Source of the DNA: a virus
Strand: one strand, 5' to 3'
Length of the DNA: 64,000 nucleotides
IMG/VR virus record: IMGVR_UViG_3300042544_000912
Coordinates: 1-64,000 of that record
A program made the position numbers and the translations under genes. The first letter of the stretch is position 1. Each line of letters begins with the position of its first letter. Of this stretch, positions 1 through 64,000 are shown piece by piece. The notes beneath the pieces are model-generated. The model saw only the letters and a program-made list of their open reading frames with translations, was not told where the DNA came from and ran no database searches.

Positions 1-138
1 GGACCCGGTGGTGGTGCCGCGACTTTAGACGAGGCTTGCTTTAAGGTCTTCTACCTGGCACCAAGGAAAAAGCTGATGGCCTCCATGGAAATTTTTCGCG
101 CCACCAAAAACCATTCTATAGAAGTGAGGAAGAGATAA
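1..138 (+). CDS. 3' end of a CDS truncated by the window edge (hypothetical)
   Basis: Frame 1 is open from base 1 to TAA at 136-138, which overlaps the next ATG (TAATG). Confidence 0.3.
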   Translation, partial: GPGGGAATLDEACFKVFYLAPRKKLMASMEIFRATKNHSIEVRKR

Positions 139-347
139 TGACAGACGAACAGATACTATTGACGCACCCTGTTGTGGCCTATTGGGGTCTTAACCCAGTG
201 AAGGCCGCTCTGGGGTACCAGGTTATGAAGCGGAGTCCCACCGTGGATACCGCTGAGGTGATTGAGAAAGAACTACTGAACATCGTTATAAATGACCATG
301 ATACATTCTTCCAATGGGTGGAAGACTTTATGGATGGTAAATTTTAG
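138..347 (+). CDS. hypothetical protein (69 aa)
   Basis: ORF with upstream GAGGAAG RBS; coupled to neighbours; no recognisable motif. Confidence 0.5.
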   Translation: MTDEQILLTHPVVAYWGLNPVKAALGYQVMKRSPTVDTAEVIEKELLNIVINDHDTFFQWVEDFMDGKF

Positions 348-855
348 ATTGTTTATACACGATAACGGTAAAGTGCATGTTATGTCTAACACTAGATGTG
401 GGCATACATCGATGAGTAAATACTTCGGCTTCGAAGAGAGGCTATACCATCACGATATCAATTGGAATAAATGGTTAAATTCTACTAGTAGAAGAGTTCT
501 TGTGCTGAGAAACCCAGTAGACAGATGGAAGTCTGCTGAGGTGTTTATGGATAAAGGATGGTTCAAACATATTGGACCCAAGAATGGTATGGATAAAGAT
601 ACTTTTCTGAGAGTCCATAGAGAGCCGTTTCTTATTAATATTCCACGTGATATTTCTTTTGAGATAATTCCTTTCGAGAACTTAGTGGCTTACTTGCCAT
701 GGGGCTATGGAACGATACCGACTTATAGTAGTGGTGTAGATATGTCTGAGGTTGAAATGACCGAGGAGTTGGAAGAAGAGTTGCTCCAGTATCGCTACTT
801 TAGAGAGAACCGTGAAGTTATTAGCTCCGAGGAATGGAAAAAGTTGACGCCTTGA
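334..855 (+). CDS. sulfotransferase family 2-like protein
   Basis: RCGHTSM resembles the 5'-PSB loop (K.G.TS) and LVLRNPVDRWKSA the 3'-PB motif (R.P..R..S); start moved to ATG 334. Confidence 0.5.
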   Translation: MVNFRLFIHDNGKVHVMSNTRCGHTSMSKYFGFEERLYHHDINWNKWLNSTSRRVLVLRNPVDRWKSAEVFMDKGWFKHIGPKNGMDKDTFLRVHREPFLINIPRDISFEIIPFENLVAYLPWGYGTIPTYSSGVDMSEVEMTEELEEELLQYRYFRENREVISSEEWKKLTP

Positions 856-863
856 AAAAACTC

Positions 864-892
864 TTGATTTTTCTACCTATATACTGTATAAC
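864..892 (+). promoter_or_regulatory. sigma70-type promoter
   Basis: TTGATT-N17-TATAAC upstream of the 912-3536 gene set. Confidence 0.55.
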
Positions 893-911
893 GTATATGT
901 GAGGTAATGTT

Positions 912-1520
912 ATGAATGATGTAAAAGAAAGTTCTGAATACGAAAACTATCTGGACCAAGATGCGCGGATGCAAGACGAGTATCGCATGTCCCTGGAGCA
1001 TCTGGTAGGGGTGATTGATACGCCGCTTGCTGATAATTCTGGTAAGAAGAAAGTAGACCCTGACTTGTGGAAGGCTATCTATGTCCACTTCCGTAACGTT
1101 GAGGATATCGTAGACTTCTCGAAACGTATCGGGTATATCGTAGCGAATAACCTGAAAGACTTTTGGTTCCCCTTGGCGGATCCCCGTGCCGCGTTGTTTG
1201 ACGATGGCCAAGTGCCTTTGGTGGATGTGGATATGCGCTTGTGCGCTCCGCGAAGGGATAAGAATCTAGCTTCGCTGGAGGTTGAAGTTAATGAAACGGA
1301 AGAGAGTGCTTGGAAAGAGCATTGGGTGGGGATGCCAGAGTTTGAGTATCTAGAAGATAACGGACCAATTCGTTCGGTGATTGTGAAGTTCCGTCGAATT
1401 GAAGACTATGAAGAGTTCTCGCGGCGTATTGACCAGGTGCTGACGGATAAGTCGAAAGCAATCTGGCACCCTAAGCTAGAACGAACACCCAACTACCTTC
1501 TGAGATGGGTGGAAGAATGA
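912..1520 (+). CDS. internally duplicated protein of the type found beside phage DNA glycosyltransferases
   Basis: Two similar halves (AIYVHFRNVEDIVDFSKRI..KDFWFP / SVIVKFRRIEDYEEFSRRI..KAIWHP); WVGMPEF motif. Confidence 0.55.
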   Translation: MNDVKESSEYENYLDQDARMQDEYRMSLEHLVGVIDTPLADNSGKKKVDPDLWKAIYVHFRNVEDIVDFSKRIGYIVANNLKDFWFPLADPRAALFDDGQVPLVDVDMRLCAPRRDKNLASLEVEVNETEESAWKEHWVGMPEFEYLEDNGPIRSVIVKFRRIEDYEEFSRRIDQVLTDKSKAIWHPKLERTPNYLLRWVEE

Positions 1521-2602
1521 AGATATTGATGCCCGTCATCCAGCATGAGGGTAAGAACTACAAGCTAGATGACCCAATCGTTCTAGGTGGCGTGGAAATG
1601 TTCCAACGTCTGGTGTATGAGAATATACCAGGCGTTATTCCCGTTTATATCTCCTACGAAGATAGAATGAACCGCAAGACGTTTGAGATTATGCAACTGG
1701 CGGTGAATACGCATAAGCCAGATTTGATTTTCACGAACCACTTTAACAGAACTTATACAGTTGGCTTCCAGCAGTTTGATATTCCAGTGGTGTGGCTCAA
1801 TCACTCACCTGGTATTCGCTCTATCTACAATGTAGAATCCGTCAAAGCGATGAAAGAGTTTCTGAATAATCAGGGTTCATTATATTTCGTGAGCCAAGAC
1901 CAACATAATAAGTTCAATCAAATCTCCACAAGAATTGTTGGCCATGATATCGATGCTAATGGCTACATCAACTCTTGCTATGCCAATGGTAATGAACCAG
2001 TTCAACCCAACGAGGTCAGAGGCTTCGATGCTATTACAGTTGGTAGAACAGACCCGACTAAGAATCCATTCTTTCTTCACAACAAACTTAAAGGTAGTTC
2101 TCTAAGGTCTTGTGTTGTAACAAGTTCCCCGTTGTTTGGTAGCGATGCGCAACAGAAATATGCCGATGACAATGCTCATTGGGATAAGCCTAGAGAAGTC
2201 TATCGAAATCTAGACCACTCTTCTAGTATGATTATGCTTTCACTTGGTAAAGTTTATGTATCTACATGTCCGGTGGAATCATGGGGTATCACCGCACTTG
2301 AAGCATTGACGCGAGGACTACCACTTATTCTTGTTACTGATAGCAGCGGTACTCATGGAAGTCAAGCGGTTGCTGATAGTGATAAAGATTATATTACAAT
2401 ACCTACTACCGCTGACCAAGTGTGGCTGGAAAAAGCTATTAATACATTCAAAGACTTGACTTTTGAACAAAGATGTGATATATCTAATAGAACTAAACAG
2501 AAGCACAGTAAAGAACGTTGGTGTGAATCCATAAATAATATGTTCGCTAACAGCGTTTCTCGATTTTCGTCCCATTCTCTAGGTGGTTTATTTAATGACT
2601 AA
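1517..2602 (+). CDS. GT-B (GT4-like) glycosyltransferase
   Basis: VGRTDPTKNP and the E-x7-E signature ESWGITALEALTRGLP; ATGA overlap with the upstream stop. Confidence 0.8.
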   Translation: MKILMPVIQHEGKNYKLDDPIVLGGVEMFQRLVYENIPGVIPVYISYEDRMNRKTFEIMQLAVNTHKPDLIFTNHFNRTYTVGFQQFDIPVVWLNHSPGIRSIYNVESVKAMKEFLNNQGSLYFVSQDQHNKFNQISTRIVGHDIDANGYINSCYANGNEPVQPNEVRGFDAITVGRTDPTKNPFFLHNKLKGSSLRSCVVTSSPLFGSDAQQKYADDNAHWDKPREVYRNLDHSSSMIMLSLGKVYVSTCPVESWGITALEALTRGLPLILVTDSSGTHGSQAVADSDKDYITIPTTADQVWLEKAINTFKDLTFEQRCDISNRTKQKHSKERWCESINNMFANSVSRFSSHSLGGLFND

Positions 2603-3536
2603 TCCAAAATATCCAGTTTACATTGTTTCTAAGGGTCGTGCCGATACGATGATTACATCGCGGTCGTTGACTCGCATGAAGGTTCCACATTATATCATCA
2701 TCGAACCACAAGATGAGAAAGATTATGAACAAGCCAAGGTCAATTTTGGCTTGACTGATTATGTTACCTTGCTGGTTGCGCCCTTCTCTAATCACGGTGA
2801 TGGTCCTGGTCGGGCAAGAAACTGGGCATGGGACCACTCTATCAGTCTTGGTGCAGAAGCACACTGGGTTCTAGACGATAACATTTCAGATTTCTATCGC
2901 CTCCATCGCAATGAACGTATTCGCGTGGAGTCTGGCGTGTTCTTCACAGTCATGGAAGACTTCTTTGACCGCTATGAGAACCTCTACATCGCTGGTCCGC
3001 AGTATCGTTTCTTCATTGCACCCAATCAGAAGTATCCTCCGTATGTCGCTAACACTCGTATCTACTCAACTTTGCTGATACGTAACGATTGTAAGCATCG
3101 CTGGCGTGGTCGTTACAATGAAGATACTGATATTTGCTTGCGTGTATTGAAGGATGGTGACTGCACCGTGCAATTCAATGCGTTCTTGCAGGGTAAAGTT
3201 GCTACACAGACCATCAAGGGTGGTAACACAGCCGAGTTCTATCACAAAGAATTCTTGGAAGAGGGTGAAGAAGTCGAAGGCAAGCGTTACCACGAGAAGG
3301 GTACCATCAATAAGTCACAGATGTTGGCTGATATGCACCCAGATGTTGCGCGAGTTGTCTGGCGTTATGGTCGTTGGCATCATTATGTTGACTACACACC
3401 GTTCAAGAAGAACAAATTGACGCTAAAAGATGGTGTTACGTTGCCAGAAGGTGTCAATAATTACGGCATGAAGCTGATTACACTGCCGCCGGATACAAAA
3501 TACGCTAAAGATATTGATATTGACGACTATGTTTAA
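2595..3536 (+). CDS. GT-A glycosyltransferase, TET-associated (TAGT)/GREB1-like family
   Basis: YPVYIVSKGRAD start, HWVLDDNI (DxD-like), WRGRYNEDTDICLR; typical of predicted phage DNA-base glycosyltransferases. Confidence 0.75.
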   Translation: MTNPKYPVYIVSKGRADTMITSRSLTRMKVPHYIIIEPQDEKDYEQAKVNFGLTDYVTLLVAPFSNHGDGPGRARNWAWDHSISLGAEAHWVLDDNISDFYRLHRNERIRVESGVFFTVMEDFFDRYENLYIAGPQYRFFIAPNQKYPPYVANTRIYSTLLIRNDCKHRWRGRYNEDTDICLRVLKDGDCTVQFNAFLQGKVATQTIKGGNTAEFYHKEFLEEGEEVEGKRYHEKGTINKSQMLADMHPDVARVVWRYGRWHHYVDYTPFKKNKLTLKDGVTLPEGVNNYGMKLITLPPDTKYAKDIDIDDYV

Positions 3537-4450
3537 GGCCAGGGGTCGCCAGATAGCTTCATAGACGAAGCAACCTTCTCAGATTCGTATTTAAAACGAA
3601 TTTTCATGATATGAGAACCGTTTACAGCAACGCCAATCGACTCATTTCCTTCTTTTGTGAGTGTGATTGTCGTTGCTTTAATCAATTTTGACAATTTTGT
3701 GTTGTTTAATGGGTCAGTAGTGTCTGCCGTGTAAGGTGGTTTGCTTCCTTTACCCGTTACTTTGATATACGGCGGGTAAAGTTCTTCTGCATCCATCCAA
3801 TCACTGATAATGTAGTCTCTTAGAGCCTTTGTTTGCATAGTTTTTAGCTTTGTAAGCAAAGTATCTCTTAGTTTTGACATAATTTCCGAACCTTTTTGCT
3901 CGGTTACCTTTTTAACTGCAGGTCTTTGTCTTATATAAGACTTTCTTACTGTTTTTTGCTCTGGGAGCTTGAGTTCTTTGACGACCTCATCTTCCAGTTT
4001 TTTATTAAGTTCTGCCAAGCCGAGTCCCAACGACTTATCTACTGTTCCGATGCCTGGATTTTTGAATCCAATGTCTCCGCTACCTTTTGTAGCCTTAGCA
4101 GATAGACCTAAAAAGCCATTTGCTGGTCCGAAAGTGAACTTCACTAGAATATCTGTTGGGTTTTTCTTCTGATCAACATCTACGCCTACTGCGGATGTCA
4201 TAGAACCCGGTCTAGCAGTCCAATATACACCTGTTACTGTGCCTGAATACTTCTTAGTCTTTGCCCACGCAATAAATTCTTTAGCCATTGCTTCTGCCTT
4301 ACCCTTGGCATCTTCAACTTCTTCTTTAGTGGCTTGTTTAATGCGCTGATTGAACTGGACTTGGGCGACGGCATCGAACCATTTGTTGCCGTTGATGACA
4401 TAACCTGTCCAGATTTCATTGATGTCAGATAAAATTGTGTTTGCAGTCAC
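3533..4450 (-). CDS. putative PD-(D/E)xK restriction-endonuclease-like protein
   Basis: NPTDILVKF...FLGLSAK fits a D...SxK active-site variant; N-terminal SDINE helix; GTG start. Confidence 0.45.
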   Translation of the reverse strand: MTANTILSDINEIWTGYVINGNKWFDAVAQVQFNQRIKQATKEEVEDAKGKAEAMAKEFIAWAKTKKYSGTVTGVYWTARPGSMTSAVGVDVDQKKNPTDILVKFTFGPANGFLGLSAKATKGSGDIGFKNPGIGTVDKSLGLGLAELNKKLEDEVVKELKLPEQKTVRKSYIRQRPAVKKVTEQKGSEIMSKLRDTLLTKLKTMQTKALRDYIISDWMDAEELYPPYIKVTGKGSKPPYTADTTDPLNNTKLSKLIKATTITLTKEGNESIGVAVNGSHIMKIRFKYESEKVASSMKLSGDPWP

Positions 4451-4473
4451 TTAATCTGTTCCTCTTTTGCTTT

Positions 4474-4485
4474 TATTTATAAATA
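4474..4485. promoter_or_regulatory. overlapping back-to-back T4-type late promoters
   Basis: TATTTATAAATA contains TATAAATA on + (4478-4485) and on - (4474-4481). Confidence 0.7.
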
Positions 4486-4490
4486 AGAGC

Positions 4491-4778
4491 ATGACATACG
4501 ATGTTATATTCAAATTAATCGGAGACGTTGGTTTTCCAATCGCGGGTGCATTACTCGCGGGCGTCTTCGTATACTTTGTTATCAACTACATTCTTGAGAG
4601 CGTTGTTAAAGCAATCAGGGGAATGCAGGGTATTATCATGGGGTTAGACAACCGAGTGAAAACCATGAACCATGATATTATTCGCGTTGATGCTGTTGTT
4701 AGTTCCGCTTTAGGTCTCAAACCAGACCTAGATAGAATCGCACGAGCCGACGGGAAGAATGACGCACGGAGGGATTAA
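4491..4778 (+). CDS. small membrane protein (single TM plus coiled coil), paralogue A
   Basis: VGFPIAGALLAGVFVYFVI hydrophobic segment, then LDNRVKTMNHDIIR. Confidence 0.65.
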   Translation: MTYDVIFKLIGDVGFPIAGALLAGVFVYFVINYILESVVKAIRGMQGIIMGLDNRVKTMNHDIIRVDAVVSSALGLKPDLDRIARADGKNDARRD

Positions 4779-5044
4779 TGGATCCTTCTGTAATTGCAGA
4801 ACTAGTAAAACAGTATGGGTTTCCTATTGTCGCCGCTGTGGGCATGGGATACTTTGTTTGGTTCATCTATAAATTTGTTACTGATAAATTGATGCCGCTA
4901 ATTGGTGAGACGAATGTAATTCTTATCGCGCTGATTGACCGCATTCGTATGCTTGATAACGATTTAATTAGATTAAACCAGAAGGTGAGTGTAGTATTAC
5001 AAATCAAAGAGGATCATAGCAATGACATTAAACCTAAAGATTGA
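4778..5044 (+). CDS. small membrane protein (single TM plus coiled coil), paralogue B
   Basis: YGFPIVAAVGMGYFVWFIY, then LIDRIRMLDNDLIR; clear similarity to the upstream gene; TAATG coupling. Confidence 0.65.
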   Translation: MDPSVIAELVKQYGFPIVAAVGMGYFVWFIYKFVTDKLMPLIGETNVILIALIDRIRMLDNDLIRLNQKVSVVLQIKEDHSNDIKPKD

Positions 5045-5112
5045 GATCCTCAAAGTATTTACATTTGACTTAAATTTTTCTTCTGACAACAAAAACAAAA
5101 AGGAAGAGAAAG

Positions 5113-5562
5113 ATGCTAAAACGAGCGACGATGCTCCTGGCGCTACTAAGTCTAAGTAGCCCTGCATTCGCAGACCCGATTGTTCAACAGTTTAAATCGC
5201 CTTCCTTTACTGGTTATGGGTGGTCTTCACATGTTCAATCAATTGATTCCCAAGAAAGATCAAGAGAACAAGCAATAAAAGATGCAGAAGCAGCGAAAGC
5301 CGCACTAGCAAGAGCCGAGGCATCAAATACTCCTCTTGCCAAATTCATGGCGTTGTTTACTTCTCAAGTTTATGCCCAGCTTGCTACACAACTTTCGAAC
5401 AATCTGTTTGCAGAAGGTGGAACAGCAACTAGTGGAACATTTAATCTTGATGGTAATTCCGTAAGTTACGTCAAGACTGGAACCGAAGTCACATTAACAG
5501 TAGTCGATAAGAATGGTAACACCACGGTTGTTGTCGTTCCTATTGCCACATTCGCATTCTAA
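5113..5562 (+). CDS. csgF: curli assembly CsgF-like protein
   Basis: Signal peptide (PAFA), then IVQQFKSPSFTG matching the CsgF N-terminal F.NP.FGG motif; directly upstream of csgG. Confidence 0.7.
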   Translation: MLKRATMLLALLSLSSPAFADPIVQQFKSPSFTGYGWSSHVQSIDSQERSREQAIKDAEAAKAALARAEASNTPLAKFMALFTSQVYAQLATQLSNNLFAEGGTATSGTFNLDGNSVSYVKTGTEVTLTVVDKNGNTTVVVVPIATFAF

Positions 5563-5571
5563 GGAGACGTT

Positions 5572-6396
5572 ATGAAAAAATTAATTCTCCTTCCGCTTTT
5601 ACTTGCAACTTCTGGTTGTGTTGGTGCGCTTCATCCTGCTACCAATCAATCTTATCTACTACGAGAAGATGCAGAAGTCAAGCGTTTTGCTAATCCAAAA
5701 CTATTCAAGAATCTTCCTGAGTTAGATGGCCAACCAATTCCTATCGCGCTGTATTCATTTACCGATAGAACTGGTCAACGTAAACCATCTTCAACTCTTG
5801 CAAGTTTCTCGACAGCGGTAACTCAGGGTGCAGATGCATATCTGATTAAGACTTTACAAGATACAGGCAATGGTAAGTGGTTCATTCCTGTTGAGCGCGT
5901 CGGTATCGATTCGCTGATTAAAGAACGTCAACTTGTTCGCCAGATGCGTGAACAGATTTCGGGAGAAGGTGCTGAACCTTTGCCACCACTCAAGGTTGCT
6001 GGTATCATCATAGAAGGTGGTATCATTGATTATAACTCTAACATTAAAACTGGTGGTACTGGTGCTAGATTCCTTGGCGTCGGTCCATATCAGCAATACA
6101 CACAAGACCAAGTTACAGTTAGTCTTCGCCTAGTTTCTGTCCAGACGGGCGAAGTTCTCAATTCGGTTACTGTAGAGAAAACTGTTCTCTCTACTTCCGA
6201 GGGGGTAACTGCTTTCACATTCTTCGATATGGCGACTAAAGCGTTTGAATTTGATGGACAACAAACAAGTAATGAAGCAGGTAGTTATGCGATCCGTTCT
6301 GCCATAGAAACGGCCGTTGTTGAGTTGATCAAGGATGGTGAAACCAAGAATCTATGGAGATTCAAACAAAAGGAAACGACCAATGAAACTAAGTAA
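5572..6396 (+). CDS. csgG: curli secretion channel CsgG-like lipoprotein
   Basis: Lipobox LATSGC; YSFTDRTGQRKP, FSTAVTQGA, WFIPVER, KERQLVR, IIEGGIIDY, VSLRLVSVQTGEVL. Confidence 0.9.
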   Translation: MKKLILLPLLLATSGCVGALHPATNQSYLLREDAEVKRFANPKLFKNLPELDGQPIPIALYSFTDRTGQRKPSSTLASFSTAVTQGADAYLIKTLQDTGNGKWFIPVERVGIDSLIKERQLVRQMREQISGEGAEPLPPLKVAGIIIEGGIIDYNSNIKTGGTGARFLGVGPYQQYTQDQVTVSLRLVSVQTGEVLNSVTVEKTVLSTSEGVTAFTFFDMATKAFEFDGQQTSNEAGSYAIRSAIETAVVELIKDGETKNLWRFKQKETTNETK

Positions 6397-7156
6397 GTTT
6401 TTACTAGTTGGTGCGGCTCTTTGTTATGGAACATCGGTGATTGCCCAAACTGTCTTACCAACAGCACCAACACCTCCAGCAATTGTAACAACTTCGCCAA
6501 ATGAGACAGAGGCGAATACTGTTGCAACTACAAATAAGGTATATATCGATCAGGAAGGCGGCAACGTAGATGTTAACATCGTTCAAACTGGTACTGCTAA
6601 CGTTATCGGTTCTTCTATTGATCCTATTTACCTACGTGGTGATAACCAAAGCGTTATCGCAATTCAAACAGGAAATGGAAACCAGCTTTACATGGGTGTC
6701 GTATCCGACACAGGAGCACAAGGAATCGCCGATGTAACAATTCGTCAAATTGGCGATTTGAACACCGCTACTATCCGTTGTGGAACTGAAGTAACTGACT
6801 CCTCATGTAATCAACTCGACATGAATGCCAAGTTCACTGGCAATAACAACTCGTTTGTTTTCCGTGGTTCGGGTGCTAATATCCGTAACTCGATGGAGTT
6901 TAACGGCAACAATAACACAGTAAATATGGATGCACTATCACCAAATGCGACACAAACTATTCTGGTGACAGGCAACTATAATGACTTTGATGTTACACAA
7001 ACCGATCTCGGTGGAACATTCGGTCACTCACTATATGTAAACCTGACAGGTTCGCTAAACACTGTAACAACACAACAGTATGGTGCATCTGAAACTGTTA
7101 TCAATATTAATAGTGTGGGATCAAATGGCACGTTTAATATCAAAACTGGCCACTAA
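6383..7156 (+). CDS. secreted curlin-like beta-solenoid protein
   Basis: Signal peptide; repeated x-I-x-Q-x-G-x-x-N units (IVQTGTAN, AIQTGNGN, IRQIGDLN, FTGNNN, VTGNYN). Confidence 0.7.
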   Translation: MKLSKFLLVGAALCYGTSVIAQTVLPTAPTPPAIVTTSPNETEANTVATTNKVYIDQEGGNVDVNIVQTGTANVIGSSIDPIYLRGDNQSVIAIQTGNGNQLYMGVVSDTGAQGIADVTIRQIGDLNTATIRCGTEVTDSSCNQLDMNAKFTGNNNSFVFRGSGANIRNSMEFNGNNNTVNMDALSPNATQTILVTGNYNDFDVTQTDLGGTFGHSLYVNLTGSLNTVTTQQYGASETVININSVGSNGTFNIKTGH

Positions 7157-8270
7157 TCTTCTACTGATTTTTCTGTTATCGACTCCTGCCTTTGCGGGTA
7201 TTGGGTCGATAACAGATTTCAGAGGCGGTGGTGCCATTAAGCGTGGCGCTAAGACTACAGTAGCATCTAAAGGTGCTGGTGTAGAAAAGATGGACACAAT
7301 TTCTACCAACAGTCAAGGTAGATTTAGGATTACATTCAATGACTCGACTACCGTTAATATTACAGAAAACTCTCGCCTTCTTGTGGATGACTTTGTGTAT
7401 GATGGGGGAGGGAAGACGAAGGGCAAACTTGGACTTCGAGTCGCGCTTGGCACCGTCAGATACGCATCAGGCAAAGTCGCAAAAACAAACCCACGAGGCG
7501 TAAACATTCGCACACCAACTGCTACTATCGCGGTTCGTGGCACAGACTTCGTTATGTCGGTTGATGAAGCAGGTCGTTCTACGGTCGTGCTGGTTCCCGA
7601 ATGTTATAACGAATTAGACATTACAAAGCAGACTGCGGAATGCCCTAATGGTATGATTGATGTTATTACAGCATCTGGCGTAGTTACACTAACACAACCA
7701 TTCCAGGCAACTGTTGTTGAAAATAACTTTGCTCCTCCTGCTCCACCAGTAATCATTAATCCTTTATTGAAGACACTAGATAACAACGTTCAAATTGTTC
7801 CTCTAGAAACAGATGATGGTCAGAGTTTGCTACAACTTGCTAGAGATAGTTTAAAGAAATTCACTAATCCTGCAAAAGCAGCATCGGATGACAATAAGGA
7901 TCCAGATGCAGGAACGAATGATAATACAGAACAAGTTACTGTTGCTATGCTTCGTCAAGCAACACCACAAGAACTTCTAGAAGTTTATGCTGAGTTTAAC
8001 GAAGGTAGTAAACCAGCGGAAACAGTTTATACTAATGTGTCACCGACATTCAAGAAGAACGTTCAGGTCGGTTGGGTATATACTCGACTGTCAGATGACA
8101 GACAACAGGCAGTTACTATCTGGTTGGAGAAATCCAATGAAGCACAAGTTGTATCTGTTCAAAATGGATTAGTTGATGTTTACAACTTTATGGACGATAA
8201 GTGGACAACATCGGGAACTGGTAGACCACAGGGTAATATAACTGTAATACAGGAAACGGGTGCAAGATGA
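7125..8270 (+). CDS. FecR-domain exported protein
   Basis: Signal peptide; ITFNDSTTVNITENSRL, LGTVRYASG, IRTPTATIAVRGTDF are FecR-domain motifs. Confidence 0.8.
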   Translation: MARLISKLATNLLLIFLLSTPAFAGIGSITDFRGGGAIKRGAKTTVASKGAGVEKMDTISTNSQGRFRITFNDSTTVNITENSRLLVDDFVYDGGGKTKGKLGLRVALGTVRYASGKVAKTNPRGVNIRTPTATIAVRGTDFVMSVDEAGRSTVVLVPECYNELDITKQTAECPNGMIDVITASGVVTLTQPFQATVVENNFAPPAPPVIINPLLKTLDNNVQIVPLETDDGQSLLQLARDSLKKFTNPAKAASDDNKDPDAGTNDNTEQVTVAMLRQATPQELLEVYAEFNEGSKPAETVYTNVSPTFKKNVQVGWVYTRLSDDRQQAVTIWLEKSNEAQVVSVQNGLVDVYNFMDDKWTTSGTGRPQGNITVIQETGAR

Positions 8271-9721
8271 AAAAACTAATCGCTCTATTTCTATTATTTT
8301 TCGCAATCCCAGCATTCGCACAAACAAACCTTGGTTTTGAAAACGGAAACTATACCGAATGGACTGTTAGTAATGGTTCAACAACTCTAAGAAACAGTTG
8401 GAGTCCAAACGGTTCAGGTTCTCAGGTTACAACTGGAATGACTAACTATTGTCCGGGTGGTGGTAAGTGTTGGACAGTTACACCATATGGTTCATATATG
8501 CTTGCTGTTCAAGCGGGGGCAGGGTCAGTCAACTTCGACCCTGCCATGACATCGCTTGGTTTACAAGGCTCCGACATTTCTAGTATCAGGTCTTATCTTA
8601 CTTCTCTCGGCGGAAACTCGACACCTACCAATGCATCTTGGGTTAAAAGAACCGTAGCATTGCAGGCAGGTGTCACCTATAGTTTTGCGTGGCAATATCT
8701 CTCGACCGATTACGTGCCATTTAATGATGGTTCAATTATTACTCTTACTGGTGGCCCAGGAACACCCACTGTCAATGGTCTTACACAGAACTATGCGCTA
8801 CTGGGGTTTACTAATCCAGGAACAGGCAATTATTCAACTAACTCATATGGAGCAACCGGTTGGCAAGTCGCTGTGTTTACTGTTCCTGCTGATGGTAACT
8901 ATAATCTAGGATTTGCATCATTCAATCTCGGCGATACTTCATTATCGCCAATTTTGTTTATCGACCAGTTGCAAGGCAGCACCTCGCTGAATGGCACAGC
9001 ATTTACTCCAGTTCAACCGAATGCTGGTTCTTCTGCGCCACCACCTCCTGCGCCTGCCCCGCCTGAACCAACATATCCTCTCGCTTCTATTAGCGCGAAC
9101 CAATCATTGAAGATTAATCAAACGAATGCAATTACGCAAAACTCTATCTATATCAATGTAACTGGTTCTAGCAACTCTGTTTACATCGAACAGTTCTCTA
9201 AACAAAACCAAATCCGTGGTGTGAATGGCGCACAAGCAATGACGATTAATGGTAACAGTAATAGTATCACTATCAATCAGGGAACAGCGACAACACCAAT
9301 TGGTAAGAACTTAGCAGAAGTTTCCGTTACTGGCAATAACAACGTAGTGTCCTTAACACAACAACAAGGCAGCAAATACGCCGAGATAATCACCAATGGT
9401 CTTGGTAATCAAATATCAGCGCAACAAAAAGACGCTGGCGGAAAATCGTTGTTTATCAATGCTTTAGGAAACTCTAATAATATCAGTACCTTACAACAGG
9501 GAACTGCTAACCATTTTCTAGATATCAGCGCACCATTTGGTGGAGTTACTGCATTGGTTACTCAATTGGGAGCATCTGCAAAGCAATTTCAACTTTTACT
9601 AAATAGTCCTGGAATTGGTGTAACTGTCACACAAAATAACTTGACCGCTGCCGACTCTGCGAAAATGGAAATAACATGCACGACTGGACCATGTAATGGA
9701 TACTCTTATACAAAAAACTAA
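8267..9721 (+). CDS. secreted protein: N-terminal beta-sandwich-like domain, Pro linker, C-terminal curlin-like repeats
   Basis: Signal peptide PAFA; LGFENGN start; APPPPAPAPPEP linker; VTGSSNSVYIEQ, VTGNNNVVSLTQ, LGNSNNISTLQQG repeats. Confidence 0.65.
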   Translation: MKKLIALFLLFFAIPAFAQTNLGFENGNYTEWTVSNGSTTLRNSWSPNGSGSQVTTGMTNYCPGGGKCWTVTPYGSYMLAVQAGAGSVNFDPAMTSLGLQGSDISSIRSYLTSLGGNSTPTNASWVKRTVALQAGVTYSFAWQYLSTDYVPFNDGSIITLTGGPGTPTVNGLTQNYALLGFTNPGTGNYSTNSYGATGWQVAVFTVPADGNYNLGFASFNLGDTSLSPILFIDQLQGSTSLNGTAFTPVQPNAGSSAPPPPAPAPPEPTYPLASISANQSLKINQTNAITQNSIYINVTGSSNSVYIEQFSKQNQIRGVNGAQAMTINGNSNSITINQGTATTPIGKNLAEVSVTGNNNVVSLTQQQGSKYAEIITNGLGNQISAQQKDAGGKSLFINALGNSNNISTLQQGTANHFLDISAPFGGVTALVTQLGASAKQFQLLLNSPGIGVTVTQNNLTAADSAKMEITCTTGPCNGYSYTKN

Positions 9722-11777
9722 AAAAGTTCTACTCTCGCCTTGGTTGGCACTGATTACTTTTGCGGTATTGTTAACAGTAAAACTCGCAAACCCATACTTG
9801 GTTGAATCCACAAGATTGAAGTTTTATGATTATTTGATGCTCGGTTCACCGACGCAATCCGAACAAATTGTAACTGTTAATATTGGGGAGAAAGCAATTG
9901 AAAAATATGGACAGTGGCCTTTCCCTCGCGAAGTCCACGCTAAAATTATTAGCGATATTTATGGCAGAGGGGCTGCTCTTGTTGGTAGCACTATACTTAT
10001 GCCTGAGCCTGATAGGATGGGGACTGACGGAGTTCTTGAAGATACCCTCAGATTACATCCAGTCGTTCTGAGTCAGACGGTAAGTGACTCTTGTTCACGG
10101 GCAAGTAAGACAATTCGGAAGACAGGCGTTGCCGTAATCGGCGATGGAGAAGCAACTGAATTTCTTCCTCAATACCCATGCGTTCTAAGTAATGTCTCAG
10201 GTCTTCAAGAATCCGCAGCCGGTGTTGGGATAACGTCAACCCTACCCGAGCCTGATGGGGTTGTAAGGCGAGTTCCTCTTCTATCCCAATCAGAAGGCGA
10301 ATACTATCCCGCATTTGCTCTAGAGATGCTGCGTGTAGCTGCAGGAGACTCTTCGTATCAAGCCAAGATAAATCAGACTGGGGTTGAAGCATTACGAATT
10401 CCTTCTTTTGAAACTATTAAAACAGATGAATATGGAAGAACGTTCATTAATCCTAACTACCAATTTCCGTCATACGAAATTGGAGAGGATCCTTTACCTG
10501 TCCTGAGTGGTAAAATCGCGATTGTTGGCGTAACTGCTGCTGGTATTTCGAATCCTGTAGCGACTCCATCAGGTGCGCAACATCCCCACGTCCTTCAGGC
10601 GAGTATTCTTGAAACTCTGATAAATGGGGATTCTGTTTCGATTCCGAACTGGTCAGTAATTGCGGATCTTGCGGCTTTTCTTGGTCTTGCTCTGGCATTG
10701 ATTATTCTCTCAAGATTTCGTTTCTCTATAATTTATATCGGCATATTACTAGCTGGATATTTTTATCTACCAGTATATCTGTTCGCAAACAAGGGTATTC
10801 TGTTTGATGTGACATTTAATATCTTTGCAATCGCAATCATCTATATGCATATCTACACGGTAAAGTTTATTAGCGAATTCCTTCAAAAACAACAGATTAA
10901 GAAACAGTTTGGTACCTATTTGAGTCCAGACTTGGTTGCTAGATTACAAAGACAACCGGAACTATTGAAACTTGGTGGAGAATCTCGCGAACTTTCAATT
11001 ATGTTCACCGACGTTCGAGGATTTACTACTATCTCAGAACATTATGGCGCAGATGTCCAAGGTCTGACTTCAATCATGAATCGTTACATGACGGTCATGA
11101 CAAGAGCTATTCTTGAAAATAACGGTACACTGGATAAGTATATTGGTGATGCACAGATGGCATTCTGGAATGCGCCGCTTGATAACAATAAACATGCTTT
11201 GGATGCGGTTCAAACAGCCTTTCAGATGCTAAAAGATTTGGAGACTTTCAATGAAGAAGTTAAAGCAGAAGGCATTCCCGCTTTCGGTATGGGTCTTGGT
11301 ATTAACACTGCCACTGTGGTTGTTGGCAATATGGGCAGCGACCAGCGTTTTGATTATACTTGCTTGGGCGATGGGGTTAATTTGGCTGCTCGTCTCGAAG
11401 GTCAAACCAAGCCTTATGGAGTCAAACTCATCGTCGGACCACAAACGGCCGAATCGGTGGGGGATGTATACCAAGTAGTAGAACTTGACCTGATTGCCGT
11501 TAAGGGTAAAACAGAACCCGTATCTATCTTTACAGTTCTAGAAAAAGACCATCGAGGTCAAGATATCATCGATGTCATGGAAGATCAACACAACAAGTTC
11601 TTATCGCATTACCGGGCTGGAAACTGGAAATCCGCCCGAGTATACGCGACCGATTTACGCGAATACTGGGACGGACAATTAGCCGATTATTATGATATGA
11701 TGATTAGTCGGATCGAAGAGTTTCAGGCTTCGCAACCCAAAGATTGGGACGGAATTTATCGGGCGACTTCGAAGTAA
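9696..11777 (+). CDS. CHASE2-domain class III adenylate cyclase
   Basis: WPFPR and DGVVRRVPL CHASE2 motifs, three TM helices, FTDVRGFT, DKYIGDA, FDYT, NLAARLE. Confidence 0.92.
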   Translation: MDTLIQKTKKVLLSPWLALITFAVLLTVKLANPYLVESTRLKFYDYLMLGSPTQSEQIVTVNIGEKAIEKYGQWPFPREVHAKIISDIYGRGAALVGSTILMPEPDRMGTDGVLEDTLRLHPVVLSQTVSDSCSRASKTIRKTGVAVIGDGEATEFLPQYPCVLSNVSGLQESAAGVGITSTLPEPDGVVRRVPLLSQSEGEYYPAFALEMLRVAAGDSSYQAKINQTGVEALRIPSFETIKTDEYGRTFINPNYQFPSYEIGEDPLPVLSGKIAIVGVTAAGISNPVATPSGAQHPHVLQASILETLINGDSVSIPNWSVIADLAAFLGLALALIILSRFRFSIIYIGILLAGYFYLPVYLFANKGILFDVTFNIFAIAIIYMHIYTVKFISEFLQKQQIKKQFGTYLSPDLVARLQRQPELLKLGGESRELSIMFTDVRGFTTISEHYGADVQGLTSIMNRYMTVMTRAILENNGTLDKYIGDAQMAFWNAPLDNNKHALDAVQTAFQMLKDLETFNEEVKAEGIPAFGMGLGINTATVVVGNMGSDQRFDYTCLGDGVNLAARLEGQTKPYGVKLIVGPQTAESVGDVYQVVELDLIAVKGKTEPVSIFTVLEKDHRGQDIIDVMEDQHNKFLSHYRAGNWKSARVYATDLREYWDGQLADYYDMMISRIEEFQASQPKDWDGIYRATSK

Positions 11778-11844
11778 CTTCTAGTTCGTATAGTTCCTTC
11801 TCCATTTGAAGGAAATGTTCTTCTAGTTCTTCGTCGTTAAACAT
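11704..11844 (-). CDS. possible 46-aa acidic hypothetical protein
   Basis: ATG at 11844 overlaps the stop of the upstream minus-strand gene (TAATG); overlaps the cyclase 3' end antisense. Confidence 0.3.
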   Translation of the reverse strand: MFNDEELEEHFLQMEKELYELEVTSKSPDKFRPNLWVAKPETLRSD

Positions 11845-12059
11845 TAAAAACTTCTTCCGACTGTATGTTGGCAAAATTGCCGAAATAGGTCCTCGAAATT
11901 GCCGGTCTTGTAGACCCATGCATCATAAAGACTCTGAGCAACAGGAATATCGCCACTTGACTTGCTAACGTAGTAACCTCGCTCTGTGAGTTCTTCGATA
12001 AGATCCTCATCCTCAAAATCATCCATGTAAACTTCGACTTCTGTAGTAATACTAACCAT
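11844..12059 (-). CDS. hypothetical protein (71 aa)
   Basis: ORF coupled to the 12059-12262 gene behind a sigma70-like promoter. Confidence 0.55.
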   Translation of the reverse strand: MVSITTEVEVYMDDFEDEDLIEELTERGYYVSKSSGDIPVAQSLYDAWVYKTGNFEDLFRQFCQHTVGRSF

Positions 12060-12262
12060 TATGCAATCTTCCTTTTATATTCAACACGGGCTTCAAGATA
12101 TTCGGTAAACGTAGCATAGACAGGAATGCCATTTGCTTCAAGTTCTGAATTCATTTCATCAAATTCGGCACGTTCATATTGCCAACCATTCCAAGGCACA
12201 CCCAGCTGTTCAAGTAGGCGTTCTTCGCATTCGTCAATAGCGAGAATCATATTAATCTCCAT
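12059..12262 (-). CDS. hypothetical protein (67 aa)
   Basis: ORF directly downstream of the minus-strand promoter. Confidence 0.55.
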   Translation of the reverse strand: MEINMILAIDECEERLLEQLGVPWNGWQYERAEFDEMNSELEANGIPVYATFTEYLEARVEYKRKIA

Positions 12263-12275
12263 AACTTATATTCTA

Positions 12276-12304
12276 GTTATAAGCTATTAACGACCAAATG
12301 TCAA
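12276..12304 (-). promoter_or_regulatory. sigma70-type (early) promoter
   Basis: TTGACA-N17-TATAAC on the minus strand. Confidence 0.7.
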
Positions 12305-12318
12305 CCCTTATTTTTCTA

Positions 12319-12347
12319 TTGACAAACTTGGCTATATGTTGTAATGT
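12319..12347 (+). promoter_or_regulatory. divergent sigma70-type promoter
   Basis: TTGACA at 12319 with a weaker -10 (TAATGT at N17). Confidence 0.4.
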
Positions 12348-12368
12348 GTAACTCTTAAGGAGATTATT

Positions 12369-12773
12369 ATGTCGATGCATCTGTTGGGCCCAGCTTATAC
12401 CACTAACAATAACCGTAAGCGCAAATCTAAAGTCCCTGTTACAAAATATTCACAGGACTGGGTAGATTATAATAAGCAGATGAAACGCATTGGTGCAAAG
12501 ACCAAGACGTTTGACGAATATGTTGCATATCGCCAAGGTAAGTCCGGCTTCAAACTAAAGAGTTGTGTGAGAGGTCCAATGGATGCTGCACCATATCGCC
12601 GCGAAGCACCTAAGTATGAGAGCGGAGATGGAATCGGCGTCACGTTTGCTAAGAAGCCCAATGAATATACAGGCACACTAATTAAGGGTATTGCCACGAT
12701 GCATAAATCTAATGCAGTGCCAGTTATCAATCAAGATCAGATGGAAGAAATCTCGAGGATGCGTAGAGGTTGA
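12369..12773 (+). CDS. conserved T4-like phage hypothetical protein
   Basis: C-terminal IKGIATMHKSNAVPV...EISRMR motif that I recognise from aquatic myophages; AAGGAG RBS. Confidence 0.65.
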   Translation: MSMHLLGPAYTTNNNRKRKSKVPVTKYSQDWVDYNKQMKRIGAKTKTFDEYVAYRQGKSGFKLKSCVRGPMDAAPYRREAPKYESGDGIGVTFAKKPNEYTGTLIKGIATMHKSNAVPVINQDQMEEISRMRRG

Positions 12774-14086
12774 GCGTAAAAGAAAAATTAGATTCTGTCG
12801 GACATGGCTTTTGCCCGCAAAAGTGGAGATGGCTTGCGCTTTATCTCCATTCAGGTCATAAGCATAGTTGTCATCATCCACCGCCGATGCATATTGCACT
12901 GGAGGAGATTTCCAAGGATCCTGCCGCGCTGCACAACACTTCACATGAAAAACAACAGCGTAAGACAATGCTGGAGGGCGGAAGACCGACCGAATGTTCA
13001 TACTGCTGGAGTATTGAAGATCTAGATAAAACAAGTGACCGTGTTTATAAGAACACCGATACCATAAACAATTTGTTTGTTTTAGACGATGAAATCGAAA
13101 CACTAAAGAATGTTCCTTGGGATCAAAACGTAAATCCCTATAACATGGAAATTAGTTTCAGTAATGCTTGTAATTTCAAATGCGGATATTGCTGTCCTAC
13201 ATTTTCTTCTCTGTGGGAAGATGAGATTAAACAACATGGCAATTATGATCTGAATTATGACCAATATGGATTGCACAATAAGATTTATTCTGAAAAAGAA
13301 TATAATCCTTATGTTGAAGCATTTTGGAAATGGTGGCCAGATTTGAAGAATGACTTAAAGATTTTTCGCATCACAGGCGGCGAGCCGCTAATGACTACTA
13401 ACACATTCAAGTTATTAGACATGTTAAAAGAAGATGGTAATCCGGAGTTGTTTCTACAGATTAATACCAACCTGGGTGTAACGAATCGAAAAGTCACTGA
13501 CTTCTGCCTTCGCGTTAATGATTTGATTGAAAAGAAGCATATCAAAAATCTTCGGTTGTTTACAAGCCTTGAATGCACGGGTAAGCAAGCAGAATATATG
13601 CGCCGCGGCTTAAACTACGAATTGTTCTTAGAAAATGTAAACACAGTCTTAGAAACAGTCCCTACCGCATATCTAAGTTTCATGACAACGTATAATGTGT
13701 TGACTGTTCCTTATTTCAAAGACTTTCTTCAATTAATAGTTGAATTGCGTGAAAAATGGGGCGAGAGAATTCTTATCGATATTCCTCACCTTAAAGAACC
13801 GCCTCATTGGACAATGAATATTTTACCCCCGGAGTTTGGAACATATATAGATAATGATGTTCAATACATGAAGCAAAACGGTTTCAGTGATATTGAAATC
13901 GGCAAAATGGAACGTGTCAGAGAATATTTCTATAACGATACGCATAATATCACCGACGAATACCGGTTGAATGGTAGAAAAGATTTTGCGAAGTTTTTTC
14001 CGGAATATGACCGTAGAAGTAACAGTAGTTTAATAGAAACATTTCCTGAATTTTCAGAATTTTTAGAATGGTGTAAAACATTATGA
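12770..14086 (+). CDS. radical SAM protein with N-terminal Twitch-like domain (copy 1)
   Basis: CNFKCGYC (CxxxCxxC), RITGGEP, N-terminal FCPQKW..SCHH..CSYC; TTG start overlapping the upstream TGA. Confidence 0.9.
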   Translation: MSVKEKLDSVGHGFCPQKWRWLALYLHSGHKHSCHHPPPMHIALEEISKDPAALHNTSHEKQQRKTMLEGGRPTECSYCWSIEDLDKTSDRVYKNTDTINNLFVLDDEIETLKNVPWDQNVNPYNMEISFSNACNFKCGYCCPTFSSLWEDEIKQHGNYDLNYDQYGLHNKIYSEKEYNPYVEAFWKWWPDLKNDLKIFRITGGEPLMTTNTFKLLDMLKEDGNPELFLQINTNLGVTNRKVTDFCLRVNDLIEKKHIKNLRLFTSLECTGKQAEYMRRGLNYELFLENVNTVLETVPTAYLSFMTTYNVLTVPYFKDFLQLIVELREKWGERILIDIPHLKEPPHWTMNILPPEFGTYIDNDVQYMKQNGFSDIEIGKMERVREYFYNDTHNITDEYRLNGRKDFAKFFPEYDRRSNSSLIETFPEFSEFLEWCKTL

Positions 14087-15507
14087 ATGACGATATCCAC
14101 ACTGAGCATAACTTGGATGTTCATTCTGTTGATTCTTATTGGAATTTCCTTAAAGAGAAACGCGAAGACATCAATTCTGTTAGTCCAACGTTTTGTGCGG
14201 CCAAGTGGAAGCAATCGACTATTCTTCTGTATAGCGGAGAAACGCATAGTTGCCACCATCCCTCACGACATAAAATTACTTTAGATGATATTAAAGATAA
14301 TCCACGGGGTATTCACAACACGGCAGTAAAAAAAGCAGCCCGTATTGATATGCTCAATGGTATACAAACTAAAGAATGTGATTATTGCTGGAAAATTGAG
14401 AACCTGAATAAAGATTGGATGAGTGATAGGATATACAAGTCCACATATTCATGGGCTCTCCCGCATATCGATGAAATTGTAAAATCTGGTGATGGAGCAA
14501 ATATCGACCCGTCATATTTAGAAGTTGCCTTTGAATCTACCTGTAATTTTAAATGCGTATACTGTAGCCCAGAAAGTTCTTCAAGATGGCAAGAAGAAAT
14601 CGAAACTCACGGTCCAATCGAACTGGAAGATTTCAAATTACATGATCTTGGATGGTTGAAGGAAGTTGGAAAACTTCCAATTCATCGTAAAGAACAAAAT
14701 CCATATATTGATGCTTTTTGGAAGTGGTGGCCTGACCTCTATCCCAATCTACATACGTTTAGAATAACTGGTGGTGAACCCCTACTCAGTAAACACACTT
14801 GGCGAGTCCTTGACTATATTGCCGAAAATCCAAATCCTAATTTAACACTTGCGATCAATACCAATCTCAATGTTCCTGATAAATTAGTTGAGAAACTAGT
14901 AGAATATATTAATAGAATCTCTGGTAATATTAAATTATTTGATGTATATACTTCTCTTGAAAGCACAGGTAAACAGGCTGAGTATTCTAGATTTGGTATG
15001 CAATTTGATGAGTTTAAGAAAAACTGTGAATATGTGTTAGACAATACGCCCGACACCACTAGACTACATTACATGACTACTATAAATCTGACTAGTGCAC
15101 CGACTCTTCTTGAATACCTGAAATATATTAGAGAAATGAGATTACGATATTTCAGTAAATTACATGAATTTAGAGTAAGAACCCATCTTTCATATCTTCG
15201 TTGGCCTAGAATGTTATGTTTGACGTTATTATCAGATGAAGATAAACAGAAGTTTGGAGACTTATGGATAGAATACGTCGAGCAGCATAAACTAACACAA
15301 CTGAAATCTACCGAAGAAACATTTTATTTAGAAGAAGTGGATCAGGTAAGAAGATTGGTTGACTATATGAGATCAACCAAAGAACCACAATCTTTATATA
15401 AAGACTTTAGAAACTATACTCGAAGTCTGGACAAACGTAGAAAAACCTCATTTGTTGAGACGTTTCCAGAACTTGCATATTTAATGGACGATGATTACTA
15501 TGGATGA
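14083..15507 (+). CDS. radical SAM protein with N-terminal Twitch-like domain (copy 2)
   Basis: CNFKCVYC, RITGGEP, FCAAKW..SCHH..CDYC. Confidence 0.9.
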   Translation: MNDDIHTEHNLDVHSVDSYWNFLKEKREDINSVSPTFCAAKWKQSTILLYSGETHSCHHPSRHKITLDDIKDNPRGIHNTAVKKAARIDMLNGIQTKECDYCWKIENLNKDWMSDRIYKSTYSWALPHIDEIVKSGDGANIDPSYLEVAFESTCNFKCVYCSPESSSRWQEEIETHGPIELEDFKLHDLGWLKEVGKLPIHRKEQNPYIDAFWKWWPDLYPNLHTFRITGGEPLLSKHTWRVLDYIAENPNPNLTLAINTNLNVPDKLVEKLVEYINRISGNIKLFDVYTSLESTGKQAEYSRFGMQFDEFKKNCEYVLDNTPDTTRLHYMTTINLTSAPTLLEYLKYIREMRLRYFSKLHEFRVRTHLSYLRWPRMLCLTLLSDEDKQKFGDLWIEYVEQHKLTQLKSTEETFYLEEVDQVRRLVDYMRSTKEPQSLYKDFRNYTRSLDKRRKTSFVETFPELAYLMDDDYYG

Positions 15508-16819
15508 CCCCATGTTAAATTTTAGAAACGCCGTTTTGGATTCTAAATCAAAATCTTTCTGTGGTGCCAAATGGGGAAATAGTACCCTTTGGTTAAATAG
15601 TGGAGAAACCAGTAGTTGTCACCTGCCTCCTGTCCATAAGATTGATGCTGAACAGATTGCAATCGATCCTTCTAAGTTGCACAATACAGATCATAAATTT
15701 AAAATGCGCAAGTTGATGCAGGACGGTATTAAACCCTCCGAATGTGATTATTGTTGGAAAATTGAAAGTATGGGCGATACTTTTATTTCCGACCGCGTCT
15801 TTAAGTCTCTACAGTTTACAAATGATGAGATGCAGGAATGGTTCGAACTTCCGGCAGATACTAGAATTATTCCTCCTACCCTGGAAGTAATGTTCGACCG
15901 TACCTGCAATTTTGCATGTAGTTACTGTAATGCAAATTTCAGTACCACATGGGAACGTGATATCAAGACGCACGGATATTATGAACTGGAAACTAGAGGT
16001 GGTGGTGCATTTAAACATGATGGTTCATATAACAATACGCACGAAAAAACTTCTAATCCGTATATCTCAGCATTCTGGGAATGGTGGCCAGAACTTAGTC
16101 AAAAACTTCGGGTTCTCCGCATAACAGGCGGAGAACCATTAATGAATACCGATGTTTGGAAGCTGATTGATATGTTTGCTGAAAACAAATATACTTTCGA
16201 GCTTGGCATCAATACAAATTTGGGCGCCAAGAAATCGATTATTGATAGGCTCATCAAAAAGTCATTTGATATCGAAAAGCTGTGTCTCTTTACAAGTATG
16301 GAAACAACAGGCGCCCAAGCGGAATATATTAGAGATGGGTTAGATTATGACGCATGGTGTAACAACGTAGAACGTATTTTGGAAGAATCTAATGTTAAAC
16401 GTATCGTTGTGATGATGACTATTAATGCCTTGTGTCTGTTCAATATTACCGAATTTATGGATCAGGTGCAACAATGGAAGCGCAAATACAATAACAGAAT
16501 TTCGATGAGCATAAATTTTCTTAGATTCCCTGCATTTCAGAGTTTGACTGTTCTTCCTGATAACATTAGAACTGCGGCACATGAGAAGTTGCTTGTGTGG
16601 TATGAAAAAAATAAAAACGAATTAATAGGCAATGAAAAGAGTGACGTAGAACGGTTAATATCTTATGTAAGTGTAATCGAAACTCCTCACGCATATGACG
16701 ATGACTTGGAATTGAATCGTAAAGATTTTAAGAGTTTTTATTCCCAATACAGTCATCGCAGAAATAAAACACTAGATGTATTTCCAGGAGAACTGCTAGA
16801 ATGGTACAACACATTATGA
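15500..16819 (+). CDS. radical SAM protein with N-terminal Twitch-like domain (copy 3)
   Basis: CNFACSYC, RITGGEP, FCGAKW..SCHL..CDYC. Confidence 0.9.
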   Translation: MDDPMLNFRNAVLDSKSKSFCGAKWGNSTLWLNSGETSSCHLPPVHKIDAEQIAIDPSKLHNTDHKFKMRKLMQDGIKPSECDYCWKIESMGDTFISDRVFKSLQFTNDEMQEWFELPADTRIIPPTLEVMFDRTCNFACSYCNANFSTTWERDIKTHGYYELETRGGGAFKHDGSYNNTHEKTSNPYISAFWEWWPELSQKLRVLRITGGEPLMNTDVWKLIDMFAENKYTFELGINTNLGAKKSIIDRLIKKSFDIEKLCLFTSMETTGAQAEYIRDGLDYDAWCNNVERILEESNVKRIVVMMTINALCLFNITEFMDQVQQWKRKYNNRISMSINFLRFPAFQSLTVLPDNIRTAAHEKLLVWYEKNKNELIGNEKSDVERLISYVSVIETPHAYDDDLELNRKDFKSFYSQYSHRRNKTLDVFPGELLEWYNTL

Positions 16820-17994
16820 GAAATGATGGCTATTGTGCGCTACCATTTAATCATATGAATCTACATCCAAACGGAAACGTTTCTATATGTTGTGTGTCTA
16901 AAATGGGAGGACCAGATAGCGGTTTTGCCAAAGATGAAAATGGTAAGCTATTAAATCTACGAACCCATACGATAAATGAAATTTTTGATGCTCCGTCTGT
17001 TAACAAGATCCGCGAACAGATGTTAAATGGGGAATTTCCATCTGCTTGTGAGGGCTGCTATAAAATAGAACAGTATGGTGGAAAATCTCGAAGAACCACA
17101 GAAAATACTCGTTGGCCAAAACGCGAAACGCCTGGATTAGAATTTATCGATTTGCGATTGAGTAATCTATGTAATCTGAAATGTCTAATGTGTTATCCAG
17201 ATTCCAGCTCGGCTTTGGTAACAGATTATAACGAGTGGGCAGACAGTCTTCCGTTCGTGACAAAGAATAATACAGATTTTGATAATTTCCAGTGGTTTAA
17301 CGAAGACATCATCGATCAATTGAAAGAACATAAAGATACTTTGAAATATCTTTATATCAATGGCGGCGAACCTTTCATTATGCCAATGCAGTGGAAAATG
17401 TTGGAGAAATTAATTGAGTGGGATGTTGCTAAAAATATTCACATTAGCTATAATACAAATTGCACAACCTATAGCGATTCTTTTAGCGAATATTGGAAAC
17501 ATTTTAAAGTGGTCACGTTGGGATGCAGTGTAGACGCCACAGGAGATAAGAATTCTTTTATTCGATATCCGTCAAAGTGGGATGTCGCAAATGAAAATAT
17601 TCGCAAATTGTTAGAGAATCCATATATTCATGGCATGAATATTACTTGTAGTATTCAGTGGTTAAATGCACCCTTTTTACCTGAATTTTATGATTGGGCA
17701 GTGCCATTGACCAAACTTAAACCGCATACTACAATCAATCAGAATTTTATAGTATTCCCCGATTACTTGTCGTTAAATTGTGCGTCTAAACAATTTAAGC
17801 AGGACTTATCTACGGTTTATGAGGAATCTCAATACAGAGATTATATTTTGACTGAAACAATGAAATCATATCTTAGATTTTCTCCAGATTCATCTGAGCA
17901 ATGGAATAATGGTAATAAATACCTCGACGTAGTGCAGTTGAGCCGAAAAATGGGCCCATGGAAAGATATATTCGATTATGACTATAGATTCTAA
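16816..17994 (+). CDS. radical SAM protein with N-terminal Twitch-like domain (copy 4)
   Basis: CNLKCLMC, NGGEP, YCALPF..ICC..CEGC. Confidence 0.9.
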   Translation: MRNDGYCALPFNHMNLHPNGNVSICCVSKMGGPDSGFAKDENGKLLNLRTHTINEIFDAPSVNKIREQMLNGEFPSACEGCYKIEQYGGKSRRTTENTRWPKRETPGLEFIDLRLSNLCNLKCLMCYPDSSSALVTDYNEWADSLPFVTKNNTDFDNFQWFNEDIIDQLKEHKDTLKYLYINGGEPFIMPMQWKMLEKLIEWDVAKNIHISYNTNCTTYSDSFSEYWKHFKVVTLGCSVDATGDKNSFIRYPSKWDVANENIRKLLENPYIHGMNITCSIQWLNAPFLPEFYDWAVPLTKLKPHTTINQNFIVFPDYLSLNCASKQFKQDLSTVYEESQYRDYILTETMKSYLRFSPDSSEQWNNGNKYLDVVQLSRKMGPWKDIFDYDYRF

Positions 17995-19246
17995 TAATAA
18001 TACAATTTGTCCCTATCCTTTTGTGCATTCCTATATAGGTTCGCAGTATGAAAGAAAATTGTGTTGTATTTCCGACGACATTGATGGGTTACAAAAAACA
18101 ACTGTAGACCAGTTTTGGAATTCTGATTTTATGCGTGAAACTCGCAAGAAAATGGTATCTGGTGAAAAAGTAGACCATTGCAATAGATGTTATTATTTTG
18201 AGAGTATTGATGTTCCATCTTTGCGCGAAGAAAGTTGCCGACATTACGATGAAAAAGATTTGTTCGAGGGGTATAATCCTGATACTGGAGAGATGAGTGT
18301 AAACCCGACCTATTTTGACCATAGAACAATTTATTGCAATTTACAGTGCGTGAGTTGTGGATATGTTTATAGTTCTACCCACATGTCACTTTATGAAAAG
18401 ATGTGGAATAAAACTATACAATTTAAAGTCGACCGAGAGTTTGAAGAAAATACCGCGAAAGAAATTTTGGATTCTATCAAAAATAAAGAATGTAGGAATA
18501 TTTACTGGGCGGGCGGCGAGCCTATGATGTCAAAAGTCCATTGGATGGTTGTCGAATTGATGGAACAACTATCCTCGGACCCGGAGTATTCTGATTACAT
18601 TCGAGGATTAGGTGTCCATTATAATACAAATCTTACTAAGTTATCTTGGAATGGTAAAAATATTCCAGATATGTTGGAATTCTATCAACCATCGATTCAG
18701 GCAAGCATCGACGGCACACATGAAACCTTTGAGTATTGTCGTGATGGTGGTAGATGGGATTCTGTATCAACCAATTGGGACGAGTATTATGAGAAGCTGA
18801 ATAAGAATCAACAATTTGGTATTGCTTCTGTTCTCTCGTCTCCGGTATTAATGGACATCGACCGCTGGTTTGATTTTTTTGAACAATATAATGTAAAAAT
18901 CTATAATCACAAATATATTTGTCATCATGAACAATATCCACATTCTGCGCAAGGATTTTTAGATATTAGACTTTTTCCACAGCATATTTTTGATAAAGTG
19001 GTAAATCATGCTATTAGTAGATTTGAAAACAGCAATATGATTGGCGCAGATAAAAGTATTGATATTATTAAATCCTATATTCAAGAAAAAGAAATGTATA
19101 AAGAATTTTTTGAAGATATGGAATTGTTGAAGGAAATCAAGAAAACTAATGAATATAGAGATAAGTTCAACAAGGGTGGTAAAACATATCCTGAGTTACT
19201 ACAAATAATTAATCCTGAAGCATATGAGTGGTATTTGTCCATATGA
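17978..19246 (+). CDS. radical SAM protein with N-terminal Twitch-like domain (copy 5)
   Basis: CNLQCVSC, AGGEP, ICPYPF..LCC..CNRC. Confidence 0.9.
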   Translation: MTIDSNNNTICPYPFVHSYIGSQYERKLCCISDDIDGLQKTTVDQFWNSDFMRETRKKMVSGEKVDHCNRCYYFESIDVPSLREESCRHYDEKDLFEGYNPDTGEMSVNPTYFDHRTIYCNLQCVSCGYVYSSTHMSLYEKMWNKTIQFKVDREFEENTAKEILDSIKNKECRNIYWAGGEPMMSKVHWMVVELMEQLSSDPEYSDYIRGLGVHYNTNLTKLSWNGKNIPDMLEFYQPSIQASIDGTHETFEYCRDGGRWDSVSTNWDEYYEKLNKNQQFGIASVLSSPVLMDIDRWFDFFEQYNVKIYNHKYICHHEQYPHSAQGFLDIRLFPQHIFDKVVNHAISRFENSNMIGADKSIDIIKSYIQEKEMYKEFFEDMELLKEIKKTNEYRDKFNKGGKTYPELLQIINPEAYEWYLSI

Positions 19247-20388
19247 GCGAAACCAAAATTTATTGTCCGTCTATGTGGAAATCAGTGCATGTTGATACTG
19301 ATGGCTATGTAACTCCATGCTGTCTTTTTATTCATAAAGAGGACAAAAAAAGCAAACTCGTTAATATAGAACATGCCGAGAGAGTTTTGCAAGAAGAATT
19401 CCAGGAGTACCGAGATCAACTCTCAGAGGGAATCTGGCCCAGCGGCTGCAATCAATGTAAATTCGCAGAAGAAGAAGGTAGATCGAGTAAACGTCAACAA
19501 GATTTGTGGGTTATTGACGGCGGATTGATGAAAACTAATCCAGAAGAAGTTTCTCTGGAATATCTGCAATTAAAAACTGGAAGATTGTGTAATCTTCGGT
19601 GCACTATATGCACTCCAGCTTGTTCAACTGCAATCTCGACGGAATTGTTACGCAAGGGTGAATTGGACCGAGAAACATATGACCGTCTCAACGAAGAAAT
19701 TGCTTGGTCGTATAATCTTGAACAATACAAAAAATTAAATCCCGGAAAAAACGGATACTTCAGGATTGATATTGCCGGCGGTGAACCGCTTATGAATAAA
19801 ACGCATTTTGAGTGGTTAGATCAAATCCCAAATCCAGAAAATACACAATTGTTATATAATACCAATGGTACGCAACGGCCGTCTCGTGAAGAAATTGAAA
19901 TCTGGAAAAAGTTTAGAGGAATATGGCTGTCATTCAGTATCGATTCTTACGGTGAAAAGTTTGAACAATTGAGAGTTGGTGCGAAGTGGAATCAAGTTCT
20001 TGACAATTTAAAATATTGTCAGGAAGAAATTATAGCAAAAGAATTTGATACTAACACTTCTAATTGCTCCATTGTCATGACAGTTAGTAAATTTAATGTT
20101 CGAGATGCGATTACACTCTATCAAATAATTAATCAGTATGTAACATTTACACATAAAGAACCGTTAAATTTTAATTATCTATATTATCCTGAACAAATGG
20201 CTTGTCACAACATGCCTAAGAAAGAGTTGGAGGATGTAATAGCTTTATATGACCAACAAATTCCTATGTTACTAGATGGTAGTAAAATGAAGAAACAATG
20301 TATAGATTTGCGTAATAGTTTAGCATCATTTCTAGAGGATAAGCAAATTGAGAATCCTAGACCTATTTCTATTGATCACAGGAAATAA
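19243..20388 (+). CDS. radical SAM protein with N-terminal Twitch-like domain (copy 6)
   Basis: CNLRCTIC, AGGEP, YCPSMW..PCC..CNQC. Confidence 0.9.
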   Translation: MSETKIYCPSMWKSVHVDTDGYVTPCCLFIHKEDKKSKLVNIEHAERVLQEEFQEYRDQLSEGIWPSGCNQCKFAEEEGRSSKRQQDLWVIDGGLMKTNPEEVSLEYLQLKTGRLCNLRCTICTPACSTAISTELLRKGELDRETYDRLNEEIAWSYNLEQYKKLNPGKNGYFRIDIAGGEPLMNKTHFEWLDQIPNPENTQLLYNTNGTQRPSREEIEIWKKFRGIWLSFSIDSYGEKFEQLRVGAKWNQVLDNLKYCQEEIIAKEFDTNTSNCSIVMTVSKFNVRDAITLYQIINQYVTFTHKEPLNFNYLYYPEQMACHNMPKKELEDVIALYDQQIPMLLDGSKMKKQCIDLRNSLASFLEDKQIENPRPISIDHRK

Positions 20389-20390
20389 TT

Positions 20391-21221
20391 ATGGACGTTA
20401 GCAATAAAAAACGAATGATATTTTTTGGCTGTTCCTTTACTTCTGGTCATGAACTCATGGATCACGATTTTCTTGGAATATCTTTTGATGAATGCAATAA
20501 ACTAAAAGAACAACATCTTCTTGAAAAGAAGTCGGTTGGTAAATTTGATACCTATATAAAAAATGTTGCAAATATTGATAATGCCCAGTATAATGATATG
20601 TCATCTAAAAAGTCTTATGGCGCTAAATTAGCAAATAAACTCGAACTTGAACATGTCAATTATGCCGAACCGGGCTTATCTATGGAACATTCATTCTTAA
20701 AACTAATTCATGCATTTCATTCCGGTGAAATAAATCCTTCCACAGATTTAATTTTTTTTGGACTTACTACCCCGCATAGATATATGTTGTTTACTGAGCA
20801 TGGTATACCCATAACTAAAGTTATGAGCGATCAAAATTATGCACCAGAGGATCTTCATTACAACGATTATAAGATAATGCAATCATACTATTTTTCTTTG
20901 GAAAATTTTAAAAATTTTTGCCTAACCAATTCATTTGATTTTATTTTGCAACCGGTCGTCAATAAAGGACTATTATTAACAGGAATGGTAGAGCCAAAAT
21001 ATGAGATGTTTATGGATATTCAACGTGATTGGAAATATCTGCCAATGTTTACTAAAATGTTAGAAAATAGTCTAGAATATTGTATCGATCAAGATGTAAC
21101 TCTGGTTTCAAGATATAACCCGAAAATACATGGTGTTTGTGGCTTCAAACATCCTACTGAAATAGCCCACGAATACTTTGCGGAGGAACTTTATGCTAAA
21201 ATTACTAATAAACAAGATTAA
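20391..21221 (+). CDS. SGNH/GDSL hydrolase-like protein (esterase or acyltransferase)
   Basis: IFFGCSFTSG block I and C-terminal HPTEIAH block V. Confidence 0.6.
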   Translation: MDVSNKKRMIFFGCSFTSGHELMDHDFLGISFDECNKLKEQHLLEKKSVGKFDTYIKNVANIDNAQYNDMSSKKSYGAKLANKLELEHVNYAEPGLSMEHSFLKLIHAFHSGEINPSTDLIFFGLTTPHRYMLFTEHGIPITKVMSDQNYAPEDLHYNDYKIMQSYYFSLENFKNFCLTNSFDFILQPVVNKGLLLTGMVEPKYEMFMDIQRDWKYLPMFTKMLENSLEYCIDQDVTLVSRYNPKIHGVCGFKHPTEIAHEYFAEELYAKITNKQD

Positions 21222-21297
21222 ATCATATTTTGCTAAAAGAAAGTATCTAAAACGAATTAAAGAATTGCGTAAACTGGATCCGTTCATTTATGATTGA
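21193..21297 (+). CDS. 34-aa basic peptide (not in the ORF track)
   Basis: MLKLLINKIKSYFAKRKYLKRIKELRKLDPFIYD; the ELRK.DPFIY end is a motif I recognise upstream of phage carbamoyltransferases; overlaps both neighbours. Confidence 0.6.
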   Translation: MLKLLINKIKSYFAKRKYLKRIKELRKLDPFIYD

Positions 21298-22723
21298 ATG
21301 GGGTATATCTGCCGCAGCACATGATGCGTCTTTGACTGTTGTTTCTGGTAATGAAATTTTGTTCGCCTCTCATGCGGAAAGATATTCTGGCATCAAGAAT
21401 GATAAGGACTTAAATGCTGATTTAATTCACGCGGCATTAAAATTTGGTAAGCCAGAAAAGATACACTGGTACGAAAAACCAAAACTTAGAGCGATGAGAC
21501 GATTGCTATCTGGTCAGGGCCTCGTTCGATTTAGTGTTAGACAGTATCTTGCGGCATTCGGTCTAAAAGATATTCCTGTTGAATTTGCATATCATCATGA
21601 ATCCCATGCCGCAGCTGGCTTTTACACTTCGCCTTATGAGAATGCGACCGCTCTCGTTATTGACGCTATCGGTGAATTTGATACCGCGTCTATCTGGAAA
21701 TGTTCCGGTGAGAACCTGAAAAAGAAATGGTCGATGGACTATCCCAAGTCTTTGGGACTGTTCTACTCTGCCATGACAGACCGAGTTGGTCTTAAAGCAA
21801 ATGAAGATGAATATATCTTAATGGGAATGGTAGCATATGGCGAACCCGAAAAATATTACGACGAAGTTAGAAATCTTTGGGAATCTGAAAACCTTCATCG
21901 CGGATGTCGTTGGTGGCGTAATGATGACTTTGATTTGGACCACTATAGTGTTGCCGCAGCAACGCAAAAAGTATATGAAGAAGAATTTGAAAAACTACTG
22001 ATACGCGCAAAGATGAAAGACACCTTCCAAGACAATCTTGTTCTTATGGGTGGATGTGCGTTAAACTGTAGTGCAAATCATATTGCACGAAAGTATTTTG
22101 ATAATGTCTGGATTATGCCTAATCCTGGAGATTCGGGTAGTTCTTTAGGTGCTATTGCAGCTAACAACAGACAGAAGTTTAACTGGAAGGGCCCATATCT
22201 AGGCGCAGATATGGGAGGAGAGTTTCCTGTAGAAAAACTCTTGACAGAATTGCGTAAGACGGGTATAGTGGGTGTAGCAAATGGGCAAGCAGAATTTGGG
22301 CCAAGAGCATTAGGCAATCGCAGTCTTCTAGCAGACCCACGAGGTCATGATATAAAGGACAGAGTAAATGAAATCAAGCAACGACAGAAGTTTCGTCCGT
22401 TCGCTCCAGTCATTCTGGCAGAACATGCGAGAGACTACTTTGAAATGTCATGGGAAGACTCCCCTTATATGCAATATACTTCAAGATGTAAATATCCTGA
22501 TCGGTTTCCTGCTATTGTTCATGCTGATGGGACATCTCGTGTCCAGACTGTGACAAAAGAGCAACATTCTGGACTATATGAACTTATTAGCAGATGGTAT
22601 GAAGAAACTGGATGTCCAATGCTATTGAATACGAGTCTCAATATCAAGGGTATGCCCATGGTGAATAACTTCAAAGATGCAGACGATTTTGAGGCCAAAT
22701 ATGGCGTGAAAGTCTTTTCGTAA
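21290..22723 (+). CDS. carbamoyltransferase, NodU/CmcH family
   Basis: HDAS, HHESHAAAGF, IDAIGE, SLGLFYS, MGGCALNC, EFGPRALGNRSLLADPR, RPFAP, LLNTSLN. Confidence 0.95.
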   Translation: MIEWGISAAAHDASLTVVSGNEILFASHAERYSGIKNDKDLNADLIHAALKFGKPEKIHWYEKPKLRAMRRLLSGQGLVRFSVRQYLAAFGLKDIPVEFAYHHESHAAAGFYTSPYENATALVIDAIGEFDTASIWKCSGENLKKKWSMDYPKSLGLFYSAMTDRVGLKANEDEYILMGMVAYGEPEKYYDEVRNLWESENLHRGCRWWRNDDFDLDHYSVAAATQKVYEEEFEKLLIRAKMKDTFQDNLVLMGGCALNCSANHIARKYFDNVWIMPNPGDSGSSLGAIAANNRQKFNWKGPYLGADMGGEFPVEKLLTELRKTGIVGVANGQAEFGPRALGNRSLLADPRGHDIKDRVNEIKQRQKFRPFAPVILAEHARDYFEMSWEDSPYMQYTSRCKYPDRFPAIVHADGTSRVQTVTKEQHSGLYELISRWYEETGCPMLLNTSLNIKGMPMVNNFKDADDFEAKYGVKVFS

Positions 22724-22734
22724 TAAATATTTAC

Positions 22735-23004
22735 ATGAGCAATATTCTAAAGTTCCCGAACAAATTTCGCAAGGAAGCTAGAAGTTATCGCATACCGTTG
22801 TATACGGATGCTGATATAGAGATTGTGTTATTTTGCGTTAATGCTTTTGGGGTTACTCCAAATAGAAACATGATAGACGACTTATTAGCAATGGACCCAA
22901 TTGAAGTTATAGAATGTCTTGACATTGCCAGCCAATCTGATATAATATCAACTGTAGCTAAGAATCACATACGCTGCATACGTGAATCTATTGAAGAAAG
23001 TTAA
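22735..23004 (+). CDS. hypothetical protein (89 aa)
   Basis: ORF downstream of an AATAAATA late-promoter-like element. Confidence 0.55.
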   Translation: MSNILKFPNKFRKEARSYRIPLYTDADIEIVLFCVNAFGVTPNRNMIDDLLAMDPIEVIECLDIASQSDIISTVAKNHIRCIRESIEES

Positions 23005-23010
23005 TATATT

Positions 23011-23559
23011 ATGAATATCTTTTATTTGGACCGTGACGTTTCCAAGTGTGCCGAATATCATAACGACAAGCATGTCGTCAAGATGATTATAGAGTATGCA
23101 CAACTGCTATCTACCGCCCATCGCGTAATCGACGGCGTAGAATATGTGGATAAGACTGCCAATGGCAGGTCAATCAAACGCTGGCGAATGGAAGACAATA
23201 CTCTTGAAACAGTCCTCTACAAAGCTACGCATATCAATCATCCGAGTGCTGTCTGGGTTCGCCAGTCTAACAATAATTATAACTGGCTTGTATGTCTATT
23301 CCAATCCTTGCTTGCAGAATACACTCATCGCTATGGTAAAATCCATGCTACCGAACGACTAGTGTATTTTCTCCGCAAGCCGCCTCAGAATATTCCAGTC
23401 AGTCATCTGACACAGCCAACTCCTGCTATGCCAGACGAATACAAGGTACATGGTGACTCTCTACAGTCATATCGTAACTATTATGTAGGTGCAAAAAAAA
23501 CTATGGCAAAATGGAAAAATCGTGAAATTCCTTGCTGGTGGAAAGACGCGACACAATAA
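23011..23559 (+). CDS. pyrimidine-dimer DNA glycosylase (DenV/endonuclease V-like family)
   Basis: MNIFYLD..HNDKHVVKMIIEYAQLLSTAHR, YKATHINHPSAVW, PAMPDEYK, YRNYY. Confidence 0.8.
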   Translation: MNIFYLDRDVSKCAEYHNDKHVVKMIIEYAQLLSTAHRVIDGVEYVDKTANGRSIKRWRMEDNTLETVLYKATHINHPSAVWVRQSNNNYNWLVCLFQSLLAEYTHRYGKIHATERLVYFLRKPPQNIPVSHLTQPTPAMPDEYKVHGDSLQSYRNYYVGAKKTMAKWKNREIPCWWKDATQ

Positions 23560-23567
23560 ATAACTGC

Positions 23568-23656
23568 ATGAAGACAGTTATACCGATTTCACCTCCCGAA
23601 TTCACAGTGCCTCCCTCGGCACTAGGCGACTCTGCGCTTGCAGGGTCGCCTTTTTT
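23568..23656 (+). ncRNA. candidate small RNA: two CU-rich-loop hairpins plus intrinsic terminator
   Basis: AATAAATA (23555-23562) upstream; hairpin gatttc-ACCTCCC-gaattc (23585-23603); hairpin agtgcc-TCCCTC-ggcact (23606-23623); terminator aggcgactctgc-gctt-gcagggtcgcct-TTTTT (23624-23656). Confidence 0.5.
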
Positions 23657-23685
23657 GTATCAACTCAAACCCCTAAAGGACTGTC

Positions 23686-24441
23686 ATGGCAAGAAAAAAA
23701 CAAAACCCATTACAAGTTGTCTCAAATAACGATGCTCCAGTAACCTTAGAGAAGAGTAAATTATGCAAGGTAAAATACGAAGACCTCAAACACATTCAAC
23801 CAAAGAACTTCAATCAGAGACAATTTTTTGAATTATACGATCAACAGTCCACAGCAACTCTACTACACGGTGTAGCAGGTACAGGGAAAACCTACATCGC
23901 ACTTTATAAAGCACTAGAGGAAGCACTAAATCCAGAGACAGTATTTGAGCGAGTAGTGATTGTCCGCTCTGCTGTTCCATCAAGAGAAATTGGTCATCTA
24001 CCAGGAGATGAAAAAGAAAAGACAGAAGTTTATCAGTTACCTTATGTAGAAATCTGCGAGGATTTGTTTAATCATATCCAGCCATTTCAGCGATTGCAAG
24101 AACAGAAGTCGGTGAACTTTATGATCACCTCATTTGTTCGTGGTATCACTCTAGATAATTCCATCGTCATTGTTGATGAGTGTCAGAACATGACGGATAT
24201 GGAACTTAACTCAATCATGACCCGAATTGGCAGAAACTCAAAGATCATCTTTTGCGGAGATTTCCGCCAAACCGATCTATATAAAAAGAACGATATGTCG
24301 GGACTTCAAAAGTTCATCGCTATCGCCGAACTAATGCCTTCGTTCAAAACTATAGAGTTTTCTGTTCATGATATAGTAAGGTCGAAATTAGTTAAGGAAT
24401 ATATTCTGGCCAGACTAGAATATGAGGAGAGATACGCATAA
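23686..24441 (+). CDS. phoH: PhoH-family ATPase
   Basis: GVAGTGKT Walker A, IGHLPGD, RGITLDNSIVIVDECQN, TRIG, GDFRQTD. Confidence 0.92.
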   Translation: MARKKQNPLQVVSNNDAPVTLEKSKLCKVKYEDLKHIQPKNFNQRQFFELYDQQSTATLLHGVAGTGKTYIALYKALEEALNPETVFERVVIVRSAVPSREIGHLPGDEKEKTEVYQLPYVEICEDLFNHIQPFQRLQEQKSVNFMITSFVRGITLDNSIVIVDECQNMTDMELNSIMTRIGRNSKIIFCGDFRQTDLYKKNDMSGLQKFIAIAELMPSFKTIEFSVHDIVRSKLVKEYILARLEYEERYA

Positions 24442-24446
24442 AAGAC

Positions 24447-24475
24447 TTGACAAACTAAGCGAATCATGTTATAAG
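24447..24475 (+). promoter_or_regulatory. sigma70-type promoter
   Basis: TTGACA-N17-TATAAG with an extended TG. Confidence 0.6.
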
Positions 24476-24480
24476 AGTAT

Positions 24481-25149
24481 ATGTTTAAAACGATCTATGA
24501 TTATACCGATTTCGCCCAAGATGAAACAAGAGAAGATGGTAGCAGAGTTTACGTCAATGCCTTAGGTGTTGGATATCCCTCTGCTACCACTGTTCTCGGT
24601 GTTCTGAATAAAGATGGCATCAACAAGTGGCGTGAGCGCGTTGGCGAAGAAGAAGCCAATCGCATTTCTAAGCAAGCTACTACTCGTGGAACTAAAATCC
24701 ACACACTTACCGAATCATATCTAAAGAATGAAGAAGTCGATTTCGATAGCGTGAAAGCGTCCTTGTTAGACAAGGAAATGTTCAATAAGTTTAAATCAAT
24801 TCTTGACCCTATCGATAACATTCACTGCCAAGAACTGGCGCTATACAGCGACTTCTTGCGTATGGCTGGTCGTGTTGACTGTATCGGAGAATACAACGGT
24901 ATTCGTGCCGTAATCGACTTTAAGACTTCTAATCGGCCCAAGAAGAAGGAACATATCAGTTCCTACTTTATGCAGACCGCTGCATATGCAATCATGTATG
25001 AAGAACGAACTGGTATTCCTGTTCCCTTTCTCGTTATCTTGATTGCCGTAGATGGTGATGAGCCTCAGGTGTTCGTAGAAAAACGAGACAATTGGGCAAA
25101 AAAATTGCTTGAAGCCCGTGATTTGTTTGAAAAAGGTATTGACAAATAA
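24481..25149 (+). CDS. PD-(D/E)xK exonuclease (phage RecB/Cas4-like family)
   Basis: YPSATTVL, RGTKIH, ELALYSD, AGRVDCI, IDFKTS, YFMQ..AYA. Confidence 0.85.
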   Translation: MFKTIYDYTDFAQDETREDGSRVYVNALGVGYPSATTVLGVLNKDGINKWRERVGEEEANRISKQATTRGTKIHTLTESYLKNEEVDFDSVKASLLDKEMFNKFKSILDPIDNIHCQELALYSDFLRMAGRVDCIGEYNGIRAVIDFKTSNRPKKKEHISSYFMQTAAYAIMYEERTGIPVPFLVILIAVDGDEPQVFVEKRDNWAKKLLEARDLFEKGIDK

Positions 25150-25167
25150 GACTTAAGGTCTTATATA
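25139..25167 (+). promoter_or_regulatory. sigma70-type promoter of the tmRNA gene
   Basis: TTGACA-N17-TATATA; the spacer contains the inverted repeat ATAAGAC-ttaag-GTCTTAT. Confidence 0.6.
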
Positions 25168-25173
25168 TAGATT

Positions 25174-25476
25174 ATCAGTTGTTGACAGGCAACAATAAAG
25201 GCGGAAAGACGCGGGTGCAACTCCCGCCACCTCCACCATAGATACATCAAGGTCCGACCCGAAAGGGGTGCCTACTAAAGTGAGGGATGATGGTGTATCT
25301 ATGATGGGGGTGAACTAGGATCGATTTTCGTGTAATAGGAAGTCCGAGACTGATTGCTTGGCAAAGTGCCACTAAAAGTAAATGCAAACGATAACGTTGC
25401 CTTTGCAGGATATGCGCTAGCCGCATAATCTCATTGGGTTTTTGATAGTTTTCCCTCGAAACAGAATAAAACTATC
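25174..25476 (+). ncRNA. ssrA: circularly permuted (two-piece) tmRNA
   Basis: T-arm GCGGG-TGCAACT-CCCGC plus CACCTCC-A-CCA (25211-25238) lies before the 5' strand GGGGGTG (25306-25312), giving a 7-bp acceptor stem with G3:U70; self-paired intervening segment 25239-25305; tag ORF 25384-25428 ANDNVAFAGYALAA*; 3' hairpin 25444-25476; 5' and 3' ends approximate. Confidence 0.93.
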
Positions 25477-25539
25477 ACCTGTTCTTCTTATACGATGAAA
25501 TGCGTGGAAGTAGAACTTAGAAATGCTAAATAGTTATAT

Positions 25540-25587
25540 GACCCGACGTGTGTAACTGAATAAGCCAAACACAGCGGGTCTTTTTTT
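25540..25587 (+). terminator. intrinsic terminator/attenuator upstream of the cell wall hydrolase
   Basis: GACCCG...CGGGTC bulged hairpin followed by T7; CTAAATA late-promoter-like element at 25526-25532. Confidence 0.6.
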
Positions 25588-25658
25588 GTCTTCGGGCAAT
25601 CAGTGTGGGGAGTCACTGGCTAATACCCTCTCAAGTTTAACAACTAAATGGAAATAAG

Positions 25659-26264
25659 ATGACTTCCTTAAACAAGAAGTTCTTCAAGTTTCTTTCGATT
25701 ATTACACTATTAAGTTATGGTTTATATGGAATTAATTCATATGCTGAAACTGCCATCGAAAGAGAAGCAAGGGAATATTCCCTCGGCGTCGGAGAAGTAA
25801 TTCAGGACATCAAAGAAGATGCCCAAGAACAACAACGAAAAGTAACACAACAAAGAATCCAGACGCAAAATATCCGTCTGGCAAATAATAGAGAATTGAA
25901 GTGTCTAGCAGACAACATCTATTATGAGGCTGGTAACCAGTCTACTCACGGCAAATTGGCCGTTGCTGCCGTCACTATCAATCGGGTAAATAGCCCCAAG
26001 TTTCCTAAATCTGTATGCTCCGTTGTATACCAGAGAACAAAACGTGTTTGTCAGTTCTCGTGGGTGTGCGAAGGAAAGAAGAGTGTCCGCAGTGCGCAAC
26101 AATATGCAGAAGCCAAAAGAGTGGCTGAGAAGGTATTGTTCGCCGGAGCCAATCATGGCGTATTAGGAAAAAATGTTCTATTCTACCATGCAGACTACGT
26201 AAATCCCCGTTGGAACTTACGTAGAGTAGCTAAAATTGGTGATCATATATTTTATGCAGGATAA
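25659..26264 (+). CDS. SleB-type cell wall hydrolase (Hydrolase_2) with N-terminal anchor
   Basis: CLADNIYYEAGNQ, VTINRV, FPKSVCSVVYQ, CQFSW, FYHADYVNPRW, IGDHIFY. Confidence 0.88.
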   Translation: MTSLNKKFFKFLSIITLLSYGLYGINSYAETAIEREAREYSLGVGEVIQDIKEDAQEQQRKVTQQRIQTQNIRLANNRELKCLADNIYYEAGNQSTHGKLAVAAVTINRVNSPKFPKSVCSVVYQRTKRVCQFSWVCEGKKSVRSAQQYAEAKRVAEKVLFAGANHGVLGKNVLFYHADYVNPRWNLRRVAKIGDHIFYAG

Positions 26265-26267
26265 AGA

Positions 26268-26813
26268 ATGGGTAAGAGAAGCAACTTTGAACATCGTAAG
26301 AATGATTTCTATCCGACTCCGTTGGATGCAGTAAAGCCTCTCTTACCCTTTCTTCCATCGGAGTTTACCTTCGCTGAGCCTTGCGCTGGCGACGGTAGAC
26401 TCTGTAGGCATATCGATACACTAACTGATAGTAATGCAGTAGCTACTTTGGTTTCCGATCTTGAACCTAAAGACCCTTCTATTGAAAAATATGATGCATT
26501 AACTGTTGACATTCCCGCTAATACAGAGTATATTATAACTAATCCGCCATGGTCTAGATGGATACTACATCCATTGATTGATAGGTTTGCTAGTATTCGC
26601 CCAACTTGGCTTCTCTTTGACGCCGACTGGATGCATACAAAACAAGCGATACCCTATCTACAGTATTGTAGTAAAATTGTGGCCATTGGCAGAGTGAAGT
26701 GGATTGAAGATAGTAAGTTTACTGGCAAGGATAATGCTTGCTGGTATCTTTTTGATAAAAATGAAATGAGTGGAACACAATTTTATGGTCGAGGATTTTC
26801 AAGTGGTAGATGA
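26268..26813 (+). CDS. small amino-DNA methyltransferase (N6-adenine type)
   Basis: DFYPTP, EPCAGDG SAM-binding motif, IITNPPW catalytic motif. Confidence 0.8.
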   Translation: MGKRSNFEHRKNDFYPTPLDAVKPLLPFLPSEFTFAEPCAGDGRLCRHIDTLTDSNAVATLVSDLEPKDPSIEKYDALTVDIPANTEYIITNPPWSRWILHPLIDRFASIRPTWLLFDADWMHTKQAIPYLQYCSKIVAIGRVKWIEDSKFTGKDNACWYLFDKNEMSGTQFYGRGFSSGR

Positions 26814-27060
26814 AATCAGCAACGAATTTCTGATTACGAAGAAGTTTAAAACTTCTACAGAGTTTTCTCAATTTATTGAGAAGCAAGCCTCATCGACAGG
26901 TCTACAGTGTATGGACTTGTTAGTTGATTATTGCGTGAAGAATGAGATTGAAATGGAATCAGTATCGGTTCTGTTGACTACTTCACTCAAGGAAAAGATC
27001 CGCGCGGAAGCGGAAGAACTAAATATGTTGAAGCGCAAGGATGGAAAGCTCCCCTTCTAA
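26788..27060 (+). CDS. gp33: late promoter transcription co-activator gp33
   Basis: FSQFIEK..MDLLVDYCVKNEIE..LKEKIRAEAEELNML..KLPF; position before gp59; start uncertain. Confidence 0.8.
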   Translation, partial: VEDFQVVDEISNEFLITKKFKTSTEFSQFIEKQASSTGLQCMDLLVDYCVKNEIEMESVSVLLTTSLKEKIRAEAEELNMLKRKDGKLPF

Positions 27061-27650
27061 TGGACTCTTTCGAAGTTTATCGTGTCTACATGTCACTCAA
27101 ACTTCATTTTACTTCCGATGATTACGACATCACAAAAACAAAATCTGGCGTTAGATGTAAACGTGAAACATTCCTTAAGCGTAAGGATGTTCTATTGTTT
27201 CGTAAGTTAGCCAAACGATTTAGTTTTACTGAAATGGTGGACTATTTCGTAGCCAACTTTGTCAATGGACATAATGGTCTATTTGATGCCGAAAGTGATA
27301 ATGTATATCGGGACTGGAAGTCTAGAAAAGAGAAGCTGACATATCTGTTCACGCAAGATATCTCTACACTTATGTTAGAGGCTGAAAAAGCAAACGTTGA
27401 CCCATTGATTAGTGACGGTCAACATCCCCTAGCATTAAAACTATATCTTGGTAAAAAAATTAGTCTTGAAACTCTAGTTATTCTTGACAAATTATTTAAT
27501 TTCGTGTATAGTAACAATACTACGTTAGCAAACGATTTTATATGGAAAGATGTATCCCGTTTGATAACAAAGTACCGTGTCTTTGTCAAATTTGATAAAG
27601 ACAAATTCTCTCAACTATGGATCAAGGAGAAAGGCCAAGTGGTCTGTTAA
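27060..27650 (+). CDS. gp59: helicase loader gp59
   Basis: YRVYMSLKLHFT..YD, FLKRKD..FRKLA, ISLETLVILD. Confidence 0.85.
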   Translation: MDSFEVYRVYMSLKLHFTSDDYDITKTKSGVRCKRETFLKRKDVLLFRKLAKRFSFTEMVDYFVANFVNGHNGLFDAESDNVYRDWKSRKEKLTYLFTQDISTLMLEAEKANVDPLISDGQHPLALKLYLGKKISLETLVILDKLFNFVYSNNTTLANDFIWKDVSRLITKYRVFVKFDKDKFSQLWIKEKGQVVC

Positions 27651-27818
27651 ATGAGTCATTCTAAGCGTAGAGACTTCGATTATGAACCTCGTGTCAAAGA
27701 AGTTCGTAAAGGTGTTGATAAATCTAATAAACACCGTAAAAACCTGTATAAATACTCTGGTAGTCAAGAAGAAGATTTCGATGACTACGATGATTATGAT
27801 ACACAACGCAAATATTAA
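27651..27818 (+). CDS. 55-aa charged hypothetical protein (not in the ORF track)
   Basis: MSHSKRRDFDY...EEDFDDYDDYDTQRKY*; fills the gp59-gp32 gap exactly. Confidence 0.55.
   Translation: MSHSKRRDFDYEPRVKEVRKGVDKSNKHRKNLYKYSGSQEEDFDDYDDYDTQRKY
27747..27754 (+). promoter_or_regulatory. T4-type late promoter upstream of gp32
   Basis: TATAAATA about 105 nt before the gp32 start. Confidence 0.6.
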
Positions 27819-27842
27819 CGCAATACAACGCAATACAACGCA
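27805..27842 (+). repeat. AACGCA repeats in the gp32 leader
   Basis: AACGCA at 27805, 27817, 27827 and 27837 (unit mostly AACGCAATAC). Confidence 0.8.
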
Positions 27843-27859
27843 AAATAAGGAATACAAAT

Positions 27860-28777
27860 ATGTCTTTTAATTCTCTATCGGAACTCCGTAAGAACCGTGG
27901 CAACTTCGACTCGCTCATGAAGGAAGTCGAAAAGATTGCAAATCCCACAAACGAAAAGCGCGGCGATGATGACCGCTTCTGGAAGCCTTCTGTAGATAAG
28001 GCTGGCAATGGCCAGGCTGTTCTTCGTTTTCTTCCTGCACCTCCAGGTGAAGAACTTCCTTGGGTTCGTGTGTATGATCATGGCTTCCAAGGCCCGACCG
28101 GAAAGTGGTACATCGAAAACTCGTTGACTACTATTAACAAGCCAGACCCTCTTGGTGAACTCAATTCAGAACTCTGGAATTCGGGTATCGAAGCCAACAA
28201 GGAAATCGCTCGTAAACAGAAGCGCCGCTTGTCCTATATCTCTAACGTTCTTGTTGTTCGTGACCCTTCGAACCCTGAGAACGAAGGTAAGGTCTTCCTC
28301 TATAAGTATGGTAAGAAGATTTTTGACAAGATCAAGGACGTAATGCAGCCTACCTTTGAAGATGAGAAGCCGGTTAATCCGTTCGATCTTTGGGAAGGTG
28401 CTAACTTCAAGCTCCGTATTCGTCAGGTAGAAGGCTATCGTAACTACGATAAGTCAGAATTTGATGGTAATACACCTCTTGATGAAAATGAAGATAAGCT
28501 AGAAGCAATCTGGAAAGAAACGCATTCACTTGCTGCTTTCCTCGACCCTTCGAACTTCAAGTCTTATGATGAACTCAAGGCCAAGCTGAATACTGTTCTC
28601 GGTGCAGGTACCCGTGTGCCTACCGCTGAGAAGGTAAATCCGCTTGATGCAGAAGATGAACTTTTCGTTGAAACCAAGATGAAGACGGCTGCTAAGGCAA
28701 CCGAAGATACTCCGCCTTGGAGTGACGATACTGCCGATGATAATATGAGTTACTTCGCAAGTCTTGCGGATGACTAA
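27860..28777 (+). CDS. gp32: single-stranded DNA-binding protein gp32
   Basis: DDRFWKP..GNGQAVLRFLPAP, HGFQGPTGKWYIENS, YGKKIFDKI, NPFDLWEGANFKLRIR, YRNYDKSEF; acidic tail. Confidence 0.96.
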   Translation: MSFNSLSELRKNRGNFDSLMKEVEKIANPTNEKRGDDDRFWKPSVDKAGNGQAVLRFLPAPPGEELPWVRVYDHGFQGPTGKWYIENSLTTINKPDPLGELNSELWNSGIEANKEIARKQKRRLSYISNVLVVRDPSNPENEGKVFLYKYGKKIFDKIKDVMQPTFEDEKPVNPFDLWEGANFKLRIRQVEGYRNYDKSEFDGNTPLDENEDKLEAIWKETHSLAAFLDPSNFKSYDELKAKLNTVLGAGTRVPTAEKVNPLDAEDELFVETKMKTAAKATEDTPPWSDDTADDNMSYFASLADD

Positions 28778-28782
28778 AAGAG

Positions 28783-28810
28783 AAAGGGGCGCTTAGAGCG
28801 CCCCTTTTTT
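28783..28810. terminator. bidirectional intrinsic terminator
   Basis: AAAGGGGCGC-TTAGA-GCGCCCCTTTTTT between convergent genes. Confidence 0.85.
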
Positions 28811-31133
28811 ATGCCATTGCTCGTTTTAGAGCAAATCTCATCCAACTACTTTCATCGTCTCTAACATAAGATTTGGTATTTGGTACAGTGGTGCTTTCTG
28901 GTTTGGCACCACCTCCTCCACCCTGATTAATAATAGTAGGGGGCGGAACATTTACTTTCATCTGGTCTTTGGCTTTTTCTGTTCCTTGCTCTAAGATGCC
29001 ACTATCAGGATTTTGACCAGACTCCACTTTCTTCTCATCGCCACCCGACATCCAATCCCATGCTTTAGATGCACCTACTGCGGCTAGACCCACACCACCT
29101 AAACCGGCTGCGGCCATCAATGGATTCTTCTTTACAAATCCTGCAGCGCGGCTGAATATGCCGCCACCTGGCTTACCTTGAACGGCAGCTGGTTTAGACT
29201 GCGATGTCGCTTTTGGTGCTTGCGCGGCTTCTGCGGCACGTGTTTCTGGTGTGCCACCTAAGGCTCCCATATCTCTAGCAGCCAGTGCAGCATCTAATCC
29301 AACAGAAGCGGCTGTTCCCACGCCAGGAATAGTTCCCGCTGCACCCGATGCCAATTCTAGACCTGCACCTGTCCAGTCACCAGCCATTGCTCTCTGTGCA
29401 GCAAATACCCCACCAGCAACAAGACCAACTCCTGGTATTTTCTTTAATAGTGATTTACCAACTGCTTTTGCGCCAACTTTAGCTACACCCTTAGACGCAA
29501 CTTTTTCTCCGGCTTTAACTGCACCCTTTTGACCCGCTTTAGTAGCAGCCTTTTCACCCGCTTTAGTAGCAGCCTTTTCACCCGCTTTAGCTGCACCCTT
29601 CTCGGCCGCTTTAGCTTCATTTTTAGCACCTGAACCACCTGCGTCTACTAGGTCAGTAGCGGTCATCGCAGCATTTGTGGATATATTCGCAGACGAACTT
29701 TCCGTGTCATCACTTGCAACCATTGCTCCTAGACCAATAGCACCCGCGCCAGCCGCTAATGCACCTAATATGCCTCTTCCTTTACCCGGTTTTCTGCCAG
29801 CAGGAAGGTCTGGTGTTCTTTTTACAAATCTACCCTTAGCGTCTCTTGGCTGACTTCTAGCTCTATCCGATTTACTTTGTTTGCGATTATCAGGAGCATC
29901 TAAACTGCCGCCGCGTTTTCTACTCGGTAAATCGATATCGATGCTTGGCAATCCACCGCTATCTCCGCCACCGGATTCTCCTCCGATATTATCTATGGAG
30001 TCTGCAATTTTTTGCATACTCTTATTGATAGCATCGATAAGTTCTAATGTCTGTTTCGATGTATCAGATATGCCCTTTATAACTTCCGTCTGCTCTTCAA
30101 TCGCATCAACTACAGGACTGTCTGCTAGTCCAGCGGAAACTTCTTGCATATCGCTACCAGTATCTGTTACTGGTGAAGCTATTTCAGCCGCCGCTGGTTT
30201 GTCAGGAACAATAGCGGTCTTGTTGTTTCTATCATCGTAATCTTTTTCTATCTCAGCATTGATATCTTTCAACGATACTGGCTTACCAGCTTTACGATAT
30301 GAAATATCTTTTTCGGAAGCGGGTGCAATACCTTTTTGCGCCAACATCTTTTTCTGATCTTCTGTCAGGTCGACCATTTTTTCTGCTTCTGGTGCCCAAC
30401 CCTGCTTCTCTCGTTCGGCACTTCTTTTAGCTTTATCAGATGTAAATATTTGGTCTCGGAAACTACCTTCTTTACCTTTTAATACACCCTTAGCGAATTC
30501 TTTCATTGCGCCTTTTGCGCCTTGACGAAGCGCGGTACCAAATGCTCTTACTCCGGTCTTCTTTGTATCTATAGGTTCTTTATTTCCTAGAGCGCGACTA
30601 AATCTATTAGCAAAAGTATCTTTATCACCACGAAGATCCATTTTATTGACACGGAAATGTTCGTCCTTGGCCGCCTTAGCAGTATCTCCAAATCTTTTGG
30701 CACCGTCAACATTGCCAGATTTTTCTGCTAATGCTTGACCCTTCTTTGCTAGGTCAACAACCTCTTTGATACCCTTATTGAATCCTTCTAGATTCTTTTC
30801 AGTTAGTTTACCAATTTCGGTAACTAAGTCTGTCATCATTTTGTGTTCGGCTTCGCTAAACTTTTCTAAGTCTTTACTTAGATTGTCTGTTGCTGCCGAA
30901 AGTATCTTACCTGCGCTCTCGCCGTCTACTCGCGTGATTGATAGCGGACTTGTTGAATCTTTAATCTTGTTTAACTGCGGTTCTTTTCCTTTACCCGCGC
31001 CAGTTGAACTTAGTAACTTCTTGATATCACGCCCAAGTTGGGTCATTTCGTCCAGACGTTCGACAACAGGATCTGGCCCGTTATTTGGGGCAGTCTGCAA
31101 TCTATCTGATAGTCCTTGTAAGTTACTGGCCAT
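28809..31133 (-). CDS. tail tape-measure/baseplate hub protein (gp29-like)
   Basis: 774 aa, helical and Ala/Gly-rich; LLKKIPGVGL..AGDWTGAGLELASG motif; 24-nt tandem repeat at 29533-29580 (KAGEKAAT); directly after gp26/gp51. Confidence 0.6.
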   Translation of the reverse strand: MASNLQGLSDRLQTAPNNGPDPVVERLDEMTQLGRDIKKLLSSTGAGKGKEPQLNKIKDSTSPLSITRVDGESAGKILSAATDNLSKDLEKFSEAEHKMMTDLVTEIGKLTEKNLEGFNKGIKEVVDLAKKGQALAEKSGNVDGAKRFGDTAKAAKDEHFRVNKMDLRGDKDTFANRFSRALGNKEPIDTKKTGVRAFGTALRQGAKGAMKEFAKGVLKGKEGSFRDQIFTSDKAKRSAEREKQGWAPEAEKMVDLTEDQKKMLAQKGIAPASEKDISYRKAGKPVSLKDINAEIEKDYDDRNNKTAIVPDKPAAAEIASPVTDTGSDMQEVSAGLADSPVVDAIEEQTEVIKGISDTSKQTLELIDAINKSMQKIADSIDNIGGESGGGDSGGLPSIDIDLPSRKRGGSLDAPDNRKQSKSDRARSQPRDAKGRFVKRTPDLPAGRKPGKGRGILGALAAGAGAIGLGAMVASDDTESSSANISTNAAMTATDLVDAGGSGAKNEAKAAEKGAAKAGEKAATKAGEKAATKAGQKGAVKAGEKVASKGVAKVGAKAVGKSLLKKIPGVGLVAGGVFAAQRAMAGDWTGAGLELASGAAGTIPGVGTAASVGLDAALAARDMGALGGTPETRAAEAAQAPKATSQSKPAAVQGKPGGGIFSRAAGFVKKNPLMAAAGLGGVGLAAVGASKAWDWMSGGDEKKVESGQNPDSGILEQGTEKAKDQMKVNVPPPTIINQGGGGGAKPESTTVPNTKSYVRDDESSWMRFALKRAMA

Positions 31134-31136
31134 TTC

Positions 31137-31292
31137 TTAATAATCCTGTTGATTTCTCTCTGCTTTTTTCTTTAAATGTGTCATCAACAAACCGATGTAA
31201 ACTTCCCTTTCCCATGGCATCATATTTTCAAGCTCGGACAAACTGTATTTGTGTTCTTGCATTAAGATAAAGTTTGTCTTATAATGATTCAT
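31137..31292 (-). CDS. gp51: baseplate hub assembly chaperone gp51-like
   Basis: NHYKTNFILMQEHKYSLSELENMMPWEREVY; no SD before ATG 31292. Confidence 0.8.
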   Translation of the reverse strand: MNHYKTNFILMQEHKYSLSELENMMPWEREVYIGLLMTHLKKKAERNQQDY

Positions 31293-31312
31293 CAAATTAT
31301 CATGAGAAAGGG

Positions 31313-31999
31313 TTATTCGAAAAAATTTTCTACACCGTCGATCAAAACTGTATTTTCTGTGCCACATTTTGCACATGCATAATCAATTGTCTTTTCGAGT
31401 CTAGGTGAAGTCTGAAAAAATTCCACAATCTTTTCAAACTGCTGGGTCGAAAGACTGTTAACAAACTTTTCTACTTCTTCTTTACCCTCATCTTCTGCGC
31501 TGTATATTTCATCTTGGTCAAAAATTTTATCTACGCATGATACCACCAGATCGAAAGCAGGTGTCTCATCGTCTACCAGAATTTCTGCTTTAGGATATTT
31601 CATAAACACACCGACATTATCAGACAACATAATCTTATTCGTATGATTGTCTTGATGCTCTACGGTAAGCGTGTCTAGGTCCAATGTCGTTTCTGTCTTA
31701 TGTCCGCATTCGCCGCAAATCAGAATAAAGTCTGTCATACTACCGATAGACTGCGAACGCAAACGAATGAACGCATTCTGTAGGTCGAAGAACGGTAAAT
31801 CTTTGCCTTCAATTACACCATTTGAACATGTGGTAACAATATCTTGCATCGCTTTGATCATTTCTTTTGGGTCGTTAGATTCTTGAGCCAAAATAAGAAT
31901 CTTTTCTTCCTTCACAAGAAACGGACGAAATTCAACTTCACTGGATAATGAATGCAACTTCACTTTGAAAGTTGGAGTATTCATAGTTGGTAATGGCAT
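31313..31999 (-). CDS. gp26: baseplate hub subunit/chaperone gp26-like
   Basis: FRPFLVKEEKIL, FIRLRSQSIG, CGECG and CAKCG pairs, MKYP, FFQTSPRL. Confidence 0.85.
   Translation of the reverse strand: MPLPTMNTPTFKVKLHSLSSEVEFRPFLVKEEKILILAQESNDPKEMIKAMQDIVTTCSNGVIEGKDLPFFDLQNAFIRLRSQSIGSMTDFILICGECGHKTETTLDLDTLTVEHQDNHTNKIMLSDNVGVFMKYPKAEILVDDETPAFDLVVSCVDKIFDQDEIYSAEDEGKEEVEKFVNSLSTQQFEKIVEFFQTSPRLEKTIDYACAKCGTENTVLIDGVENFFE
31319..31328 (-). promoter_or_regulatory. candidate -1 ribosomal frameshift site (gp26 to gp51)
   Basis: Minus strand GAA AAT TTT TTC GAA TAA contains in-frame A_AAT_TTT and T_TTT_TTC; the -1 frame reads FRITLSHDNL into gp51. Confidence 0.55.
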
Positions 32000-32017
32000 A
32001 ATTTAGTCCTTCATTAA

Positions 32018-32614
32018 TTAAACTGGTATTACAAACCATCTTTTGTAAGTAAATGTTACGGGTAATCTAATAGGTTGTGTGTTGCTATTAGACATTTGAA
32101 TTGGTGCAATTGATCTAGGAAATACATCTTCTAATTCCCATTTAGCAACTACTTCATCTTTATTATTTAATGCAGTTACTATCATACCACCATAGTATTT
32201 GTTTGGAAAAGCAATTTCTCTAGTTCTATTATTAATAATTCCGCGCATCCAATCGCCGAAAAAGTCTTTTGCTGCCCAAGTAACATCAACTAAAAACGTA
32301 AGCGTAATTGAGTCTCCGCCAAAATCAATCGCTGTCGCACGTTGCTCGTTTAAGTTGTTAGCTCTAAACGGTTTTGTGCCGAGAAGTATTCCTGGAACCA
32401 TGGCATCTTCGACAAAAAGAGATAGATGTTCTGCCGAACGACCAGCAGATGTCAAGTGTGTTGCCATCGCTTGACCGCCCGATACTCTTTTACCATCTTC
32501 TCCCATTAGATTTGCAGGAGGAATTATCTGCACCTCGAATCTATGAGAACGAGCAAAATCTCTCTTTCTGGATTCGGCGCGAAAAGTTGCCAAGCTATTA
32601 TGTGCTTGTTCCAT
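32018..32614 (-). CDS. tail tube initiator (gp54/gp19 fold)
   Basis: ARSHRFEVQIIPP, ITLTFLVD, LEDVFPRSI, LPVTFTYKRW. Confidence 0.7.
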   Translation of the reverse strand: MEQAHNSLATFRAESRKRDFARSHRFEVQIIPPANLMGEDGKRVSGGQAMATHLTSAGRSAEHLSLFVEDAMVPGILLGTKPFRANNLNEQRATAIDFGGDSITLTFLVDVTWAAKDFFGDWMRGIINNRTREIAFPNKYYGGMIVTALNNKDEVVAKWELEDVFPRSIAPIQMSNSNTQPIRLPVTFTYKRWFVIPV

Positions 32615-33192
32615 TAAATCTTGCTCCTAGTATCTCTGAAAACAGTTTCTTTTGTTGCGCCAACAAATGCTTCAACTGGCAAGAATATTGCTGCCTTCCA
32701 ATCTGCAGGATTGATTTTCATGAATTGTGATTTTACATGTGTTGTCAAATAGTGCTTGATGCACGGTTTAATTTCGGGTGCAGTCTGCAAACTGTTCAAT
32801 AGATTATATGACAGTCGCATTTTGCTATTGGGTGTAAGCGTTTTGGAATCCGCAAAGTTCATTAATTCACCCAAAACTTTTGCTCTTAGCATGTAAGGTA
32901 AATAGTGAACGTTGATTCCGTAGAATCCGCCTTTGGCTGGACCGAACGGTAATACTAAAGGAAAGGTATCGTAAAACGGAAGTTCGTTTTTAAACTTCGG
33001 GTCGTAGAAATACATATACATCGCGCCAATCTCTACCTTACTGGTAAGACTGCCGATATCAGATTTCAGAACGGTGTTTCCAGAAACTCTTGCGCCCACT
33101 AGACTTTTAACGTTGCGCATATACCATTCAATGGACTTCTGTCCATCTCCTATCTGCGCACGAAGTTTCTGAAAGGCGTTATTTGATGCCAT
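32614..33192 (-). CDS. gp2: DNA end protector protein gp2
   Basis: MYFYDPKFK..LPFYDTFPLVLPF, GINVHYLP, CIKHYL..HVKS. Confidence 0.9.
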   Translation of the reverse strand: MASNNAFQKLRAQIGDGQKSIEWYMRNVKSLVGARVSGNTVLKSDIGSLTSKVEIGAMYMYFYDPKFKNELPFYDTFPLVLPFGPAKGGFYGINVHYLPYMLRAKVLGELMNFADSKTLTPNSKMRLSYNLLNSLQTAPEIKPCIKHYLTTHVKSQFMKINPADWKAAIFLPVEAFVGATKETVFRDTRSKI

Positions 33193-33314
33193 TAACGGCC
33201 CTGACCTCTATACTTCTTAAAATTGCGGCGCTTATGCTTATTCATGGTGCTCATTTTCACCCCTTTGCGGCGAGGCGCAAATACTGTCTTTGAATTTCCT
33301 GATGCTTTAGCCAT
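33192..33314 (-). CDS. 40-aa basic peptide (not in the ORF track)
   Basis: MAKASGNSKTVFAPRRKGVKMSTMNKHKRRNFKKYRGQGR*; AAGGAG RBS, CATAAATA upstream, TAATG coupling to gp2. Confidence 0.7.
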   Translation of the reverse strand: MAKASGNSKTVFAPRRKGVKMSTMNKHKRRNFKKYRGQGR

Positions 33315-33337
33315 TGTATAATCTCCTTAGTCTATAT

Positions 33338-33793
33338 TTATGCTTTAATTCCAAGTTCTTTTTCAGTTAATATCATAAATTCCCAGCCATTGTCTTTGCA
33401 GAATTCAGTTGCATACTTCCACTTGGCTTGATTTACTCCCCACGCAATAACTTCATTGAGAAATTGTTTTGTCTTTCTTTTAGGAATTTTGGGTTCTCTA
33501 ACGAACTTGGCTGGTTTAATTTCAATCAAGTATTTTTTTACTTGACCACTGCTTTCTTGAACTTTCATATAAAAGTCCACAAAGTATCGGTGAACTCTAT
33601 TGTCTTTAGGTGAAATATAAGGAATAGCCAGCTCTTCTGATCCCCATTCCAATATGTTTGGATTACTATCGCACCATTTCATAAACTTCAATTCCCAACT
33701 AGAACGATATACAATATTGTTGGGATTCCCAATATACTTTTTAGGATTTTGTATTTTATAGAGACCCTTCATAGTCTCCTTTGTATAGGTCAT
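33338..33793 (-). CDS. gp4: head completion nuclease gp4
   Basis: NPKKYIGNPNNIVYRSSWELKFMKWCD, HRYFVDF, IEIKP, VNQAKWKYA. Confidence 0.92.
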   Translation of the reverse strand: MTYTKETMKGLYKIQNPKKYIGNPNNIVYRSSWELKFMKWCDSNPNILEWGSEELAIPYISPKDNRVHRYFVDFYMKVQESSGQVKKYLIEIKPAKFVREPKIPKRKTKQFLNEVIAWGVNQAKWKYATEFCKDNGWEFMILTEKELGIKA

Positions 33794-33800
33794 ATAAATA
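33793..33800 (+). promoter_or_regulatory. T4-type late promoter
   Basis: TATAAATA about 35 nt before the gp48 start. Confidence 0.65.
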
Positions 33801-33835
33801 GTCCAAACTGTAAACTCAATAGGATATTTATCTTC

Positions 33836-35014
33836 ATGGCTGATGCCCCACCACAAAAAAGAGATGCGGCCGCGGTGCAGGCCACACCTGAAGTTCCAAA
33901 TAGAAGATTCAATAGAGATACTTTCAATCAGGGTGAGATGGTAAATCCCTTCAATAAGGGAAGCATTTATGCATCAACAGATAATCTAAAATACCCAGAA
34001 GGATTGAATGCACCCGATAGTGAATACACGCATTGGATTGCATTTTATCCTCTAGTTAGAGAAGGCACAACGGCAGCCGCTGCATTGAACGGAAGAGGCG
34101 CTGTATTTGAAACTTCTGGTCAACAAAGAGTAGATGCAGAACATGCCACTGCGGCAGGCGCGGCACAAGGCGCAGTTTTGGGCGCACAAACAGGCGGAGT
34201 TGCTGGTATTGCGGGTATGAAAGATGCCATGGGTGGCACTGGTGGTCTGTCTAGTTTCTTTAGAGCGGCTGGGGTAGCCGTCGCAAAAACTGTAGGCGGT
34301 GCAGTCATTGGGGGAGCAGGTGGCGCGGCATTGAATGCAATCGGTGCAAGAAGGCTGATTATGGGAGCTAAAGCCGTCGTCTTGGGCATTCAAGATAAAT
34401 TGAGCTACGGGTATGCTGCAAACTATGATGTTGCTGATTTGGGTGGTATTGTTGGCGCTGCGGCGACTGGAAACTTTAGCGGCGAAGCAAGTTTAGGTGA
34501 AGCCGCTTATGATACGGGTGCCCTAGCTGCCAGAAAGTTGGCTAAACTTGCTGGTGCCATCGGTGGTAATTCGGTAACAAATCTAAAAGAAGCTACATCG
34601 AAAGCAGTTGAAAACCCATACAAAGAACAGCTATTCAAGAATATGGGATTCAGAAAGTTTGGATTCGAATATAAGTTTGCGCCGAGATCATTGGAAGAGG
34701 GCAACAAGATTTTTGGAAAAAACGGAATCATCGAAACATTTATCAATCATATGCATCCAGAGCCAAGTGCCGCGGGCGTATTTTTGATTTATCCTTCCGA
34801 ATTTCTGATCGTGATTTATCACAATTCTGGTAAAGAAAATAAATATGTCCGCAAAATCTCTAACTGTGCGCTTACTGGTTTCAATATTGATTACGGCGCA
34901 GAAGGCTTTACTACTTTCCAGGGTACACAGGGTATGCCTACCGAAGCTACTATCAGACTAGAGTTTACAGAACTTGAAACCTTGACAAGTAAGAGAACAA
35001 AGTTAGGATATTAA
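33836..35014 (+). CDS. gp48: baseplate tail tube cap gp48-like
   Basis: NPYKEQLFKNMGFRKFGFEYKFAPRS, YPSEF, LEFTELE. Confidence 0.8.
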   Translation: MADAPPQKRDAAAVQATPEVPNRRFNRDTFNQGEMVNPFNKGSIYASTDNLKYPEGLNAPDSEYTHWIAFYPLVREGTTAAAALNGRGAVFETSGQQRVDAEHATAAGAAQGAVLGAQTGGVAGIAGMKDAMGGTGGLSSFFRAAGVAVAKTVGGAVIGGAGGAALNAIGARRLIMGAKAVVLGIQDKLSYGYAANYDVADLGGIVGAAATGNFSGEASLGEAAYDTGALAARKLAKLAGAIGGNSVTNLKEATSKAVENPYKEQLFKNMGFRKFGFEYKFAPRSLEEGNKIFGKNGIIETFINHMHPEPSAAGVFLIYPSEFLIVIYHNSGKENKYVRKISNCALTGFNIDYGAEGFTTFQGTQGMPTEATIRLEFTELETLTSKRTKLGY

Positions 35015-35016
35015 TA

Positions 35017-35508
35017 GTGTCGTATTTTAGTAATTTTCCATCAGGTATGCTTAAAATTGGAAACGAGTATAAGTATGTCACTGATATTTTCCGAAGAGTA
35101 TATACCAAAACTCCTTCCGTGAACTACTCGGAGATTGAGACTGTTACTGTTCCAGACGGTTACACAATAGAACAAGCAAGCGATCTATATTACGGTGAAG
35201 CAACATACCACTGGGTAATTGCTATTATCAATAATTATGTGGATATCAGAGAAGAATGGCCAAAGTCTAATGCCGACCTATTAGAATATTGTAAACTAAA
35301 ATATGGCGGACTGGAAGAAATTTATCAAGTGCATCACTATGAGGCTGACGGTCTAATTGTGCAATCTTCGTATGTGGGAACGAAAACAGAAGTTACTAAT
35401 ATGCAGTATGAAGAAAAACTGAATGATGTTAAACGAGAGATTAAAATATTGCGCCCAGAATATTTAACATATTTTGTAAACAAATTCCAGACACTAATTT
35501 CAAGGTAA
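35017..35508 (+). CDS. gp53: baseplate wedge gp53-like
   Basis: YFSNFP, LYYGEATYHWVI, EWPKS, HHYE, NDVKREIKILRPEY. Confidence 0.85.
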   Translation: MSYFSNFPSGMLKIGNEYKYVTDIFRRVYTKTPSVNYSEIETVTVPDGYTIEQASDLYYGEATYHWVIAIINNYVDIREEWPKSNADLLEYCKLKYGGLEEIYQVHHYEADGLIVQSSYVGTKTEVTNMQYEEKLNDVKREIKILRPEYLTYFVNKFQTLISR

Positions 35509-35514
35509 AATATT

Positions 35515-37077
35515 ATGGATCAGTATGACGAGTCAGAATTTGGTCAACCAGAACTCGATCTAGATGCATTCAAAGAACGTTCACCTGCTTTACTGCAAAA
35601 AGCTGGAGATGTTGTTTATAATGAGGTGCTTCTGATTTCTGAGGGCGCAGGTGTGATTGATATTAAAGACTATGTAGTTGAAATCAATATCTATGAGGAT
35701 ATGTTTTCGCCATGTCTGCACGGAAACATCATCATTCGTGATACACAGAACTTAATTGAAAAAGTTCCTTTAATTGGCGATGAAATTTTGACGTTAGATA
35801 TTTCTACGCCCAAAATTACTGATTTGCCTTATGACCCCACAAACTGCATTCAAAAATCTTTTGCGGTTTATGCTATCAAGAATCGCATTCTTTCGAATGA
35901 AGATAAAGAGCAACTATATGCACTACACTTTATATCTATGGAGGGTATGCGAGATAACGTAACATATCTTTGTCAAAAATATGAAGGCACTACAGACGAG
36001 TGTGCCCAAAAAGTTTTCGATGAGGTTTTTAAAGAAATACCTCGTTATCTAAATGGTAAGAATACCGAAGCAACCGCTCCCAAGACGGGCATATACATTA
36101 GCGATCAGCCACATACTTCTAAGATATCGTTTTTGCCACCTATGTGGACACCATTTCAAATTATGAATTATCTGGCAAAGAGATCGATTGGTACTACGGT
36201 ACCAGATGCGCCGACCTATCTGTTCTACGAAACCACTAAGTCATTTTACTTCTGTTCTGTTAGTGGTCTTATTAAATCTCAGTTAGACGCTGGATACGTG
36301 GCAAATAAATTTAAATACCGCAAGAAAGAATTTAATGAGCAATTAGGTGAAGATGCTATCCGGGCGGGTTACACTCATGTTGAAAATCTAGAATTCCTAA
36401 CTAACATGGATGTTCTTCAAGGTCAAGACTTGGGACATTTTGCAAGTTCTTTATGCACTCTTGATATGGTAAACAAAGAATATATCGGCACTGTCTACGA
36501 CCATGGATTTGAATTCCAGAAGTATCCGCATCTGGGTAATTATGAATCCACTCCCACTAGCGTCACTCCTACCAAGAAAGAAAAGAAATACAATTCAATC
36601 TTTCCGGCTAATGTGATTAGATCGTCGGACAGTAAAGTATTCATTGAAACCATTCATAAGGGCGTGCTAGATAATCAAGATGATGAACTAATGAATCTAC
36701 ATCCTGAAAGATATGTGCAACAAAGAAATAGTTTGTTCTCTGATATTACAACGTTGAAAATGAAAATTACTGTTCCTGGTAGAACAAACATGGAAGTTGG
36801 TACGATTGTCGATTTAGATTATCCATCGGTATCGGCCGATAGAGATAAATCTGCGAGTGAAGATATACGAGACAAATGGATAAGTGGTTACTATATGATA
36901 ACTGCAATACATCACCAAATAACAAAACTTAGACACAATGCAATATGCGAAATTTCTAAGGATTCATATTTGAACGATCTGGTTACTGTCACAGAAAATG
37001 CACCTACAACAGAAAAGCCAGCCGCAAACCCTCCCACAAATGCGCCGACACCAACAGCGCCCGCGCCAACCAGCTAA
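35515..37077 (+). CDS. baseplate hub protein (gp27-like position)
   Basis: Between gp53 and gp5; INIYEDMF, YLFYET, VPGRTNMEVG, SGYYMITAIHH. Confidence 0.55.
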   Translation: MDQYDESEFGQPELDLDAFKERSPALLQKAGDVVYNEVLLISEGAGVIDIKDYVVEINIYEDMFSPCLHGNIIIRDTQNLIEKVPLIGDEILTLDISTPKITDLPYDPTNCIQKSFAVYAIKNRILSNEDKEQLYALHFISMEGMRDNVTYLCQKYEGTTDECAQKVFDEVFKEIPRYLNGKNTEATAPKTGIYISDQPHTSKISFLPPMWTPFQIMNYLAKRSIGTTVPDAPTYLFYETTKSFYFCSVSGLIKSQLDAGYVANKFKYRKKEFNEQLGEDAIRAGYTHVENLEFLTNMDVLQGQDLGHFASSLCTLDMVNKEYIGTVYDHGFEFQKYPHLGNYESTPTSVTPTKKEKKYNSIFPANVIRSSDSKVFIETIHKGVLDNQDDELMNLHPERYVQQRNSLFSDITTLKMKITVPGRTNMEVGTIVDLDYPSVSADRDKSASEDIRDKWISGYYMITAIHHQITKLRHNAICEISKDSYLNDLVTVTENAPTTEKPAANPPTNAPTPTAPAPTS

Positions 37078-37102
37078 ATAGATCGATGGAGTAATTTGTA
37101 TT

Positions 37103-38029
37103 ATGATGGATAACAGAACAACTAATAACGTTGGTCAGTTTTACTGGTGGTTCGGCGTGGTCGAAGATCGCGACGACCCCTTACGCATGGGTAGATGCCG
37201 TGTTCGTATTATGGGCTATCACATAGATAGCAAAGAAATACTTCCTACCGAAGATTTACCATGGGCATTTCCAATTATGCCCGCAAACAACCCTTCTATC
37301 TCAGGTACAGGTACTTCATCAAACGGTGTCGTTACTGGTACTTGGGTAGTAGGCTTCTTCGCAGATGGGTCTGACGGTCAACATCCAATGTTCTTCGGCA
37401 CAGTCGGTGCTGTTCCTGGTGGACCATACGGAGATCCTTGTGCGCCCGCGGGTGGCAATTCAGCAAGCGATACCGGCGGTGAAACAGGCTCGTTCACTGA
37501 GCCAAGCGGAAATGCAAAGTCTTTAGAAGAGTATCTAGAAAAATTCTTAGATACAAATGGGCCCCAATTACCCAACTGGGGTCCAATGGCCAAAGCTGCT
37601 ATTATGGCACAGTGTGCCCATGAAACCGGAAACTTTGTTTACTTGAAGGAATACGGCTCAGAAAGTTATTTCACGAAATACGACCCTGGTAATCACAAAG
37701 ATGCTAGAGCTAACGGAAATACCCAGGTAGGCGATGGCGCAAAGTATAAGGGTAGAGGATATATTCAATTAACTTGGAAAAATAACTACATCAAAGCCGG
37801 GGAATATATTCGAAAAGATTTGCAGAATAATCCAAAACTCGCGGAAACCAAAGAGATTGCAGCAATGTTGGTAGTATGGTATTTCAAAACCCAACGAGCT
37901 AGAATTGGCAATGGTAATAAATGGGGTGATATCGTCGCTGTAACTAAAGCGGTTAACGGCGGAACAAACGGCCTTGACGATAGAAAAGCGAAGTTCGCCC
38001 ACTATAAAAAGAAGTATGGAATAGCATAA
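37103..38029 (+). CDS. gp5 N-terminal OB-fold fused to a GH19 (chitinase/lysozyme-like) domain
   Basis: WWFGVVEDRDDPLRMGRCRVRI, LPWA, WVVGFFADG (gp5 OB); AQCAHETGNF, YKGRGYIQLTWKNNY, VNGGTNGL (GH19). Confidence 0.88.
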   Translation: MMDNRTTNNVGQFYWWFGVVEDRDDPLRMGRCRVRIMGYHIDSKEILPTEDLPWAFPIMPANNPSISGTGTSSNGVVTGTWVVGFFADGSDGQHPMFFGTVGAVPGGPYGDPCAPAGGNSASDTGGETGSFTEPSGNAKSLEEYLEKFLDTNGPQLPNWGPMAKAAIMAQCAHETGNFVYLKEYGSESYFTKYDPGNHKDARANGNTQVGDGAKYKGRGYIQLTWKNNYIKAGEYIRKDLQNNPKLAETKEIAAMLVVWYFKTQRARIGNGNKWGDIVAVTKAVNGGTNGLDDRKAKFAHYKKKYGIA

Positions 38030-41000
38030 TGTCATTACTACAAGCAACAAGTCTTATTACTTCTGGCGTAAAGTCATTAAAGACTGGCAAACTACCCGAT
38101 CTTGCATCTACTGTTAATGCGCTATCCTCCGCAGGTGTTTTATCTAAAGACGAAGCCAAAGTTGTAAAAGCAGGTTTGTCCCTAGCAAATACTGTTGCGC
38201 CAGGAACTTCTACAAATTTATCTATTGTTACAAATAGTCTTGCAACAGTTGGAATTTTAACCAAGACAGAAGCGGCCACTTTAACTAAACAGATAAACGT
38301 ATCTTCTTCGTCGTTATCAAGCAATACAACTGGTAATGTAAATAAACTGCTGGGAACTCTAACTAAGTCTGGTGTTATTGATGCTAATACATCAAAGTTA
38401 TTATCAAGCGGGATAAGTATTTTAACATCCGCATCTAATGGCAGCGTGAACGGTGTAATTACTGGCGCATTAAAGTTAGCGGGTGTCTCACCAAGTGTGG
38501 AAAAAGCCGCGGTTCAGATTATGCAGGCTGTTCCAACTACGATTGAAACATCTAAAGCAAGTTCCGGATATCAGACAACTACTACTATTTTACCAGATAT
38601 CGGTTCACCTGGCATTCTAACTAAAGATGATTGTGTTAAATTGCTTACCGCTTGCCAGATGGCAATACATAAAAAATATGTAGTAAATGGTAAGCGCAAT
38701 AACTGGCGCAAAGTTCACAATCGCGGTGAGTATGGTGCATATAGAATGTCCGTCTCACAATTGATAGACATTGATTTTCTAAAGCCAGAAATTCAAGAGT
38801 GGGCAGAAGAATGCATCCATTCTCGTCCTACTGGTCCGGGCGCGGCAGAAAGAATTAAGACTTACGCCGAAGCGGTTCAAGAAACAAATGGCGACTATGA
38901 TTTTGCTCCATTCAAGCGTGAAGCGGCAAACAATCTTCAATACTTCTTCCTGTATAATCCTATTCCTCTAGACCATGTTGCTGCCGTAAGAAGTATGATT
39001 ACATTCATTACTTCCGAAGAGATGCAGGACAAAGCGGCATATTATTATTTGAAGAAAGCATACGCCGATTTAAGTAATGCAAAGATCGTAAACGAACAAA
39101 CTCCAAAAACCACAATTGCGGGGCTTCTGGCAATTGCATTATGTGCTAAACTAGATGATGCTATTAGATTTTCTCAGGGTGTTATTAAGACTAATGCCGA
39201 TGGTATTTCGTCGAAGTATTGGTATGATACTGGTTGGAATGCTCTCGCTGAAACTCCTAAGACAACTAATAGCGATACACCCCTATTGAAAGAAGGTGTT
39301 CGTTCACCTACTACTGAAATTAGCACGAAGGCTCTGATCGAAACTGCTAAAGACTTAGCGGACGTTATGTCCGGTAAGAACATCAATGGTGTCGTTTCAG
39401 GTCTTGTCAAAAATGGTATACTGCCAGCAGATGTTGGCGGAATCGTTGAAGCCGGTCTTGGTATCGCAGCCTCTGTAATCAAAGACAAGCTGGCAGAAAT
39501 CGACAAGGCCAAAGATGCGCTGCTAAAAGCATCCAGTGTTTTGCCAGCAGGTGCAAGTTCTTCACTAAAATCTATTTCATCCATTTCATCTAAAGTAAAT
39601 GGGGTAACAAGTAAAGTTCCCTCTATCAGTAGCGTTGCGGCTAAAGCGAATGTTGCAACGGTAACATCTAATATTTCAGCTACTTCTAATGTAACATCTT
39701 TAGCCAAAAAGATCACAGCGATTGCTGGTGATATTGAAAATACTGCAACAACGGCTGTAGGTTCAGCCTTGGGTTCCGTTGGTGCAAGCGGTAAAGTAGA
39801 CCCAGCTTCGTTAAGTTTTATTGGTGAATCTCTAAAGTCTGGATTTGGTCTTGCTAATGACCCTCAGACGGCAGTGGTTAACGAATTGAATAGAAGAGGT
39901 ATGTGTCCTCCGGGGTCAACTGCACTTCTTCGCGCCGCAATCGATGGCGTAAGTGATCCTGCTAAGATTTCAGATTTGATTGCAGCCGAAACCAATAAAA
40001 TGGGTAATGTAGGCACGGCAATTCCGGCGCTTAATACCAAGATTATCGAACAGACTGGCGCTAAACCGGGTCTTGCGAATAAGTTTGAGGAAGCAAAAGC
40101 CGCTGCAATTAGTGCTATCGGTGTATCAAAGCCGGAACTTACCGCTCTAGTCAGTAGTGCTGGTTCAGCGTCGATGGAATCTCTTCAAAAGAAAGCGACC
40201 CAGGCTGCCGATAATATTTTGAATACTACAACAACTGCCGTTTCTGGTCTTGAACTTGCGAACAATCTAACTTCTGTTACAGCGGGTGCCGCTGACCCAG
40301 CAAGTGCCGCAGCCGCACTTGGCGCTTCTGCGGTATCAAATGTAACTGGTTCCGCATCCGCGGCAACCGATGCAGTTTCTGGTATTGCTGGTAACTCACA
40401 AGGAGCCCTTAACTCCGCAACAGGCAACGTTACAAATGCACTGTCAAACGCGGCATCAAACGTCACGGGAATGTTGGGTGGTTCTTCACCTACGACTACT
40501 GAAAAGCCAGCAGAAGGACAAATTGTTTCGTCGTTCTTGCCGGTATCACCTGCTTCTGTTCCTCCAACTCCTCAAACTGGTGCAGCGTCCGCAGACGCAG
40601 TTCCTGCGCTACCCTCTACTCAAATTGCGGCTGCGGTAGGAGGTCCAACGCAGGCTTCTTCACCACCTGTTGACCCCAATCCGATAAAGACTCCATATGG
40701 TTCTGTAGAAGTCTCATACCAATGGACAGCATCTAATGGTGTTGTTACGCTATCTGCTAAGGGTTCACCAATTGCGTCTGTAAACTTAATTGATAAGACA
40801 GATACTAAAACTCCACAATATGAAACATTGATTGCAGCAATAGATGGTGCAATTAAGCAAGAGCGTATCAATAATTATACACCAAGAGTTCCTAAAACTT
40901 TTGAACAGAATATTGGAAATGCTCTTTATCCGCAAAATAGCGGTGCTCTACCGCTCAGAGAAATTCCGATAATTGCTACAGTTATTCCGTTTATGGGTGA

Positions 41001-43242
41001 CCACGCAATAAAGGTCGATGGATTAAAACCGATAAACTATCAAGCAGATAGAACAAAATACATTATACCTCTCAACAGACCCGAGGGTACAGAAAGTATT
41101 GATGCTCAATTAACTCGCGAAATTGAATATACGCAGCGAGACATTGTAGAATTAAATCAAGAGGTTACCGCCGACCCGACCGGTTCGACTGCTAAATGGG
41201 ATCTTCCTACCGCCGAGGCATGGCTTGATGTTCTTAATGCTCTAAAGAGAGAACAAAAAAATATTATCTTTAACTATAATAAGTGGGTTAGAGATACTAA
41301 TAATCCTCCTCTTGGACCAGATACTCCAGTATCGACAGATTTAGCATCTGCCAAGGTAGGAATTATAGGCGAATATACTTCAAATCTAGAAAAAGTCAAG
41401 AAGACATTTTCAAATAATACTCCAGTAGCTTCACAGGGTGCAAGTAAAGCGGGTGAAGATGGTTCTACAACAACTGTTGTCACCGAAAAATACGGCGATG
41501 GTTCGATTGTCAAGACTACAATCGTAGAAGACCAAAAGGGTTTTGCGACTTCACAAAAAGAAGTGACGAGAGTTGCTCCTCCGATTGCTTCTCCTGCACC
41601 AAGCACTAATCCTCCTGTGGAAGACTCTATCCAACATCCCGCGCATGATGATCCTAATCAAACAGTGACGCAGGCCCCACCCAATGTGGCTAGTATTCCG
41701 ATATCTAATCCTACAAACAATGGTTTTGGTGACCCCCTCGGACAATATCCAAAAGCAAGTCTTGGTGGTAAACCAGATATCAATCCACTAGCTGTAGGTG
41801 TAAACTCTCCTCATATTCAAAATGACCCAGCCTCACAGGGTGCAAAACAAGAAACTCTGGGTATAGGTTCTTCACCTGCTGCAAAGAATGCTGTTCGTAA
41901 GAAAGACGTTCCGAAAGCGGGTAGACATGGCGGGTCATGGTCGCAGCCCGAAACTCCATATGCAGCAAGATATCCTTACAATAAAGTTACTGCATCGGAA
42001 TCAGGTCACGTTACAGAAATTGATGATACACCGGGCGCAGAAAGAATTCACACTGCCCATAAGTCTGGTACATTCCAAGAAATTGGACCTAACGGCACCC
42101 AAGTAACTAGAATTGTAGGTGATAACTACACAATCATCGACAGTAATGGTTATATCCTTATCGAAGGTAGAGCTAACGTTCACGTTGCTGGTGAATGTAA
42201 TGTTATGATTATGGGTGATGCTAATCTTACTATGAATGGCAAAGTTAATATGGACGTTCACAACGACTTCAATCTAAACGTTGCTGGCCACTTCGGGTTG
42301 TCAGTCGGCGGCGGCATCTTCATTCGCAACGATGGCGTATTCTCGCACGATAACAAGGGCGATATGCAAATTCATGGAGCAGGTAACTTCAACTCTACGA
42401 TTGATGGCACTCAAAATCTAACAGCAAGTGGATATAAAGTAACATCTAAGGGTGATTATCATGTTAAGGTAGCGGCAGTGTCTTATCATACGTCTGTTGG
42501 CAATATCAATCAAGACACAGATGGTTCAATCTTGAGCAAAGCCGCAGTAACTATCGATAGTAAGTCGGGCACACATACAAACATCGAATCGCTTGGTAAT
42601 ACAAATATCAAGTCTGCTGGTTCTGTTAATACGGAATCAATTGCTGCCACAAATATCAAGTCTGCGAATGTGATTAATGCACAAGCAACAGATTCGATTA
42701 ACGTCAAGTCTGGTAATGCGGTGAATGTCAACTCTGCGGCAGCAACCAACGTTAAGTCTGGTGCAGCCGTAAATGTTGAGGGCGCAGGTAATATCAATCT
42801 TAAGGCACCTCTTGTCGCATCTTCGCCGATTGATACGCCAACTTTAGATGTTACAACTGCAAATATTTCTACACTGAATGCTGGTAGCACAAATCTTCGA
42901 GCAACCGGAACTGATACTGGCACTAATGGGGGCAGCACCCACGATCTTCCGATATCTGGACCGACATCTGCCTCTGTCACCGCACCCGCCGCGGCAGCAA
43001 CCGCTGGTAATGCTAACTCGGCTGACCCGGCAAGCGAAGCAACTGGCGCCAAGATTGCAACACTGGCTAATCCAATTCCAGTTGAGAAGCCGGTATCAGT
43101 CTCGGCATCTCCGATTGTCGCAGGCATAAGCGGTAATCAGACTAACGGAGCAGGCGGAAATAGCTTACCTATTAACTCTGCTGGTGGCGCTCAGTTTGAC
43201 GTTAGAGATTTCGAAAAAGAAAATCCAGTAACACACGGATAA
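38029..43242 (+). CDS. giant gp5 C-terminal (beta-helix spike) protein with long N-terminal extension
   Basis: YPYNKVTASESGHVTEIDDTPGAERIH..HKSGTF.EI and following beta-helix repeats (NIKSAGSVNTES...); about 1300 aa of Ala/Ser/Thr-rich extension. Confidence 0.75.
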   Translation: MSLLQATSLITSGVKSLKTGKLPDLASTVNALSSAGVLSKDEAKVVKAGLSLANTVAPGTSTNLSIVTNSLATVGILTKTEAATLTKQINVSSSSLSSNTTGNVNKLLGTLTKSGVIDANTSKLLSSGISILTSASNGSVNGVITGALKLAGVSPSVEKAAVQIMQAVPTTIETSKASSGYQTTTTILPDIGSPGILTKDDCVKLLTACQMAIHKKYVVNGKRNNWRKVHNRGEYGAYRMSVSQLIDIDFLKPEIQEWAEECIHSRPTGPGAAERIKTYAEAVQETNGDYDFAPFKREAANNLQYFFLYNPIPLDHVAAVRSMITFITSEEMQDKAAYYYLKKAYADLSNAKIVNEQTPKTTIAGLLAIALCAKLDDAIRFSQGVIKTNADGISSKYWYDTGWNALAETPKTTNSDTPLLKEGVRSPTTEISTKALIETAKDLADVMSGKNINGVVSGLVKNGILPADVGGIVEAGLGIAASVIKDKLAEIDKAKDALLKASSVLPAGASSSLKSISSISSKVNGVTSKVPSISSVAAKANVATVTSNISATSNVTSLAKKITAIAGDIENTATTAVGSALGSVGASGKVDPASLSFIGESLKSGFGLANDPQTAVVNELNRRGMCPPGSTALLRAAIDGVSDPAKISDLIAAETNKMGNVGTAIPALNTKIIEQTGAKPGLANKFEEAKAAAISAIGVSKPELTALVSSAGSASMESLQKKATQAADNILNTTTTAVSGLELANNLTSVTAGAADPASAAAALGASAVSNVTGSASAATDAVSGIAGNSQGALNSATGNVTNALSNAASNVTGMLGGSSPTTTEKPAEGQIVSSFLPVSPASVPPTPQTGAASADAVPALPSTQIAAAVGGPTQASSPPVDPNPIKTPYGSVEVSYQWTASNGVVTLSAKGSPIASVNLIDKTDTKTPQYETLIAAIDGAIKQERINNYTPRVPKTFEQNIGNALYPQNSGALPLREIPIIATVIPFMGDHAIKVDGLKPINYQADRTKYIIPLNRPEGTESIDAQLTREIEYTQRDIVELNQEVTADPTGSTAKWDLPTAEAWLDVLNALKREQKNIIFNYNKWVRDTNNPPLGPDTPVSTDLASAKVGIIGEYTSNLEKVKKTFSNNTPVASQGASKAGEDGSTTTVVTEKYGDGSIVKTTIVEDQKGFATSQKEVTRVAPPIASPAPSTNPPVEDSIQHPAHDDPNQTVTQAPPNVASIPISNPTNNGFGDPLGQYPKASLGGKPDINPLAVGVNSPHIQNDPASQGAKQETLGIGSSPAAKNAVRKKDVPKAGRHGGSWSQPETPYAARYPYNKVTASESGHVTEIDDTPGAERIHTAHKSGTFQEIGPNGTQVTRIVGDNYTIIDSNGYILIEGRANVHVAGECNVMIMGDANLTMNGKVNMDVHNDFNLNVAGHFGLSVGGGIFIRNDGVFSHDNKGDMQIHGAGNFNSTIDGTQNLTASGYKVTSKGDYHVKVAAVSYHTSVGNINQDTDGSILSKAAVTIDSKSGTHTNIESLGNTNIKSAGSVNTESIAATNIKSANVINAQATDSINVKSGNAVNVNSAAATNVKSGAAVNVEGAGNINLKAPLVASSPIDTPTLDVTTANISTLNAGSTNLRATGTDTGTNGGSTHDLPISGPTSASVTAPAAAATAGNANSADPASEATGAKIATLANPIPVEKPVSVSASPIVAGISGNQTNGAGGNSLPINSAGGAQFDVRDFEKENPVTHG

Positions 43243-43246
43243 AAAT

Positions 43247-44032
43247 ATGACAGACACTACAAATAGTAATCCACCCACAGCAAATACTTCCACGGGCGAA
43301 AACCCTACACCCGCGGAAACGCCACCAACTACAGAAAGTAGCACTAATCCGTGTGATTTGGGTAATGGTAGTCCAAGTTTCGTTGATGGGGAAGGGGGTT
43401 CTCCAGCATCAACTGCTCCTGGCACACCCGTTCCGCCCGCGGCTGGATTCAAACCTACAAATAAAGAATATATTACAAATCAGCCTTTACCTGCAATACC
43501 TACAAATATCAACTTTAACAATGCAGCTAGAAGCATTAGGTTATCTCACTATTTTACATTACATGATGTTCTTCATCCGGCACTTGGTGCACCAGGAATT
43601 CCTATGGGCGGCAAAACTGCCGGTGGAAGAAGATGGACAGCATATCAAATAGTGCAGAATCTTCGAGACTTGTGTGTTCTTTGCTTAGACCCTATTAAGC
43701 ACCGCTACAGAAATGTTTTGATAACTTCAACATTTAGAGGTGATAGCACTGGCTCGGCACATAATGTAGGCTGGGGATGTGATATGCAGTTCGCGGCCCA
43801 TGGCAAATCCATGGGTTCATTAATCAGTGTTGCAAATGATGTTGCCAGATTGGGAATACCATACGACCAATTGCTTTATGAATATGCCCCAGGCAGATGT
43901 AAGGGTACATGGTTGCACGTGGGACTTAGAAGACCCGCCACATTAGAAGTTAGAAATCAGGCACAAAGTTTTTATAAGGACAAAGGTTATGGTAGAATAG
44001 GACAATTTGATCAAATGCCTGGCCTTAGATAA
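43247..44032 (+). CDS. peptidase M15-like zinc peptidase (peptidoglycan hydrolase)
   Basis: LSHYFTL, ITSTFR, SAH..GWGCD, YDQLLYE, WLHVG. Confidence 0.75.
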   Translation: MTDTTNSNPPTANTSTGENPTPAETPPTTESSTNPCDLGNGSPSFVDGEGGSPASTAPGTPVPPAAGFKPTNKEYITNQPLPAIPTNINFNNAARSIRLSHYFTLHDVLHPALGAPGIPMGGKTAGGRRWTAYQIVQNLRDLCVLCLDPIKHRYRNVLITSTFRGDSTGSAHNVGWGCDMQFAAHGKSMGSLISVANDVARLGIPYDQLLYEYAPGRCKGTWLHVGLRRPATLEVRNQAQSFYKDKGYGRIGQFDQMPGLR

Positions 44033-44042
44033 GAACTTTTCG

Positions 44043-44050
44043 TATAAATA
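44043..44050 (+). promoter_or_regulatory. T4-type late promoter
   Basis: TATAAATA just before gp25. Confidence 0.7.
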
Positions 44051-44055
44051 CACTT

Positions 44056-44454
44056 ATGGCTACCAAACTATTAAACAGAATATATTCGGACTTCGATCTT
44101 TCATTCGCAGCTAATCCTGTGACGGGGGATTTGGCAAAAAAGTATGATGTTAATGCGGTAAAGCAGTCCCTTAAAACTCTTATCCTGACTAGATTTTATG
44201 AAAGACCTTTTCAACCAAAATTAGGTTCCCCTATCTATGCTATGCTATTCGATAATATCGATGTGATATCTGCCAATAGATTACAATTAGAGTTGGAACT
44301 TTTAATATCTAAGTATGAGCCAAGAGTATTAACACAAAATATTGAAGTGATTCCAGAATATGATCTAAATGCATTTAGGGTGGATATAACTTTTCAGGTA
44401 ATAGGCGTCGAAGGACCAGTAACATTTTCAACTATTCTAAGAAGAAGTAGATAA
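44056..44454 (+). CDS. gp25: baseplate wedge gp25
   Basis: YSDFDLSF..NPVTGD, AVKQSLKTLILT...ERPFQP.LGS, YEPRV. Confidence 0.92.
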   Translation: MATKLLNRIYSDFDLSFAANPVTGDLAKKYDVNAVKQSLKTLILTRFYERPFQPKLGSPIYAMLFDNIDVISANRLQLELELLISKYEPRVLTQNIEVIPEYDLNAFRVDITFQVIGVEGPVTFSTILRRSR

Positions 44455-44455
44455 T

Positions 44456-46315
44456 ATGGCACAATTAAATGTCACCGAACTAGATTTCTTCGGCATCAGA
44501 CAAAATCTAAAAACATATCTTGAAGCTCAAGAAGAATTTTCGGACTACAACTTTGATGGTTCTGGTTTATCTGTATTGATAGATTTGCTGGCATATAATA
44601 CCCACTATAATGCCACACTTGCGCATTTACTTTCAAATGAAATGTTCATCGATAGCGCAATTAAGCGCGGGTCAGTTGTATCGATTGCCAAATCTTTGGG
44701 TTATACTCCTCGCTCTATTGTATCTTCTAAAATAGATGCGACGATTACTATCACACCTGCGCCCACATATACTAATAATACCTTAACACTAAGCAAGTCT
44801 ATAGGATTTTCTGGTGCTGGATTAGATGGCGGCAGCTATGTTTTTTATTCTACTCAAGATGTTACCGCACTAAAAAGTGACGGAGTGTTCGTATTCAATG
44901 TAACTCTAGTTGAAGGTAAGCCGACCACGAATAGCTTCGTCGTAGCATCTGATACAGTATCTGGGCCGTTTGAGCTTCTAAACGGAAACGTTGATACGTC
45001 CACAATCAAGGTTCAAATTCAAAAGTCATCTACCGAATTAGAATACACCACGTATACTAAGAGTGAAAACATCTTATCTGTTACCGACGAATCGCAGGTA
45101 TTTTTCGTCGAAGAGAATTCATACGGAACAACTGAAATTAGATTTGGTGATAATGTTCTTGGAAAGTCTTTGGCCCAGGGTAATATTGTTGCCGTGGAAT
45201 ACATGGTAAGTGCTGGTATTTTAGCAAATGGCATTAGCGGAGTTGCGACAAAAAATGTTATCACTGGAACAGGCGAAACTGTTACTGTTTCCGGCACAAG
45301 ATCGTATGGTGGCGCAGACGCACAGACAACAGATTCCATTCGTTTCATCGCACCAAAGTTCAATGCGACAAAGAATAGAGCGGTAACTGCCGATGATTAT
45401 ACGGCATTGATTGAGAGTCAATACGGAAATATCAACTCTATCACTGTATGGGGCGGAGAGGATAATGATCCACCAATCTACGGCAGAGTGTTTGTTTCGA
45501 TTGAACCTTTACCAAATAGTATTATTACCGAAACAGATAAGGCAGCGATTGCTCGCGATATCATTAAGCCTAGAGGTGTAGTAGGAATTCAGCCGGTATT
45601 TGTTGACCCGACGTATCTTTATGTTAGCTTTAATATTACGTCAAGATATCTTAAAAAATCTACGTCGGCAACTCAGGCTACAATAGAAGCCACGATGAGA
45701 AGCTATTTGTCTAGTTACTTTATCAACACCACATCAAAGGTGAAAAAGAATTTCTATTATTCGGAACTACTAGAACTACTCAATTCAGTATCTCCGTCGA
45801 TTTATTCTACTAATATCGAATTAAATCTGCATCGCGCATTTGAGCCTTTTGTAGGAGAGAATAATAGAATTGTATTTAATTATAATACCGCTATTGCTCC
45901 AAATACCGTAAGATCAAACACATTCGCAACAACTCTTGCGTCTGGCAAATCTGTCAATTGTTATCTGCGTGATAGTTATACAGAAGAGTTGACAGTTGGT
46001 AATTTAGATTTATATGCAGATACAGATGTTCTACTCTCATCGGCGGTAGGAACAATTGATTACACAACTGGTAAAATTAGTATTCCTAGTTTGAATATTT
46101 CATCTGTTGTTAATGATTTATATCTAAGAGTTTATATTAAACCTCAGAGTTCATCACCAGATTTAATTCTTGTGCCAGTAAATGAAGATGAGAGATATAC
46201 ATTTGCAACTACGCCTTCGGTGAATAGTAGTTTGGTGTTAGCACAGGACAACTCTACCAAAGTTGCTGAACGTAATTATATCACTGGCACAACAATCAAT
46301 ATAATCGGAACATAA
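44456..46315 (+). CDS. gp6: baseplate wedge gp6
   Basis: ELDFFGIRQNLK, DYNFDGSGLSVLIDLLAYNTHY, RAVTADDY, WGGEDNDPPIYGRVF. Confidence 0.92.
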   Translation: MAQLNVTELDFFGIRQNLKTYLEAQEEFSDYNFDGSGLSVLIDLLAYNTHYNATLAHLLSNEMFIDSAIKRGSVVSIAKSLGYTPRSIVSSKIDATITITPAPTYTNNTLTLSKSIGFSGAGLDGGSYVFYSTQDVTALKSDGVFVFNVTLVEGKPTTNSFVVASDTVSGPFELLNGNVDTSTIKVQIQKSSTELEYTTYTKSENILSVTDESQVFFVEENSYGTTEIRFGDNVLGKSLAQGNIVAVEYMVSAGILANGISGVATKNVITGTGETVTVSGTRSYGGADAQTTDSIRFIAPKFNATKNRAVTADDYTALIESQYGNINSITVWGGEDNDPPIYGRVFVSIEPLPNSIITETDKAAIARDIIKPRGVVGIQPVFVDPTYLYVSFNITSRYLKKSTSATQATIEATMRSYLSSYFINTTSKVKKNFYYSELLELLNSVSPSIYSTNIELNLHRAFEPFVGENNRIVFNYNTAIAPNTVRSNTFATTLASGKSVNCYLRDSYTEELTVGNLDLYADTDVLLSSAVGTIDYTTGKISIPSLNISSVVNDLYLRVYIKPQSSSPDLILVPVNEDERYTFATTPSVNSSLVLAQDNSTKVAERNYITGTTINIIGT

Positions 46316-46318
46316 TAC

Positions 46319-49300
46319 ATGTCGGATTTTAAAAATTCTCTGGCATATTTGATTGCAAATCAAGTTCCAGATTATGTCAGAACCGAATTTCCTCAGTTCG
46401 TTCTTTTTCTAGAAAAATACTATGAGTTTCTAGATCAGGACGGAGAGGTTAATAATGTCCTATTGAATGCTGCTTCGTTTTCTGATATCAATAATACACT
46501 AGATGCGTTTCTACCGTCTTTTCGAGAACAATATCTCCAGATGTTTCCACAAGATTCTCTGGTTGATGATCGCCGTCTTATAAAATTTATCAGAGAGTTT
46601 TATGAAGCAAAGGGTTCGGAAGAAAGTATCCACTTTATTTTCAGAACATTCTTTGATGAACATGTTGAGATTATTTATCCTTCTGAATATATTCTGAAAG
46701 CATCGGACGGCGTATGGAAAGAAAGTCAGAAACTTAGAATTACCACCGACGATACGATAACTCTTGACCCCTTCACTCTTCAAGGTAAGAGAGCTACGAT
46801 CTATGCCCATAAAAATATCGGCAATATTGCTACATATGACTATCATAGCATAACGGTAGAAACTGTTACTCGCCTCGGTTATGCTATCCAACCGACATAT
46901 GAACTTTATGTGAAGCACGAAGAAAATGACTACATTCTTCTTCCAGGTGCAGGCGCAAGCGCAAGATTGCTAGTGGAAGATGGAGAAATTCTGGCAGTTA
47001 CTGGCGATCCTGCTACTCATGCCAGAGACTTCAATACCGATACAGATTTCAGCTATGACTATGCATGGATCAATATTCCATCTCACGGCTTTACGACCGG
47101 GGATTGTGTCATATATGATCCGATGGGTGGTGAAGTAATTGGTGGAACAGTAGCATATAGACAATATTACGTTAAGGTAATTGATGTAAATTACATCCGA
47201 TTATATCGTGATAAAATTGCATTGAGTCAACCAACATCAAAGAAATTTATTACTAGCAATAGTGTTGATATTACATATAATAAAATTACTATAGCGAACC
47301 ATGGTTATATCACCGGTGACATGATAATCTATTATGCCGATGCTACTGCCATTGGCGGACTACAGAACGGCAAAGTATATTATGTAATTAAAATAGATGC
47401 AAACACTATCAAACTGGCTGAAAGTTTGATTGATTCGGATCCTAGATATTGTTCGGAAGACTTCTTCGCGGCAGACTATGTTACTATTACTTCATACAGC
47501 GAGGTTAATTTAACTTCCCAGGGTGAGGGTAACTATCACGTTCTTTCAAAAGAATACTTTATCAATTTTACAGAGCCTGATACTGCCAGTGATCAAAGAA
47601 TCATCGATGCTATGGATGCAACAGGTAGTGGCTACAATGCTCTACCGGAAGTAGTATTCATTTCGGATGGAGATGGAATTGGTGCAACAGCAACTGCCCA
47701 TCTAAATGATAGTGGTGGGATTGAATACGTATCAATTGATTCTGGTGGCACAGGCTACGATGATACATCAACTGTAGTAGAATTCAATACCAATAATGTT
47801 CGTTCATTCCTGTTCATAGATGAATTGGCAAACAAGTATGGTTATGTAAGCCGCAGCATTACGGATACAGTGACCATACTGAGCCACACAGGAACTCCAA
47901 ATTACGGTTTCAAAGCAGCCGAAATTTATAGTATTACAGAAGCGGGTTCGGCAGGACAATTTGTCTACACATATCCGGATACCAGCTTAAATTATTTTGC
48001 CGGTGATTATGTAAAAATTGGCATAGATAACAATGCAAGTGTTATTATCGATGCTGTTGATACCAATGGCCTACCTACTAAAGTTAGAATTTTCTCATCT
48101 GGCGGTGGGTTTGAGGCCGAAACGTTTACTGCTACAATTACTTCCAAGACCGGTGCTGGCACAGTAACTCTAGGATTTACTACTGGCGCGATAACGTCAA
48201 TTCAAGATGGATATCAGAACCGCCAGGGCATGTTATCCGATATTAATAGGCTACAAGATAATTATTATTATCAAAACTATTCATATGTTCTACGTTCGAG
48301 AGTGCCGTCATCCAACTGGATGACAATGATAAAAAATACCGTGCATCCTGTCGGTATGGCTGTATTCAGCGAACTTCTAATTATGGATACGCTTGACATT
48401 GGCGTTTCATTCGAAGTATCACAACAACCGATTGATTTCTACGAATTCTTCGATGAAACCATCACCATGACTGATACTACATTTGCAGTAACATTCACTA
48501 AAGTCCTTTCAGATTCAATCTCCGCACCTACTGATACTAAGGTAATTACGTTCCGTAAGGTTCTATCTGATTCTATTACTGCGCCTACTGATACTAAGGT
48601 AATTACGTTCGGTAAGGTTCTATCCGATTCCATTGTTGCACCAACAGATACCAAGGCTGTCACGTTTAGTAAGGTACTATCCGATTCTGTTACCATAACA
48701 GAATCGTTATTGATCGGTCAGGAAAGAGATTTTGATGACACATCAACTCCAACGGATTCTAAAGCTATCTCGTTTGGTAAAACTCTATCGGATTCCATTA
48801 CTGCACCAACCGACGCGGCTCTAATTTCATTTGGTAAAAGCGTATCGGATTCCATTACCGCACCAACAGACGCCATCAATTCATTCGTTGTCGGTAAAGT
48901 ATTAACCGACGCAATAACTCCGGTCGAGGCCGCAACAGTGACGTTCGGTAAAACTCTATCGGATTCTATTACTGCACCAACGGATGCCGCGGCAGTCACT
49001 TTCGGTAAAACTCTATCGGATTCCATTACCGCACCAACAGACGCCATCAATTCATTCGTTGTCGGTAAAAATGTATCGGATTCCATTACCGCACCAACAG
49101 ACGCCATCAATTCATTCGTTGTCGGTAAAAATGTATCGGATTCCATTACCGCACCAACCGATGCTGCGGCAATCACATTTGGTAAAACGCTATCCGACTC
49201 AATCAATAGTCCGACAGATGCTGCCGCAGTAACCGTAGGTAAAACACTATCGGATTCTATTACTGCACCGACAGATGCTATTACCTCATTTAATGTTGGT

Positions 49301-49546
49301 AAAACTCTATCGGATTCTATTACTACACCTACAGATGCTGCCGCAGTAACAGTGGGTAAAACGCTATCGGATTCTACCACACCTGCCACTGAAACATCTA
49401 CTATAAATATAGGTAAGGTGTTAAGTGATTCTATAACAAGCCCACTTGATGCAGGTAGTATAAATATACAAAACTACTGGGCTTACAACTATACATCAGG
49501 CCAAGATGGCATCGGCGATTATGTCGGAACTGATTACACATTTTAA
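46319..49546 (+). CDS. baseplate wedge initiator gp7-like with C-terminal tandem repeats
   Basis: FLEKYYEFL, FYEAKGSEES..FF, LQDNYYYQNYSYVLRS, VHPVGMAVF; two HG(F/Y).TGD domains. Confidence 0.75.
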   Translation: MSDFKNSLAYLIANQVPDYVRTEFPQFVLFLEKYYEFLDQDGEVNNVLLNAASFSDINNTLDAFLPSFREQYLQMFPQDSLVDDRRLIKFIREFYEAKGSEESIHFIFRTFFDEHVEIIYPSEYILKASDGVWKESQKLRITTDDTITLDPFTLQGKRATIYAHKNIGNIATYDYHSITVETVTRLGYAIQPTYELYVKHEENDYILLPGAGASARLLVEDGEILAVTGDPATHARDFNTDTDFSYDYAWINIPSHGFTTGDCVIYDPMGGEVIGGTVAYRQYYVKVIDVNYIRLYRDKIALSQPTSKKFITSNSVDITYNKITIANHGYITGDMIIYYADATAIGGLQNGKVYYVIKIDANTIKLAESLIDSDPRYCSEDFFAADYVTITSYSEVNLTSQGEGNYHVLSKEYFINFTEPDTASDQRIIDAMDATGSGYNALPEVVFISDGDGIGATATAHLNDSGGIEYVSIDSGGTGYDDTSTVVEFNTNNVRSFLFIDELANKYGYVSRSITDTVTILSHTGTPNYGFKAAEIYSITEAGSAGQFVYTYPDTSLNYFAGDYVKIGIDNNASVIIDAVDTNGLPTKVRIFSSGGGFEAETFTATITSKTGAGTVTLGFTTGAITSIQDGYQNRQGMLSDINRLQDNYYYQNYSYVLRSRVPSSNWMTMIKNTVHPVGMAVFSELLIMDTLDIGVSFEVSQQPIDFYEFFDETITMTDTTFAVTFTKVLSDSISAPTDTKVITFRKVLSDSITAPTDTKVITFGKVLSDSIVAPTDTKAVTFSKVLSDSVTITESLLIGQERDFDDTSTPTDSKAISFGKTLSDSITAPTDAALISFGKSVSDSITAPTDAINSFVVGKVLTDAITPVEAATVTFGKTLSDSITAPTDAAAVTFGKTLSDSITAPTDAINSFVVGKNVSDSITAPTDAINSFVVGKNVSDSITAPTDAAAITFGKTLSDSINSPTDAAAVTVGKTLSDSITAPTDAITSFNVGKTLSDSITTPTDAAAVTVGKTLSDSTTPATETSTINIGKVLSDSITSPLDAGSINIQNYWAYNYTSGQDGIGDYVGTDYTF
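48490..49450 (+). repeat. 16 (plus 1 degenerate) 18-20-aa repeats (F/V)GKTLSDSITAPTDA; exact 60-bp tandem duplication at 49021-49140
   Basis: K-x-(L/V)-(S/T)-D counted 16 times in the translation; sequence lines 49021 and 49081 are identical. Confidence 0.9.
49459..49466 (+). promoter_or_regulatory. T4-type late promoter (internal to gp7)
   Basis: TATAAATA about 100 nt before the 49570 gene. Confidence 0.5.
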
Positions 49547-49569
49547 TTTTTAAACCAAGGAGTATCAAA

Positions 49570-50025
49570 ATGCAAAACGAAGAATTTCTAAAGATGACAG
49601 GTAAGCTGGATATCGTTGTTTACGATGCCGATGGCAATGTCAAGGAACAACGCGAAGTTCCAAATATCGTAACAACCGCTGGTAAGACCTTCATTGCTGC
49701 ACGTATTGCCGGCACTTCGGCTGCAGTTATGGGCTGGATGGAAGTTGGTACAGGATCTACTGCGGCTGCAGTCGGCGACACCGCTCTAGGAGCAGTTGTT
49801 GCTAGTTCGAGAACAGCAACCTCGGTTTCTGGTGGCACACCATCGTCAAACACTGTAGTTTATGCTACAACATTCCCAGCTGGCACTGGTACTGGCGCTC
49901 TTACCGAAGCAGGTGTTTTCAATGCTTCTTCATCGGGTACAATGCTTTGCCGCACTGTTTTCTCGGTTATCAACAAGGGCGCATCTGACAGCATGACCAT
50001 CACATGGACTGTGACTATCAACTAA
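49570..50025 (+). CDS. virion structural protein (tail-collar/fibre-attachment-like)
   Basis: NIVTTAGK, VGTGSTAA, LTEAGVFNA, TITWTVTI; motif set typical of phage fibre/collar proteins. Confidence 0.6.
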   Translation: MQNEEFLKMTGKLDIVVYDADGNVKEQREVPNIVTTAGKTFIAARIAGTSAAVMGWMEVGTGSTAAAVGDTALGAVVASSRTATSVSGGTPSSNTVVYATTFPAGTGTGALTEAGVFNASSSGTMLCRTVFSVINKGASDSMTITWTVTIN

Positions 50026-50034
50026 GGATAGAGC

Positions 50035-51600
50035 GTGGCTTTATTACTAAGAACATTAGCACGAAACGAACTTGCCCGAGGGTTCTATCGTGATGTTGTA
50101 AACGAGAACGATTTTTTCTATTTGTTCGTGGGTAAAACCACAGACTGGCCAGGGGACGGTAGCGCAGAAACTCCTCTTGATACCGAATCGTATAATGGTC
50201 AGACACATAGAAACATAATGTTCGTTAAACGCATTCAATCGTCCGACGTGGTCATGATGATCCGTCGGATCGATTGGACTGCGGGCACGGTATATGATCA
50301 TTATGATGACATGGATAATCTCTCAACAAAAGATTTTTATGTCCTTACCAAGGACATGAGAGTGTATAAGTGCCTAAACAACAACAATGATTCTCCTAGT
50401 TTTAATATGCCAACTAGCACAGATACTACAAATGCATTCATTCTTCCTGACGGGTATGTTTGGAAGTATATGTTTAAGGTAGAAGCATCAGATGAATTGA
50501 AATATCTGTCCGCAGATTATATTCCAGTTCGTAAGATGGCAGGAGTAGGTGTTCCGTTATACGACATCAATGGTGAGATAGATTCTATTACAGTAGATGA
50601 TGGCGGTTCTGGGTATGACCCGGAAAATGTTCCCACTGTTCTTGTTCGTGGCGACGGCGAAGGTGCAACGGCAGAAGCTGTTGTAGATGAAGAAACCAAT
50701 GAAATAACAGAAATCGATGTTGTTACTCAGGGGTATGGATATTCGTTTGCCTATATAGAAATTCTCGATAATGAAACTGGTACGGGTGCCGCAGCTACTG
50801 CAAATCTTGGTAGTATTCCAGTATCGCTTGTTCAGGAATCTATTGAGGCGGCGGCAGTTCCAGGAACGGTTGATCGCATCACACTGGATGAAGTAGGCAA
50901 CAACTATTCATCGGGTGACGTTTTAGTTACCATCATGGGAGATGGTACTGGTGCCGAAGCGGTTGCGTTTGTCGATGAAAATAGTAGACTTGAACGTGTA
51001 GACGTTACAAATCCGGGAACTGGCTATACTTTTGCGGAAGTCTCTTTCAATAACATTCTTGGTATTGGTTCGGGGGCAACTGCAACGGCAGTAGTATCTC
51101 CATACTATGGCCATGGTGCTAATCCAGTCAAAGAACTTCTTGCGAAGACGGTTTGTATTTCGGTAAACTTGACCAATGACACAAGCGACTATTTCTATAA
51201 CAACGATTATCGTCAATTAGGAATTATAAAAAATCCATTGAATTCTGATTTCGTTAATTTTATGGGTGATACCGGGACAACATGTTATGTGATTGAAGTA
51301 GATGATACTTCTTTATATTCCAATGATGATGAAATTTGGTCAGATAACGGAGGAAGATTTATTGTTGCTCAAATTAAGGCGGAAACAAATCTCGTATATC
51401 TTCTTCCTGTAATTCCCGTCATCACTTCTTCTTCAACATTAACAAATAATACTACTAGCGTTACTGGATTGACTATAAATAGTCTAACTATACCAGATGT
51501 TATTAATACTACCGGCGAAATTCTTTATATTGATAATCGCCTACCTATTAATAGACAAGCTGATCAGGTAGAAAAGATTAGAACAGTTATTAACTTTTAA
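50035..51600 (+). CDS. gp8: baseplate wedge gp8-like
   Basis: YLFVGKTTDW, RRIDWTAGTVYDHY, VYKCLNNN, DGYVWKYMF, DYRQLGIIKNP, GEILYIDNR; GTG start. Confidence 0.88.
   Translation: MALLLRTLARNELARGFYRDVVNENDFFYLFVGKTTDWPGDGSAETPLDTESYNGQTHRNIMFVKRIQSSDVVMMIRRIDWTAGTVYDHYDDMDNLSTKDFYVLTKDMRVYKCLNNNNDSPSFNMPTSTDTTNAFILPDGYVWKYMFKVEASDELKYLSADYIPVRKMAGVGVPLYDINGEIDSITVDDGGSGYDPENVPTVLVRGDGEGATAEAVVDEETNEITEIDVVTQGYGYSFAYIEILDNETGTGAAATANLGSIPVSLVQESIEAAAVPGTVDRITLDEVGNNYSSGDVLVTIMGDGTGAEAVAFVDENSRLERVDVTNPGTGYTFAEVSFNNILGIGSGATATAVVSPYYGHGANPVKELLAKTVCISVNLTNDTSDYFYNNDYRQLGIIKNPLNSDFVNFMGDTGTTCYVIEVDDTSLYSNDDEIWSDNGGRFIVAQIKAETNLVYLLPVIPVITSSSTLTNNTTSVTGLTINSLTIPDVINTTGEILYIDNRLPINRQADQVEKIRTVINF
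51474..51481 (+). promoter_or_regulatory. T4-type late promoter (internal to gp8)
   Basis: TATAAATA about 135 nt before the 1973-aa gene. Confidence 0.5.
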
Positions 51601-51614
51601 GAGAGAAGTTACAC

Positions 51615-54600
51615 ATGGCCTTGGACTTAAATGTATCACCGTATTATGATGATGCTGCGGCAGCGATTGCAAACAATTACAATAGAATTCTGTTCAAGCC
51701 AGGTTATGCTGTTCAGGCAAGAGAACTAACGCAACTTCAATCTATTCTTCAAGATCAGGTTGGAAAATTTGGTAACCATGTTTTTAAAAATGGTTCTGTA
51801 GTTGCAGGTTGCGAGTTCAAACTTGACACTGCACGAGATTTCATCAAAGTTCTTGATGAGAATACTTCTGGAAGTTTAATCGAAAATATTGAAGATTATA
51901 TTGGTGCCAAGGTAATCGGTCTAACATCATCCATTCAAGCAGAAATTGTTCATGCGATTTCAGGCTCCGAAGCCGACTCGCCTAATCTCAATACACTTTA
52001 TTTAAGATATCTTACCGGTGATGGTTCCACTGACGCGGTTCACTTTTCTCCCAGCGAAACAATTCGAGTAATAGAATCTGAAACTGGAGATCAAATTGGC
52101 GATACCTTTGTAGTAGATAACACCTTCGAAGAGGGCAATTATTATTATGGTAGAGGGTCATTCATAACTCTAGATAATGGTATTATTTTTCTAGATGGTA
52201 AGTTTCTTCCTTTTACTAAAACTACTCTCGAACTACTAAAATATAATGCGTATCCGTATTTTAGAATTGGGTTTGAGATTGTAGAAAGTATCGTCACACA
52301 CGAAACTGACCCAGATCTTTTGGATCCTGCACAAGGCACATTCAACTATGCGGCACCTGGCGCCGACAGATATGTGACTACCGCGTCTCTGGTCAAATAT
52401 GCACTGGATGCCACACCCTCAGATGACTTCTCAGAGTATTTGACGATTGTTGGTGGTAAGTTACAAAATGTTGTAAGCGAAGATCGCATTTATGCCGACC
52501 TCGGTCGCAATCTTGCAAAGCGCACTTTCGATGAATCCGGTAACTATACCGTAAAAGCGTTTCCTATTTTAATCAAGGAACATCTCGACACCGGAACTAA
52601 CGGCGGTCTGATTGCATATGATGCAGAAAATCCCGCGGCGGGTGGCGATGAGACACTTCTCGCAATCGGTATTGAAGCTGGTAAAGCATATGTTCGTGGT
52701 TACGCATACGAAACCAGACAGACAGAATATATTGTTGTTCCGAAAGGTAATACAACAAAAGTCATAAACGAAGTTCCTATTTCTACTGCATTTGGTAGCT
52801 ATATTCTAGTTGACAACTTCTGCGGTAACTGGGATATTGCAGCGGGTGATACCGTATCTCTTCGTGGTACCGCAGCGAATGCAATTGGCACTTCTGGTTC
52901 TCCAACTGGCGGCGCACAATCTCTTGCTGGCCCACCCGGTTCACAAATCGGCACAGCTAGAGTTCGTCATATTGTCCATGAAACCGGCACACCTGGGGTA
53001 TATAACACCCAATATCGTATGTATCTCTACGATATTCAAATGGCATCTTCATATAACTTCGAAGATGTTAAGGGTGTTTACTATGATACTACCGCCGATG
53101 GCCACGCGAACGTTGTTCTTGTAGATAGTAAAGCATACCTATACGAGAGTAAGTTCAACAGCCTTCTTTTCAAGTTACCCGCAAGAGCATTGAAGACTAC
53201 AAATCCTGTTTCGGTTGACAATAGTTTTGTCTACAACAAACAGTTTGATGATACTATTGATAGCAGCAACACTATTACATTCTCGGTAAGTTCACCAGAG
53301 AGTTTTCCGTTTACAGTTGGAACACTGACTAATACAGAAATTCTTGATAATATTATTGTTACTACAAAAGCTGCCTGCACTATCAATAGTGTTGCATATG
53401 AGATCGGTTCAGTATTAGACCTTCGCTCTACCGCTGGCGTATCTGTGACCAATACTGGTTCGCAGATTACAATAGCTTTCCCAGGAGCAATTCTCGCTGC
53501 CACGAACATTCGCGTTCACTGTAAGGTACAAGTTGCTGGTGCAAATAAAGTAACCAAGGAACTTAAAGAAAGTGCGGTTGTTGTTCTGGATACAGAAGAT
53601 AGCGGTAATACTACTGGCACATATAATCTCGGTGCGTCCGACGGTTACAAACTTCGCTCGGTCAAGATTGGCGATTTCGATGAAGACGCGGCAGATATTC
53701 AGACAGGTGGAACAGATGTAACTGCACTGTTCAACTTCGATACTGGTCAACGTGACGGCTTCTACGCAAACGCTAGAATTGTTAAAAAACCAGGTGCAAG
53801 TCTTACGCTAACCGACAAAAAGTTGGTTGTGACATTTGACTACTTCACGCACGGTGGTTCTCCTTCTACGGTATACAACTTCTACACAGTTGATTCATAT
53901 CCGGTAGACGATGAAACTACCCCAGCCGGTAAAATTCGCACGGAAGAAATTCCAATTTACACCTCCACAACTTCTGGGGTCACATACGACCTTCGTGATA
54001 CATTGGACTTCCGTCCTCGTTGGGACGATACAATTACATTCACGACAAGTCCTGCCTCAGCACCAGTTAATCCTGCAGTAGGTTCTTCACCGAGCGGCCC
54101 CGCTGGAGGTGCTATCATAACACCTTTCCCGACAGAACAATTTACTACAGATATTGAATATTATCTGGGACGTAAAGACAGAATTGTCATGGATGATGAA
54201 GGCGTATTCTCATCCGTATATGGCGTCTCCTCACTATCTCCAATTGAACCGGTAGAGCCAGAGAATGCTTTGTCTATTGCGATTGTGGATATTCCTCCAT
54301 ATCCTTCACTGGCACCTAGTGTTGCTAAGTCTGTGGGTAGAACCGATTACGGGGTTAAGTATAAATCGATTGATAATCGTCGCTATACAATGCGCGATAT
54401 CGGTCAACTAGAACAGCGACTAAATCGTCTTGAATATTATACATCTCTAAATCTACTGGAAAAATCTGCCAGTGATTTGAGCATTACTGATACAAACGGT
54501 CTAGACCGTTTTAAGAATGGTATTCTCGTAGATGCCTTCACCGGGCATAACGTTGGTAATGTTTTAAGTAATGAATACCATATTGCTATCGATCCTGCCG

Positions 54601-57536
54601 CTAAAGAAATGCGTCCGTTCTTCTTCATGGAAAATGTGGACTTACAATACGATTCGACAAACTCGACTAATATTACAAAAACAGGCGATTTACTGACACT
54701 ACCGTATACAGAATTTACGATGATGAGTCAGTTACAAGCATCTAGGTTTCGTAATTGCACAGGCGAACTTCTGTTCACATATATTGGTGATATGGAACTT
54801 GATCCGCCTGTCGATAACTGGTCTGACACTACAACCCTTCCTGATATTTCTGCAAACTTTGACGGTAACTATGACGCATGGGAAACTCTTGCCGACGCAT
54901 GGGGTACCCAATGGGAAGATTGGCAAGATACCGGAACAGGTAGAGTTACAGCGAATACGCAGCGCGCCGCGGGTAACACCGCAATACGAGGCGATACTCT
55001 TTTCCAAGAAGATATTGCTATTGTAACGACTACAACAGAACAAAGACAAACTCGTCAGGGCGTCCAACTTACGGTAACACCGGAAACACAGACTCAAAGA
55101 ATAGGTCCTAGAGTAACAAATACTTCTATCATTCCGTTTATGCGTTCTATTATAGTAACGTTTAAAGCAACGAGAATGAAGCCACTTACTCGTGTATATC
55201 CATTCTTCGATGGCATTACTGTGGAAGAACATTGTCGCCCACTATCAGGTATTGTTAGTGGCACAACAAATTCTGTTCAAAACTCATCACTAGCAACGGG
55301 TGATTATGGTGATCCCTTAATCACAAATGCGGCAGGCGAATGTTTTGGTCAATTCAGAATTCCTGCTGGTACTTTCCGTGTAGGAGAAAAACTATTCAGA
55401 CTTGCAGATGATTCTAAAAATAGAGTTAAGTTTATTACTACATCTGCATCGATGGCATTCTCTGCAAATGGTTTATCACAAAGCGTCCAAGATACAGTAA
55501 TCTCGACGAGAGTTGCCAATGTGGCAGCCGTCAATCTTTCGGATAGCAGAACGGTTTCTGATAGCAATACGACGGTAAATCGTCTAGGCGAAAGAGCAGT
55601 AGGTGTCGTTCAAACAACAGTTGTGAACAATACATTCACTACAATTAATAATACGACAAATGTTACCGAAGTTACGCAAGTAACACAAGAAGTAAATAAT
55701 ACTTTTGTAACAGAAGTCACTAATAATATCACAAATGTTACCGAAGTTACTCAGGTAACTGCGCCAGATCCGGCGCCCGTTGTTCCACCCGCGGACTTGG
55801 ACTTGGACTTCGATCTTGGTTTCTTTTCAATCGGCCCATTCCAATCTATTGACCCTATCGCTCAGACGTTTATGGTTTCTGAGGTGCCGTTCGGTTGTTA
55901 TGTGACTTCGATAGATACCTACTTCAAGAAAAAATCTCTGACAAATCCTATTACACTACAACTGCGGGAAGTGGTAAATGGTTATCCAGGTAACAGAGTA
56001 ATTCCTTTTGGTGAAGTAACACTATTGCCAAGTCAGGTAAATGTTGATGCGGACAATGGCGAAGCGTCAACCAAGTTTACTTTCCCTTCACCGGTATATT
56101 TGCAAAACAATACCGAATATTGCTTTGTTCTTCTGCCAGCGGGCAACGACCCTAACTATGAGATTTGGGTTTCTGAATTGGGTGAAAATCAACTCAATAC
56201 AACAACACGCATCTCAGAACAGCCAAATGTTGGTGTCCTATTTACATCTGCGAACAACAGAACTTGGACAGCATGGCAAGCGGAAGATATTAAGTTTAAA
56301 TTACAGAGAGCAAACTTCAACATCGGTACAACCGGAACAGTTACACTGAATACACATGATATCGATTATGCGAAATTTGATTCCTTCTCGGAAGGTGCAT
56401 TTACTTCCGGTGATAAAATTCATGGCTTCTCGTTTGACATCGTTAACGCGGGTACTGGTTATACACCGACAAACGGTACGGTCAGCCACGCACTGAGTGG
56501 TGGAATAAGCACGGGCGGAACGAATGCTACGGTTGCAGTCACTTTTTCCGGTGGCGCAGTAAGTAATGTGGTGGTGACAAACCCAGGTTCTGGTTATGTA
56601 AGCAATCCTACTCTGACTATTACTGGTGGTGGTTCAAATGCAAATATTAGCGTGACCCTCAATTCCGGTTTTGCCCATTCGTATGATTCCTTATACAACG
56701 TTGCTAAGGTTTATGTTGAAAGTGGAAACTTTACTGTAAACGACCGAGTGGGTAATGGAACTTCTCATGCTCTAATAGCAGAACTTGAAGACAAAGTGTT
56801 GAATGCATTAGGTGCCAATGTTGGATACATGGATCATACTCCATGTCAACTAATTTGGGCATATTCTGCAACGACAAATACTGGTTCCGAGACACAAGCA
56901 TCGTCATCATATGAGAATTTTGTGCCGGATAAAACAACGGAACTGACAATCGATGCCGCCATTCGTTCATATTCAAATGAGCAAAATGATCTTGGTGGAG
57001 ATAAGTCATTTAAAATTCAACTTGGCATGACATCACAAACATCTACTGTTTCGCCGGTTATCGACCTTAGAAAATGTTCTATGATTGCAATCGCAAATGA
57101 CGTTAATAATGATGCGACCGACGAAGATATTGGTATCGGTGAAGCAAGGTCCAAGTATGTTTCTCGTCAAGTTGTGCTTGATGATGGACAGGAAGCAGAA
57201 GACCTTAGAGTATATCTAAGTCAGTATGTTCCAAATGGCACGGACGTAAAGGTATATGGTAGATTCCTACATCAAAGCGATCCGGCGGCATTTGAAGAAA
57301 AAGATTGGATTGAGTTGACTACCACTCCACCAACAGTTACTTCATCTAGCTTCGTTGAATATACATATGATATTCCATCGACCGAATTGAATGGTGATGG
57401 CGTATTTGAGTATACTACAGACGGTGTAACTTACACGGGCTACAAAACTTTTGCGATTAAAGTAGTTCTTCTTTCGAGTAAAACTAGTGTTATTCCAAAA
57501 TGTCGCGAACTTCGCGCAATAGCTCTACAGGTATAA
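51615..57536 (+). CDS. large virion structural/tail fibre protein (VrlC-like, DUF4815-type)
   Basis: LNVSPYYDD, RILFKPGYAVQARELTQLQSILQDQ, APGADR, GKAYVRGY, DRFKNGILVDAF, DPIAQTF. Confidence 0.8.
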   Translation: MALDLNVSPYYDDAAAAIANNYNRILFKPGYAVQARELTQLQSILQDQVGKFGNHVFKNGSVVAGCEFKLDTARDFIKVLDENTSGSLIENIEDYIGAKVIGLTSSIQAEIVHAISGSEADSPNLNTLYLRYLTGDGSTDAVHFSPSETIRVIESETGDQIGDTFVVDNTFEEGNYYYGRGSFITLDNGIIFLDGKFLPFTKTTLELLKYNAYPYFRIGFEIVESIVTHETDPDLLDPAQGTFNYAAPGADRYVTTASLVKYALDATPSDDFSEYLTIVGGKLQNVVSEDRIYADLGRNLAKRTFDESGNYTVKAFPILIKEHLDTGTNGGLIAYDAENPAAGGDETLLAIGIEAGKAYVRGYAYETRQTEYIVVPKGNTTKVINEVPISTAFGSYILVDNFCGNWDIAAGDTVSLRGTAANAIGTSGSPTGGAQSLAGPPGSQIGTARVRHIVHETGTPGVYNTQYRMYLYDIQMASSYNFEDVKGVYYDTTADGHANVVLVDSKAYLYESKFNSLLFKLPARALKTTNPVSVDNSFVYNKQFDDTIDSSNTITFSVSSPESFPFTVGTLTNTEILDNIIVTTKAACTINSVAYEIGSVLDLRSTAGVSVTNTGSQITIAFPGAILAATNIRVHCKVQVAGANKVTKELKESAVVVLDTEDSGNTTGTYNLGASDGYKLRSVKIGDFDEDAADIQTGGTDVTALFNFDTGQRDGFYANARIVKKPGASLTLTDKKLVVTFDYFTHGGSPSTVYNFYTVDSYPVDDETTPAGKIRTEEIPIYTSTTSGVTYDLRDTLDFRPRWDDTITFTTSPASAPVNPAVGSSPSGPAGGAIITPFPTEQFTTDIEYYLGRKDRIVMDDEGVFSSVYGVSSLSPIEPVEPENALSIAIVDIPPYPSLAPSVAKSVGRTDYGVKYKSIDNRRYTMRDIGQLEQRLNRLEYYTSLNLLEKSASDLSITDTNGLDRFKNGILVDAFTGHNVGNVLSNEYHIAIDPAAKEMRPFFFMENVDLQYDSTNSTNITKTGDLLTLPYTEFTMMSQLQASRFRNCTGELLFTYIGDMELDPPVDNWSDTTTLPDISANFDGNYDAWETLADAWGTQWEDWQDTGTGRVTANTQRAAGNTAIRGDTLFQEDIAIVTTTTEQRQTRQGVQLTVTPETQTQRIGPRVTNTSIIPFMRSIIVTFKATRMKPLTRVYPFFDGITVEEHCRPLSGIVSGTTNSVQNSSLATGDYGDPLITNAAGECFGQFRIPAGTFRVGEKLFRLADDSKNRVKFITTSASMAFSANGLSQSVQDTVISTRVANVAAVNLSDSRTVSDSNTTVNRLGERAVGVVQTTVVNNTFTTINNTTNVTEVTQVTQEVNNTFVTEVTNNITNVTEVTQVTAPDPAPVVPPADLDLDFDLGFFSIGPFQSIDPIAQTFMVSEVPFGCYVTSIDTYFKKKSLTNPITLQLREVVNGYPGNRVIPFGEVTLLPSQVNVDADNGEASTKFTFPSPVYLQNNTEYCFVLLPAGNDPNYEIWVSELGENQLNTTTRISEQPNVGVLFTSANNRTWTAWQAEDIKFKLQRANFNIGTTGTVTLNTHDIDYAKFDSFSEGAFTSGDKIHGFSFDIVNAGTGYTPTNGTVSHALSGGISTGGTNATVAVTFSGGAVSNVVVTNPGSGYVSNPTLTITGGGSNANISVTLNSGFAHSYDSLYNVAKVYVESGNFTVNDRVGNGTSHALIAELEDKVLNALGANVGYMDHTPCQLIWAYSATTNTGSETQASSSYENFVPDKTTELTIDAAIRSYSNEQNDLGGDKSFKIQLGMTSQTSTVSPVIDLRKCSMIAIANDVNNDATDEDIGIGEARSKYVSRQVVLDDGQEAEDLRVYLSQYVPNGTDVKVYGRFLHQSDPAAFEEKDWIELTTTPPTVTSSSFVEYTYDIPSTELNGDGVFEYTTDGVTYTGYKTFAIKVVLLSSKTSVIPKCRELRAIALQV

Positions 57537-57537
57537 T

Positions 57538-57771
57538 ATGTCTCAAAGATATCAGTTGGACGACACAACTAAATATGTTAGAGATGGCCATTCAAAAGCT
57601 ATTATTTCTACGGATGTTGCTGGATTGTCTGCATACAAAGCTAGAAAAAACAAACAAAGAGAACAAGCGCATCAACTTCGACAGTTTGAAAATGACATAA
57701 ATACTGTAAAAGAAGAGATGCAAGATATCAAATTGCTATTGCAGCAAATCTTACAGAACCAGGGTAGATAA
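57538..57771 (+). CDS. small coiled-coil protein
   Basis: KYVRDGHSKAIISTD then heptad pattern; commonly follows VrlC-like genes. Confidence 0.6.
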   Translation: MSQRYQLDDTTKYVRDGHSKAIISTDVAGLSAYKARKNKQREQAHQLRQFENDINTVKEEMQDIKLLLQQILQNQGR

Positions 57772-57774
57772 GAT

Positions 57775-58257
57775 ATGTCCACTATTACACTTAGATCCGT
57801 AAAAGGAACTCCACTTACAAACACAGAAGTTGATAATAACTTCAACAACCTGAATACTGATAAGTATCAGTCGGGTGATAGTCCTACCTTTGGTAGTCTT
57901 ACTCTCACTGGTAATTTCATGCCGTCGATTGCTACCGCAGTTTCGGCCGCAGGCACAAATCAGTCAGGTGCAACAGAACTTGCTAAGGTATATAACTTAG
58001 TGACTACTGTTGGTTCGGGTGCAGGAGTTAAACTTCCTACCGCGGCAGAGAAGCTAACATATACGGTAGTGAATACAACGGCTACTAATCTTTTGATTTA
58101 TCCTAATCTTTCGGATAAGATCAACGGCGGAACTGCCAATGCTGCGGTAACATTAGCGGCGGGTTCTTCTGTAACTTTCATTGCTAAAGACGCTACGGAT
58201 TGGTATTCGTTGACCCCTCTATTAGTATTTGATTCGAGCGGCACAAGACTAAACTAA
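57775..58257 (+). CDS. virion structural protein (fibre N-terminal type)
   Basis: ITLRSVKGTPLTNTEVDNNFNNL motif. Confidence 0.65.
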   Translation: MSTITLRSVKGTPLTNTEVDNNFNNLNTDKYQSGDSPTFGSLTLTGNFMPSIATAVSAAGTNQSGATELAKVYNLVTTVGSGAGVKLPTAAEKLTYTVVNTTATNLLIYPNLSDKINGGTANAAVTLAAGSSVTFIAKDATDWYSLTPLLVFDSSGTRLN

Positions 58258-58268
58258 GGTTATAGAAA

Positions 58269-59750
58269 ATGAATCCTTTAAAGATTAAGGCATCTGCAAC
58301 TCCGATTACGTCTTCAAACTTCCAAGGTTTGCAGACGATGACGGACAATGAAATAAAGAACTACATTGCAAATGTCATCACAACAAAGTTTGCTACCGAT
58401 ACTAACGGTTCGGGCACGGCAGAATTGAATGTTGATACTGCAAATGCTTTATCGGGTACCTCAATCGGAACATTTTCTGATACTGATAGAACAGAAGCTA
58501 CCGGCACACACCCTGCAACCGGTGGCATTACTACCACAACATATTATGCAAAGCAAGTTACTGCCGCTGCCTCTGAAAGCATAACTAATAGACCAGTCGG
58601 TTATGGTACTGGCATGGAAGAGTTGACAGATGCCGAAATGCGCACCGATGTTCTCGACAAAGTTATCGCCGCGATGGTTGCAGAATCTTCTTATACTGCT
58701 GGCCAATATAAGTTGTCCGCCTCGGCTCCAGCTGGCGGCACCTGGACTTCTCGTTACACCATTACAGACGTTGCGAATGGTGGAAACACTACAACATATC
58801 TGTGGCAGAAAACGGCTGCAACTTCGGCCGCAGATGGCGATCTACGCCCACTAAAAGTATTCAGTGGAAATAACGTCAGGCAAATGAGTGATGCTGAAAT
58901 TCAGCAAATGCTTCCTTATTTCCGCAACAGAATTATTTCTACTGGCATCGGCACATATTCGTTACAAGCAACTGCTCCGGTATCTGGTACGTGGGTTCAA
59001 ATGGGCGATGCATTCAGTGATACTCGTGAACAAGTAGTGTCGCAAAACTATACCGGCTATTATACAGGTAACTATACCGGCACATATACAGGTAGCTATA
59101 CTGGCACATACTCTGGTCCATATTCACAAAACTATACGGGTACCTACACAGGTAACTTCGTTGGACCTAAAACATATTCACAAGCATATTCCGCAGGATA
59201 TACAGGTAGCTACACAGGTAGCTTCGTTGGACCTAAAGCATATTCACAAGCATATTCCGCGTCATATACAGGTAACTATACCGGTTCGTTTGCAGGTACT
59301 GGAGCATATTCACAAGCATATGCCGGAGCATATTCTGGTGCATATACAGTCTACTATGGTGGTTATAGTTCCCCTGCTACATGGTACACGGGCTACTATA
59401 CCGGATATTTTACTGGCTTCTATACTGGTCCTAAGAACTATTCTGGAACATACTCTGGACCATATACTGGATTTTACACCGGTTTCTATACAGGCACAGG
59501 CACATATTCTGGAACATACTCTAGTGCGTATACTGGATTTTACACCGGTTTCTATACAGGCACAGGCACATATTCCGGACCATACTCTGGCCCATATACT
59601 GGATTTTACACAGGTAGCTATACTGGCACATACTCTGGTCCATATTCGCAAGCATATTCTGCTGCATATACTGGCGTATATGCGGGCAACACAGTAATCG
59701 TAACCAAAGATACAGTATCTACGGTAAAGCTCTGGATTCGCACAGCCTAA
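58269..59750 (+). CDS. putative fibre/needle protein with period-4 Y-(T/S)-G-x repeats
   Basis: Translation; position in the fibre cluster. Confidence 0.7.
   Translation: MNPLKIKASATPITSSNFQGLQTMTDNEIKNYIANVITTKFATDTNGSGTAELNVDTANALSGTSIGTFSDTDRTEATGTHPATGGITTTTYYAKQVTAAASESITNRPVGYGTGMEELTDAEMRTDVLDKVIAAMVAESSYTAGQYKLSASAPAGGTWTSRYTITDVANGGNTTTYLWQKTAATSAADGDLRPLKVFSGNNVRQMSDAEIQQMLPYFRNRIISTGIGTYSLQATAPVSGTWVQMGDAFSDTREQVVSQNYTGYYTGNYTGTYTGSYTGTYSGPYSQNYTGTYTGNFVGPKTYSQAYSAGYTGSYTGSFVGPKAYSQAYSASYTGNYTGSFAGTGAYSQAYAGAYSGAYTVYYGGYSSPATWYTGYYTGYFTGFYTGPKNYSGTYSGPYTGFYTGFYTGTGTYSGTYSSAYTGFYTGFYTGTGTYSGPYSGPYTGFYTGSYTGTYSGPYSQAYSAAYTGVYAGNTVIVTKDTVSTVKLWIRTA
59049..59681 (+). repeat. mirror-symmetric YTG repeat (37-17-17-13 | 13-aa loop | 13-17-17-37 aa)
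   Basis: Parsed from the translation; six 5-aa linkers (VGPKT, VGPKA, AGTGA / TGPKN, TGTGT, TGTGT). Confidence 0.9.
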
Positions 59751-59795
59751 CTATACTATATACATTATATAATTTCTTTTTATGGAGAATTTGAA

Positions 59796-60242
59796 GTGAC
59801 ACGGAAAATTGAAAATCCCTATTGGTCAAATAAAGATACAAAGCACGTTATTGCCGAATTCGTATACGAAGATGGTAAGAGACAGTTGGCATCCATCATG
59901 GGTGATGAGAATAATCCTGATTTTAAAGAAATCATGGAACTCTTCACCGAGGAAGAAATTGATGCTAACACAAAAGTTCGGTTAGACAAGCGCGACGAAC
60001 AGGTTCGCCGCAATCGCGAACGTCAAGAAGTAGATAGATCCAGAATGCAGCAAGAGACCTTGTTCGCGGCCAAGCTGGATGCTTTTGAAATTCCCATAAT
60101 CAAGACTTCAACAAATCGTGCAGCAAAAGCAAAGATACGTAAGGCCAAAACACTTATGGAAGTAACGGCATATGCTATCATGCTTATGATGCAAGAGGAA
60201 GCTAATACAACAATCGTAACAGAAGCGCAAGATGCAGAATAA
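59796..60242 (+). CDS. hypothetical protein (possible fibre chaperone)
   Basis: ORF between the fibre and glycosyltransferase genes; GTG start. Confidence 0.55.
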   Translation: MTRKIENPYWSNKDTKHVIAEFVYEDGKRQLASIMGDENNPDFKEIMELFTEEEIDANTKVRLDKRDEQVRRNRERQEVDRSRMQQETLFAAKLDAFEIPIIKTSTNRAAKAKIRKAKTLMEVTAYAIMLMMQEEANTTIVTEAQDAE

Positions 60243-60933
60243 TGGTTTTGTTTACGTAGCATCTAATAATAGAGCGTATTATAGGGCAGCAAGAAACTCT
60301 GCTCAGTCGCTACTAGATTATTATCCTGATGCCAAGATCACAATTTTCACACATCCCGAATGGGTTGAAGAGGGTGACGACCAAATTTTCGAACGTATTT
60401 ACACGGATGATGTCCCGTATCATATTAGAGCCAAGCTGTGGGCGTTGGATAAGACGCCATATGACTTGACTTTATATGTGGATTGCGATACTGAAATTTG
60501 CCACGAAGATATCCAAAAAGTCTTCGAACAGATACCAGAAGATACGGACTTGTTATTCACTGCCAATCGACCATATAACGCAAAGCTCACTCGGTTATCC
60601 GAGACTGAGGAGATGACAGAACATTGCGGTCTATTTTTATATCGCAGTAACCCCGAAACGTTACGTTTGATGGGTGCATGGTGGAGCGAATATTGTAAGC
60701 AGAGAGAACCAGATTACGACCATCTGCATTATCCAAAGCAAGCACTGCAATGGGATACATTCACCATGTGGCGTCTACTGACATATGGCGACTTCAAAAT
60801 TAAACACGGTAGATTTCCAGACCCCGATGCAAGATGGAACTTTGTGGTCGGATACAAAGAAGAAGAACTACAGGGTCAAGAAATGGTAATTTACCATTAT
60901 ACACTCCCCAAATCTATATTGGATGCAAAATGA
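60232..60933 (+). CDS. GT-A glycosyltransferase (GT8/nucleotide-diphospho-sugar transferase-like)
   Basis: GFVYVA, RAKLWAL..TPYDLTLYVDCDT (DxD), WNF, IYHY. Confidence 0.7.
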   Translation: MQNNGFVYVASNNRAYYRAARNSAQSLLDYYPDAKITIFTHPEWVEEGDDQIFERIYTDDVPYHIRAKLWALDKTPYDLTLYVDCDTEICHEDIQKVFEQIPEDTDLLFTANRPYNAKLTRLSETEEMTEHCGLFLYRSNPETLRLMGAWWSEYCKQREPDYDHLHYPKQALQWDTFTMWRLLTYGDFKIKHGRFPDPDARWNFVVGYKEEELQGQEMVIYHYTLPKSILDAK

Positions 60934-61580
60934 GATTTACACCTAAAATCAGTGACGACCTTCTAGCAATTCTTGAACCATATCGCGAATGGTTCTTTGC
61001 TCAGAATGATCATGATAGCCTACGCGAGCCTAGTAGGATTAATGGAAAGACTTTCGAGACTGCCACGAGTGAACAATATCTGAATGAACTCGTGGCAAAA
61101 GATGGAGAGCATGTGGGATTTCCAGAATGCGCTTATTGTTGCGACATTGGTATGGTAGATTCTGTTCCTCGGCACCACAAAGACAAGCAACGGGCGCTAA
61201 ACGAGCAACTTATTCGGTTCCTCGGTGCCAGAAATAATGCGGTTCACGTTTATTATCCAGAAGAAGGATTCATGGGCTGGCACACAAACTGGAATGCACA
61301 CGGTTATAACATTCTTCTGTCATATAACACAGAAGAAAATACCGGCTATTTTAGATACTTAGACCCAGTAACAAAAGAAGTAGTCACTCTCTGGGACCCA
61401 AAAGGGTGGTCTTGTAAAGTTGGATACTTTGGTCGTCGGAGTGAAACGGATAAGATTATTTACCATTCTGCTGGCTCACATACTAAGAGATTGACATTGG
61501 GTTATGTTGTTCCTCATCTTGAAATCTGGCAATCAATGATTGAAGATATTTCAGGTGAAGATGCGTCTGACTACTTCTGA
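60930..61580 (+). CDS. 2OG-Fe(II) oxygenase/cupin-like protein
   Basis: YYPEEGFMGWHTNWN (H-x-N) and IYHSAGSHTKRLTLGY (distal His plus Arg). Confidence 0.6.
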   Translation: MRFTPKISDDLLAILEPYREWFFAQNDHDSLREPSRINGKTFETATSEQYLNELVAKDGEHVGFPECAYCCDIGMVDSVPRHHKDKQRALNEQLIRFLGARNNAVHVYYPEEGFMGWHTNWNAHGYNILLSYNTEENTGYFRYLDPVTKEVVTLWDPKGWSCKVGYFGRRSETDKIIYHSAGSHTKRLTLGYVVPHLEIWQSMIEDISGEDASDYF

Positions 61581-62227
61581 CCTATTACCATGAAACGGTC
61601 AAAAGTAACTTTGCCATCCCATGACCAATAAGACTGTTCGATGCTTCCTTCGTAAAAGCTATTGGTAACTCCAACATTTTCAATATGTTCTTCGATGGTT
61701 GGAACACAATTGATTCCATACATTTCACGAAATACATTTGAAGATTGGCACGCAAAGATACAATCTGGATTTGCCGTAGTCATATTCTTCAAAGGATACA
61801 TAACTTCACATGCAAGTGAAATTACCACGTCCGTATTTAGCGCATTGATATCATGATACGCAAATGGTATATCCCAATTTAAATGATTCAATTCTATATT
61901 TTTTTCATTATTATAATGTCTATTGAATACCTTTGATAGCTCAAGTGCATCTTTATCAATATCAATAAGATTAATCTTCTTAATATTTAAGTTTTCACAA
62001 AGAAGTGGTACTAGTGGAAATCCTAGCCATGAATTGAGAATAGTAATATCCAATTCTTTGGTCTGCACTAAATCTTTAAGATTTTCTACTAACCAGATAG
62101 CAGCATCCATTGTATTTGGATTTAACGACTTGCGAAAGTCTTCGTGCTTCCATGGCATCTCATGGTTGATCTTTTCTAGACCTTCACCCCAATTACGATA
62201 GTTATTCAAAAAATTATAGTTTAGCAT
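61571..62227 (-). CDS. class I SAM-dependent methyltransferase-like protein
   Basis: ITILNSWLG (motif I variant), INLIDID (motif II), DVVISLACE, FACQSSN. Confidence 0.55.
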   Translation of the reverse strand: MLNYNFLNNYRNWGEGLEKINHEMPWKHEDFRKSLNPNTMDAAIWLVENLKDLVQTKELDITILNSWLGFPLVPLLCENLNIKKINLIDIDKDALELSKVFNRHYNNEKNIELNHLNWDIPFAYHDINALNTDVVISLACEVMYPLKNMTTANPDCIFACQSSNVFREMYGINCVPTIEEHIENVGVTNSFYEGSIEQSYWSWDGKVTFDRFMVIGQK

Positions 62228-62897
62228 CTTGTGGTCTTTCCATTGAATCGTATAAACAAATTAGTGGCTCTTCTCGTAGAACTTGTTCCCTAGTATCTGT
62301 CGGCCACATATATCCATAATTATAACTGTATATCCAGCCGTCCGGAAAATAGTCAATCTTTAAAAGACGTTCTCTTTGATGCCCGAACATATTATCAAGA
62401 CCTCGATAATAATAAAACATTTGGTCAGGATAATCTTTAACAAACTTTGTGATTTTATCAACATCCAATTTGTCATTCCATCTCAATACACTTGAATTCA
62501 AGTCTGTATACTTGTGAGGAATATGTTTAGTGTCGTCCTTCATCTTCTTTAGATTGTGCCAATGAGTTCGGATAAAAGTTAGTTTATCTTCTGGATCATG
62601 CTGAACAATACAATCGATGTTCTGTTGAATATCAATATCCAAATCGAAGAATAGTTTCTCACCCTGTTTCCGAATAAAATGTCTATCAAACAGATAAAGT
62701 TTATTCCACCATTTTTCATAATAATTATTTTCTGGAATAGGAACAATAATTATTTCGGGATTTAAATCTGTAGCATGTTCTGTTATGCAGTGAAACTCAA
62801 ACTCACTGGTGATATGCTTGTTGCATTGCTCGAACAATTTATTGACATATTCTGGGCCATATTTGAAGCCCCATTTTACTGTATAGATGTTAATCAT
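62214..62897 (-). CDS. glycosyltransferase-like protein (KWG.KY family)
   Basis: TVKWGFKYGPEYVNKL, WWNKLYLF, LFFDLDIDI (DxD), NSSVLRW. Confidence 0.7.
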   Translation of the reverse strand: MINIYTVKWGFKYGPEYVNKLFEQCNKHITSEFEFHCITEHATDLNPEIIIVPIPENNYYEKWWNKLYLFDRHFIRKQGEKLFFDLDIDIQQNIDCIVQHDPEDKLTFIRTHWHNLKKMKDDTKHIPHKYTDLNSSVLRWNDKLDVDKITKFVKDYPDQMFYYYRGLDNMFGHQRERLLKIDYFPDGWIYSYNYGYMWPTDTREQVLREEPLICLYDSMERPQDAKL

Positions 62898-63715
62898 CAA
62901 ACGTTCCAATGCTCTAATAAGTCAGAATCAACCAAAGATTGCTGCTTCACTTTACCGCGTCTATTGTCCTGAAATGGAAGTAAGTCTACATTGAATACAC
63001 ATAGAATGCAGTCTTTTCTATATTTAGCTACTTCTAAATCACCTTCGTGCCAGTTACGACCACGATTATATGAATACGCAAATGTGCTTGGGAAATGTCT
63101 CCATAATGGAGTATCGCTAAAGTCTCCCCATCTCCAACTGTGGTAGTTGTCTGTGCCATCTGTAAACGTGAACCAGATACGTTCTTGATGTTCTAGAACA
63201 TCCTGCCAAATACATTCTGTCTGATCATCTGACCAGACCATGCAACTACCATTTGTATATGCGCCATGTGCCAGTTTGAAGTTGCGAGATTTCATTGGTC
63301 GAGGGTCTTGCCACCACGAACGCAACTTGGTAGGATTCTCTAAGTCATAAGTGATGATTGGCGACAAATCATTTTGAATGATAACATCAAGGTCGAAAAA
63401 GACAAATCTTCCAGTGGGGTTATCGTCTGCGAAGTTGTGTGTATTGAAGATGAACGTCTTTGGTCTGTCCCAACAACGTGCCATGCCGTATTTGAAATCA
63501 TCTGTTCCAAACCAGTATTTCGGATGAATGTCGGGAATGTCTGGGAAGTCGATGACTTTAATTTCATTTTCAAAACCTTCACTGTTATCGGTATAGCAAT
63601 AGAAATGGAACTCAAATTTATCCGGGGTATGCTTCTTCGCCATCCGATAAAGACGGTTGACAAACTCGGCATCATATTTGGTACCCCATTTGCAGCAAAT
63701 ATAATTAACTCTCAT
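62897..63715 (-). CDS. glycosyltransferase-like protein (KWG.KY family), paralogue
   Basis: CCKWGTKYDAEFVNRL, VFFDLDVII, NGSCMVW; ATGA overlap. Confidence 0.7.
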   Translation of the reverse strand: MRVNYICCKWGTKYDAEFVNRLYRMAKKHTPDKFEFHFYCYTDNSEGFENEIKVIDFPDIPDIHPKYWFGTDDFKYGMARCWDRPKTFIFNTHNFADDNPTGRFVFFDLDVIIQNDLSPIITYDLENPTKLRSWWQDPRPMKSRNFKLAHGAYTNGSCMVWSDDQTECIWQDVLEHQERIWFTFTDGTDNYHSWRWGDFSDTPLWRHFPSTFAYSYNRGRNWHEGDLEVAKYRKDCILCVFNVDLLPFQDNRRGKVKQQSLVDSDLLEHWNV

Positions 63716-64000
63716 TTCCATAATTCAAGAATACTTTCATCCTGACAATCTGCCAGTTCTATTTGTTCTTTTGCAGAAGGATGTGGAACATTATCGGTAT
63801 TGAATATACAGATTTTCGCATCGTCTCTAAACTTAAAACGCTCTACATCCGTTGGATGATAACGGCCTCTGTTCCAAGAATATACCCAATTATCTGGAAT
63901 GTTTTTCCAGAAATCTCGCTGTCGCCAATAATGATAGTTATCGCTGCCTTTAAAGAACGTTTTAAAAACTATCTCTTCTTCACTAAAAACGTCAAAATAT
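63712..64000 (-). CDS. 3' part of a further glycosyltransferase-like paralogue (truncated by the window edge)
   Basis: Translated by hand: FKGSDNYHYWR..WVYSWNRGR..KICIFN..LELWK*, matching the C-terminus of the 62897-63715 protein. Confidence 0.65.
   Translation of the reverse strand, partial: YFDVFSEEEIVFKTFFKGSDNYHYWRQRDFWKNIPDNWVYSWNRGRYHPTDVERFKFRDDAKICIFNTDNVPHPSAKEQIELADCQDESILELWK

Follow-up and report, generated by a model that had tools for sequence, protein, structure and literature searches.

An operon that encodes six predicted twitch-type radical SAM (rSAM) enzymes in an uncultured, T4-like ocean phage is best read, at a probability of roughly 0.55, as a pathway that tailors a sugar structure step by step through radical chemistry. 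The operon lies within a 64,000-nt stretch of viral DNA (hereafter, the window), and the phage also carries a curli/FecR/cyclase module, PhoH, and tmRNA. Family membership, intact motifs, homology to the twitch domain of BtrN, purifying selection, and a link to glycosyltransferases and a carbamoyltransferase through synteny and gene fusion were obtained directly; from the whole we infer the sugar nature of the substrate, the reaction type, and the sequence of steps.

Results

Six rSAM open reading frames occupy positions 12770 to 20388 of the plus strand, contain no internal stops, and overlap by 4 to 19 nt at their junctions (Table 1). Alternative in-frame ATG codons at 16816 in copy 4 and at 19243 in copy 6 would each give an ATGA overlap, with copies 3 and 5, respectively. 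In an alignment of all six proteins (copy 1 numbering), the N-terminal cysteines C15, C34, C76, and C79 are invariant, with the spacing C-x18-C-x41-C-x2-C in copy 1, as are the CxxxCxxC motif (C134, C138, and C141), GGEP (203 to 206), and NTN (232 to 234). Coordinates and alignment thus agree with the sequence-only reading of six overlapping genes, each having CxxxCxxC, GGEP, and an N-terminal Cys cluster, and they bear out its placement of the auxiliary domain ahead of the SAM core, as four cysteines precede the motif at 134 to 141 in every copy. The Pfam radical SAM domain (PF04055) was matched across the copies with E values of 1e-10 to 2e-5, the copy 3 score of 25.1 bits falling below the Pfam cut-off of 29.5, and Pfam SPASM matches covered residues 12 to 87 of copy 4 (E 3.4e-8) and 13 to 78 of copy 6. 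The AlphaFold2 model of copy 1 has a pLDDT of 94.3. All six copies scored 219 to 315 bits against NCBIfam NF033640 (N_Twi_rSAM), above its curated cut-off of 170 bits for the full-length HMM, and covered model positions 1-4 to 360-397 of 398. As judged by these motifs, the six genes therefore encode predicted twitch-type rSAM enzymes with intact motifs.

Table 1. Features of the rSAM operon, in window coordinates (L001 is the closest related locus)
Feature	Position	Strand	Size	Remarks
Promoter-like site	12319..12347	+		Perfect -35 TTGACA, 17-nt spacer, weak -10 TAATGT
Basic protein	12369..12773	+	134 aa	phrog_27048, unknown function; first operon gene
rSAM copy 1	12770..14086	+	438 aa	TTG start; NF033640 300.5 bits
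rSAM copy 2	14083..15507	+	474 aa	NF033640 315.1 bits
rSAM copy 3	15491..16819	+	442 aa	NF033640 275.2 bits
rSAM copy 4	16801..17994	+	397 aa	NF033640 314.5 bits
rSAM copy 5	17978..19246	+	422 aa	NF033640 236.9 bits
rSAM copy 6	19228..20388	+	386 aa	NF033640 218.8 bits
Predicted SGNH/GDSL-fold protein	20391..21221	+	276 aa	AlphaFold2 pLDDT 86.8
Basic peptide ORF	21193..21297	+	34 aa	Ends ..RIKELRKLDPFIYD; overlaps both neighbour genes
Predicted O-carbamoyltransferase	21290..22723	+	477 aa	NodU/CmcH/TobZ family
ORF	22735..23004	+	89 aa	Last tightly spaced gene of block; 84% identity in L001
Intrinsic-terminator-like hairpin, strong	23624..23651	+		12-bp stem, 8 GC pairs, then T run

The N-terminal module was compared with solved structures through a profile of the first 110 aa of copies 4 to 6 and their orthologues. 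Searched against 177,635 PDB sequences, this profile gave one significant match, the BtrN twitch domain (4m7s/4m7t; E 4.6e-5), with four of four cysteines aligned. A whole-protein fold search was not discriminating: SkfB, BlsE, anSME, viperin, MoaA, and DesII were returned at Z scores of 11.5 to 13.4, the best neighbours being SkfB (6EFN; Z 13.4) and anSMEcpe (4K36; Z 12.6). BtrN was absent from the top whole-model matches, and the likeness is confined to the twitch module at the level of sequence. In NCBIfam, copies 1 to 3 have weak secondary matches to MoaA, viperin, QueE, and NrdG, which are nucleotide-using rSAM enzymes. The array proteins do not have the layout of SPASM peptide maturases: the C-terminal domain of about seven cysteines is absent, and the only conserved extra cysteines are the four at the N terminus.

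By sequence comparison, the six copies are old paralogues, each with its own orthologues. Copies 1 to 3 share 37 to 40% identity. Copies 4 to 6 share 22 to 26% with one another and 19 to 25% with copies 1 to 3; they share a doubled cysteine (CC) where the second Cys stands and lack the NPY..AFW.WWP insert, and since only architecture is shared, they represent three deep lineages rather than one subfamily. Of the two subfamilies proposed earlier, copies 1 to 3 thus hold together, whereas copies 4 to 6 are about as far from each other as from the rest. In the tree, the copy 1 clade comprises 107 sequences from 74 loci, in many of which it is the sole copy, and we regard it as the "core" orthologue; the copy 3 clade spans 11 loci. 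The cultured Ralstonia phage RsoM2USA has a gene that shares 51.5% identity with copy 2, and one in Vibrio phages K566 and K567 matches copy 6 at 25% identity across 96% of the copy 6 length. More widely, NF033640 sequences fall into no fewer than 5,660 clusters when grouped at 50% identity, with members in 45 of 201 sampled Bdellovibrionota genomes and on hundreds of viral contigs.

Copies 1 to 4 are under strong purifying selection. Relative to L001, whose copy 1 is 98% identical, dN/dS was 0.037 for copy 1, 0.024 for copy 2, 0.021 for copy 3, and 0.057 for copy 4; with values of 0.02 to 0.06, these genes are not pseudogenes, in line with the strong selection on a multi-enzyme operon that had been proposed. 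The other end of the array behaves differently: copies 1 to 4 are 96 to 98% identical to their counterparts in L001 and the related locus L003, whereas copy 5 shares only 53% identity with the gene at the matching position in both, and copy 6 and the SGNH protein are 81% and 51% identical, respectively, to those of L001. Copy 5, copy 6, and the SGNH gene thus form a sub-cassette, starting at copy 5, that has been swapped or has strongly diverged between near-identical phages. The GC content of the block is 35 to 36%, versus 41 to 43% in the flanks. Sub-cassette swapping and low GC are what one would expect of a cassette for variable surface chemistry.

The two larger genes that follow the array encode its putative partners. 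The 276-aa protein had no match in Pfam, NCBIfam, or PHROG, but its AlphaFold2 model is predicted to adopt an SGNH fold: nearly all Foldseek matches listed from the PDB are SGNH-type enzymes, starting at E 1.7e-5 and including the CE2 carbohydrate esterase 2w9x, the peptidoglycan O-acetyltransferase PatB (7tjb), and TesA. Model and matches thus uphold the earlier call of an SGNH enzyme. Ser15, the candidate nucleophile (in GCS), and His254 are invariant among 12 homologues; the block-I Ser and block-V His are present, and the block-III Asn and triad Asp were not located. The 477-aa protein contains both Carbam_trans_N (PF02543; E 5.4e-37) and Carbam_trans_C (PF16861; E 2.7e-53), and, among solved structures, it lies nearest to GdmN, NovN, and TobZ (E 1e-50 to 3e-36). 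Because it scored 139 against the NodU equivalog cut-off of 1000, it is a member of the family and not NodU itself.

At the upstream end, the promoter-like site falls under the promoter-scan threshold, and an AAGGAG ribosome-binding site lies between it and the ATG at 12369. The T4-type late motif TATAAATA was not found between 4486 and 27746; this absence and the promoter-like site hint weakly at early or middle expression. The stop codon of the first gene overlaps the TTG start of copy 1. Homologues of its product occur amid small hypothetical genes in Methylophilales phage Melnitz and Delftia phage PhiW-14, and also in Acidovorax phage ACP17, and none of these three records gave an rSAM match when searched by tblastn with copies 2, 4, and 6 as queries; the 134-aa protein is therefore co-transcribed but probably not a dedicated substrate. 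The 34-aa peptide accompanies the carbamoyltransferase and not the rSAM genes, as a ..KRIKELRKxDPFIY[DK]-stop peptide precedes the carbamoyltransferase gene in L001, L003, and the distant contig L060. Downstream, the hairpin in Table 1 is the first after the block and lies past a DenV-like gene.

Gene fusions and neighbours elsewhere suggest that the family edits sugars. A search of a library of 1.84 billion proteins returned fusions, known as predicted proteins alone and not recovered in scans of viral contigs, between rSAM and GT2 (P0035), GT7C/GT2-like and rSAM (P0075 and, weakly, P0116), c1 and rSAM (P0053; hhalign E 1.5e-48), rSAM and carbamoyltransferase (P0126; E 1.9e-62), and rSAM and a partial subtilase (S8) domain (P0037; E 1e-10). 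The c1 cluster has an invariant DxD motif and the automatic label "GT2-like." At least one glycosyltransferase-type cluster lies within 10 kb in 66 of 80 related viral loci (44 of the 52 that span at least 15 kb), counts that are biased, because the loci were chosen by similarity to copy 1, and that admit c1 and c5 on motifs and automatic label only. The transferase types are GT8 (glycogenin; E 3e-5), GT7-like, GT2, c1, and c5; UDP-glucose dehydrogenase, methyltransferase, B12-rSAM, and carbamoyltransferase genes are frequent further neighbours, and family loci often sit just downstream of tail-fibre genes. On a 230-kb Bacteriovoracaceae MAG contig, the gene order GT1, two unassigned genes, carbamoyltransferase, GT1, DegT sugar aminotransferase, rSAM, rSAM marks a polysaccharide-type locus. 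The co-occurrence with glycosyltransferases that the sequence-only reading had proposed to look for is thus found among the relatives, not next to the array itself: in the window, the nearest such genes (a GT1-like gene and a TET-associated-type glycosyltransferase gene, TAGT, at 1505 to 3536) lie about 9 kb upstream, past the curli/cyclase module, which places the L001-L003 array type among the minority without neighbouring glycosyltransferases. Since a natural fusion exists and the synteny recurs, the carbamoyltransferase is functionally tied to the rSAM family, as expected of the pathway partner it had been taken for.

Discussion

In the proposed mechanism, each enzyme would bind two clusters: the SAM-cleaving [4Fe-4S] cluster at CxxxCxxC and, in the N-terminal BtrN-like twitch, another whose ligands are all cysteines. 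Each paralogue would abstract a hydrogen atom at its own C-H position of a sugar residue, carried by a nucleotide-sugar or a growing oligosaccharide, and pass the second electron to the twitch cluster, so that every step would either dehydrogenate the sugar to a keto form or follow on with its epimerisation or dehydration. The SGNH-fold protein would act next, on an O-acyl group that it takes off or transfers, and capping of a hydroxyl would be left to the carbamoyltransferase. Taken together, the enzymes would tailor a phage-specified glycan in several steps, on a glycoconjugate that could belong either to the virion or its tail fibres or, as a polysaccharide, to the host envelope.

The earlier proposal left the choice among a glycan, a nucleotide, and a virion protein; glycosyltransferase fusions, glycosyltransferase-rich synteny, the MAG locus, and the BtrN-like twitch favour a sugar structure, and the other options less so. 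It is unlikely that the enzymes instead introduce cross-links or oxidised residues into a virion protein, such as the tail fibre, or into a small precursor. Peptides are the substrate of most characterised SPASM/twitch enzymes, SkfB and anSME are among the best structural neighbours, arrays of relatives stand directly behind tail-fibre genes, one fusion includes the subtilase domain, and the operon has small ORFs that might serve as precursors. A conserved precursor was, however, not found among them: the 134-aa protein has homologues in phages without a detected family rSAM, and the 34-aa peptide travels with the carbamoyltransferase. Pfam and NCBIfam searches also detected no RRE-type domain, the single four-Cys cluster departs from the seven-Cys SPASM pattern, and a sugar substrate better explains the glycosyltransferase fusions. 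A glycoprotein glycan would fit both protein maturation and sugar tailoring.

Hypermodification of DNA, with the rSAM enzymes, SGNH protein, and carbamoyltransferase elaborating a base-linked group or sugar together with the TAGT (PF20691; E 1.4e-43) and GT1-like gene products of the window, is distinctly improbable. It has a precedent in a phage carbamoyltransferase that makes 5-carbamoyloxymethylcytosine from 5hmC (PMC8670742), and it would suit both the nucleotide-using secondary matches of copies 1 to 3 and a minority of loci (L035, L036, and L071) in which a single rSAM gene lies near DNA ligase, QueD/PTPS-like, and UvdE genes. Yet the DNA-modifying carbamoyltransferases co-occur with thymidylate-synthase homologues, those on unmodified contigs adjoining GT1 genes instead (PMC8670742), and the 130,898-bp record of this phage, about 80% complete, contains ThyX only, with no ThyA-type hydroxymethylase (PF00303) and no Tet_JBP; the hydroxymethylase co-occurrence suggested as a check was thus not borne out in that record. 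Moreover, the family is expanded in Bdellovibrionota, with a polysaccharide-type locus in one of the MAGs examined, and its fusions join GT2/GT7-type transferases, not DNA enzymes. Least probable of all, and very doubtful in our view, is a free aminoglycoside- or nucleoside-like metabolite liberated inside the infected cell, where it could, for instance, stop competitors. The BtrN-like twitch, the TobZ/GdmN/NovN relative, B12-rSAM, DegT aminotransferase, and glycosyltransferases do resemble aminoglycoside and natural-product tailoring sets, and a cyanomyovirus is reported to have aminotransferase, rSAM, and amidinotransferase genes that are linked (PMC12801897), but no scaffold-forming enzyme (cyclitol synthase or NRPS/PKS) or exporter was seen in the window or the loci examined, and the position, behind tail fibres and amid GT8/GT2-type transferases, is one that surface-glycan genes typically take.

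Among known systems, BtrN, the 2-deoxy-scyllo-inosamine dehydrogenase of butirosin biosynthesis, is a carbohydrate-type rSAM enzyme whose Cys4 twitch cluster is thought to be involved in electron transfer (PMC10337720). Its auxiliary-cluster cysteines are alignable with those of the array module and similarly spaced; however, its twitch follows the core, whereas that of the array enzymes precedes it (residues 1 to 100), and it has about 270 aa rather than 386 to 474. SPASM/twitch maturases and anSME likewise have an rSAM core that forms a partial TIM barrel, joined to an additional Fe-S domain. In SPASM maturases, that domain is C-terminal, usually with seven cysteines and two clusters, and the substrate is a peptide or protein, whereas the array enzymes have one N-terminal four-Cys module and relatives fused to glycosyltransferases. 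TobZ, GdmN, and NovN share both Carbam_trans domains with the array carbamoyltransferase but are longer (576 to 702 aa). The phage 5hmC carbamoyltransferases occur with a thymidylate-synthase-type hydroxymethylase (PMC8670742); none was found in the 130,898-bp record for the array enzyme, which has the conserved peptide ORF just upstream.

Pelagimyophage and marine viral-genome papers mention rSAM cassettes in passing, gained or lost between close relatives, with 12 rSAM genes in one T4-like genome (PMC7029224; PMC5332604). Those phages are of the same kind, T4-like with a curli/FecR/cyclase module, PhoH, and tmRNA, and their rSAM genes were reported without the family assignment, domain analysis, or function proposed here. 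The family itself is catalogued: since all six copies exceed the NF033640 cut-off, the N-terminal twitch layout, although the reverse of the typical order, is not novel. Its entry, "twitch domain-containing radical SAM protein," has no reaction or substrate attached, and our literature search found no paper on the family, so the description of these enzymes as lacking a recorded substrate stands for the catalogue and literature searched. Compared with that entry, the present locus unites six deep paralogues with genes for an SGNH protein and a carbamoyltransferase in a single operon.

Organization of the radical SAM gene block

The 130,898-bp IMG/VR record, whose first 64 kb form the window and whose completeness is estimated at ~80%, represents a marine T4-like myovirus of the kind known as pelagimyophages. 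The window encodes gp59, gp32, a T4 baseplate protein, PhoH, a "curli" block (CsgG/FecR/CHASE2-cyclase), and a tmRNA, and this gene content agrees with published descriptions of pelagimyophages (PMC7029224). The six radical SAM (rSAM) genes occupy 7.6 kb of the phage genome; all were recovered as intact plus-strand open reading frames, overlapping by 4 to 19 nt, at exactly the positions assigned to them by the sequence-only reading. Upstream of 12369 there is a −35-like hexamer, TTGACA, paired with a weak −10, and no T4-type late motif was found between 4486 and 27746. The GC content of the block is 35 to 36%, compared to 41 to 43% in the flanks, and none of 50,697 phage records matched the 10-kb block in a megablast search.

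Features of the gene block and its surroundings (window positions unless a contig is named)
Feature	Position	Strand	Remarks
GT1-like and TET-associated-type (TAGT) glycosyltransferase genes	1505-3536		Nearest glycosyltransferases to the array
134-aa ORF	12369-12773	+	Precedes the array; 3' end overlaps copy 1, whose start codon is TTG
rSAM copy 1	12770-14086	+	
rSAM copy 2	14083-15507	+	
rSAM copy 3	15491-16819	+	
rSAM copy 4	16801-17994	+	
rSAM copy 5	17978-19246	+	
rSAM copy 6	19228-20388	+	
276-aa SGNH protein			First gene 3' of the array
34-aa basic peptide ORF	21193-21297		Second; ends in RIKELRKLDPFIYD (KRIKELRKxDPFIY[DK]); overlaps the carbamoyltransferase start
477-aa carbamoyltransferase			Third
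89-aa ORF			Fourth
Diverged stretch (copy 5, copy 6, SGNH)	17978-21221		Counterparts in the related contigs L001 (10577-13850) and L003 (7201-10474)
Perfect sigma-70 consensus	22919-22946		TTGACA, 16 nt, TATAAT, TG extension; just 5' of a DenV-like gene at 23011
Terminator-like hairpin	23624-23651		First strong one downstream of the block
Permuted two-piece tmRNA	25146-25519		Tag ANDNVAFAGYALAA (ARAGORN)
c5-type putative glycosyltransferase	123064-124634 of the whole record		Directly after ThyX, toward the other record end

Family membership and the N-terminal twitch module

All six copies matched NF033640 (N_Twi_rSAM in NCBIfam) end to end, with 219 to 315 bits against a cutoff of 170, and the record holds no NF033640 gene besides them. 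The auxiliary module does precede the rSAM core, as the sequence-only reading had noted; however, this "reversed" architecture is not new, because all six copies fall into a family in which it is already catalogued. We found no paper naming or characterizing any member of NF033640, and no assayed member; rSAM cassettes receive only a passing mention in two marine virus papers (PMC7029224, PMC5332604).

In an alignment of the six copies, C15, C34, C76, C79, the CxxxCxxC triad, GGEP, and NTN are invariant. We then compared a profile of 24 sequences, composed of the N-terminal 110 residues of copies 4 to 6 and their orthologues, with solved proteins. Its sole significant match was the twitch domain of BtrN (E = 4.6e-5), the carbohydrate-oxidizing rSAM enzyme of butirosin biosynthesis, and all four cluster-ligating cysteines were aligned between the two; as a single query, the N-terminal 110 residues of copy 4 gave no PDB match. 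The Cys4 auxiliary cluster of BtrN is thought to be involved in electron transfer (PMC10337720). The AlphaFold2 model of copy 1 was confident (pLDDT 94.3), and comparison of the whole fold recovered the generic rSAM core only, with SkfB, BlsE, anSME, viperin, MoaA, and DesII tied at Z scores of 11.5 to 13.4.

Divergence among the copies

Copies 1 to 3 are mutually 37 to 40% identical. The second proposed subfamily, copies 4 to 6, holds together in shared architecture only, because its members are about as distant from one another (22 to 26%) as from copies 1 to 3 (19 to 25%). In a tree of 177 family members drawn from 80 related viral loci, orthologues of every copy from other contigs grouped with it in a separate clade; that of copy 1, the "core" clade, comprises 107 sequences from 74 loci, many of which have the core copy only. 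The dN/dS values of copies 1 to 4 relative to L001, the nearest relative, were 0.02 to 0.06, and with all reading frames intact the copies do not behave as pseudogenes.

Compared with their counterparts in L001 and L003, copies 1 to 4 are 96 to 98% identical, above the level of the backbone genes (87 to 92%), and the carbamoyltransferase is 92% identical, whereas identity drops to 53% for copy 5, 81% for copy 6, and 51% for the SGNH protein. Because these three identities are low and those of the flanking operon genes high, positions 17978 to 21221 appear to be a swapped or fast-diverging sub-cassette within an otherwise conserved operon. This suggests a common target for the three proteins, namely one variable portion of the product.

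Neighbour genes of the array

The 276-aa protein had no family match by sequence in Pfam, NCBIfam, or PHROGs, and a profile of its family had none in the PDB. Its structural model (pLDDT 86.8) retrieved SGNH/GDSL-type enzymes almost exclusively, CE2 carbohydrate esterases and the peptidoglycan O-acetyltransferase PatB among them, and the residues Ser15 and His254 do not vary. Both Pfam domains of carbamoyltransferases were detected in the 477-aa protein, which among solved proteins is most closely related to GdmN, NovN, and TobZ. The 34-aa peptide ORF recurs ahead of this gene in L001 and L003, and the overlap with the carbamoyltransferase start is kept even in L060, a distant 258-kb viral contig.

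The 134-aa protein is small and basic, with a single H-x-S, an RRG tail, and a C-terminal block, YTGTLIKGIATMHKSNAVPV...RMRRG, that is conserved in unrelated phages, Delftia phage PhiW-14 among them; the ESM Atlas was uninformative. Homologues lie among small hypothetical genes in Melnitz (gp124; L126 5992-6435) and PhiW-14 (gene 114; L125 3722-4117), and Acidovorax phage ACP17 and a Synechococcus phage also encode one. Since searches of the Melnitz, PhiW-14, and ACP17 records found no rSAM of the NF033640 family, we rejected the 134-aa protein as a dedicated substrate of the array.

Genomic context in other viruses

IMG/VR contained at least 581 relatives of copy 1, and context was evaluated in 80 loci chosen by similarity to copy 1. 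The co-occurrence with glycosyltransferase clusters that the sequence-only reading had proposed to look for was found in 66 of the 80 loci, where one or more glycosyltransferase-type clusters lie no further than 10 kb away, and in 44 of the 52 loci that measure 15 kb or longer, but the array type of the window (L001 to L003) belongs to the minority without adjacent glycosyltransferases. Two gene orders recurred: tail fibre-c7-c6-GT8-GT8-c4-c1 (one or two)-rSAM array-SGNH-c5, and S74 fibre-c25-methyltransferase-GT2-c14-two GT7-like genes-rSAM-c5, where c numbers denote clusters of neighbour proteins and c1 and c5 are putative glycosyltransferases. Clusters c1, c4, c5, c6, and c7 had no match in Pfam, NCBIfam, or PHROGs, nor did a c1 profile in the PDB; c1 carries an invariant DxD motif, and its "GT2-like" name is an automatic label. 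UDP-glucose dehydrogenase, carbamoyltransferase, and a B12-rSAM were frequent additions. The last, a B12-binding (class B) rSAM protein of 600 to 690 aa, lies repeatedly just 3' of N-twitch arrays (L004 16901-18817; cluster c40, 7 loci).

Among cultured phages, the Ralstonia jumbo phage RsoM2USA (rSAM orthologue with locus tag RsoM2USA_349) has the order c6-GT8-GT8-(184-aa gene)-c1-rSAM, and Vibrio phages K566 and K567 have three clustered rSAM genes; tblastn with copies 2, 4, and 6 hit only these phages and one marine single-cell fragment. A minority context was seen in L035 and L036, with the order DNA ligase-c53-one unclustered gene-c32-single "core" rSAM-c36-c37-QueD/PTPS-like-UvdE, and in L071, where these genes are arranged a little differently. 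The context is a hint that a nucleotide-derived substrate is possible for some family members.

Fusion proteins and cellular relatives

A profile search of 1.84 billion proteins yielded 5,660 representatives at E ≤ 1e-30, corresponding to at least 5,660 clusters at 50% identity. Among the best 150 of these 5,660, the family domain occurs fused two or three times in 32, and an additional domain of >200 aa is present in 12. The predicted fusions with an identifiable partner join the rSAM to a GT2 domain (P0035), a GT7C/GT2-like domain (P0075 and, weakly, P0116), a c1 domain (P0053; hhalign E = 1.5e-48), a complete carbamoyltransferase (P0126), and a partial subtilase (P0037). The fusions are known as predicted proteins, and scans of viral contigs did not retrieve P0126 or P0035. 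They repeat the gene order of the operons, which argues that the rSAM enzymes probably share their substrate with the glycosyltransferases and the carbamoyltransferase.

Full-length relatives in cellular genomes came almost exclusively from Bdellovibrionota metagenome-assembled genomes, and 45 of 201 sampled Bdellovibrionota genomes had the family above the cutoff. A genome of 1.9 Mb carries 16 copies and a second genome 23; the family makes up >1% of a 1.9-Mb predator genome. In the 1.9-Mb Bdellovibrionales chromosome OZ220490.1, the 16 copies form three or four arrays (792 to 803 kb, 1068 to 1092 kb, and 1531 kb; L088); one array of eight lies behind PIN-PhoH and FHA-GGDEF genes, and in the window, too, PhoH follows shortly 3' of the array. 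A 230-kb Bacteriovoracaceae contig reads GT1-?-?-carbamoyltransferase-GT1-DegT aminotransferase-rSAM-rSAM, a gene set that is, by its predicted functions, the make-up of a surface-polysaccharide locus. The Bdellovibrionota contigs L086 and L090, with single genes among housekeeping genes, were uninformative as to function.

Proposed function and alternatives

The best-supported reading, to which we assign a probability of roughly 0.55, is that the enzymes tailor a sugar structure step by step through radical chemistry. Every paralogue would remove the hydrogen from one particular C-H of the sugar, and the N-terminal twitch cluster would accept the second electron, giving a BtrN-like dehydrogenation; the same sugar radical could alternatively end in epimerization or dehydration. 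Further steps would fall to the SGNH protein, acting on an O-acyl group, and to the carbamoyltransferase, capping a hydroxyl; the glycan carrier could be the virion or tail fibre, the host envelope, or a free molecule.

Maturation of a protein or peptide seems unlikely, as no precursor was found and a single 4-Cys module is a poor fit to SPASM maturases. We regard hypermodification of DNA as quite improbable: a TAGT gene in the window and a published phage 5hmC carbamoyltransferase (PMC8670742) speak for it, but the hydroxymethylase co-occurrence that might have accompanied it did not appear, with neither a ThyA-type hydroxymethylase nor TET (Tet_JBP) found in the ~80%-complete 131-kb record, which has ThyX only. 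The product might also be a free aminoglycoside-like metabolite, given the resemblance of the toolkit to an aminoglycoside tailoring set; no scaffold enzyme was seen in the window or the loci examined, however, and this reading is the most doubtful.

Extending the sugar-tailoring reading, we tentatively consider it possible, with the odds against it, that N_Twi_rSAM arrays constitute a widespread undescribed "radical glycan-editing" system, present both in phages and in predatory Bdellovibrionota. Its paralogues, often in physical linkage with a glycosyltransferase, would each change a sugar differently during its addition, and swaps of the sub-cassette (copy 5, copy 6, and SGNH) would re-code the surface chemistry of otherwise near-identical phages. 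Such editing would imply sugar structures and rSAM reactions of kinds not known so far. Diverged sequences of the family number in the thousands; should the sugar reading be correct, the arrays would offer an extensive and so far unused reservoir of radical carbohydrate chemistry, and they would give the surface variation of phages and predators a new level bearing on host range in abundant ocean bacteria. The question is directly testable because of the glycosyltransferase and carbamoyltransferase fusions, the BtrN-like twitch module, and the cultured carriers RsoM2USA and K566/K567.

The window is a further instance of the family rather than a new discovery. To the family as catalogued earlier, our analysis adds the match of its twitch module to that of BtrN, the fusions with glycosyltransferases and carbamoyltransferase, and the swapped sub-cassette proposed here.

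Follow-up and report, generated by a model that had tools for sequence, protein, structure and literature searches.

The two-piece tmRNA of bacteria, of the Caulobacter type (Keiler et al. 2000, as cited in PMC9004378), is made as a single precursor, from which tRNA-processing enzymes produce two RNAs that stay joined through base pairs (PMC11915505). Two-piece tmRNA genes have also been published for T4-like phages of SAR11 and OM43, including Melnitz and pelagimyophages: as recognized by ARAGORN, 53 of 402 phage tmRNA genes are of the two-piece form, and such a gene is present in 17 of 47 Melnitz-like contigs (PMC9004378). A tmRNA database released in 2025 holds 79 phage tmRNAs and 11,946 permuted genes (PMC11915505). 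For the related phages, it has been suggested that the tmRNA maintains the hijacked translation machinery or serves to recycle proteins (Buchholz et al. 2022, PMC9004378). The Melnitz tmRNA gene follows an early-type promoter, and a glutamine riboswitch in the tmRNA 3′ domain has been reported for Melnitz and Mosig only (PMC9004378), so that it does not define the pelagimyophage/Melnitz type.

The locus described here lies within a window of 64,000 nucleotides, i.e. the first 64 kb of a 130,898-bp IMG/VR virus record (IMGVR_UViG_3300042544_000912) that is estimated to be about 80% complete. It very probably represents a functional phage ssrA gene of the circularly permuted (two-piece) form found in Alphaproteobacteria. 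ARAGORN called a permuted tmRNA with the tag ANDNVAFAGYALAA at 25146–25519, and two Rfam models were covered in full, namely RF04321 (tmRNA_permuted; 103.4 bits, cut-off 47) and RF01849 (alpha_tmRNA; 75.9 bits, cut-off 50). With E-values of 4.7e-19 and 8e-19 for the 64-kb window, the match is far beyond chance by the measure of these models. ARAGORN and the Rfam alpha_tmRNA search, two of the checks proposed in the initial annotation, thus both call the tmRNA, and they do so cleanly, contrary to its warning that standard scans may miss or mislabel the gene. Nor did the novelty that it implied withstand comparison with the literature: the window tmRNA belongs to an already published class, since two-piece genes are known from the same phage group (PMC9004378) and 79 phage tmRNAs have been catalogued (PMC11915505). 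As a discovery, the gene therefore adds little. Its RF01849 score of 75.9 bits lies below that of nearly every match over the cut-off in 151 genomes of Alphaproteobacteria, which mostly score about 160–313 bits, and this difference marks the phage RNA as a reduced, divergent relative of the bacterial alpha tmRNAs.

All parts of the RNA are on the plus strand, and the acceptor half precedes the 5′ half, with CCA at 25236–25238 and G1 at 25306. The acceptor piece (25174–25238, 65 nt), as delimited by ARAGORN, the Rfam alignment and pair counts, comprises the 3′ strand of helix P2a (25201–25207), the T arm (25211–25227), whose loop, UGCAACU, is non-canonical, the acceptor 3′ strand CACCTCC (25228–25234), the discriminator A (25235) and the encoded CCA, the last two giving ACCA at 25235–25238. 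It is followed by an intervening segment, hereafter called the spacer (25239–25305, exactly 67 nt), which is recognized by its fold and by compensatory changes and is presumably removed in maturation. The coding piece begins at 25306 and extends to approximately 25486, near which conservation among relatives stops. It comprises the acceptor 5′ strand GGGGGTG (25306–25312), the P2a 5′ strand (25325–25331), a strand complementary to 25174–25180 that would form a distal helix (25348–25354), a hairpin in the PK1 position (25359–25371), the tag reading frame (25384–25428) and a conserved 3′ hairpin (25444–25476) made of a 9-bp stem and a 15-nt loop with an invariant CCUCGAAACAGAA. The two acceptor strands rebuild a 7-bp stem in which all seven pairs form and G25308:U25232 is the G3:U70 pair, while the spacer closes on itself through an 11-bp end stem. 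The permuted order, the rebuilt stem with its alanine determinant, the self-closing 67-nt segment and the tag frame were all present as the initial annotation had described them; its interval, 25174–25476, runs from the likely transcript start to the end of the conserved 3′ hairpin.

We then turned to the relatives of this locus. At least 587 IMG/VR stretches encode a relative of the neighbouring nuclease, which indicates an abundant, uncultured lineage; 80 of them, with 71–100% identity, were retained. In 78 of the 80 contigs, ARAGORN found a permuted tmRNA directly downstream of the nuclease, and the remaining two loci stop right after the nuclease, before the tmRNA position. Twenty-seven distinct copies were aligned with MAFFT and scored against an explicit pairing model: 94.6% of the cells pair, compared to 42–47% when the partners are slid by 1–3 columns, and the covariation score is 0.389 versus 0.141 in shuffles, none of 500 shuffles reaching 0.389. 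The G3:U70 pair is invariant (27 of 27 sequences). In these copies, compensatory changes affect two of the five T-stem pairs and two of the seven acceptor pairs, as well as five of the nine pairs of the 3′ hairpin, where 99.6% of the cells pair; across relatives, they affect 10 of the 11 pairs of the stem that closes the spacer. The tmRNA is thus under clear selection in all the contigs that reach past the nuclease, i.e. 78 of the 80 examined. Selection on a private tmRNA strengthens the case that large aquatic phages need control of ribosome rescue.

P2a (25325–25331 with 25201–25207) comprises seven pairs that occur in the same register in three classes of differing sequence, and comparison identifies it as the helix that joins both pieces beside the tRNA-like domain. 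Its support is understated by the MAFFT alignment owing to a one-column register shift, and single-sequence co-folding, which recovered the acceptor stem and the T arm, did not recover it. The distal helix (25174–25180 with 25348–25354) pairs in all 27 copies and is almost invariant, without compensatory change; an alternative local hairpin (25178–25184 with 25190–25196) pairs in 77% of the cells, also without compensatory change. Segment 25174–25180 may pair with the coding piece, or the local hairpin may form instead. At the PK1 position, alignment and pair counts reveal a conserved 4–5-bp hairpin, for which no sterically plausible second stem could be drawn.

The tag frame, defined by ARAGORN and by the pattern of variation among relatives, runs from the resume codon GCA at 25384 to a TAA stop codon (25426–25428) and encodes ANDNVAFAGYALAA. 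Among relatives, five DNA alleles give the identical peptide ANDNVAFALAA, two give ANDNVAFAGYALAA, and the length variants of the tag all differ by whole codons. Since synonymous alleles encode one peptide and all length changes preserve the frame, we conclude that the tag is translated. The ALAA end is retained in the relatives, and the context of the resume codon is invariant. ARAGORN, Rfam, the phage context, covariation and the tag alleles together bear out the central claim made for this DNA, i.e. a phage-encoded permuted tmRNA, probably of the alphaproteobacterial type, with an intact tag under selection. That ANDN-type tags typify Alphaproteobacteria also agrees with their occurrence in bacterial alpha tmRNAs and MAGs. 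Bacterial tags starting with ANDNVAFA are found in MAGs of Rhodospirillales, Rickettsiales and Hyphomicrobiales, and none of the ANDNVAFA-type alphaproteobacterial tags compared is identical to ANDNVAFAGYALAA. We therefore rejected the tag as a guide to the host, its start being spread over several orders.

The gene has its own promoter, of the sigma-70 type, with a −35 box TTGACA at 25139–25144, which is overlapped by the final codons of the nuclease gene, and, 17 nt further, a −10 box TATATA at 25162–25167. All 80 related loci keep the arrangement TTGAC[A/T]–17 nt–TATA[A/T]A at a constant distance, despite differing upstream genes. Because of the position of this promoter, the predicted transcript start is likely near 25174, the 5′ end of the acceptor piece. 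In 67 of the 80 loci (e.g. L033, L038), the −10 box is TATAAA and overlaps a T4-late-type TATAAATA, an overlap that suggests that most relatives transcribe the gene both early and late; the −10 region of the window has TATATATA in place of TATAAATA. At the other end, a terminator-like hairpin (25540–25580) followed by seven T (25581–25587) is likely to be the end of the primary transcript, as predicted from fold and sequence. It was missed by a simple terminator scan because its loop is long. This hairpin shows no conservation in L033, in which conservation ends at about 25486. An additional hairpin is predicted at 25481–25516, downstream of the conserved 3′ hairpin and ahead of the terminator-like one.

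The genes flanking the tmRNA were assigned with Pfam and include, besides PhoH, a PD-(D/E)XK nuclease upstream (24481–25149; PF12705, E = 3.5e-7) and, downstream, a cell-wall hydrolase (Hydrolase_2/SleB-like, 25659–26264; PF07486, E = 8e-25), a gp33-like late-transcription coactivator (26770–27060; PF16805, E = 6e-18), a T4-type gp59 helicase loader (27060–27650; PF08993/PF08994) and the single-strand DNA-binding protein gp32 (27860–28777; PF08804), all on the plus strand. No ORF of at least 60 codons is present on either strand in 25150–25658. The gp59 and gp32 genes mark the source record as a T4-like phage by gene content, and the genome that carries the permuted tmRNA is of the lytic type. 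Its gp32 is about 57% identical to that of Methylophilales phage Melnitz, Pelagibacter phage HTVC008M and cyanomyophages. A near-identity search with 24000–27000 against 50,697 phage records returned no match, and in a distant DNA search the tmRNA region matched only 48 nt of the annotated Mosig SsrA, with 87.5% identity. No SmpB gene was found in the 131-kb record (about 80% complete), which implies that host factors are needed. The sole tRNA of the record, Arg(TCT), was uninformative as to the host: its best full-length matches, of about 81%, lie in unrelated enterobacterial phages.

The locus resembles the Mosig/Melnitz type in that a T4-like phage carries a permuted alpha-type tmRNA. As in Mosig, ssrA comes after a PD-(D/E)XK nuclease and before the gp33-like and gp59 genes, the spacer is closed by a hairpin, and the 3′ hairpin bears a GAAACAGAA loop, which is also part of the Rfam alpha consensus. 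By contrast, the window tag is ANDNVAFAGYALAA and that of Mosig GEDNFALAA, and two extra genes separate the tmRNA from the gp33-like gene, which in Mosig directly follows SsrA. The window further departs from the Mosig/Melnitz type in its GC content (41.6% overall) and in the modest identity of its gp32; as to the promoter, the early type of Melnitz has its counterpart in the sigma-70 type of the window. The Rfam glnA and Downstream-peptide models gave no match at E ≤ 1 in 24400–27100, i.e. no glutamine riboswitch was detected there. With the bacterial alpha tmRNA (RF01849), the phage RNA shares gene order, G3:U70, the encoded CCA, an ANDN... tag ending in AA, P2a, a hairpin-closed spacer ending in ...TGAT and the AACAGAA 3′ element; it differs by a shorter P2 region, a spacer of 67 nt instead of a median of 37 nt, and its place in a lytic-type genome in which, at about 80% completeness, no smpB was found. 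Like the one-piece phage tmRNAs (e.g. those of mycobacteriophages), it is an ssrA gene on a phage genome and would presumably depend on SmpB from the host; unlike them, it is permuted, and it carries a tag, whereas the DS6A form is tRNA-like and tag-less. The comparative set (structure, tag alleles, promoter) should be useful for the design of experiments in the culturable phages Mosig and Melnitz.

By analogy with established tmRNA biology, processing, charging, tagging and benefit to the phage may be pictured as follows. Host RNA polymerase with sigma-70 would start near 25174 and transcribe up to the terminator-like hairpin near 25587. In the precursor, as found by comparative analysis, 25228–25234 pairs with 25306–25312, and a hairpin closes the 67-nt spacer in between. 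RNase P would cut 5′ of G25306, as it does in bacterial two-piece tmRNA, and 3′ trimming would expose the encoded CCA, ending at 25238. Two products are expected, the acceptor piece, 65 nt long, and the coding piece, about 175 nt long, which the acceptor stem and helix P2 would join. Host alanyl-tRNA synthetase would charge the RNA by virtue of G3:U70, and host SmpB and EF-Tu would bring it to stalled ribosomes, where translation would resume at GCA 25384, append ANDNVAFAGYALAA and stop at UAA; the ...YALAA end would then direct the tagged product to ClpXP-type proteolysis. Compatibility with the SmpB, AlaRS and RNase P of the host is assumed. The phage would benefit from ribosomes being kept free and amino acids being recycled at a time of host mRNA destruction and failing host ssrA expression. 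A benefit of this kind was proposed for Melnitz by Buchholz et al. (PMC9004378). A role against host RNA-cleaving defences or host tmRNA loss, as put forward initially, is conceivable but finds no support in the sequence.

Less expected in this comparison is that the excised spacer turns over in the manner of a cassette. In the window, the spacer folds with −23.5 kcal/mol (z = −3.67; none of 200 shuffles folds as well); its closing stem pairs 25239–25249 with 25291–25301, including one G–U pair, and an unpaired TGAT leader sits between this stem and G1. Among relatives, spacer length ranges from 3 to 144 nt. In 68 gene pairs, spacer identity falls below 60% even though the mature parts agree at 95% or more of their positions. 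Conversely, the window and L033 share all 67 spacer nucleotides with mature parts that are 85% identical, and the island of identity has sharp edges, substitutions starting within about 12–16 nt on either side. Overall, the 39 distinct genes display 24 spacer types on eight mature backgrounds, six types being found on two backgrounds. As judged from these alignments, the 67-nt spacer behaves as an exchangeable cassette. Besides the window/L033 pair, identical or nearly identical spacers on backgrounds of 76–85% identity were seen in L004/L082, L024/L058, L038/L053 and L041/L066, and nearly identical tmRNA backgrounds also carry unrelated spacers. One gene is atypical (L044:4998–5425): the sequence after its GGGGGCG match does not look like the usual D-loop analogue, and the true G1 may lie further downstream, with a longer spacer.

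At the short end of the range, L062, L076 and L077 have only 3–5 nt between CCA and G1; by analogy with tRNA processing, a single RNase P cut and minimal trimming would separate the pieces. Since these three relatives keep an intact tmRNA, the tmRNA is independent of the spacer. At the long end is a class of 133–134-nt spacers (L013:4711–4894, L030:2270–2457, and also L031, L039, L042, L078, L079 and L081), which contain a Shine-Dalgarno sequence, an ATG and a Cys-rich ORF of 57–58 codons (MVICSCRD...DDFCCGTC...) that continues into the acceptor 5′ strand of the tmRNA and whose copies differ mainly at synonymous sites. Pfam gave nothing significant for this ORF, and a comparison with 5.8 billion proteins matched only two clusters of the same ORF; it may resemble BFD-like [2Fe-2S] CxC...CGxC motifs. 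As for a self-cleaving ribozyme, the spacers have no Rfam match and the spacer types no common core. In bacterial alpha genes, spacers are often hairpin-closed as well, ending in ...TGAT, with a median length of 37 nt; the closing stem is therefore a family trait, and it may only keep the insertion from disturbing the tRNA-like fold. We tentatively consider, as a rather unlikely alternative to such a passive role, that the spacer is an exchangeable cargo slot unloaded by the host tRNA-processing enzymes, the 67-nt hairpin being released as an independently functional small RNA; the slot of the relatives would then carry other hairpins or the gene for a small Cys-rich protein. If spacer RNAs or small ORFs proved functional, this would amount to cargo expression without splicing.

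A more radical version would make the spacer the actual payload, with the tmRNA as a mere scaffold from which host tRNA-processing enzymes free a small RNA or, in relatives, a small mRNA. The 24 spacer types on eight mature backgrounds, six of them found on two, the spacer common to the window and L033, the compensatory changes in the closing stem and the conserved ORF of one spacer class are what such a scheme would lead one to expect. However, the intact tmRNAs of L062, L076 and L077 have next to no spacer to release, which argues that it is the tmRNA itself that is being maintained; the hairpin-closed spacers of bacterial genes indicate that the stem may do no more than shield the tRNA-like fold; and the spacer interiors have neither a common motif nor any RNA known to Rfam. 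We regard this explanation as improbable. The same holds, with greater force, for a decoy role, in which the RNA would tie up host SmpB, AlaRS or ribosomes and so block host trans-translation rather than perform it. There is a precedent, since the tag-less, tRNA-like tmRNA of the mycobacteriophage DS6A inhibits the endogenous tmRNA in E. coli (PMC11915505), and the phage RNA is reduced compared to bacterial alpha tmRNAs. Yet a decoy needs neither a tag frame nor an invariant resume-codon context, whereas here it is the tag peptide that is conserved (five alleles for one peptide, whole-codon indels, a retained ALAA end) and the context does not vary, so that we hold a decoy to be very improbable.

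The working-tmRNA reading has finally to be weighed against a functionless host ssrA, brought in by recombination, left over at an integration site or joined to phage DNA in a chimeric assembly. tmRNA genes do often serve as integration sites, and pieces of them are found in prophages (PMC9004378). But the gene retains its full length and a conserved promoter of its own, it has undergone compensatory evolution and has a selected tag, it occupies the same position in 78 independent contigs, and its flanking genes are T4-like. Moreover, a search for the 3′ element in 185,579 bacterial species genomes had as its sole match a phage contig mis-binned in a MAG. The comparative data in effect refute a remnant, to which we give a negligible probability. 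The contig in question (L265; RGCF01000015.1, 46.6 kb), labelled as a Bacteroidetes MAG, carries PhoH, the nuclease, a permuted tmRNA with the tag ANDNDVAFAGYALAA, the hydrolase and gp59 in the order of the window; we rejected it as evidence for a host or for a bacterial tmRNA, as it is a phage contig of the window's family binned into the MAG.

Two other regions of the window stand out by their composition. Five tandem paralogous radical-SAM genes of 386–474 codons, two of them with an N-terminal SPASM domain, occupy 14083–20388, a block of low GC content (35–36% versus 41.6% overall); they are followed by a 276-codon ORF without assignment and by a carbamoyltransferase gene (21290–22723), and the whole may be a modification or biosynthesis island. 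On the minus strand, 28809–31133 encodes a 774-codon ORF that has no Pfam match and is locally GC-rich (48%).

Follow-up and report, generated by a model that had tools for sequence, protein, structure and literature searches.

Several described proteins share single features with the protein analysed here. In the gp37 tip structure of Bartual and colleagues from 2010, the chain reportedly runs out to the tip and returns. The gp37 protein is an intertwined homotrimer that binds metal ions on His-x-His motifs. The hairpins of beta-pore-forming toxins alternate hydrophobic and polar residues and are stable only when assembled, as staves, into an oligomeric barrel, and in polyglycine-II and polyproline-II (PPII) bundles, such as the gp38 adhesin of phage S16 and the snow-flea antifreeze protein, Gly is found at every third residue. 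The gp37 needle measures about 150 × 25 Å (PMC3004832), and Gly-rich repeat structures at phage fibre tips form a more general background (bioRxiv 10.1101/2023.11.25.568672). In perforin-2 (MPEG1) a hairpin of 45 Å projects from the P2 domain and binds the target membrane with its hydrophobic tip (PMC6989145). Furthermore, in pelagimyophages the genes downstream of VrlC have been described as tail fibres or as a host-recognition cluster (PMC7029224).

The locus described here lies in a stretch of 64,000 nucleotides (the window) of the viral record IMGVR_UViG_3300042544_000912, and encodes a protein of 493 aa with a long Tyr-Gly repeat. Taking all lines of evidence jointly, we consider it probable that an uncultured T4-like aquatic myophage encodes this protein as part of its virion module, and that a base-mounted, out-and-back Tyr-Gly hairpin rod, whose two arms evolve in length together, would serve as a host-contact fibre.

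Gene and protein family

The gene is laid out as follows:

58269..59750, + strand: whole gene, 493 aa and stop, comprising base domain, predicted giant hairpin and closing strand (ORF list)
58269..59030, + strand: base domain, residues 1-254 (AlphaFold, hhalign, VIA-align)
59049..59345, + strand: outgoing (N) arm, residues 261-359, Y-(T/S)-G-x blocks of 10, 5, 5 and 4 (aromatic positions)
59346..59384, + strand: tip, residues 360-372 (TVYYGGYSSPATW), a YYGG turn followed by a short variable stretch (alignment A1, AlphaFold of the relative P0183)
59385..59681, + strand: returning (C) arm, residues 373-471, blocks of 4, 5, 5 and 10 (aromatic positions)
59682..59747, + strand: closing strand, residues 472-493 (…TKDTVSTVKLWIRTA), predicted to re-enter the third base repeat (AlphaFold, C-terminal conservation)

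The repeat at 59049-59681 thus corresponds to residues 261-471. A search with the N-terminal region returned 664 homologues, and 557 clusters at 50% identity were counted, all of them metagenomic. The 493-aa protein had no sequence match in Pfam, PHROG or PDB (E up to 0.1, 0.01 and 1, respectively) or in NCBIfam, and the locus had none by blastn against phage genomes. By tblastn, the sole match in the phage genome collection was C48C1, and a search of the literature returned no description of such a repeat or fibre. The family is large, widespread in aquatic T4-like phages, including one Kyanoviridae genome, and wholly unannotated.

Mirror architecture of the repeat

An earlier note, made from the sequence, had claimed an exactly mirror-symmetric arrangement of blocks between 59049 and 59681, and the count of aromatic positions bears this out. 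On the N arm the aromatic blocks occupy residues 261-297 (10 positions, 37 aa), 303-319 (5, 17 aa), 325-341 (5, 17 aa) and 347-359 (4, 13 aa), and on the C arm residues 373-385 (4), 391-407 (5), 413-429 (5) and 435-471 (10), so that with aromatics at period 4 the block lengths across residues 261-471 read 37-17-17-13 | 13-17-17-37 aa. Each arm holds three aromatic spacings of 6 residues (kinks), which are paired between the arms (297-303 with 429-435, 319-325 with 407-413, 341-347 with 385-391). All of these pairs have one midpoint, which sets i+j = 732 and the centre at Y366, and each lattice Tyr i has its mirror partner at 732 minus i. In total, 49/61 aromatics of residues 261-471 are mirrored, while the best mirror after shuffling the order of the inter-aromatic gaps matched 29.2±2.6 (maximum 39, 300 shuffles), a z of about 7-8. 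When the N arm was compared with the C arm only, the mirror matched 24 of 27 positions and the best translation (a shift of 88) 19.

The composition of the repeat is extreme. Tyr, Gly, Thr and Ser make up 75% of it, and within residues 261-471 there is no His, Cys, Asp or Glu. Within the four-residue unit the first phase is Y/F in 48/48 cases, the second T/S in 39/40 and the third G in 31/40, the fourth position being variable. The kinks and the tandem arrays that make up the arms are:

59157..59177, + strand: kink N1, residues 297-303, FVGPKTY, facing C3
59223..59243, + strand: kink N2, residues 319-325, FVGPKAY, facing C2
59289..59309, + strand: kink N3, residues 341-347, FAGTGAY, facing C1
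59421..59441, + strand: kink C1, residues 385-391, YTGPKNY
59487..59507, + strand: kink C2, residues 407-413, YTGTGTY
59553..59573, + strand: kink C3, residues 429-435, YTGTGTY
59133..59333, + strand: 66-nt (22-aa) tandem array of the N arm, 3.0 copies (TRF, 82% matches; family D2)
59439..59630, + strand: 66-nt tandem array of the C arm, 2.9 copies (TRF, 88% matches; family D3)

Between the two arrays the similarity is only about 60%, and no inverted repeat was found between the DNA of the two arms. The symmetry lies in the block architecture and not in the sequence, each arm being its own 66-nt array.

Symmetry among the relatives

A significant rigid mirror was found in 131 of 251 complete relatives, and in 81 of those 131 the lattice is mirrored about an axis exactly +1 away from the one set by two conserved Trp of the base, an offset that direct count showed to be identical in P0183 and in the 493-aa protein. 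These 81 fixed-axis relatives cover 40 distinct spans of 153-493 aa. In over 20 classes of arm length, the shortest 13/16 and the longest 133/136 aa, the YYGG turn is central and the N-minus-C arm offset is exactly -3; the arm lengths form a graded series from 13 residues up, and N and C lengths correlate with r = 0.97 among 67 close relatives. The proposal that length changes occur in matched pairs is thus upheld by 40 spans with a fixed axis and, in the protein itself, by separate arrays of equal copy number on each arm.

The kinks follow the same symmetry. A G-P/A-K kink stands opposite a G-T-x kink in 100/106 cases, and the mirrored pairs were counted as GPK|GTx 100, GPK|GPK 2, GTx|GTx 0 and GxR|GxR 57, counts that lack phylogenetic independence. 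The N1/C3 pair is swapped reciprocally in P0001, the closest relative, with GTS on the N arm and GPK on the C arm. Four relatives with arms of 114-137 aa (P0013, P0016, P0030 and P0036) have no 6-spacing kink and are still mirrored. The antiparallel pairing of the arms put forward in the earlier note agrees with the mirrored kink positions, with their complementary types and with the confident modelling of a short homologue as one hairpin.

About half of the relatives, those with a G-S/T-R-T-Y grammar, carry small indels between the arms that break a gapless mirror, so that they fail the rigid mirror test; they were judged instead by arm lengths around the YYGG turn. Asymmetric homologues, which the note had named as evidence against its view, do occur: clearly unequal arms were seen in a few relatives, P0024 (97/77), P0005 (98/112) and P0017 (79/90), each a single metagenome contig that could reflect an assembly error. 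Finding the turn by regular expression mis-assigns proteins of more than 600 aa, where YY[GSA]G-like strings recur, and the anchor expression sometimes hit base repeat 2 where repeat 3 was meant, which gave offsets of ~85; such outliers were treated as artefacts. In distant relatives a non-repeat insert of 100-300 aa lies between the stalk arms. The flanking arms are similar in some (381/385, 238/235, 283/270) and clearly unequal in others (393/283, 266/381, 368/598, 915/487; overall r 0.45), so that the insert cases lend only weak support. No Pfam or PHROG match was found for the inserts of the giant relatives, and their ESM Atlas scores were 0.78 or lower.

Base domain, turn and predicted hairpin

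Three homologous repeats, each of about 90 aa, follow one another in the base (about 1-100, 101-190 and 191-254), as established by hhalign (R2-R3 probability 97.8%, E 9e-13; R1-R3 E 2e-4; R1-R2 E 3e-3), and in AlphaFold models of both the 493-aa protein and P0183 a beta-beta-alpha-beta-beta-beta pattern occurs three times, with a base pLDDT of about 88 and above 90, respectively. By hhalign and AlphaFold, the hairpin of repeat 3 is the extended one. For both models the top four VIA-align matches were domains of beta-prism type, namely MABP of MVB12B (3tow), the C-domain of Plu-MACPF (2qp2), Mp2Ba1 (8b6v) and the perforin-2 P2 domain (6sb1), at Z 5.2-6.3 where the tool's notes advise Z 8 (rmsd 3.6-5.4 Å, 115-123 residues aligned), and the next unrelated match had a Z of 2.6 or lower. 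As part of the probable joint reading, the base would be a single-chain, pseudo-threefold, beta-prism-like domain.

That both chain ends sit at the base, as had been proposed, is in agreement with the C-terminal strand …LW(I/V)RTA, which is kept in relatives of 287 to 3347 aa and is docked by AlphaFold on the N-terminal domain (pLDDT 76-85 in the 493-aa protein, 91-98 in P0183). According to hhalign and direct reading, this closing strand is similar to the strands that end repeats 1 and 2 (TTTYYAKQVTA and TTTYLWQKTA). The 316-aa relative P0183 was modelled with a mean pLDDT of 92.8 and a pTM of 0.83 as a single hairpin of strands 238-270 and 273-314 (33+42 residues) that turns at the GG of YYGG, the hairpin itself having a pLDDT of 69-91 and arms of only about 30 aa. 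The expectation that AlphaFold would fold the repeat as a hairpin is therefore borne out in this short relative but not in the 493-aa protein, whose own repeat region has a pLDDT below 50; in that low-confidence model, in which base and closing strand are confident, the strands mirror about residue 366 and the strand breaks lie away from the kinks. A Foldseek search of both models against the PDB gave no match at E ≤ 0.001.

The tip had been proposed to be a unique, variable receptor-binding loop, and homologues were expected to keep their arm symmetry while their tips diverge. The symmetry is kept, as described above, but the variable tip is not supported because nothing in the repeat region is better conserved than the turn, (L/V)YYGG(Y/F). 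Alignment A1 shows no variation at Y359 and G365 and a conservation of at least 90% at Y363, and beyond the YYGG turn only a short stretch, YSSPATW, varies.

Genomic context

The gene sits in a T4-like baseplate module with the following neighbours:

51615..57536, + strand: 1973-aa DUF4815 (VrlC-like) structural protein that opens the conserved module (Pfam PF16075, E 4e-50)
57538..57771, + strand: 77-aa virion structural protein (phrog_473, E 5e-17; position conserved)
57775..58257, + strand: 160-aa protein directly upstream, no family match (position conserved, 160 or 307 aa)
59796..60242, + strand: 148-aa protein directly downstream (position conserved at 141-155 aa)
60232..60933, + strand: 233-aa putative GT-A-type nucleotide-sugar transferase (ESM Atlas feature scores)

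The order of DUF4815, 77 aa, 160/307 aa, the 493-aa gene or its homologue, ~150 aa, ~232-251 aa and ~213-215 aa recurs, and is kept, with the DUF4815 neighbour, beside P0054 and P0183, relatives that are only about 42% identical. The 148-aa downstream protein gave sub-threshold matches only and is possibly a candidate assembly factor. The 233-aa protein had no HMM match; its ESM Atlas scores of 0.96-0.97 to clusters carrying PF03407 / PF01501 offer a GT-A-type nucleotide-sugar transferase as a lead only. A downstream ORF of 248 aa had no match in any library searched. Since psbA is absent from the 131-kb record, a cyanobacterial host is given no support.

How the hairpin may be built and used

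In the preferred reading the base would be built from residues 1-254 together with the last ~14 residues. The last two strands of repeats 1 and 2 would form an ordinary short hairpin, while that of repeat 3 would be lengthened by ~210 residues of Y-(T/S)-G-x. The chain would run out about 105 residues, turn at YYGG and return in exact antiparallel register, which would place Tyr opposite Tyr and Gly opposite Gly on one face and Thr/Ser opposite the variable residue on the other; this cross-strand register is inferred from the symmetry of the sequence. Each arm would carry three two-residue register insertions, the kinks, at mirrored positions, with a G-P/A-K kink opposite a G-T-G/S/A kink. At about 0.33 nm for each of 105 residues, a rod or ribbon of about 30-35 nm would result if extended, with both chain ends in the base. 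Its length would evolve as units of 12 or 66 nt are duplicated in tandem or lost in each arm separately, and only variants with matched arms would persist. Context and analogy suggest that it may function as a length-adjustable host-contact fibre or probe, mounted beside the baseplate-distal, VrlC-like protein where the host-recognition cluster begins; the conserved aromatic tip, the long Tyr ladder or both would touch the host envelope.

A more specific version, which we advance tentatively and at less than even chances, is a free-standing, monomeric two-stranded beta-ribbon held by its Tyr/Gly ladder and complementary kinks and acting as a dipstick through the surface layers of the host. Such a ribbon would be about 30-35 nm long here and about 5 to over 80 nm in relatives, and as a protein fibre it would represent a new class, its two arms gaining or losing length over evolution in matched, quantised steps. 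The ribbon would bring the conserved aromatic tip through surface layers that are thicker on some hosts than on others, and the rod may be decorated by the adjacent putative glycosyltransferase. We know of no free two-stranded ribbon of 30 nm, and one of that length may need partners, be they other copies, other proteins or glycans.

The earlier note had likened the rod to the T4 needle, and in a trimer of the gp37 kind three out-and-back chains would be intertwined into a six-stranded needle with the Tyr face buried and the tip loop binding the receptor. The evidence for an out-and-back chain with its two ends at the base fits such a needle too; it is the Tyr/Gly face that is conserved, as it should be if that surface were buried and self-complementary in a knob-into-hole manner; most phage fibres are trimers (PMC3004832), and a lone two-stranded ribbon of 30 nm seems fragile. 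We nevertheless consider the trimer unlikely, as there is no sequence match to any fibre family, the lack of His in the repeat leaves no His-x-His metal sites, the tip motif is conserved and not hypervariable, and the internally triplicated, single-chain base folds as a compact monomer with a pTM of 0.83 (AlphaFold), unlike the usual trimeric subunits. On these models the pseudo-threefold base points to a monomer and so, indirectly, against a trimer, and kinship with the gp37 needle finds no backing.

The kinks might instead be true turns, for which G-P-K and G-T-G are well suited, with the blocks of 13-37 aa stacked into a compact beta-sandwich, meander or solenoid of globular or short rod-like shape. 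The 22-aa super-period does align the arms by translation as well (19/27 aromatics at shift 88), and the low-confidence model of the 493-aa protein breaks its strands away from the kinks. However, the kink-free basal blocks of 37 aa pair with each other under the mirror only, and the mirror alone yields one consistent kink rule (GPK|GTx 100 versus 2 and 0). The four kink-free relatives are still mirrored, the arm-length series begins at 13 residues, too short for a sandwich, and P0183 is modelled as a single hairpin of 33+42 residues; a compact fold is thus decidedly improbable. We find it scarcely credible that the repeat is a largely disordered, low-complexity Tyr/Gly/Ser/Thr linker, perhaps acting as a sticky or heavily glycosylated tether, that looks symmetric only because its repeats have expanded. 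The skewed composition (Y, G, T and S at 75%), the low AlphaFold confidence for the repeat of the 493-aa protein and the putative glycosyltransferase two genes downstream would all suit it, yet it leaves unexplained the equality of the arms over 40 length classes with a fixed base-anchor offset, the complementary kink types with their reciprocal swap, the strictly conserved YYGG turn and the strict phase conservation of Y, T/S and G.

A last beta-hairpin stretched with equal arms is probably a previously undescribed way of building a length-adjustable phage fibre. If the structural reading is true, the principle is unlike that of the known trimeric beta-helices, beta-spirals, coiled coils and collagen-like shafts, in that a single beta-hairpin of up to hundreds of residues grows from one blade of a pseudo-threefold domain. 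The family would then offer a natural, graded length series for the study of how a two-stranded beta-ribbon is stabilised (Tyr-over-Gly packing, complementary bulges), and would show clearly how selection can couple two tandem repeats that lie apart within one gene. In uncultured myophages of marine and fresh waters it would be both a candidate marker and a candidate determinant of contact with the host, encoded in their host-recognition cluster. For protein design it may be of interest as a rigid spacer whose length can be programmed.

Comparison with known systems

The one match from a phage genome, the 3347-aa hypothetical protein WJE88074.1 of C48C1 (Kyanoviridae), is itself unannotated and unstudied. 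It shares the N-terminal base (28% identity), Tyr-rich period-4 repeats, a closing strand …TYTLYVRVA and similar downstream genes, but is seven times longer, with an Arg-rich grammar and several non-repeat stretches.

With respect to the polyglycine-II and PPII bundles, Gly here stands at every fourth residue with Tyr two residues away, a period-4 pattern that fits beta strands and not PPII helices; a PPII bundle was rejected on this ground, Gly not being at every third residue. The beta-pore-forming toxins (aerolysin, lysenin, anthrax PA and CDTb pores) resemble the phage protein in their very long two-stranded antiparallel hairpins, and were the sole, weak Foldseek matches to its hairpin part. 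All had E above 0.1 and so give no evidence of kinship, and the toxin hairpins, with their hydrophobic/polar alternation and dependence on an oligomeric barrel, differ from the phage repeat. With the T4 gp37 needle the phage protein would share a thin distal rod of a T4-like phage in which the chain goes to the tip and back; it differs from gp37 in having no His in its repeat, no sequence match and a single-chain pseudo-threefold base.

The closest architecture, judged by moderate VIA-align Z values, appears to be the P2 domain of perforin-2, likewise a pseudo-threefold beta domain of three repeats, one of which is longer and projects as a beta-hairpin. No sequence similarity to P2-type domains was found (no Pfam or PDB match), and their disulfides are absent from the phage protein, whose base repeats, unlike theirs, each contain a helix. 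The extended repeat is the third in the phage protein and the first in P2. The phage projection would be about 7 times longer than the P2 hairpin and far longer in relatives and, unlike it, is made of a period-4 Tyr/Gly repeat whose length varies from one relative to another.

Architecture of the tyrosine repeat

The query, a 493-aa protein, and its repeat elements were located as follows.

58269-59750, + strand: query gene, 493 aa (ORF list)
59049-59681, + strand: Tyr repeat region, residues 261-471 (aromatic spacing)
59133-59333: tandem array of the outgoing (N) arm, 66-nt (22-aa) unit, 3.0 copies
59439-59630: tandem array of the returning (C) arm, 66-nt (22-aa) unit, 2.9 copies

In the N arm aromatic residues recur with a period of four, the blocks holding 10, 5, 5 and 4 of them (37, 17, 17 and 13 aa), and after the separating stretch TVYYGGYSSPATW (residues 360-372) the C arm runs back as 4, 5, 5 and 10. 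Aromatics are spaced by 6 between blocks, as opposed to 4 within them, and the resulting kinks (297-303, 319-325 and 341-347 in the N arm; 385-391, 407-413 and 429-435 in the C arm) form three pairs centred on one midpoint, with i+j = 732 each. Blocks, kinks and axis were recomputed, and every number in the earlier note's description was right. A mirror partner exists at this axis for 49 of the 61 aromatics, whereas 300 shuffles of the order of the inter-aromatic gaps gave 29.2±2.6 (maximum 39). The unit by phase is Y/F (48/48), T/S (39/40), G (31/40) and any residue; His, Cys, Asp and Glu were absent from the repeat by composition count.

The two arrays are 82-88% alike internally and only ~60% alike between arms, and repeat analysis of the DNA found no inverted repeat at them, the symmetry not being palindromic. 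This suggests that the arms expanded independently and reached the same copy number.

Arm matching and kink pairing in the family

A search with query residues 1-260 gave 664 homologues when clustered at 90%, and the family counts 557 clusters at 50% identity. All come from metagenomic contigs of up to about 175 kb, a single member from phage C48C1 (Kyanoviridae) being the exception. Lengths run from 287 to 3347 aa, and nearly every member has the N-terminal ~255 residues, a Tyr/Gly-rich middle that varies greatly in length, and a closing strand ending in …LW(I/V/L)RTA. The query had no match in Pfam, PHROG, NCBIfam or PDB sequences, and no description of the repeat or fold was found in the searchable literature. 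In the C48C1 member (OQ984149.1, 141011-151054), a hypothetical protein of 3347 aa, the repeats are Arg-rich (Y-x-R-x-R-x-S-x-Y), non-repeat stretches occur at several places, and the closing strand reads …TYTLYVRVA; 3' of its gene come three small genes and one annotated as an L-shaped tail fibre assembly protein.

The relatives keep their arms matched. Among 67 close relatives the distance from the repeat start to the turn motif YYGG correlates with that from YYGG to the closing strand (r = 0.97, over distances of 50-134 aa). In a wider set, the two parts of the insert on either side of a single YYGG-like motif differ by exactly -3 (N minus C) in over 20 length classes (N/C arms of 13/16, 17/20, 21/24, 25/28, 30/33, 37/40, 53/56 and on to 133/136). 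A test that leaves the turn aside set the mirror axis of the lattice of aromatics against that of two conserved base-strand Trp residues. A significant rigid mirror (z ≥ 3) was found in 131 of 251 complete proteins; the lattice axis minus the Trp axis was exactly +1 in 81 of these, spread over 40 distinct Trp-to-Trp spans (153-493 aa), and in another 12 the axes lay one period of four apart. The exceptions with unequal arms, P0024 (97/77), P0005 (98/112) and P0017 (79/90), are each a single metagenome contig.

The kinks obey a rule of their own. In the query's grammar a G-P/A-K kink has a G-T-G/S/A kink as its precise mirror partner; the counts, whose pairs are not phylogenetically independent, were GPK|GTx 100, GPK|GPK 2 and GTx|GTx 0, with 2 GPK kinks left unpaired. 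The outermost pair is reciprocally swapped between the query (FVGPKTY|YTGTGTY) and its closest homologue P0001 (YVGTSPY|YTGPKTY), the bases of the two being 96% identical. In a second grammar xGxR(T/N)Y stands opposite xGxR(T/N)Y (57 pairs, again not phylogenetically independent), and antiparallel alignment puts Arg opposite Gly. The rule is seen across several architectures; pairing the arms by translation gave no consistent kink rule across the query, P0001 and the homologue P0096. As far as sequence can tell, the mirrored pairing is direct evidence that mirrored positions would touch.

In the giant relatives P0237, P0239, P0233, P0145 and P0139, non-repeat segments of 100-300 aa lie between long Tyr-repeat arms, and in some distant relatives the flanking arms are similar in length (381/385, 238/235, 283/270). 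The segments, for which neither Pfam nor PHROGs nor the ESM Atlas gave a match, resemble head domains borne by a hairpin stalk, and their position between similar arms fits a display-stalk role.

Predicted structure of hairpin, tip and base

In the AlphaFold model of the query, pLDDT is about 88 for residues 1-253, 76-85 for the closing strand (480-493) and below 50 for the repeat; the low-confidence strands nevertheless mirror about residue 366 (347-359/371-383, 323-339/391-407, 285-302/432-449 and 249-268/466-492). The model of P0183, a 316-aa homologue with arms of about 30 aa (mean pLDDT 92.8, pTM 0.83), is one continuous hairpin (E238-270 and E273-314, pLDDT 69-91) turning at the GG of its YYGG. 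Since lattice mirror and Trp anchor sums differ by +1 in both proteins (544 vs 543 in P0183, 732 vs 731 in the query), the query register would be the one drawn for P0183, lengthened, and from it we infer the cross-strand neighbours.

A unique 13-aa tip loop that binds a receptor had been proposed in the earlier note. The loop does not vary freely: its first half turned out to be a family-conserved turn (Y359 and G365 invariant, Y363 at least 90% conserved), and only YSSPATW varies, near relatives having FAAAW, YAAAW or FAAHW. The expectation that homologues keep arm symmetry while tip loops vary was thus borne out for the arms, by the correlation and the fixed axis offset in 81 proteins, and for the loop is confined to this later stretch.

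Three homologous repeats of ~90 aa make up the base (hhalign R2-R3 probability 97.8%, E 9e-13; R1-R3 E 2e-4; R1-R2 E 3e-3). The R1-R2 alignment extends through the last strand (TTTYYAKQVTA vs TTTYLWQKTA), whose counterpart in repeat 3 is the closing strand …TVKLWIRTA; by this equivalence, the giant hairpin is a lengthened form of the normal hairpin at the end of repeat 3. At the short-hairpin tip of base repeat 1 (residues 77-85, within 58269-58568; ATGTHPATG) A77, H81, P82 and G85 are invariant in 45 relatives. This stretch, poorly modelled by AlphaFold, is a candidate site on the base for docking or for a ligand.

Genome setting

The IMG/VR record is linear, 130.9 kb and an estimated 80% complete, the window being its first half; psbA was not found in a search of the 130.9 kb. 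T4-type baseplate genes (gp5-like, gp25-like, gp6-like and wedge proteins) lie upstream of the query, the gp6 homologue being nearest to Pelagibacter phage HTVC008M (37%) and cyanomyophages (about 35%). The cluster immediately upstream comprises:

DUF4815 (VrlC-like) protein, 1973 aa
virion structural protein, 77 aa (phrog_473)
160-aa protein without assigned function

The loci of two distant homologues share the order DUF4815, 77-79 aa, 160/307 aa and query-type gene, followed by ~141-155, ~232-251 and ~213-215 aa and then convergent genes. In pelagimyophages, tail fibres just downstream of VrlC open a hypervariable host-recognition cluster that is also glycosyltransferase-rich (PMC7029224). 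The 233-aa ORF at 60232-60933 has an ESM Atlas likeness of 0.96-0.97 to nucleotide-diphospho-sugar transferase clusters, which is no more than a lead. For the ORF after it, an ATG near 60930 (MRFTPK…, about 215 aa, as in homologous loci) is a more probable start than 60834, and the minus-strand convergent ORFs 61571-62227, 62214-62909 and 62897-63721 gave no family match. If the genes at 60232-63721 glycosylate the virion, the Thr/Ser/Tyr-rich hairpin would be a candidate substrate.

Elsewhere in the window, 12770-22723 (+) is low in G+C (0.35-0.39) and holds a run of like-sized ORFs (386-474 aa); the three scanned (12770-14086, 14083-15507 and 15491-16819) have radical-SAM domains, and a carbamoyltransferase (21290-22723) follows. 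The region may represent a cluster of tandem paralogues for modification or biosynthesis within the phage genome. At 37103-43242 (+) a 308-aa protein with the gp5 N-terminal and lysozyme domains is directly followed 3' by one of 1737 aa, residues 1286-1576 of which match the gp5 C-terminal region (phrog_430), so that gp5-like function appears to be split over two proteins. A 774-aa ORF (28809-31133, -) lies inside a local G+C peak (0.48 vs about 0.40).

Alternative folds and comparison with known systems

Out-and-back topology, residue-matched arms, complementary kinks, a conserved turn and closing strand, and separate arrays for each arm are demonstrated here. It had been suggested that the protein is a trimeric needle like gp37. 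This found no support and we consider it unlikely, as the repeat lacks the His-x-His sites of the gp37 needle, there is no gp37 homology, and the base is predicted to be pseudo-threefold within a single chain and to fold as a monomer. Less probable again is a compact sandwich or solenoid, which is disfavoured by the complementary kink rule, by kink-free relatives with arms of 114-137 aa that are still mirrored, by a graded length series that begins at 13-residue arms and by the single hairpin modelled for P0183. That the repeat is disordered is the least credible reading, and the precision of the mirror register contradicts it.

As an extended hairpin, the ribbon would be ~35 nm long. Mirror pairs join Y with Y and G with G, from which Tyr rings may stack over neighbouring Gly pairs on one ribbon face. 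Length would evolve as repeats slip within each arm, unmatched arms being selected against. The protein may serve as a fibre or probe for host contact, placed at the periphery of the baseplate, and its Tyr ladder might bind envelope glycans.

When the query and P0183 models were each compared with 48,161 chains by VIA-align, the same four led both lists: the Mp2Ba1 C-domain (8b6v), the Plu-MACPF C-domain (2qp2), the MABP domain (3tow) and perforin-2 P2 (6sb1), at Z of 5.2-6.3 (suggestive only, by the tool's notes) over 115-123 aligned residues and well above other chains. The comparison is suggestive of a beta-prism-like fold for the triplicated base. Perforin-2 P2 is described as having pseudo-threefold symmetry, with one of its repeats far exceeding the remaining two in length and forming a 45-Å beta-hairpin whose hydrophobic tip binds membranes (PMC6989145). 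By analogy the conserved aromatic tip of the query might work in the same way, P2 being the closest known architecture, with one repeat of a pseudo-threefold domain likewise lengthened into a hairpin.
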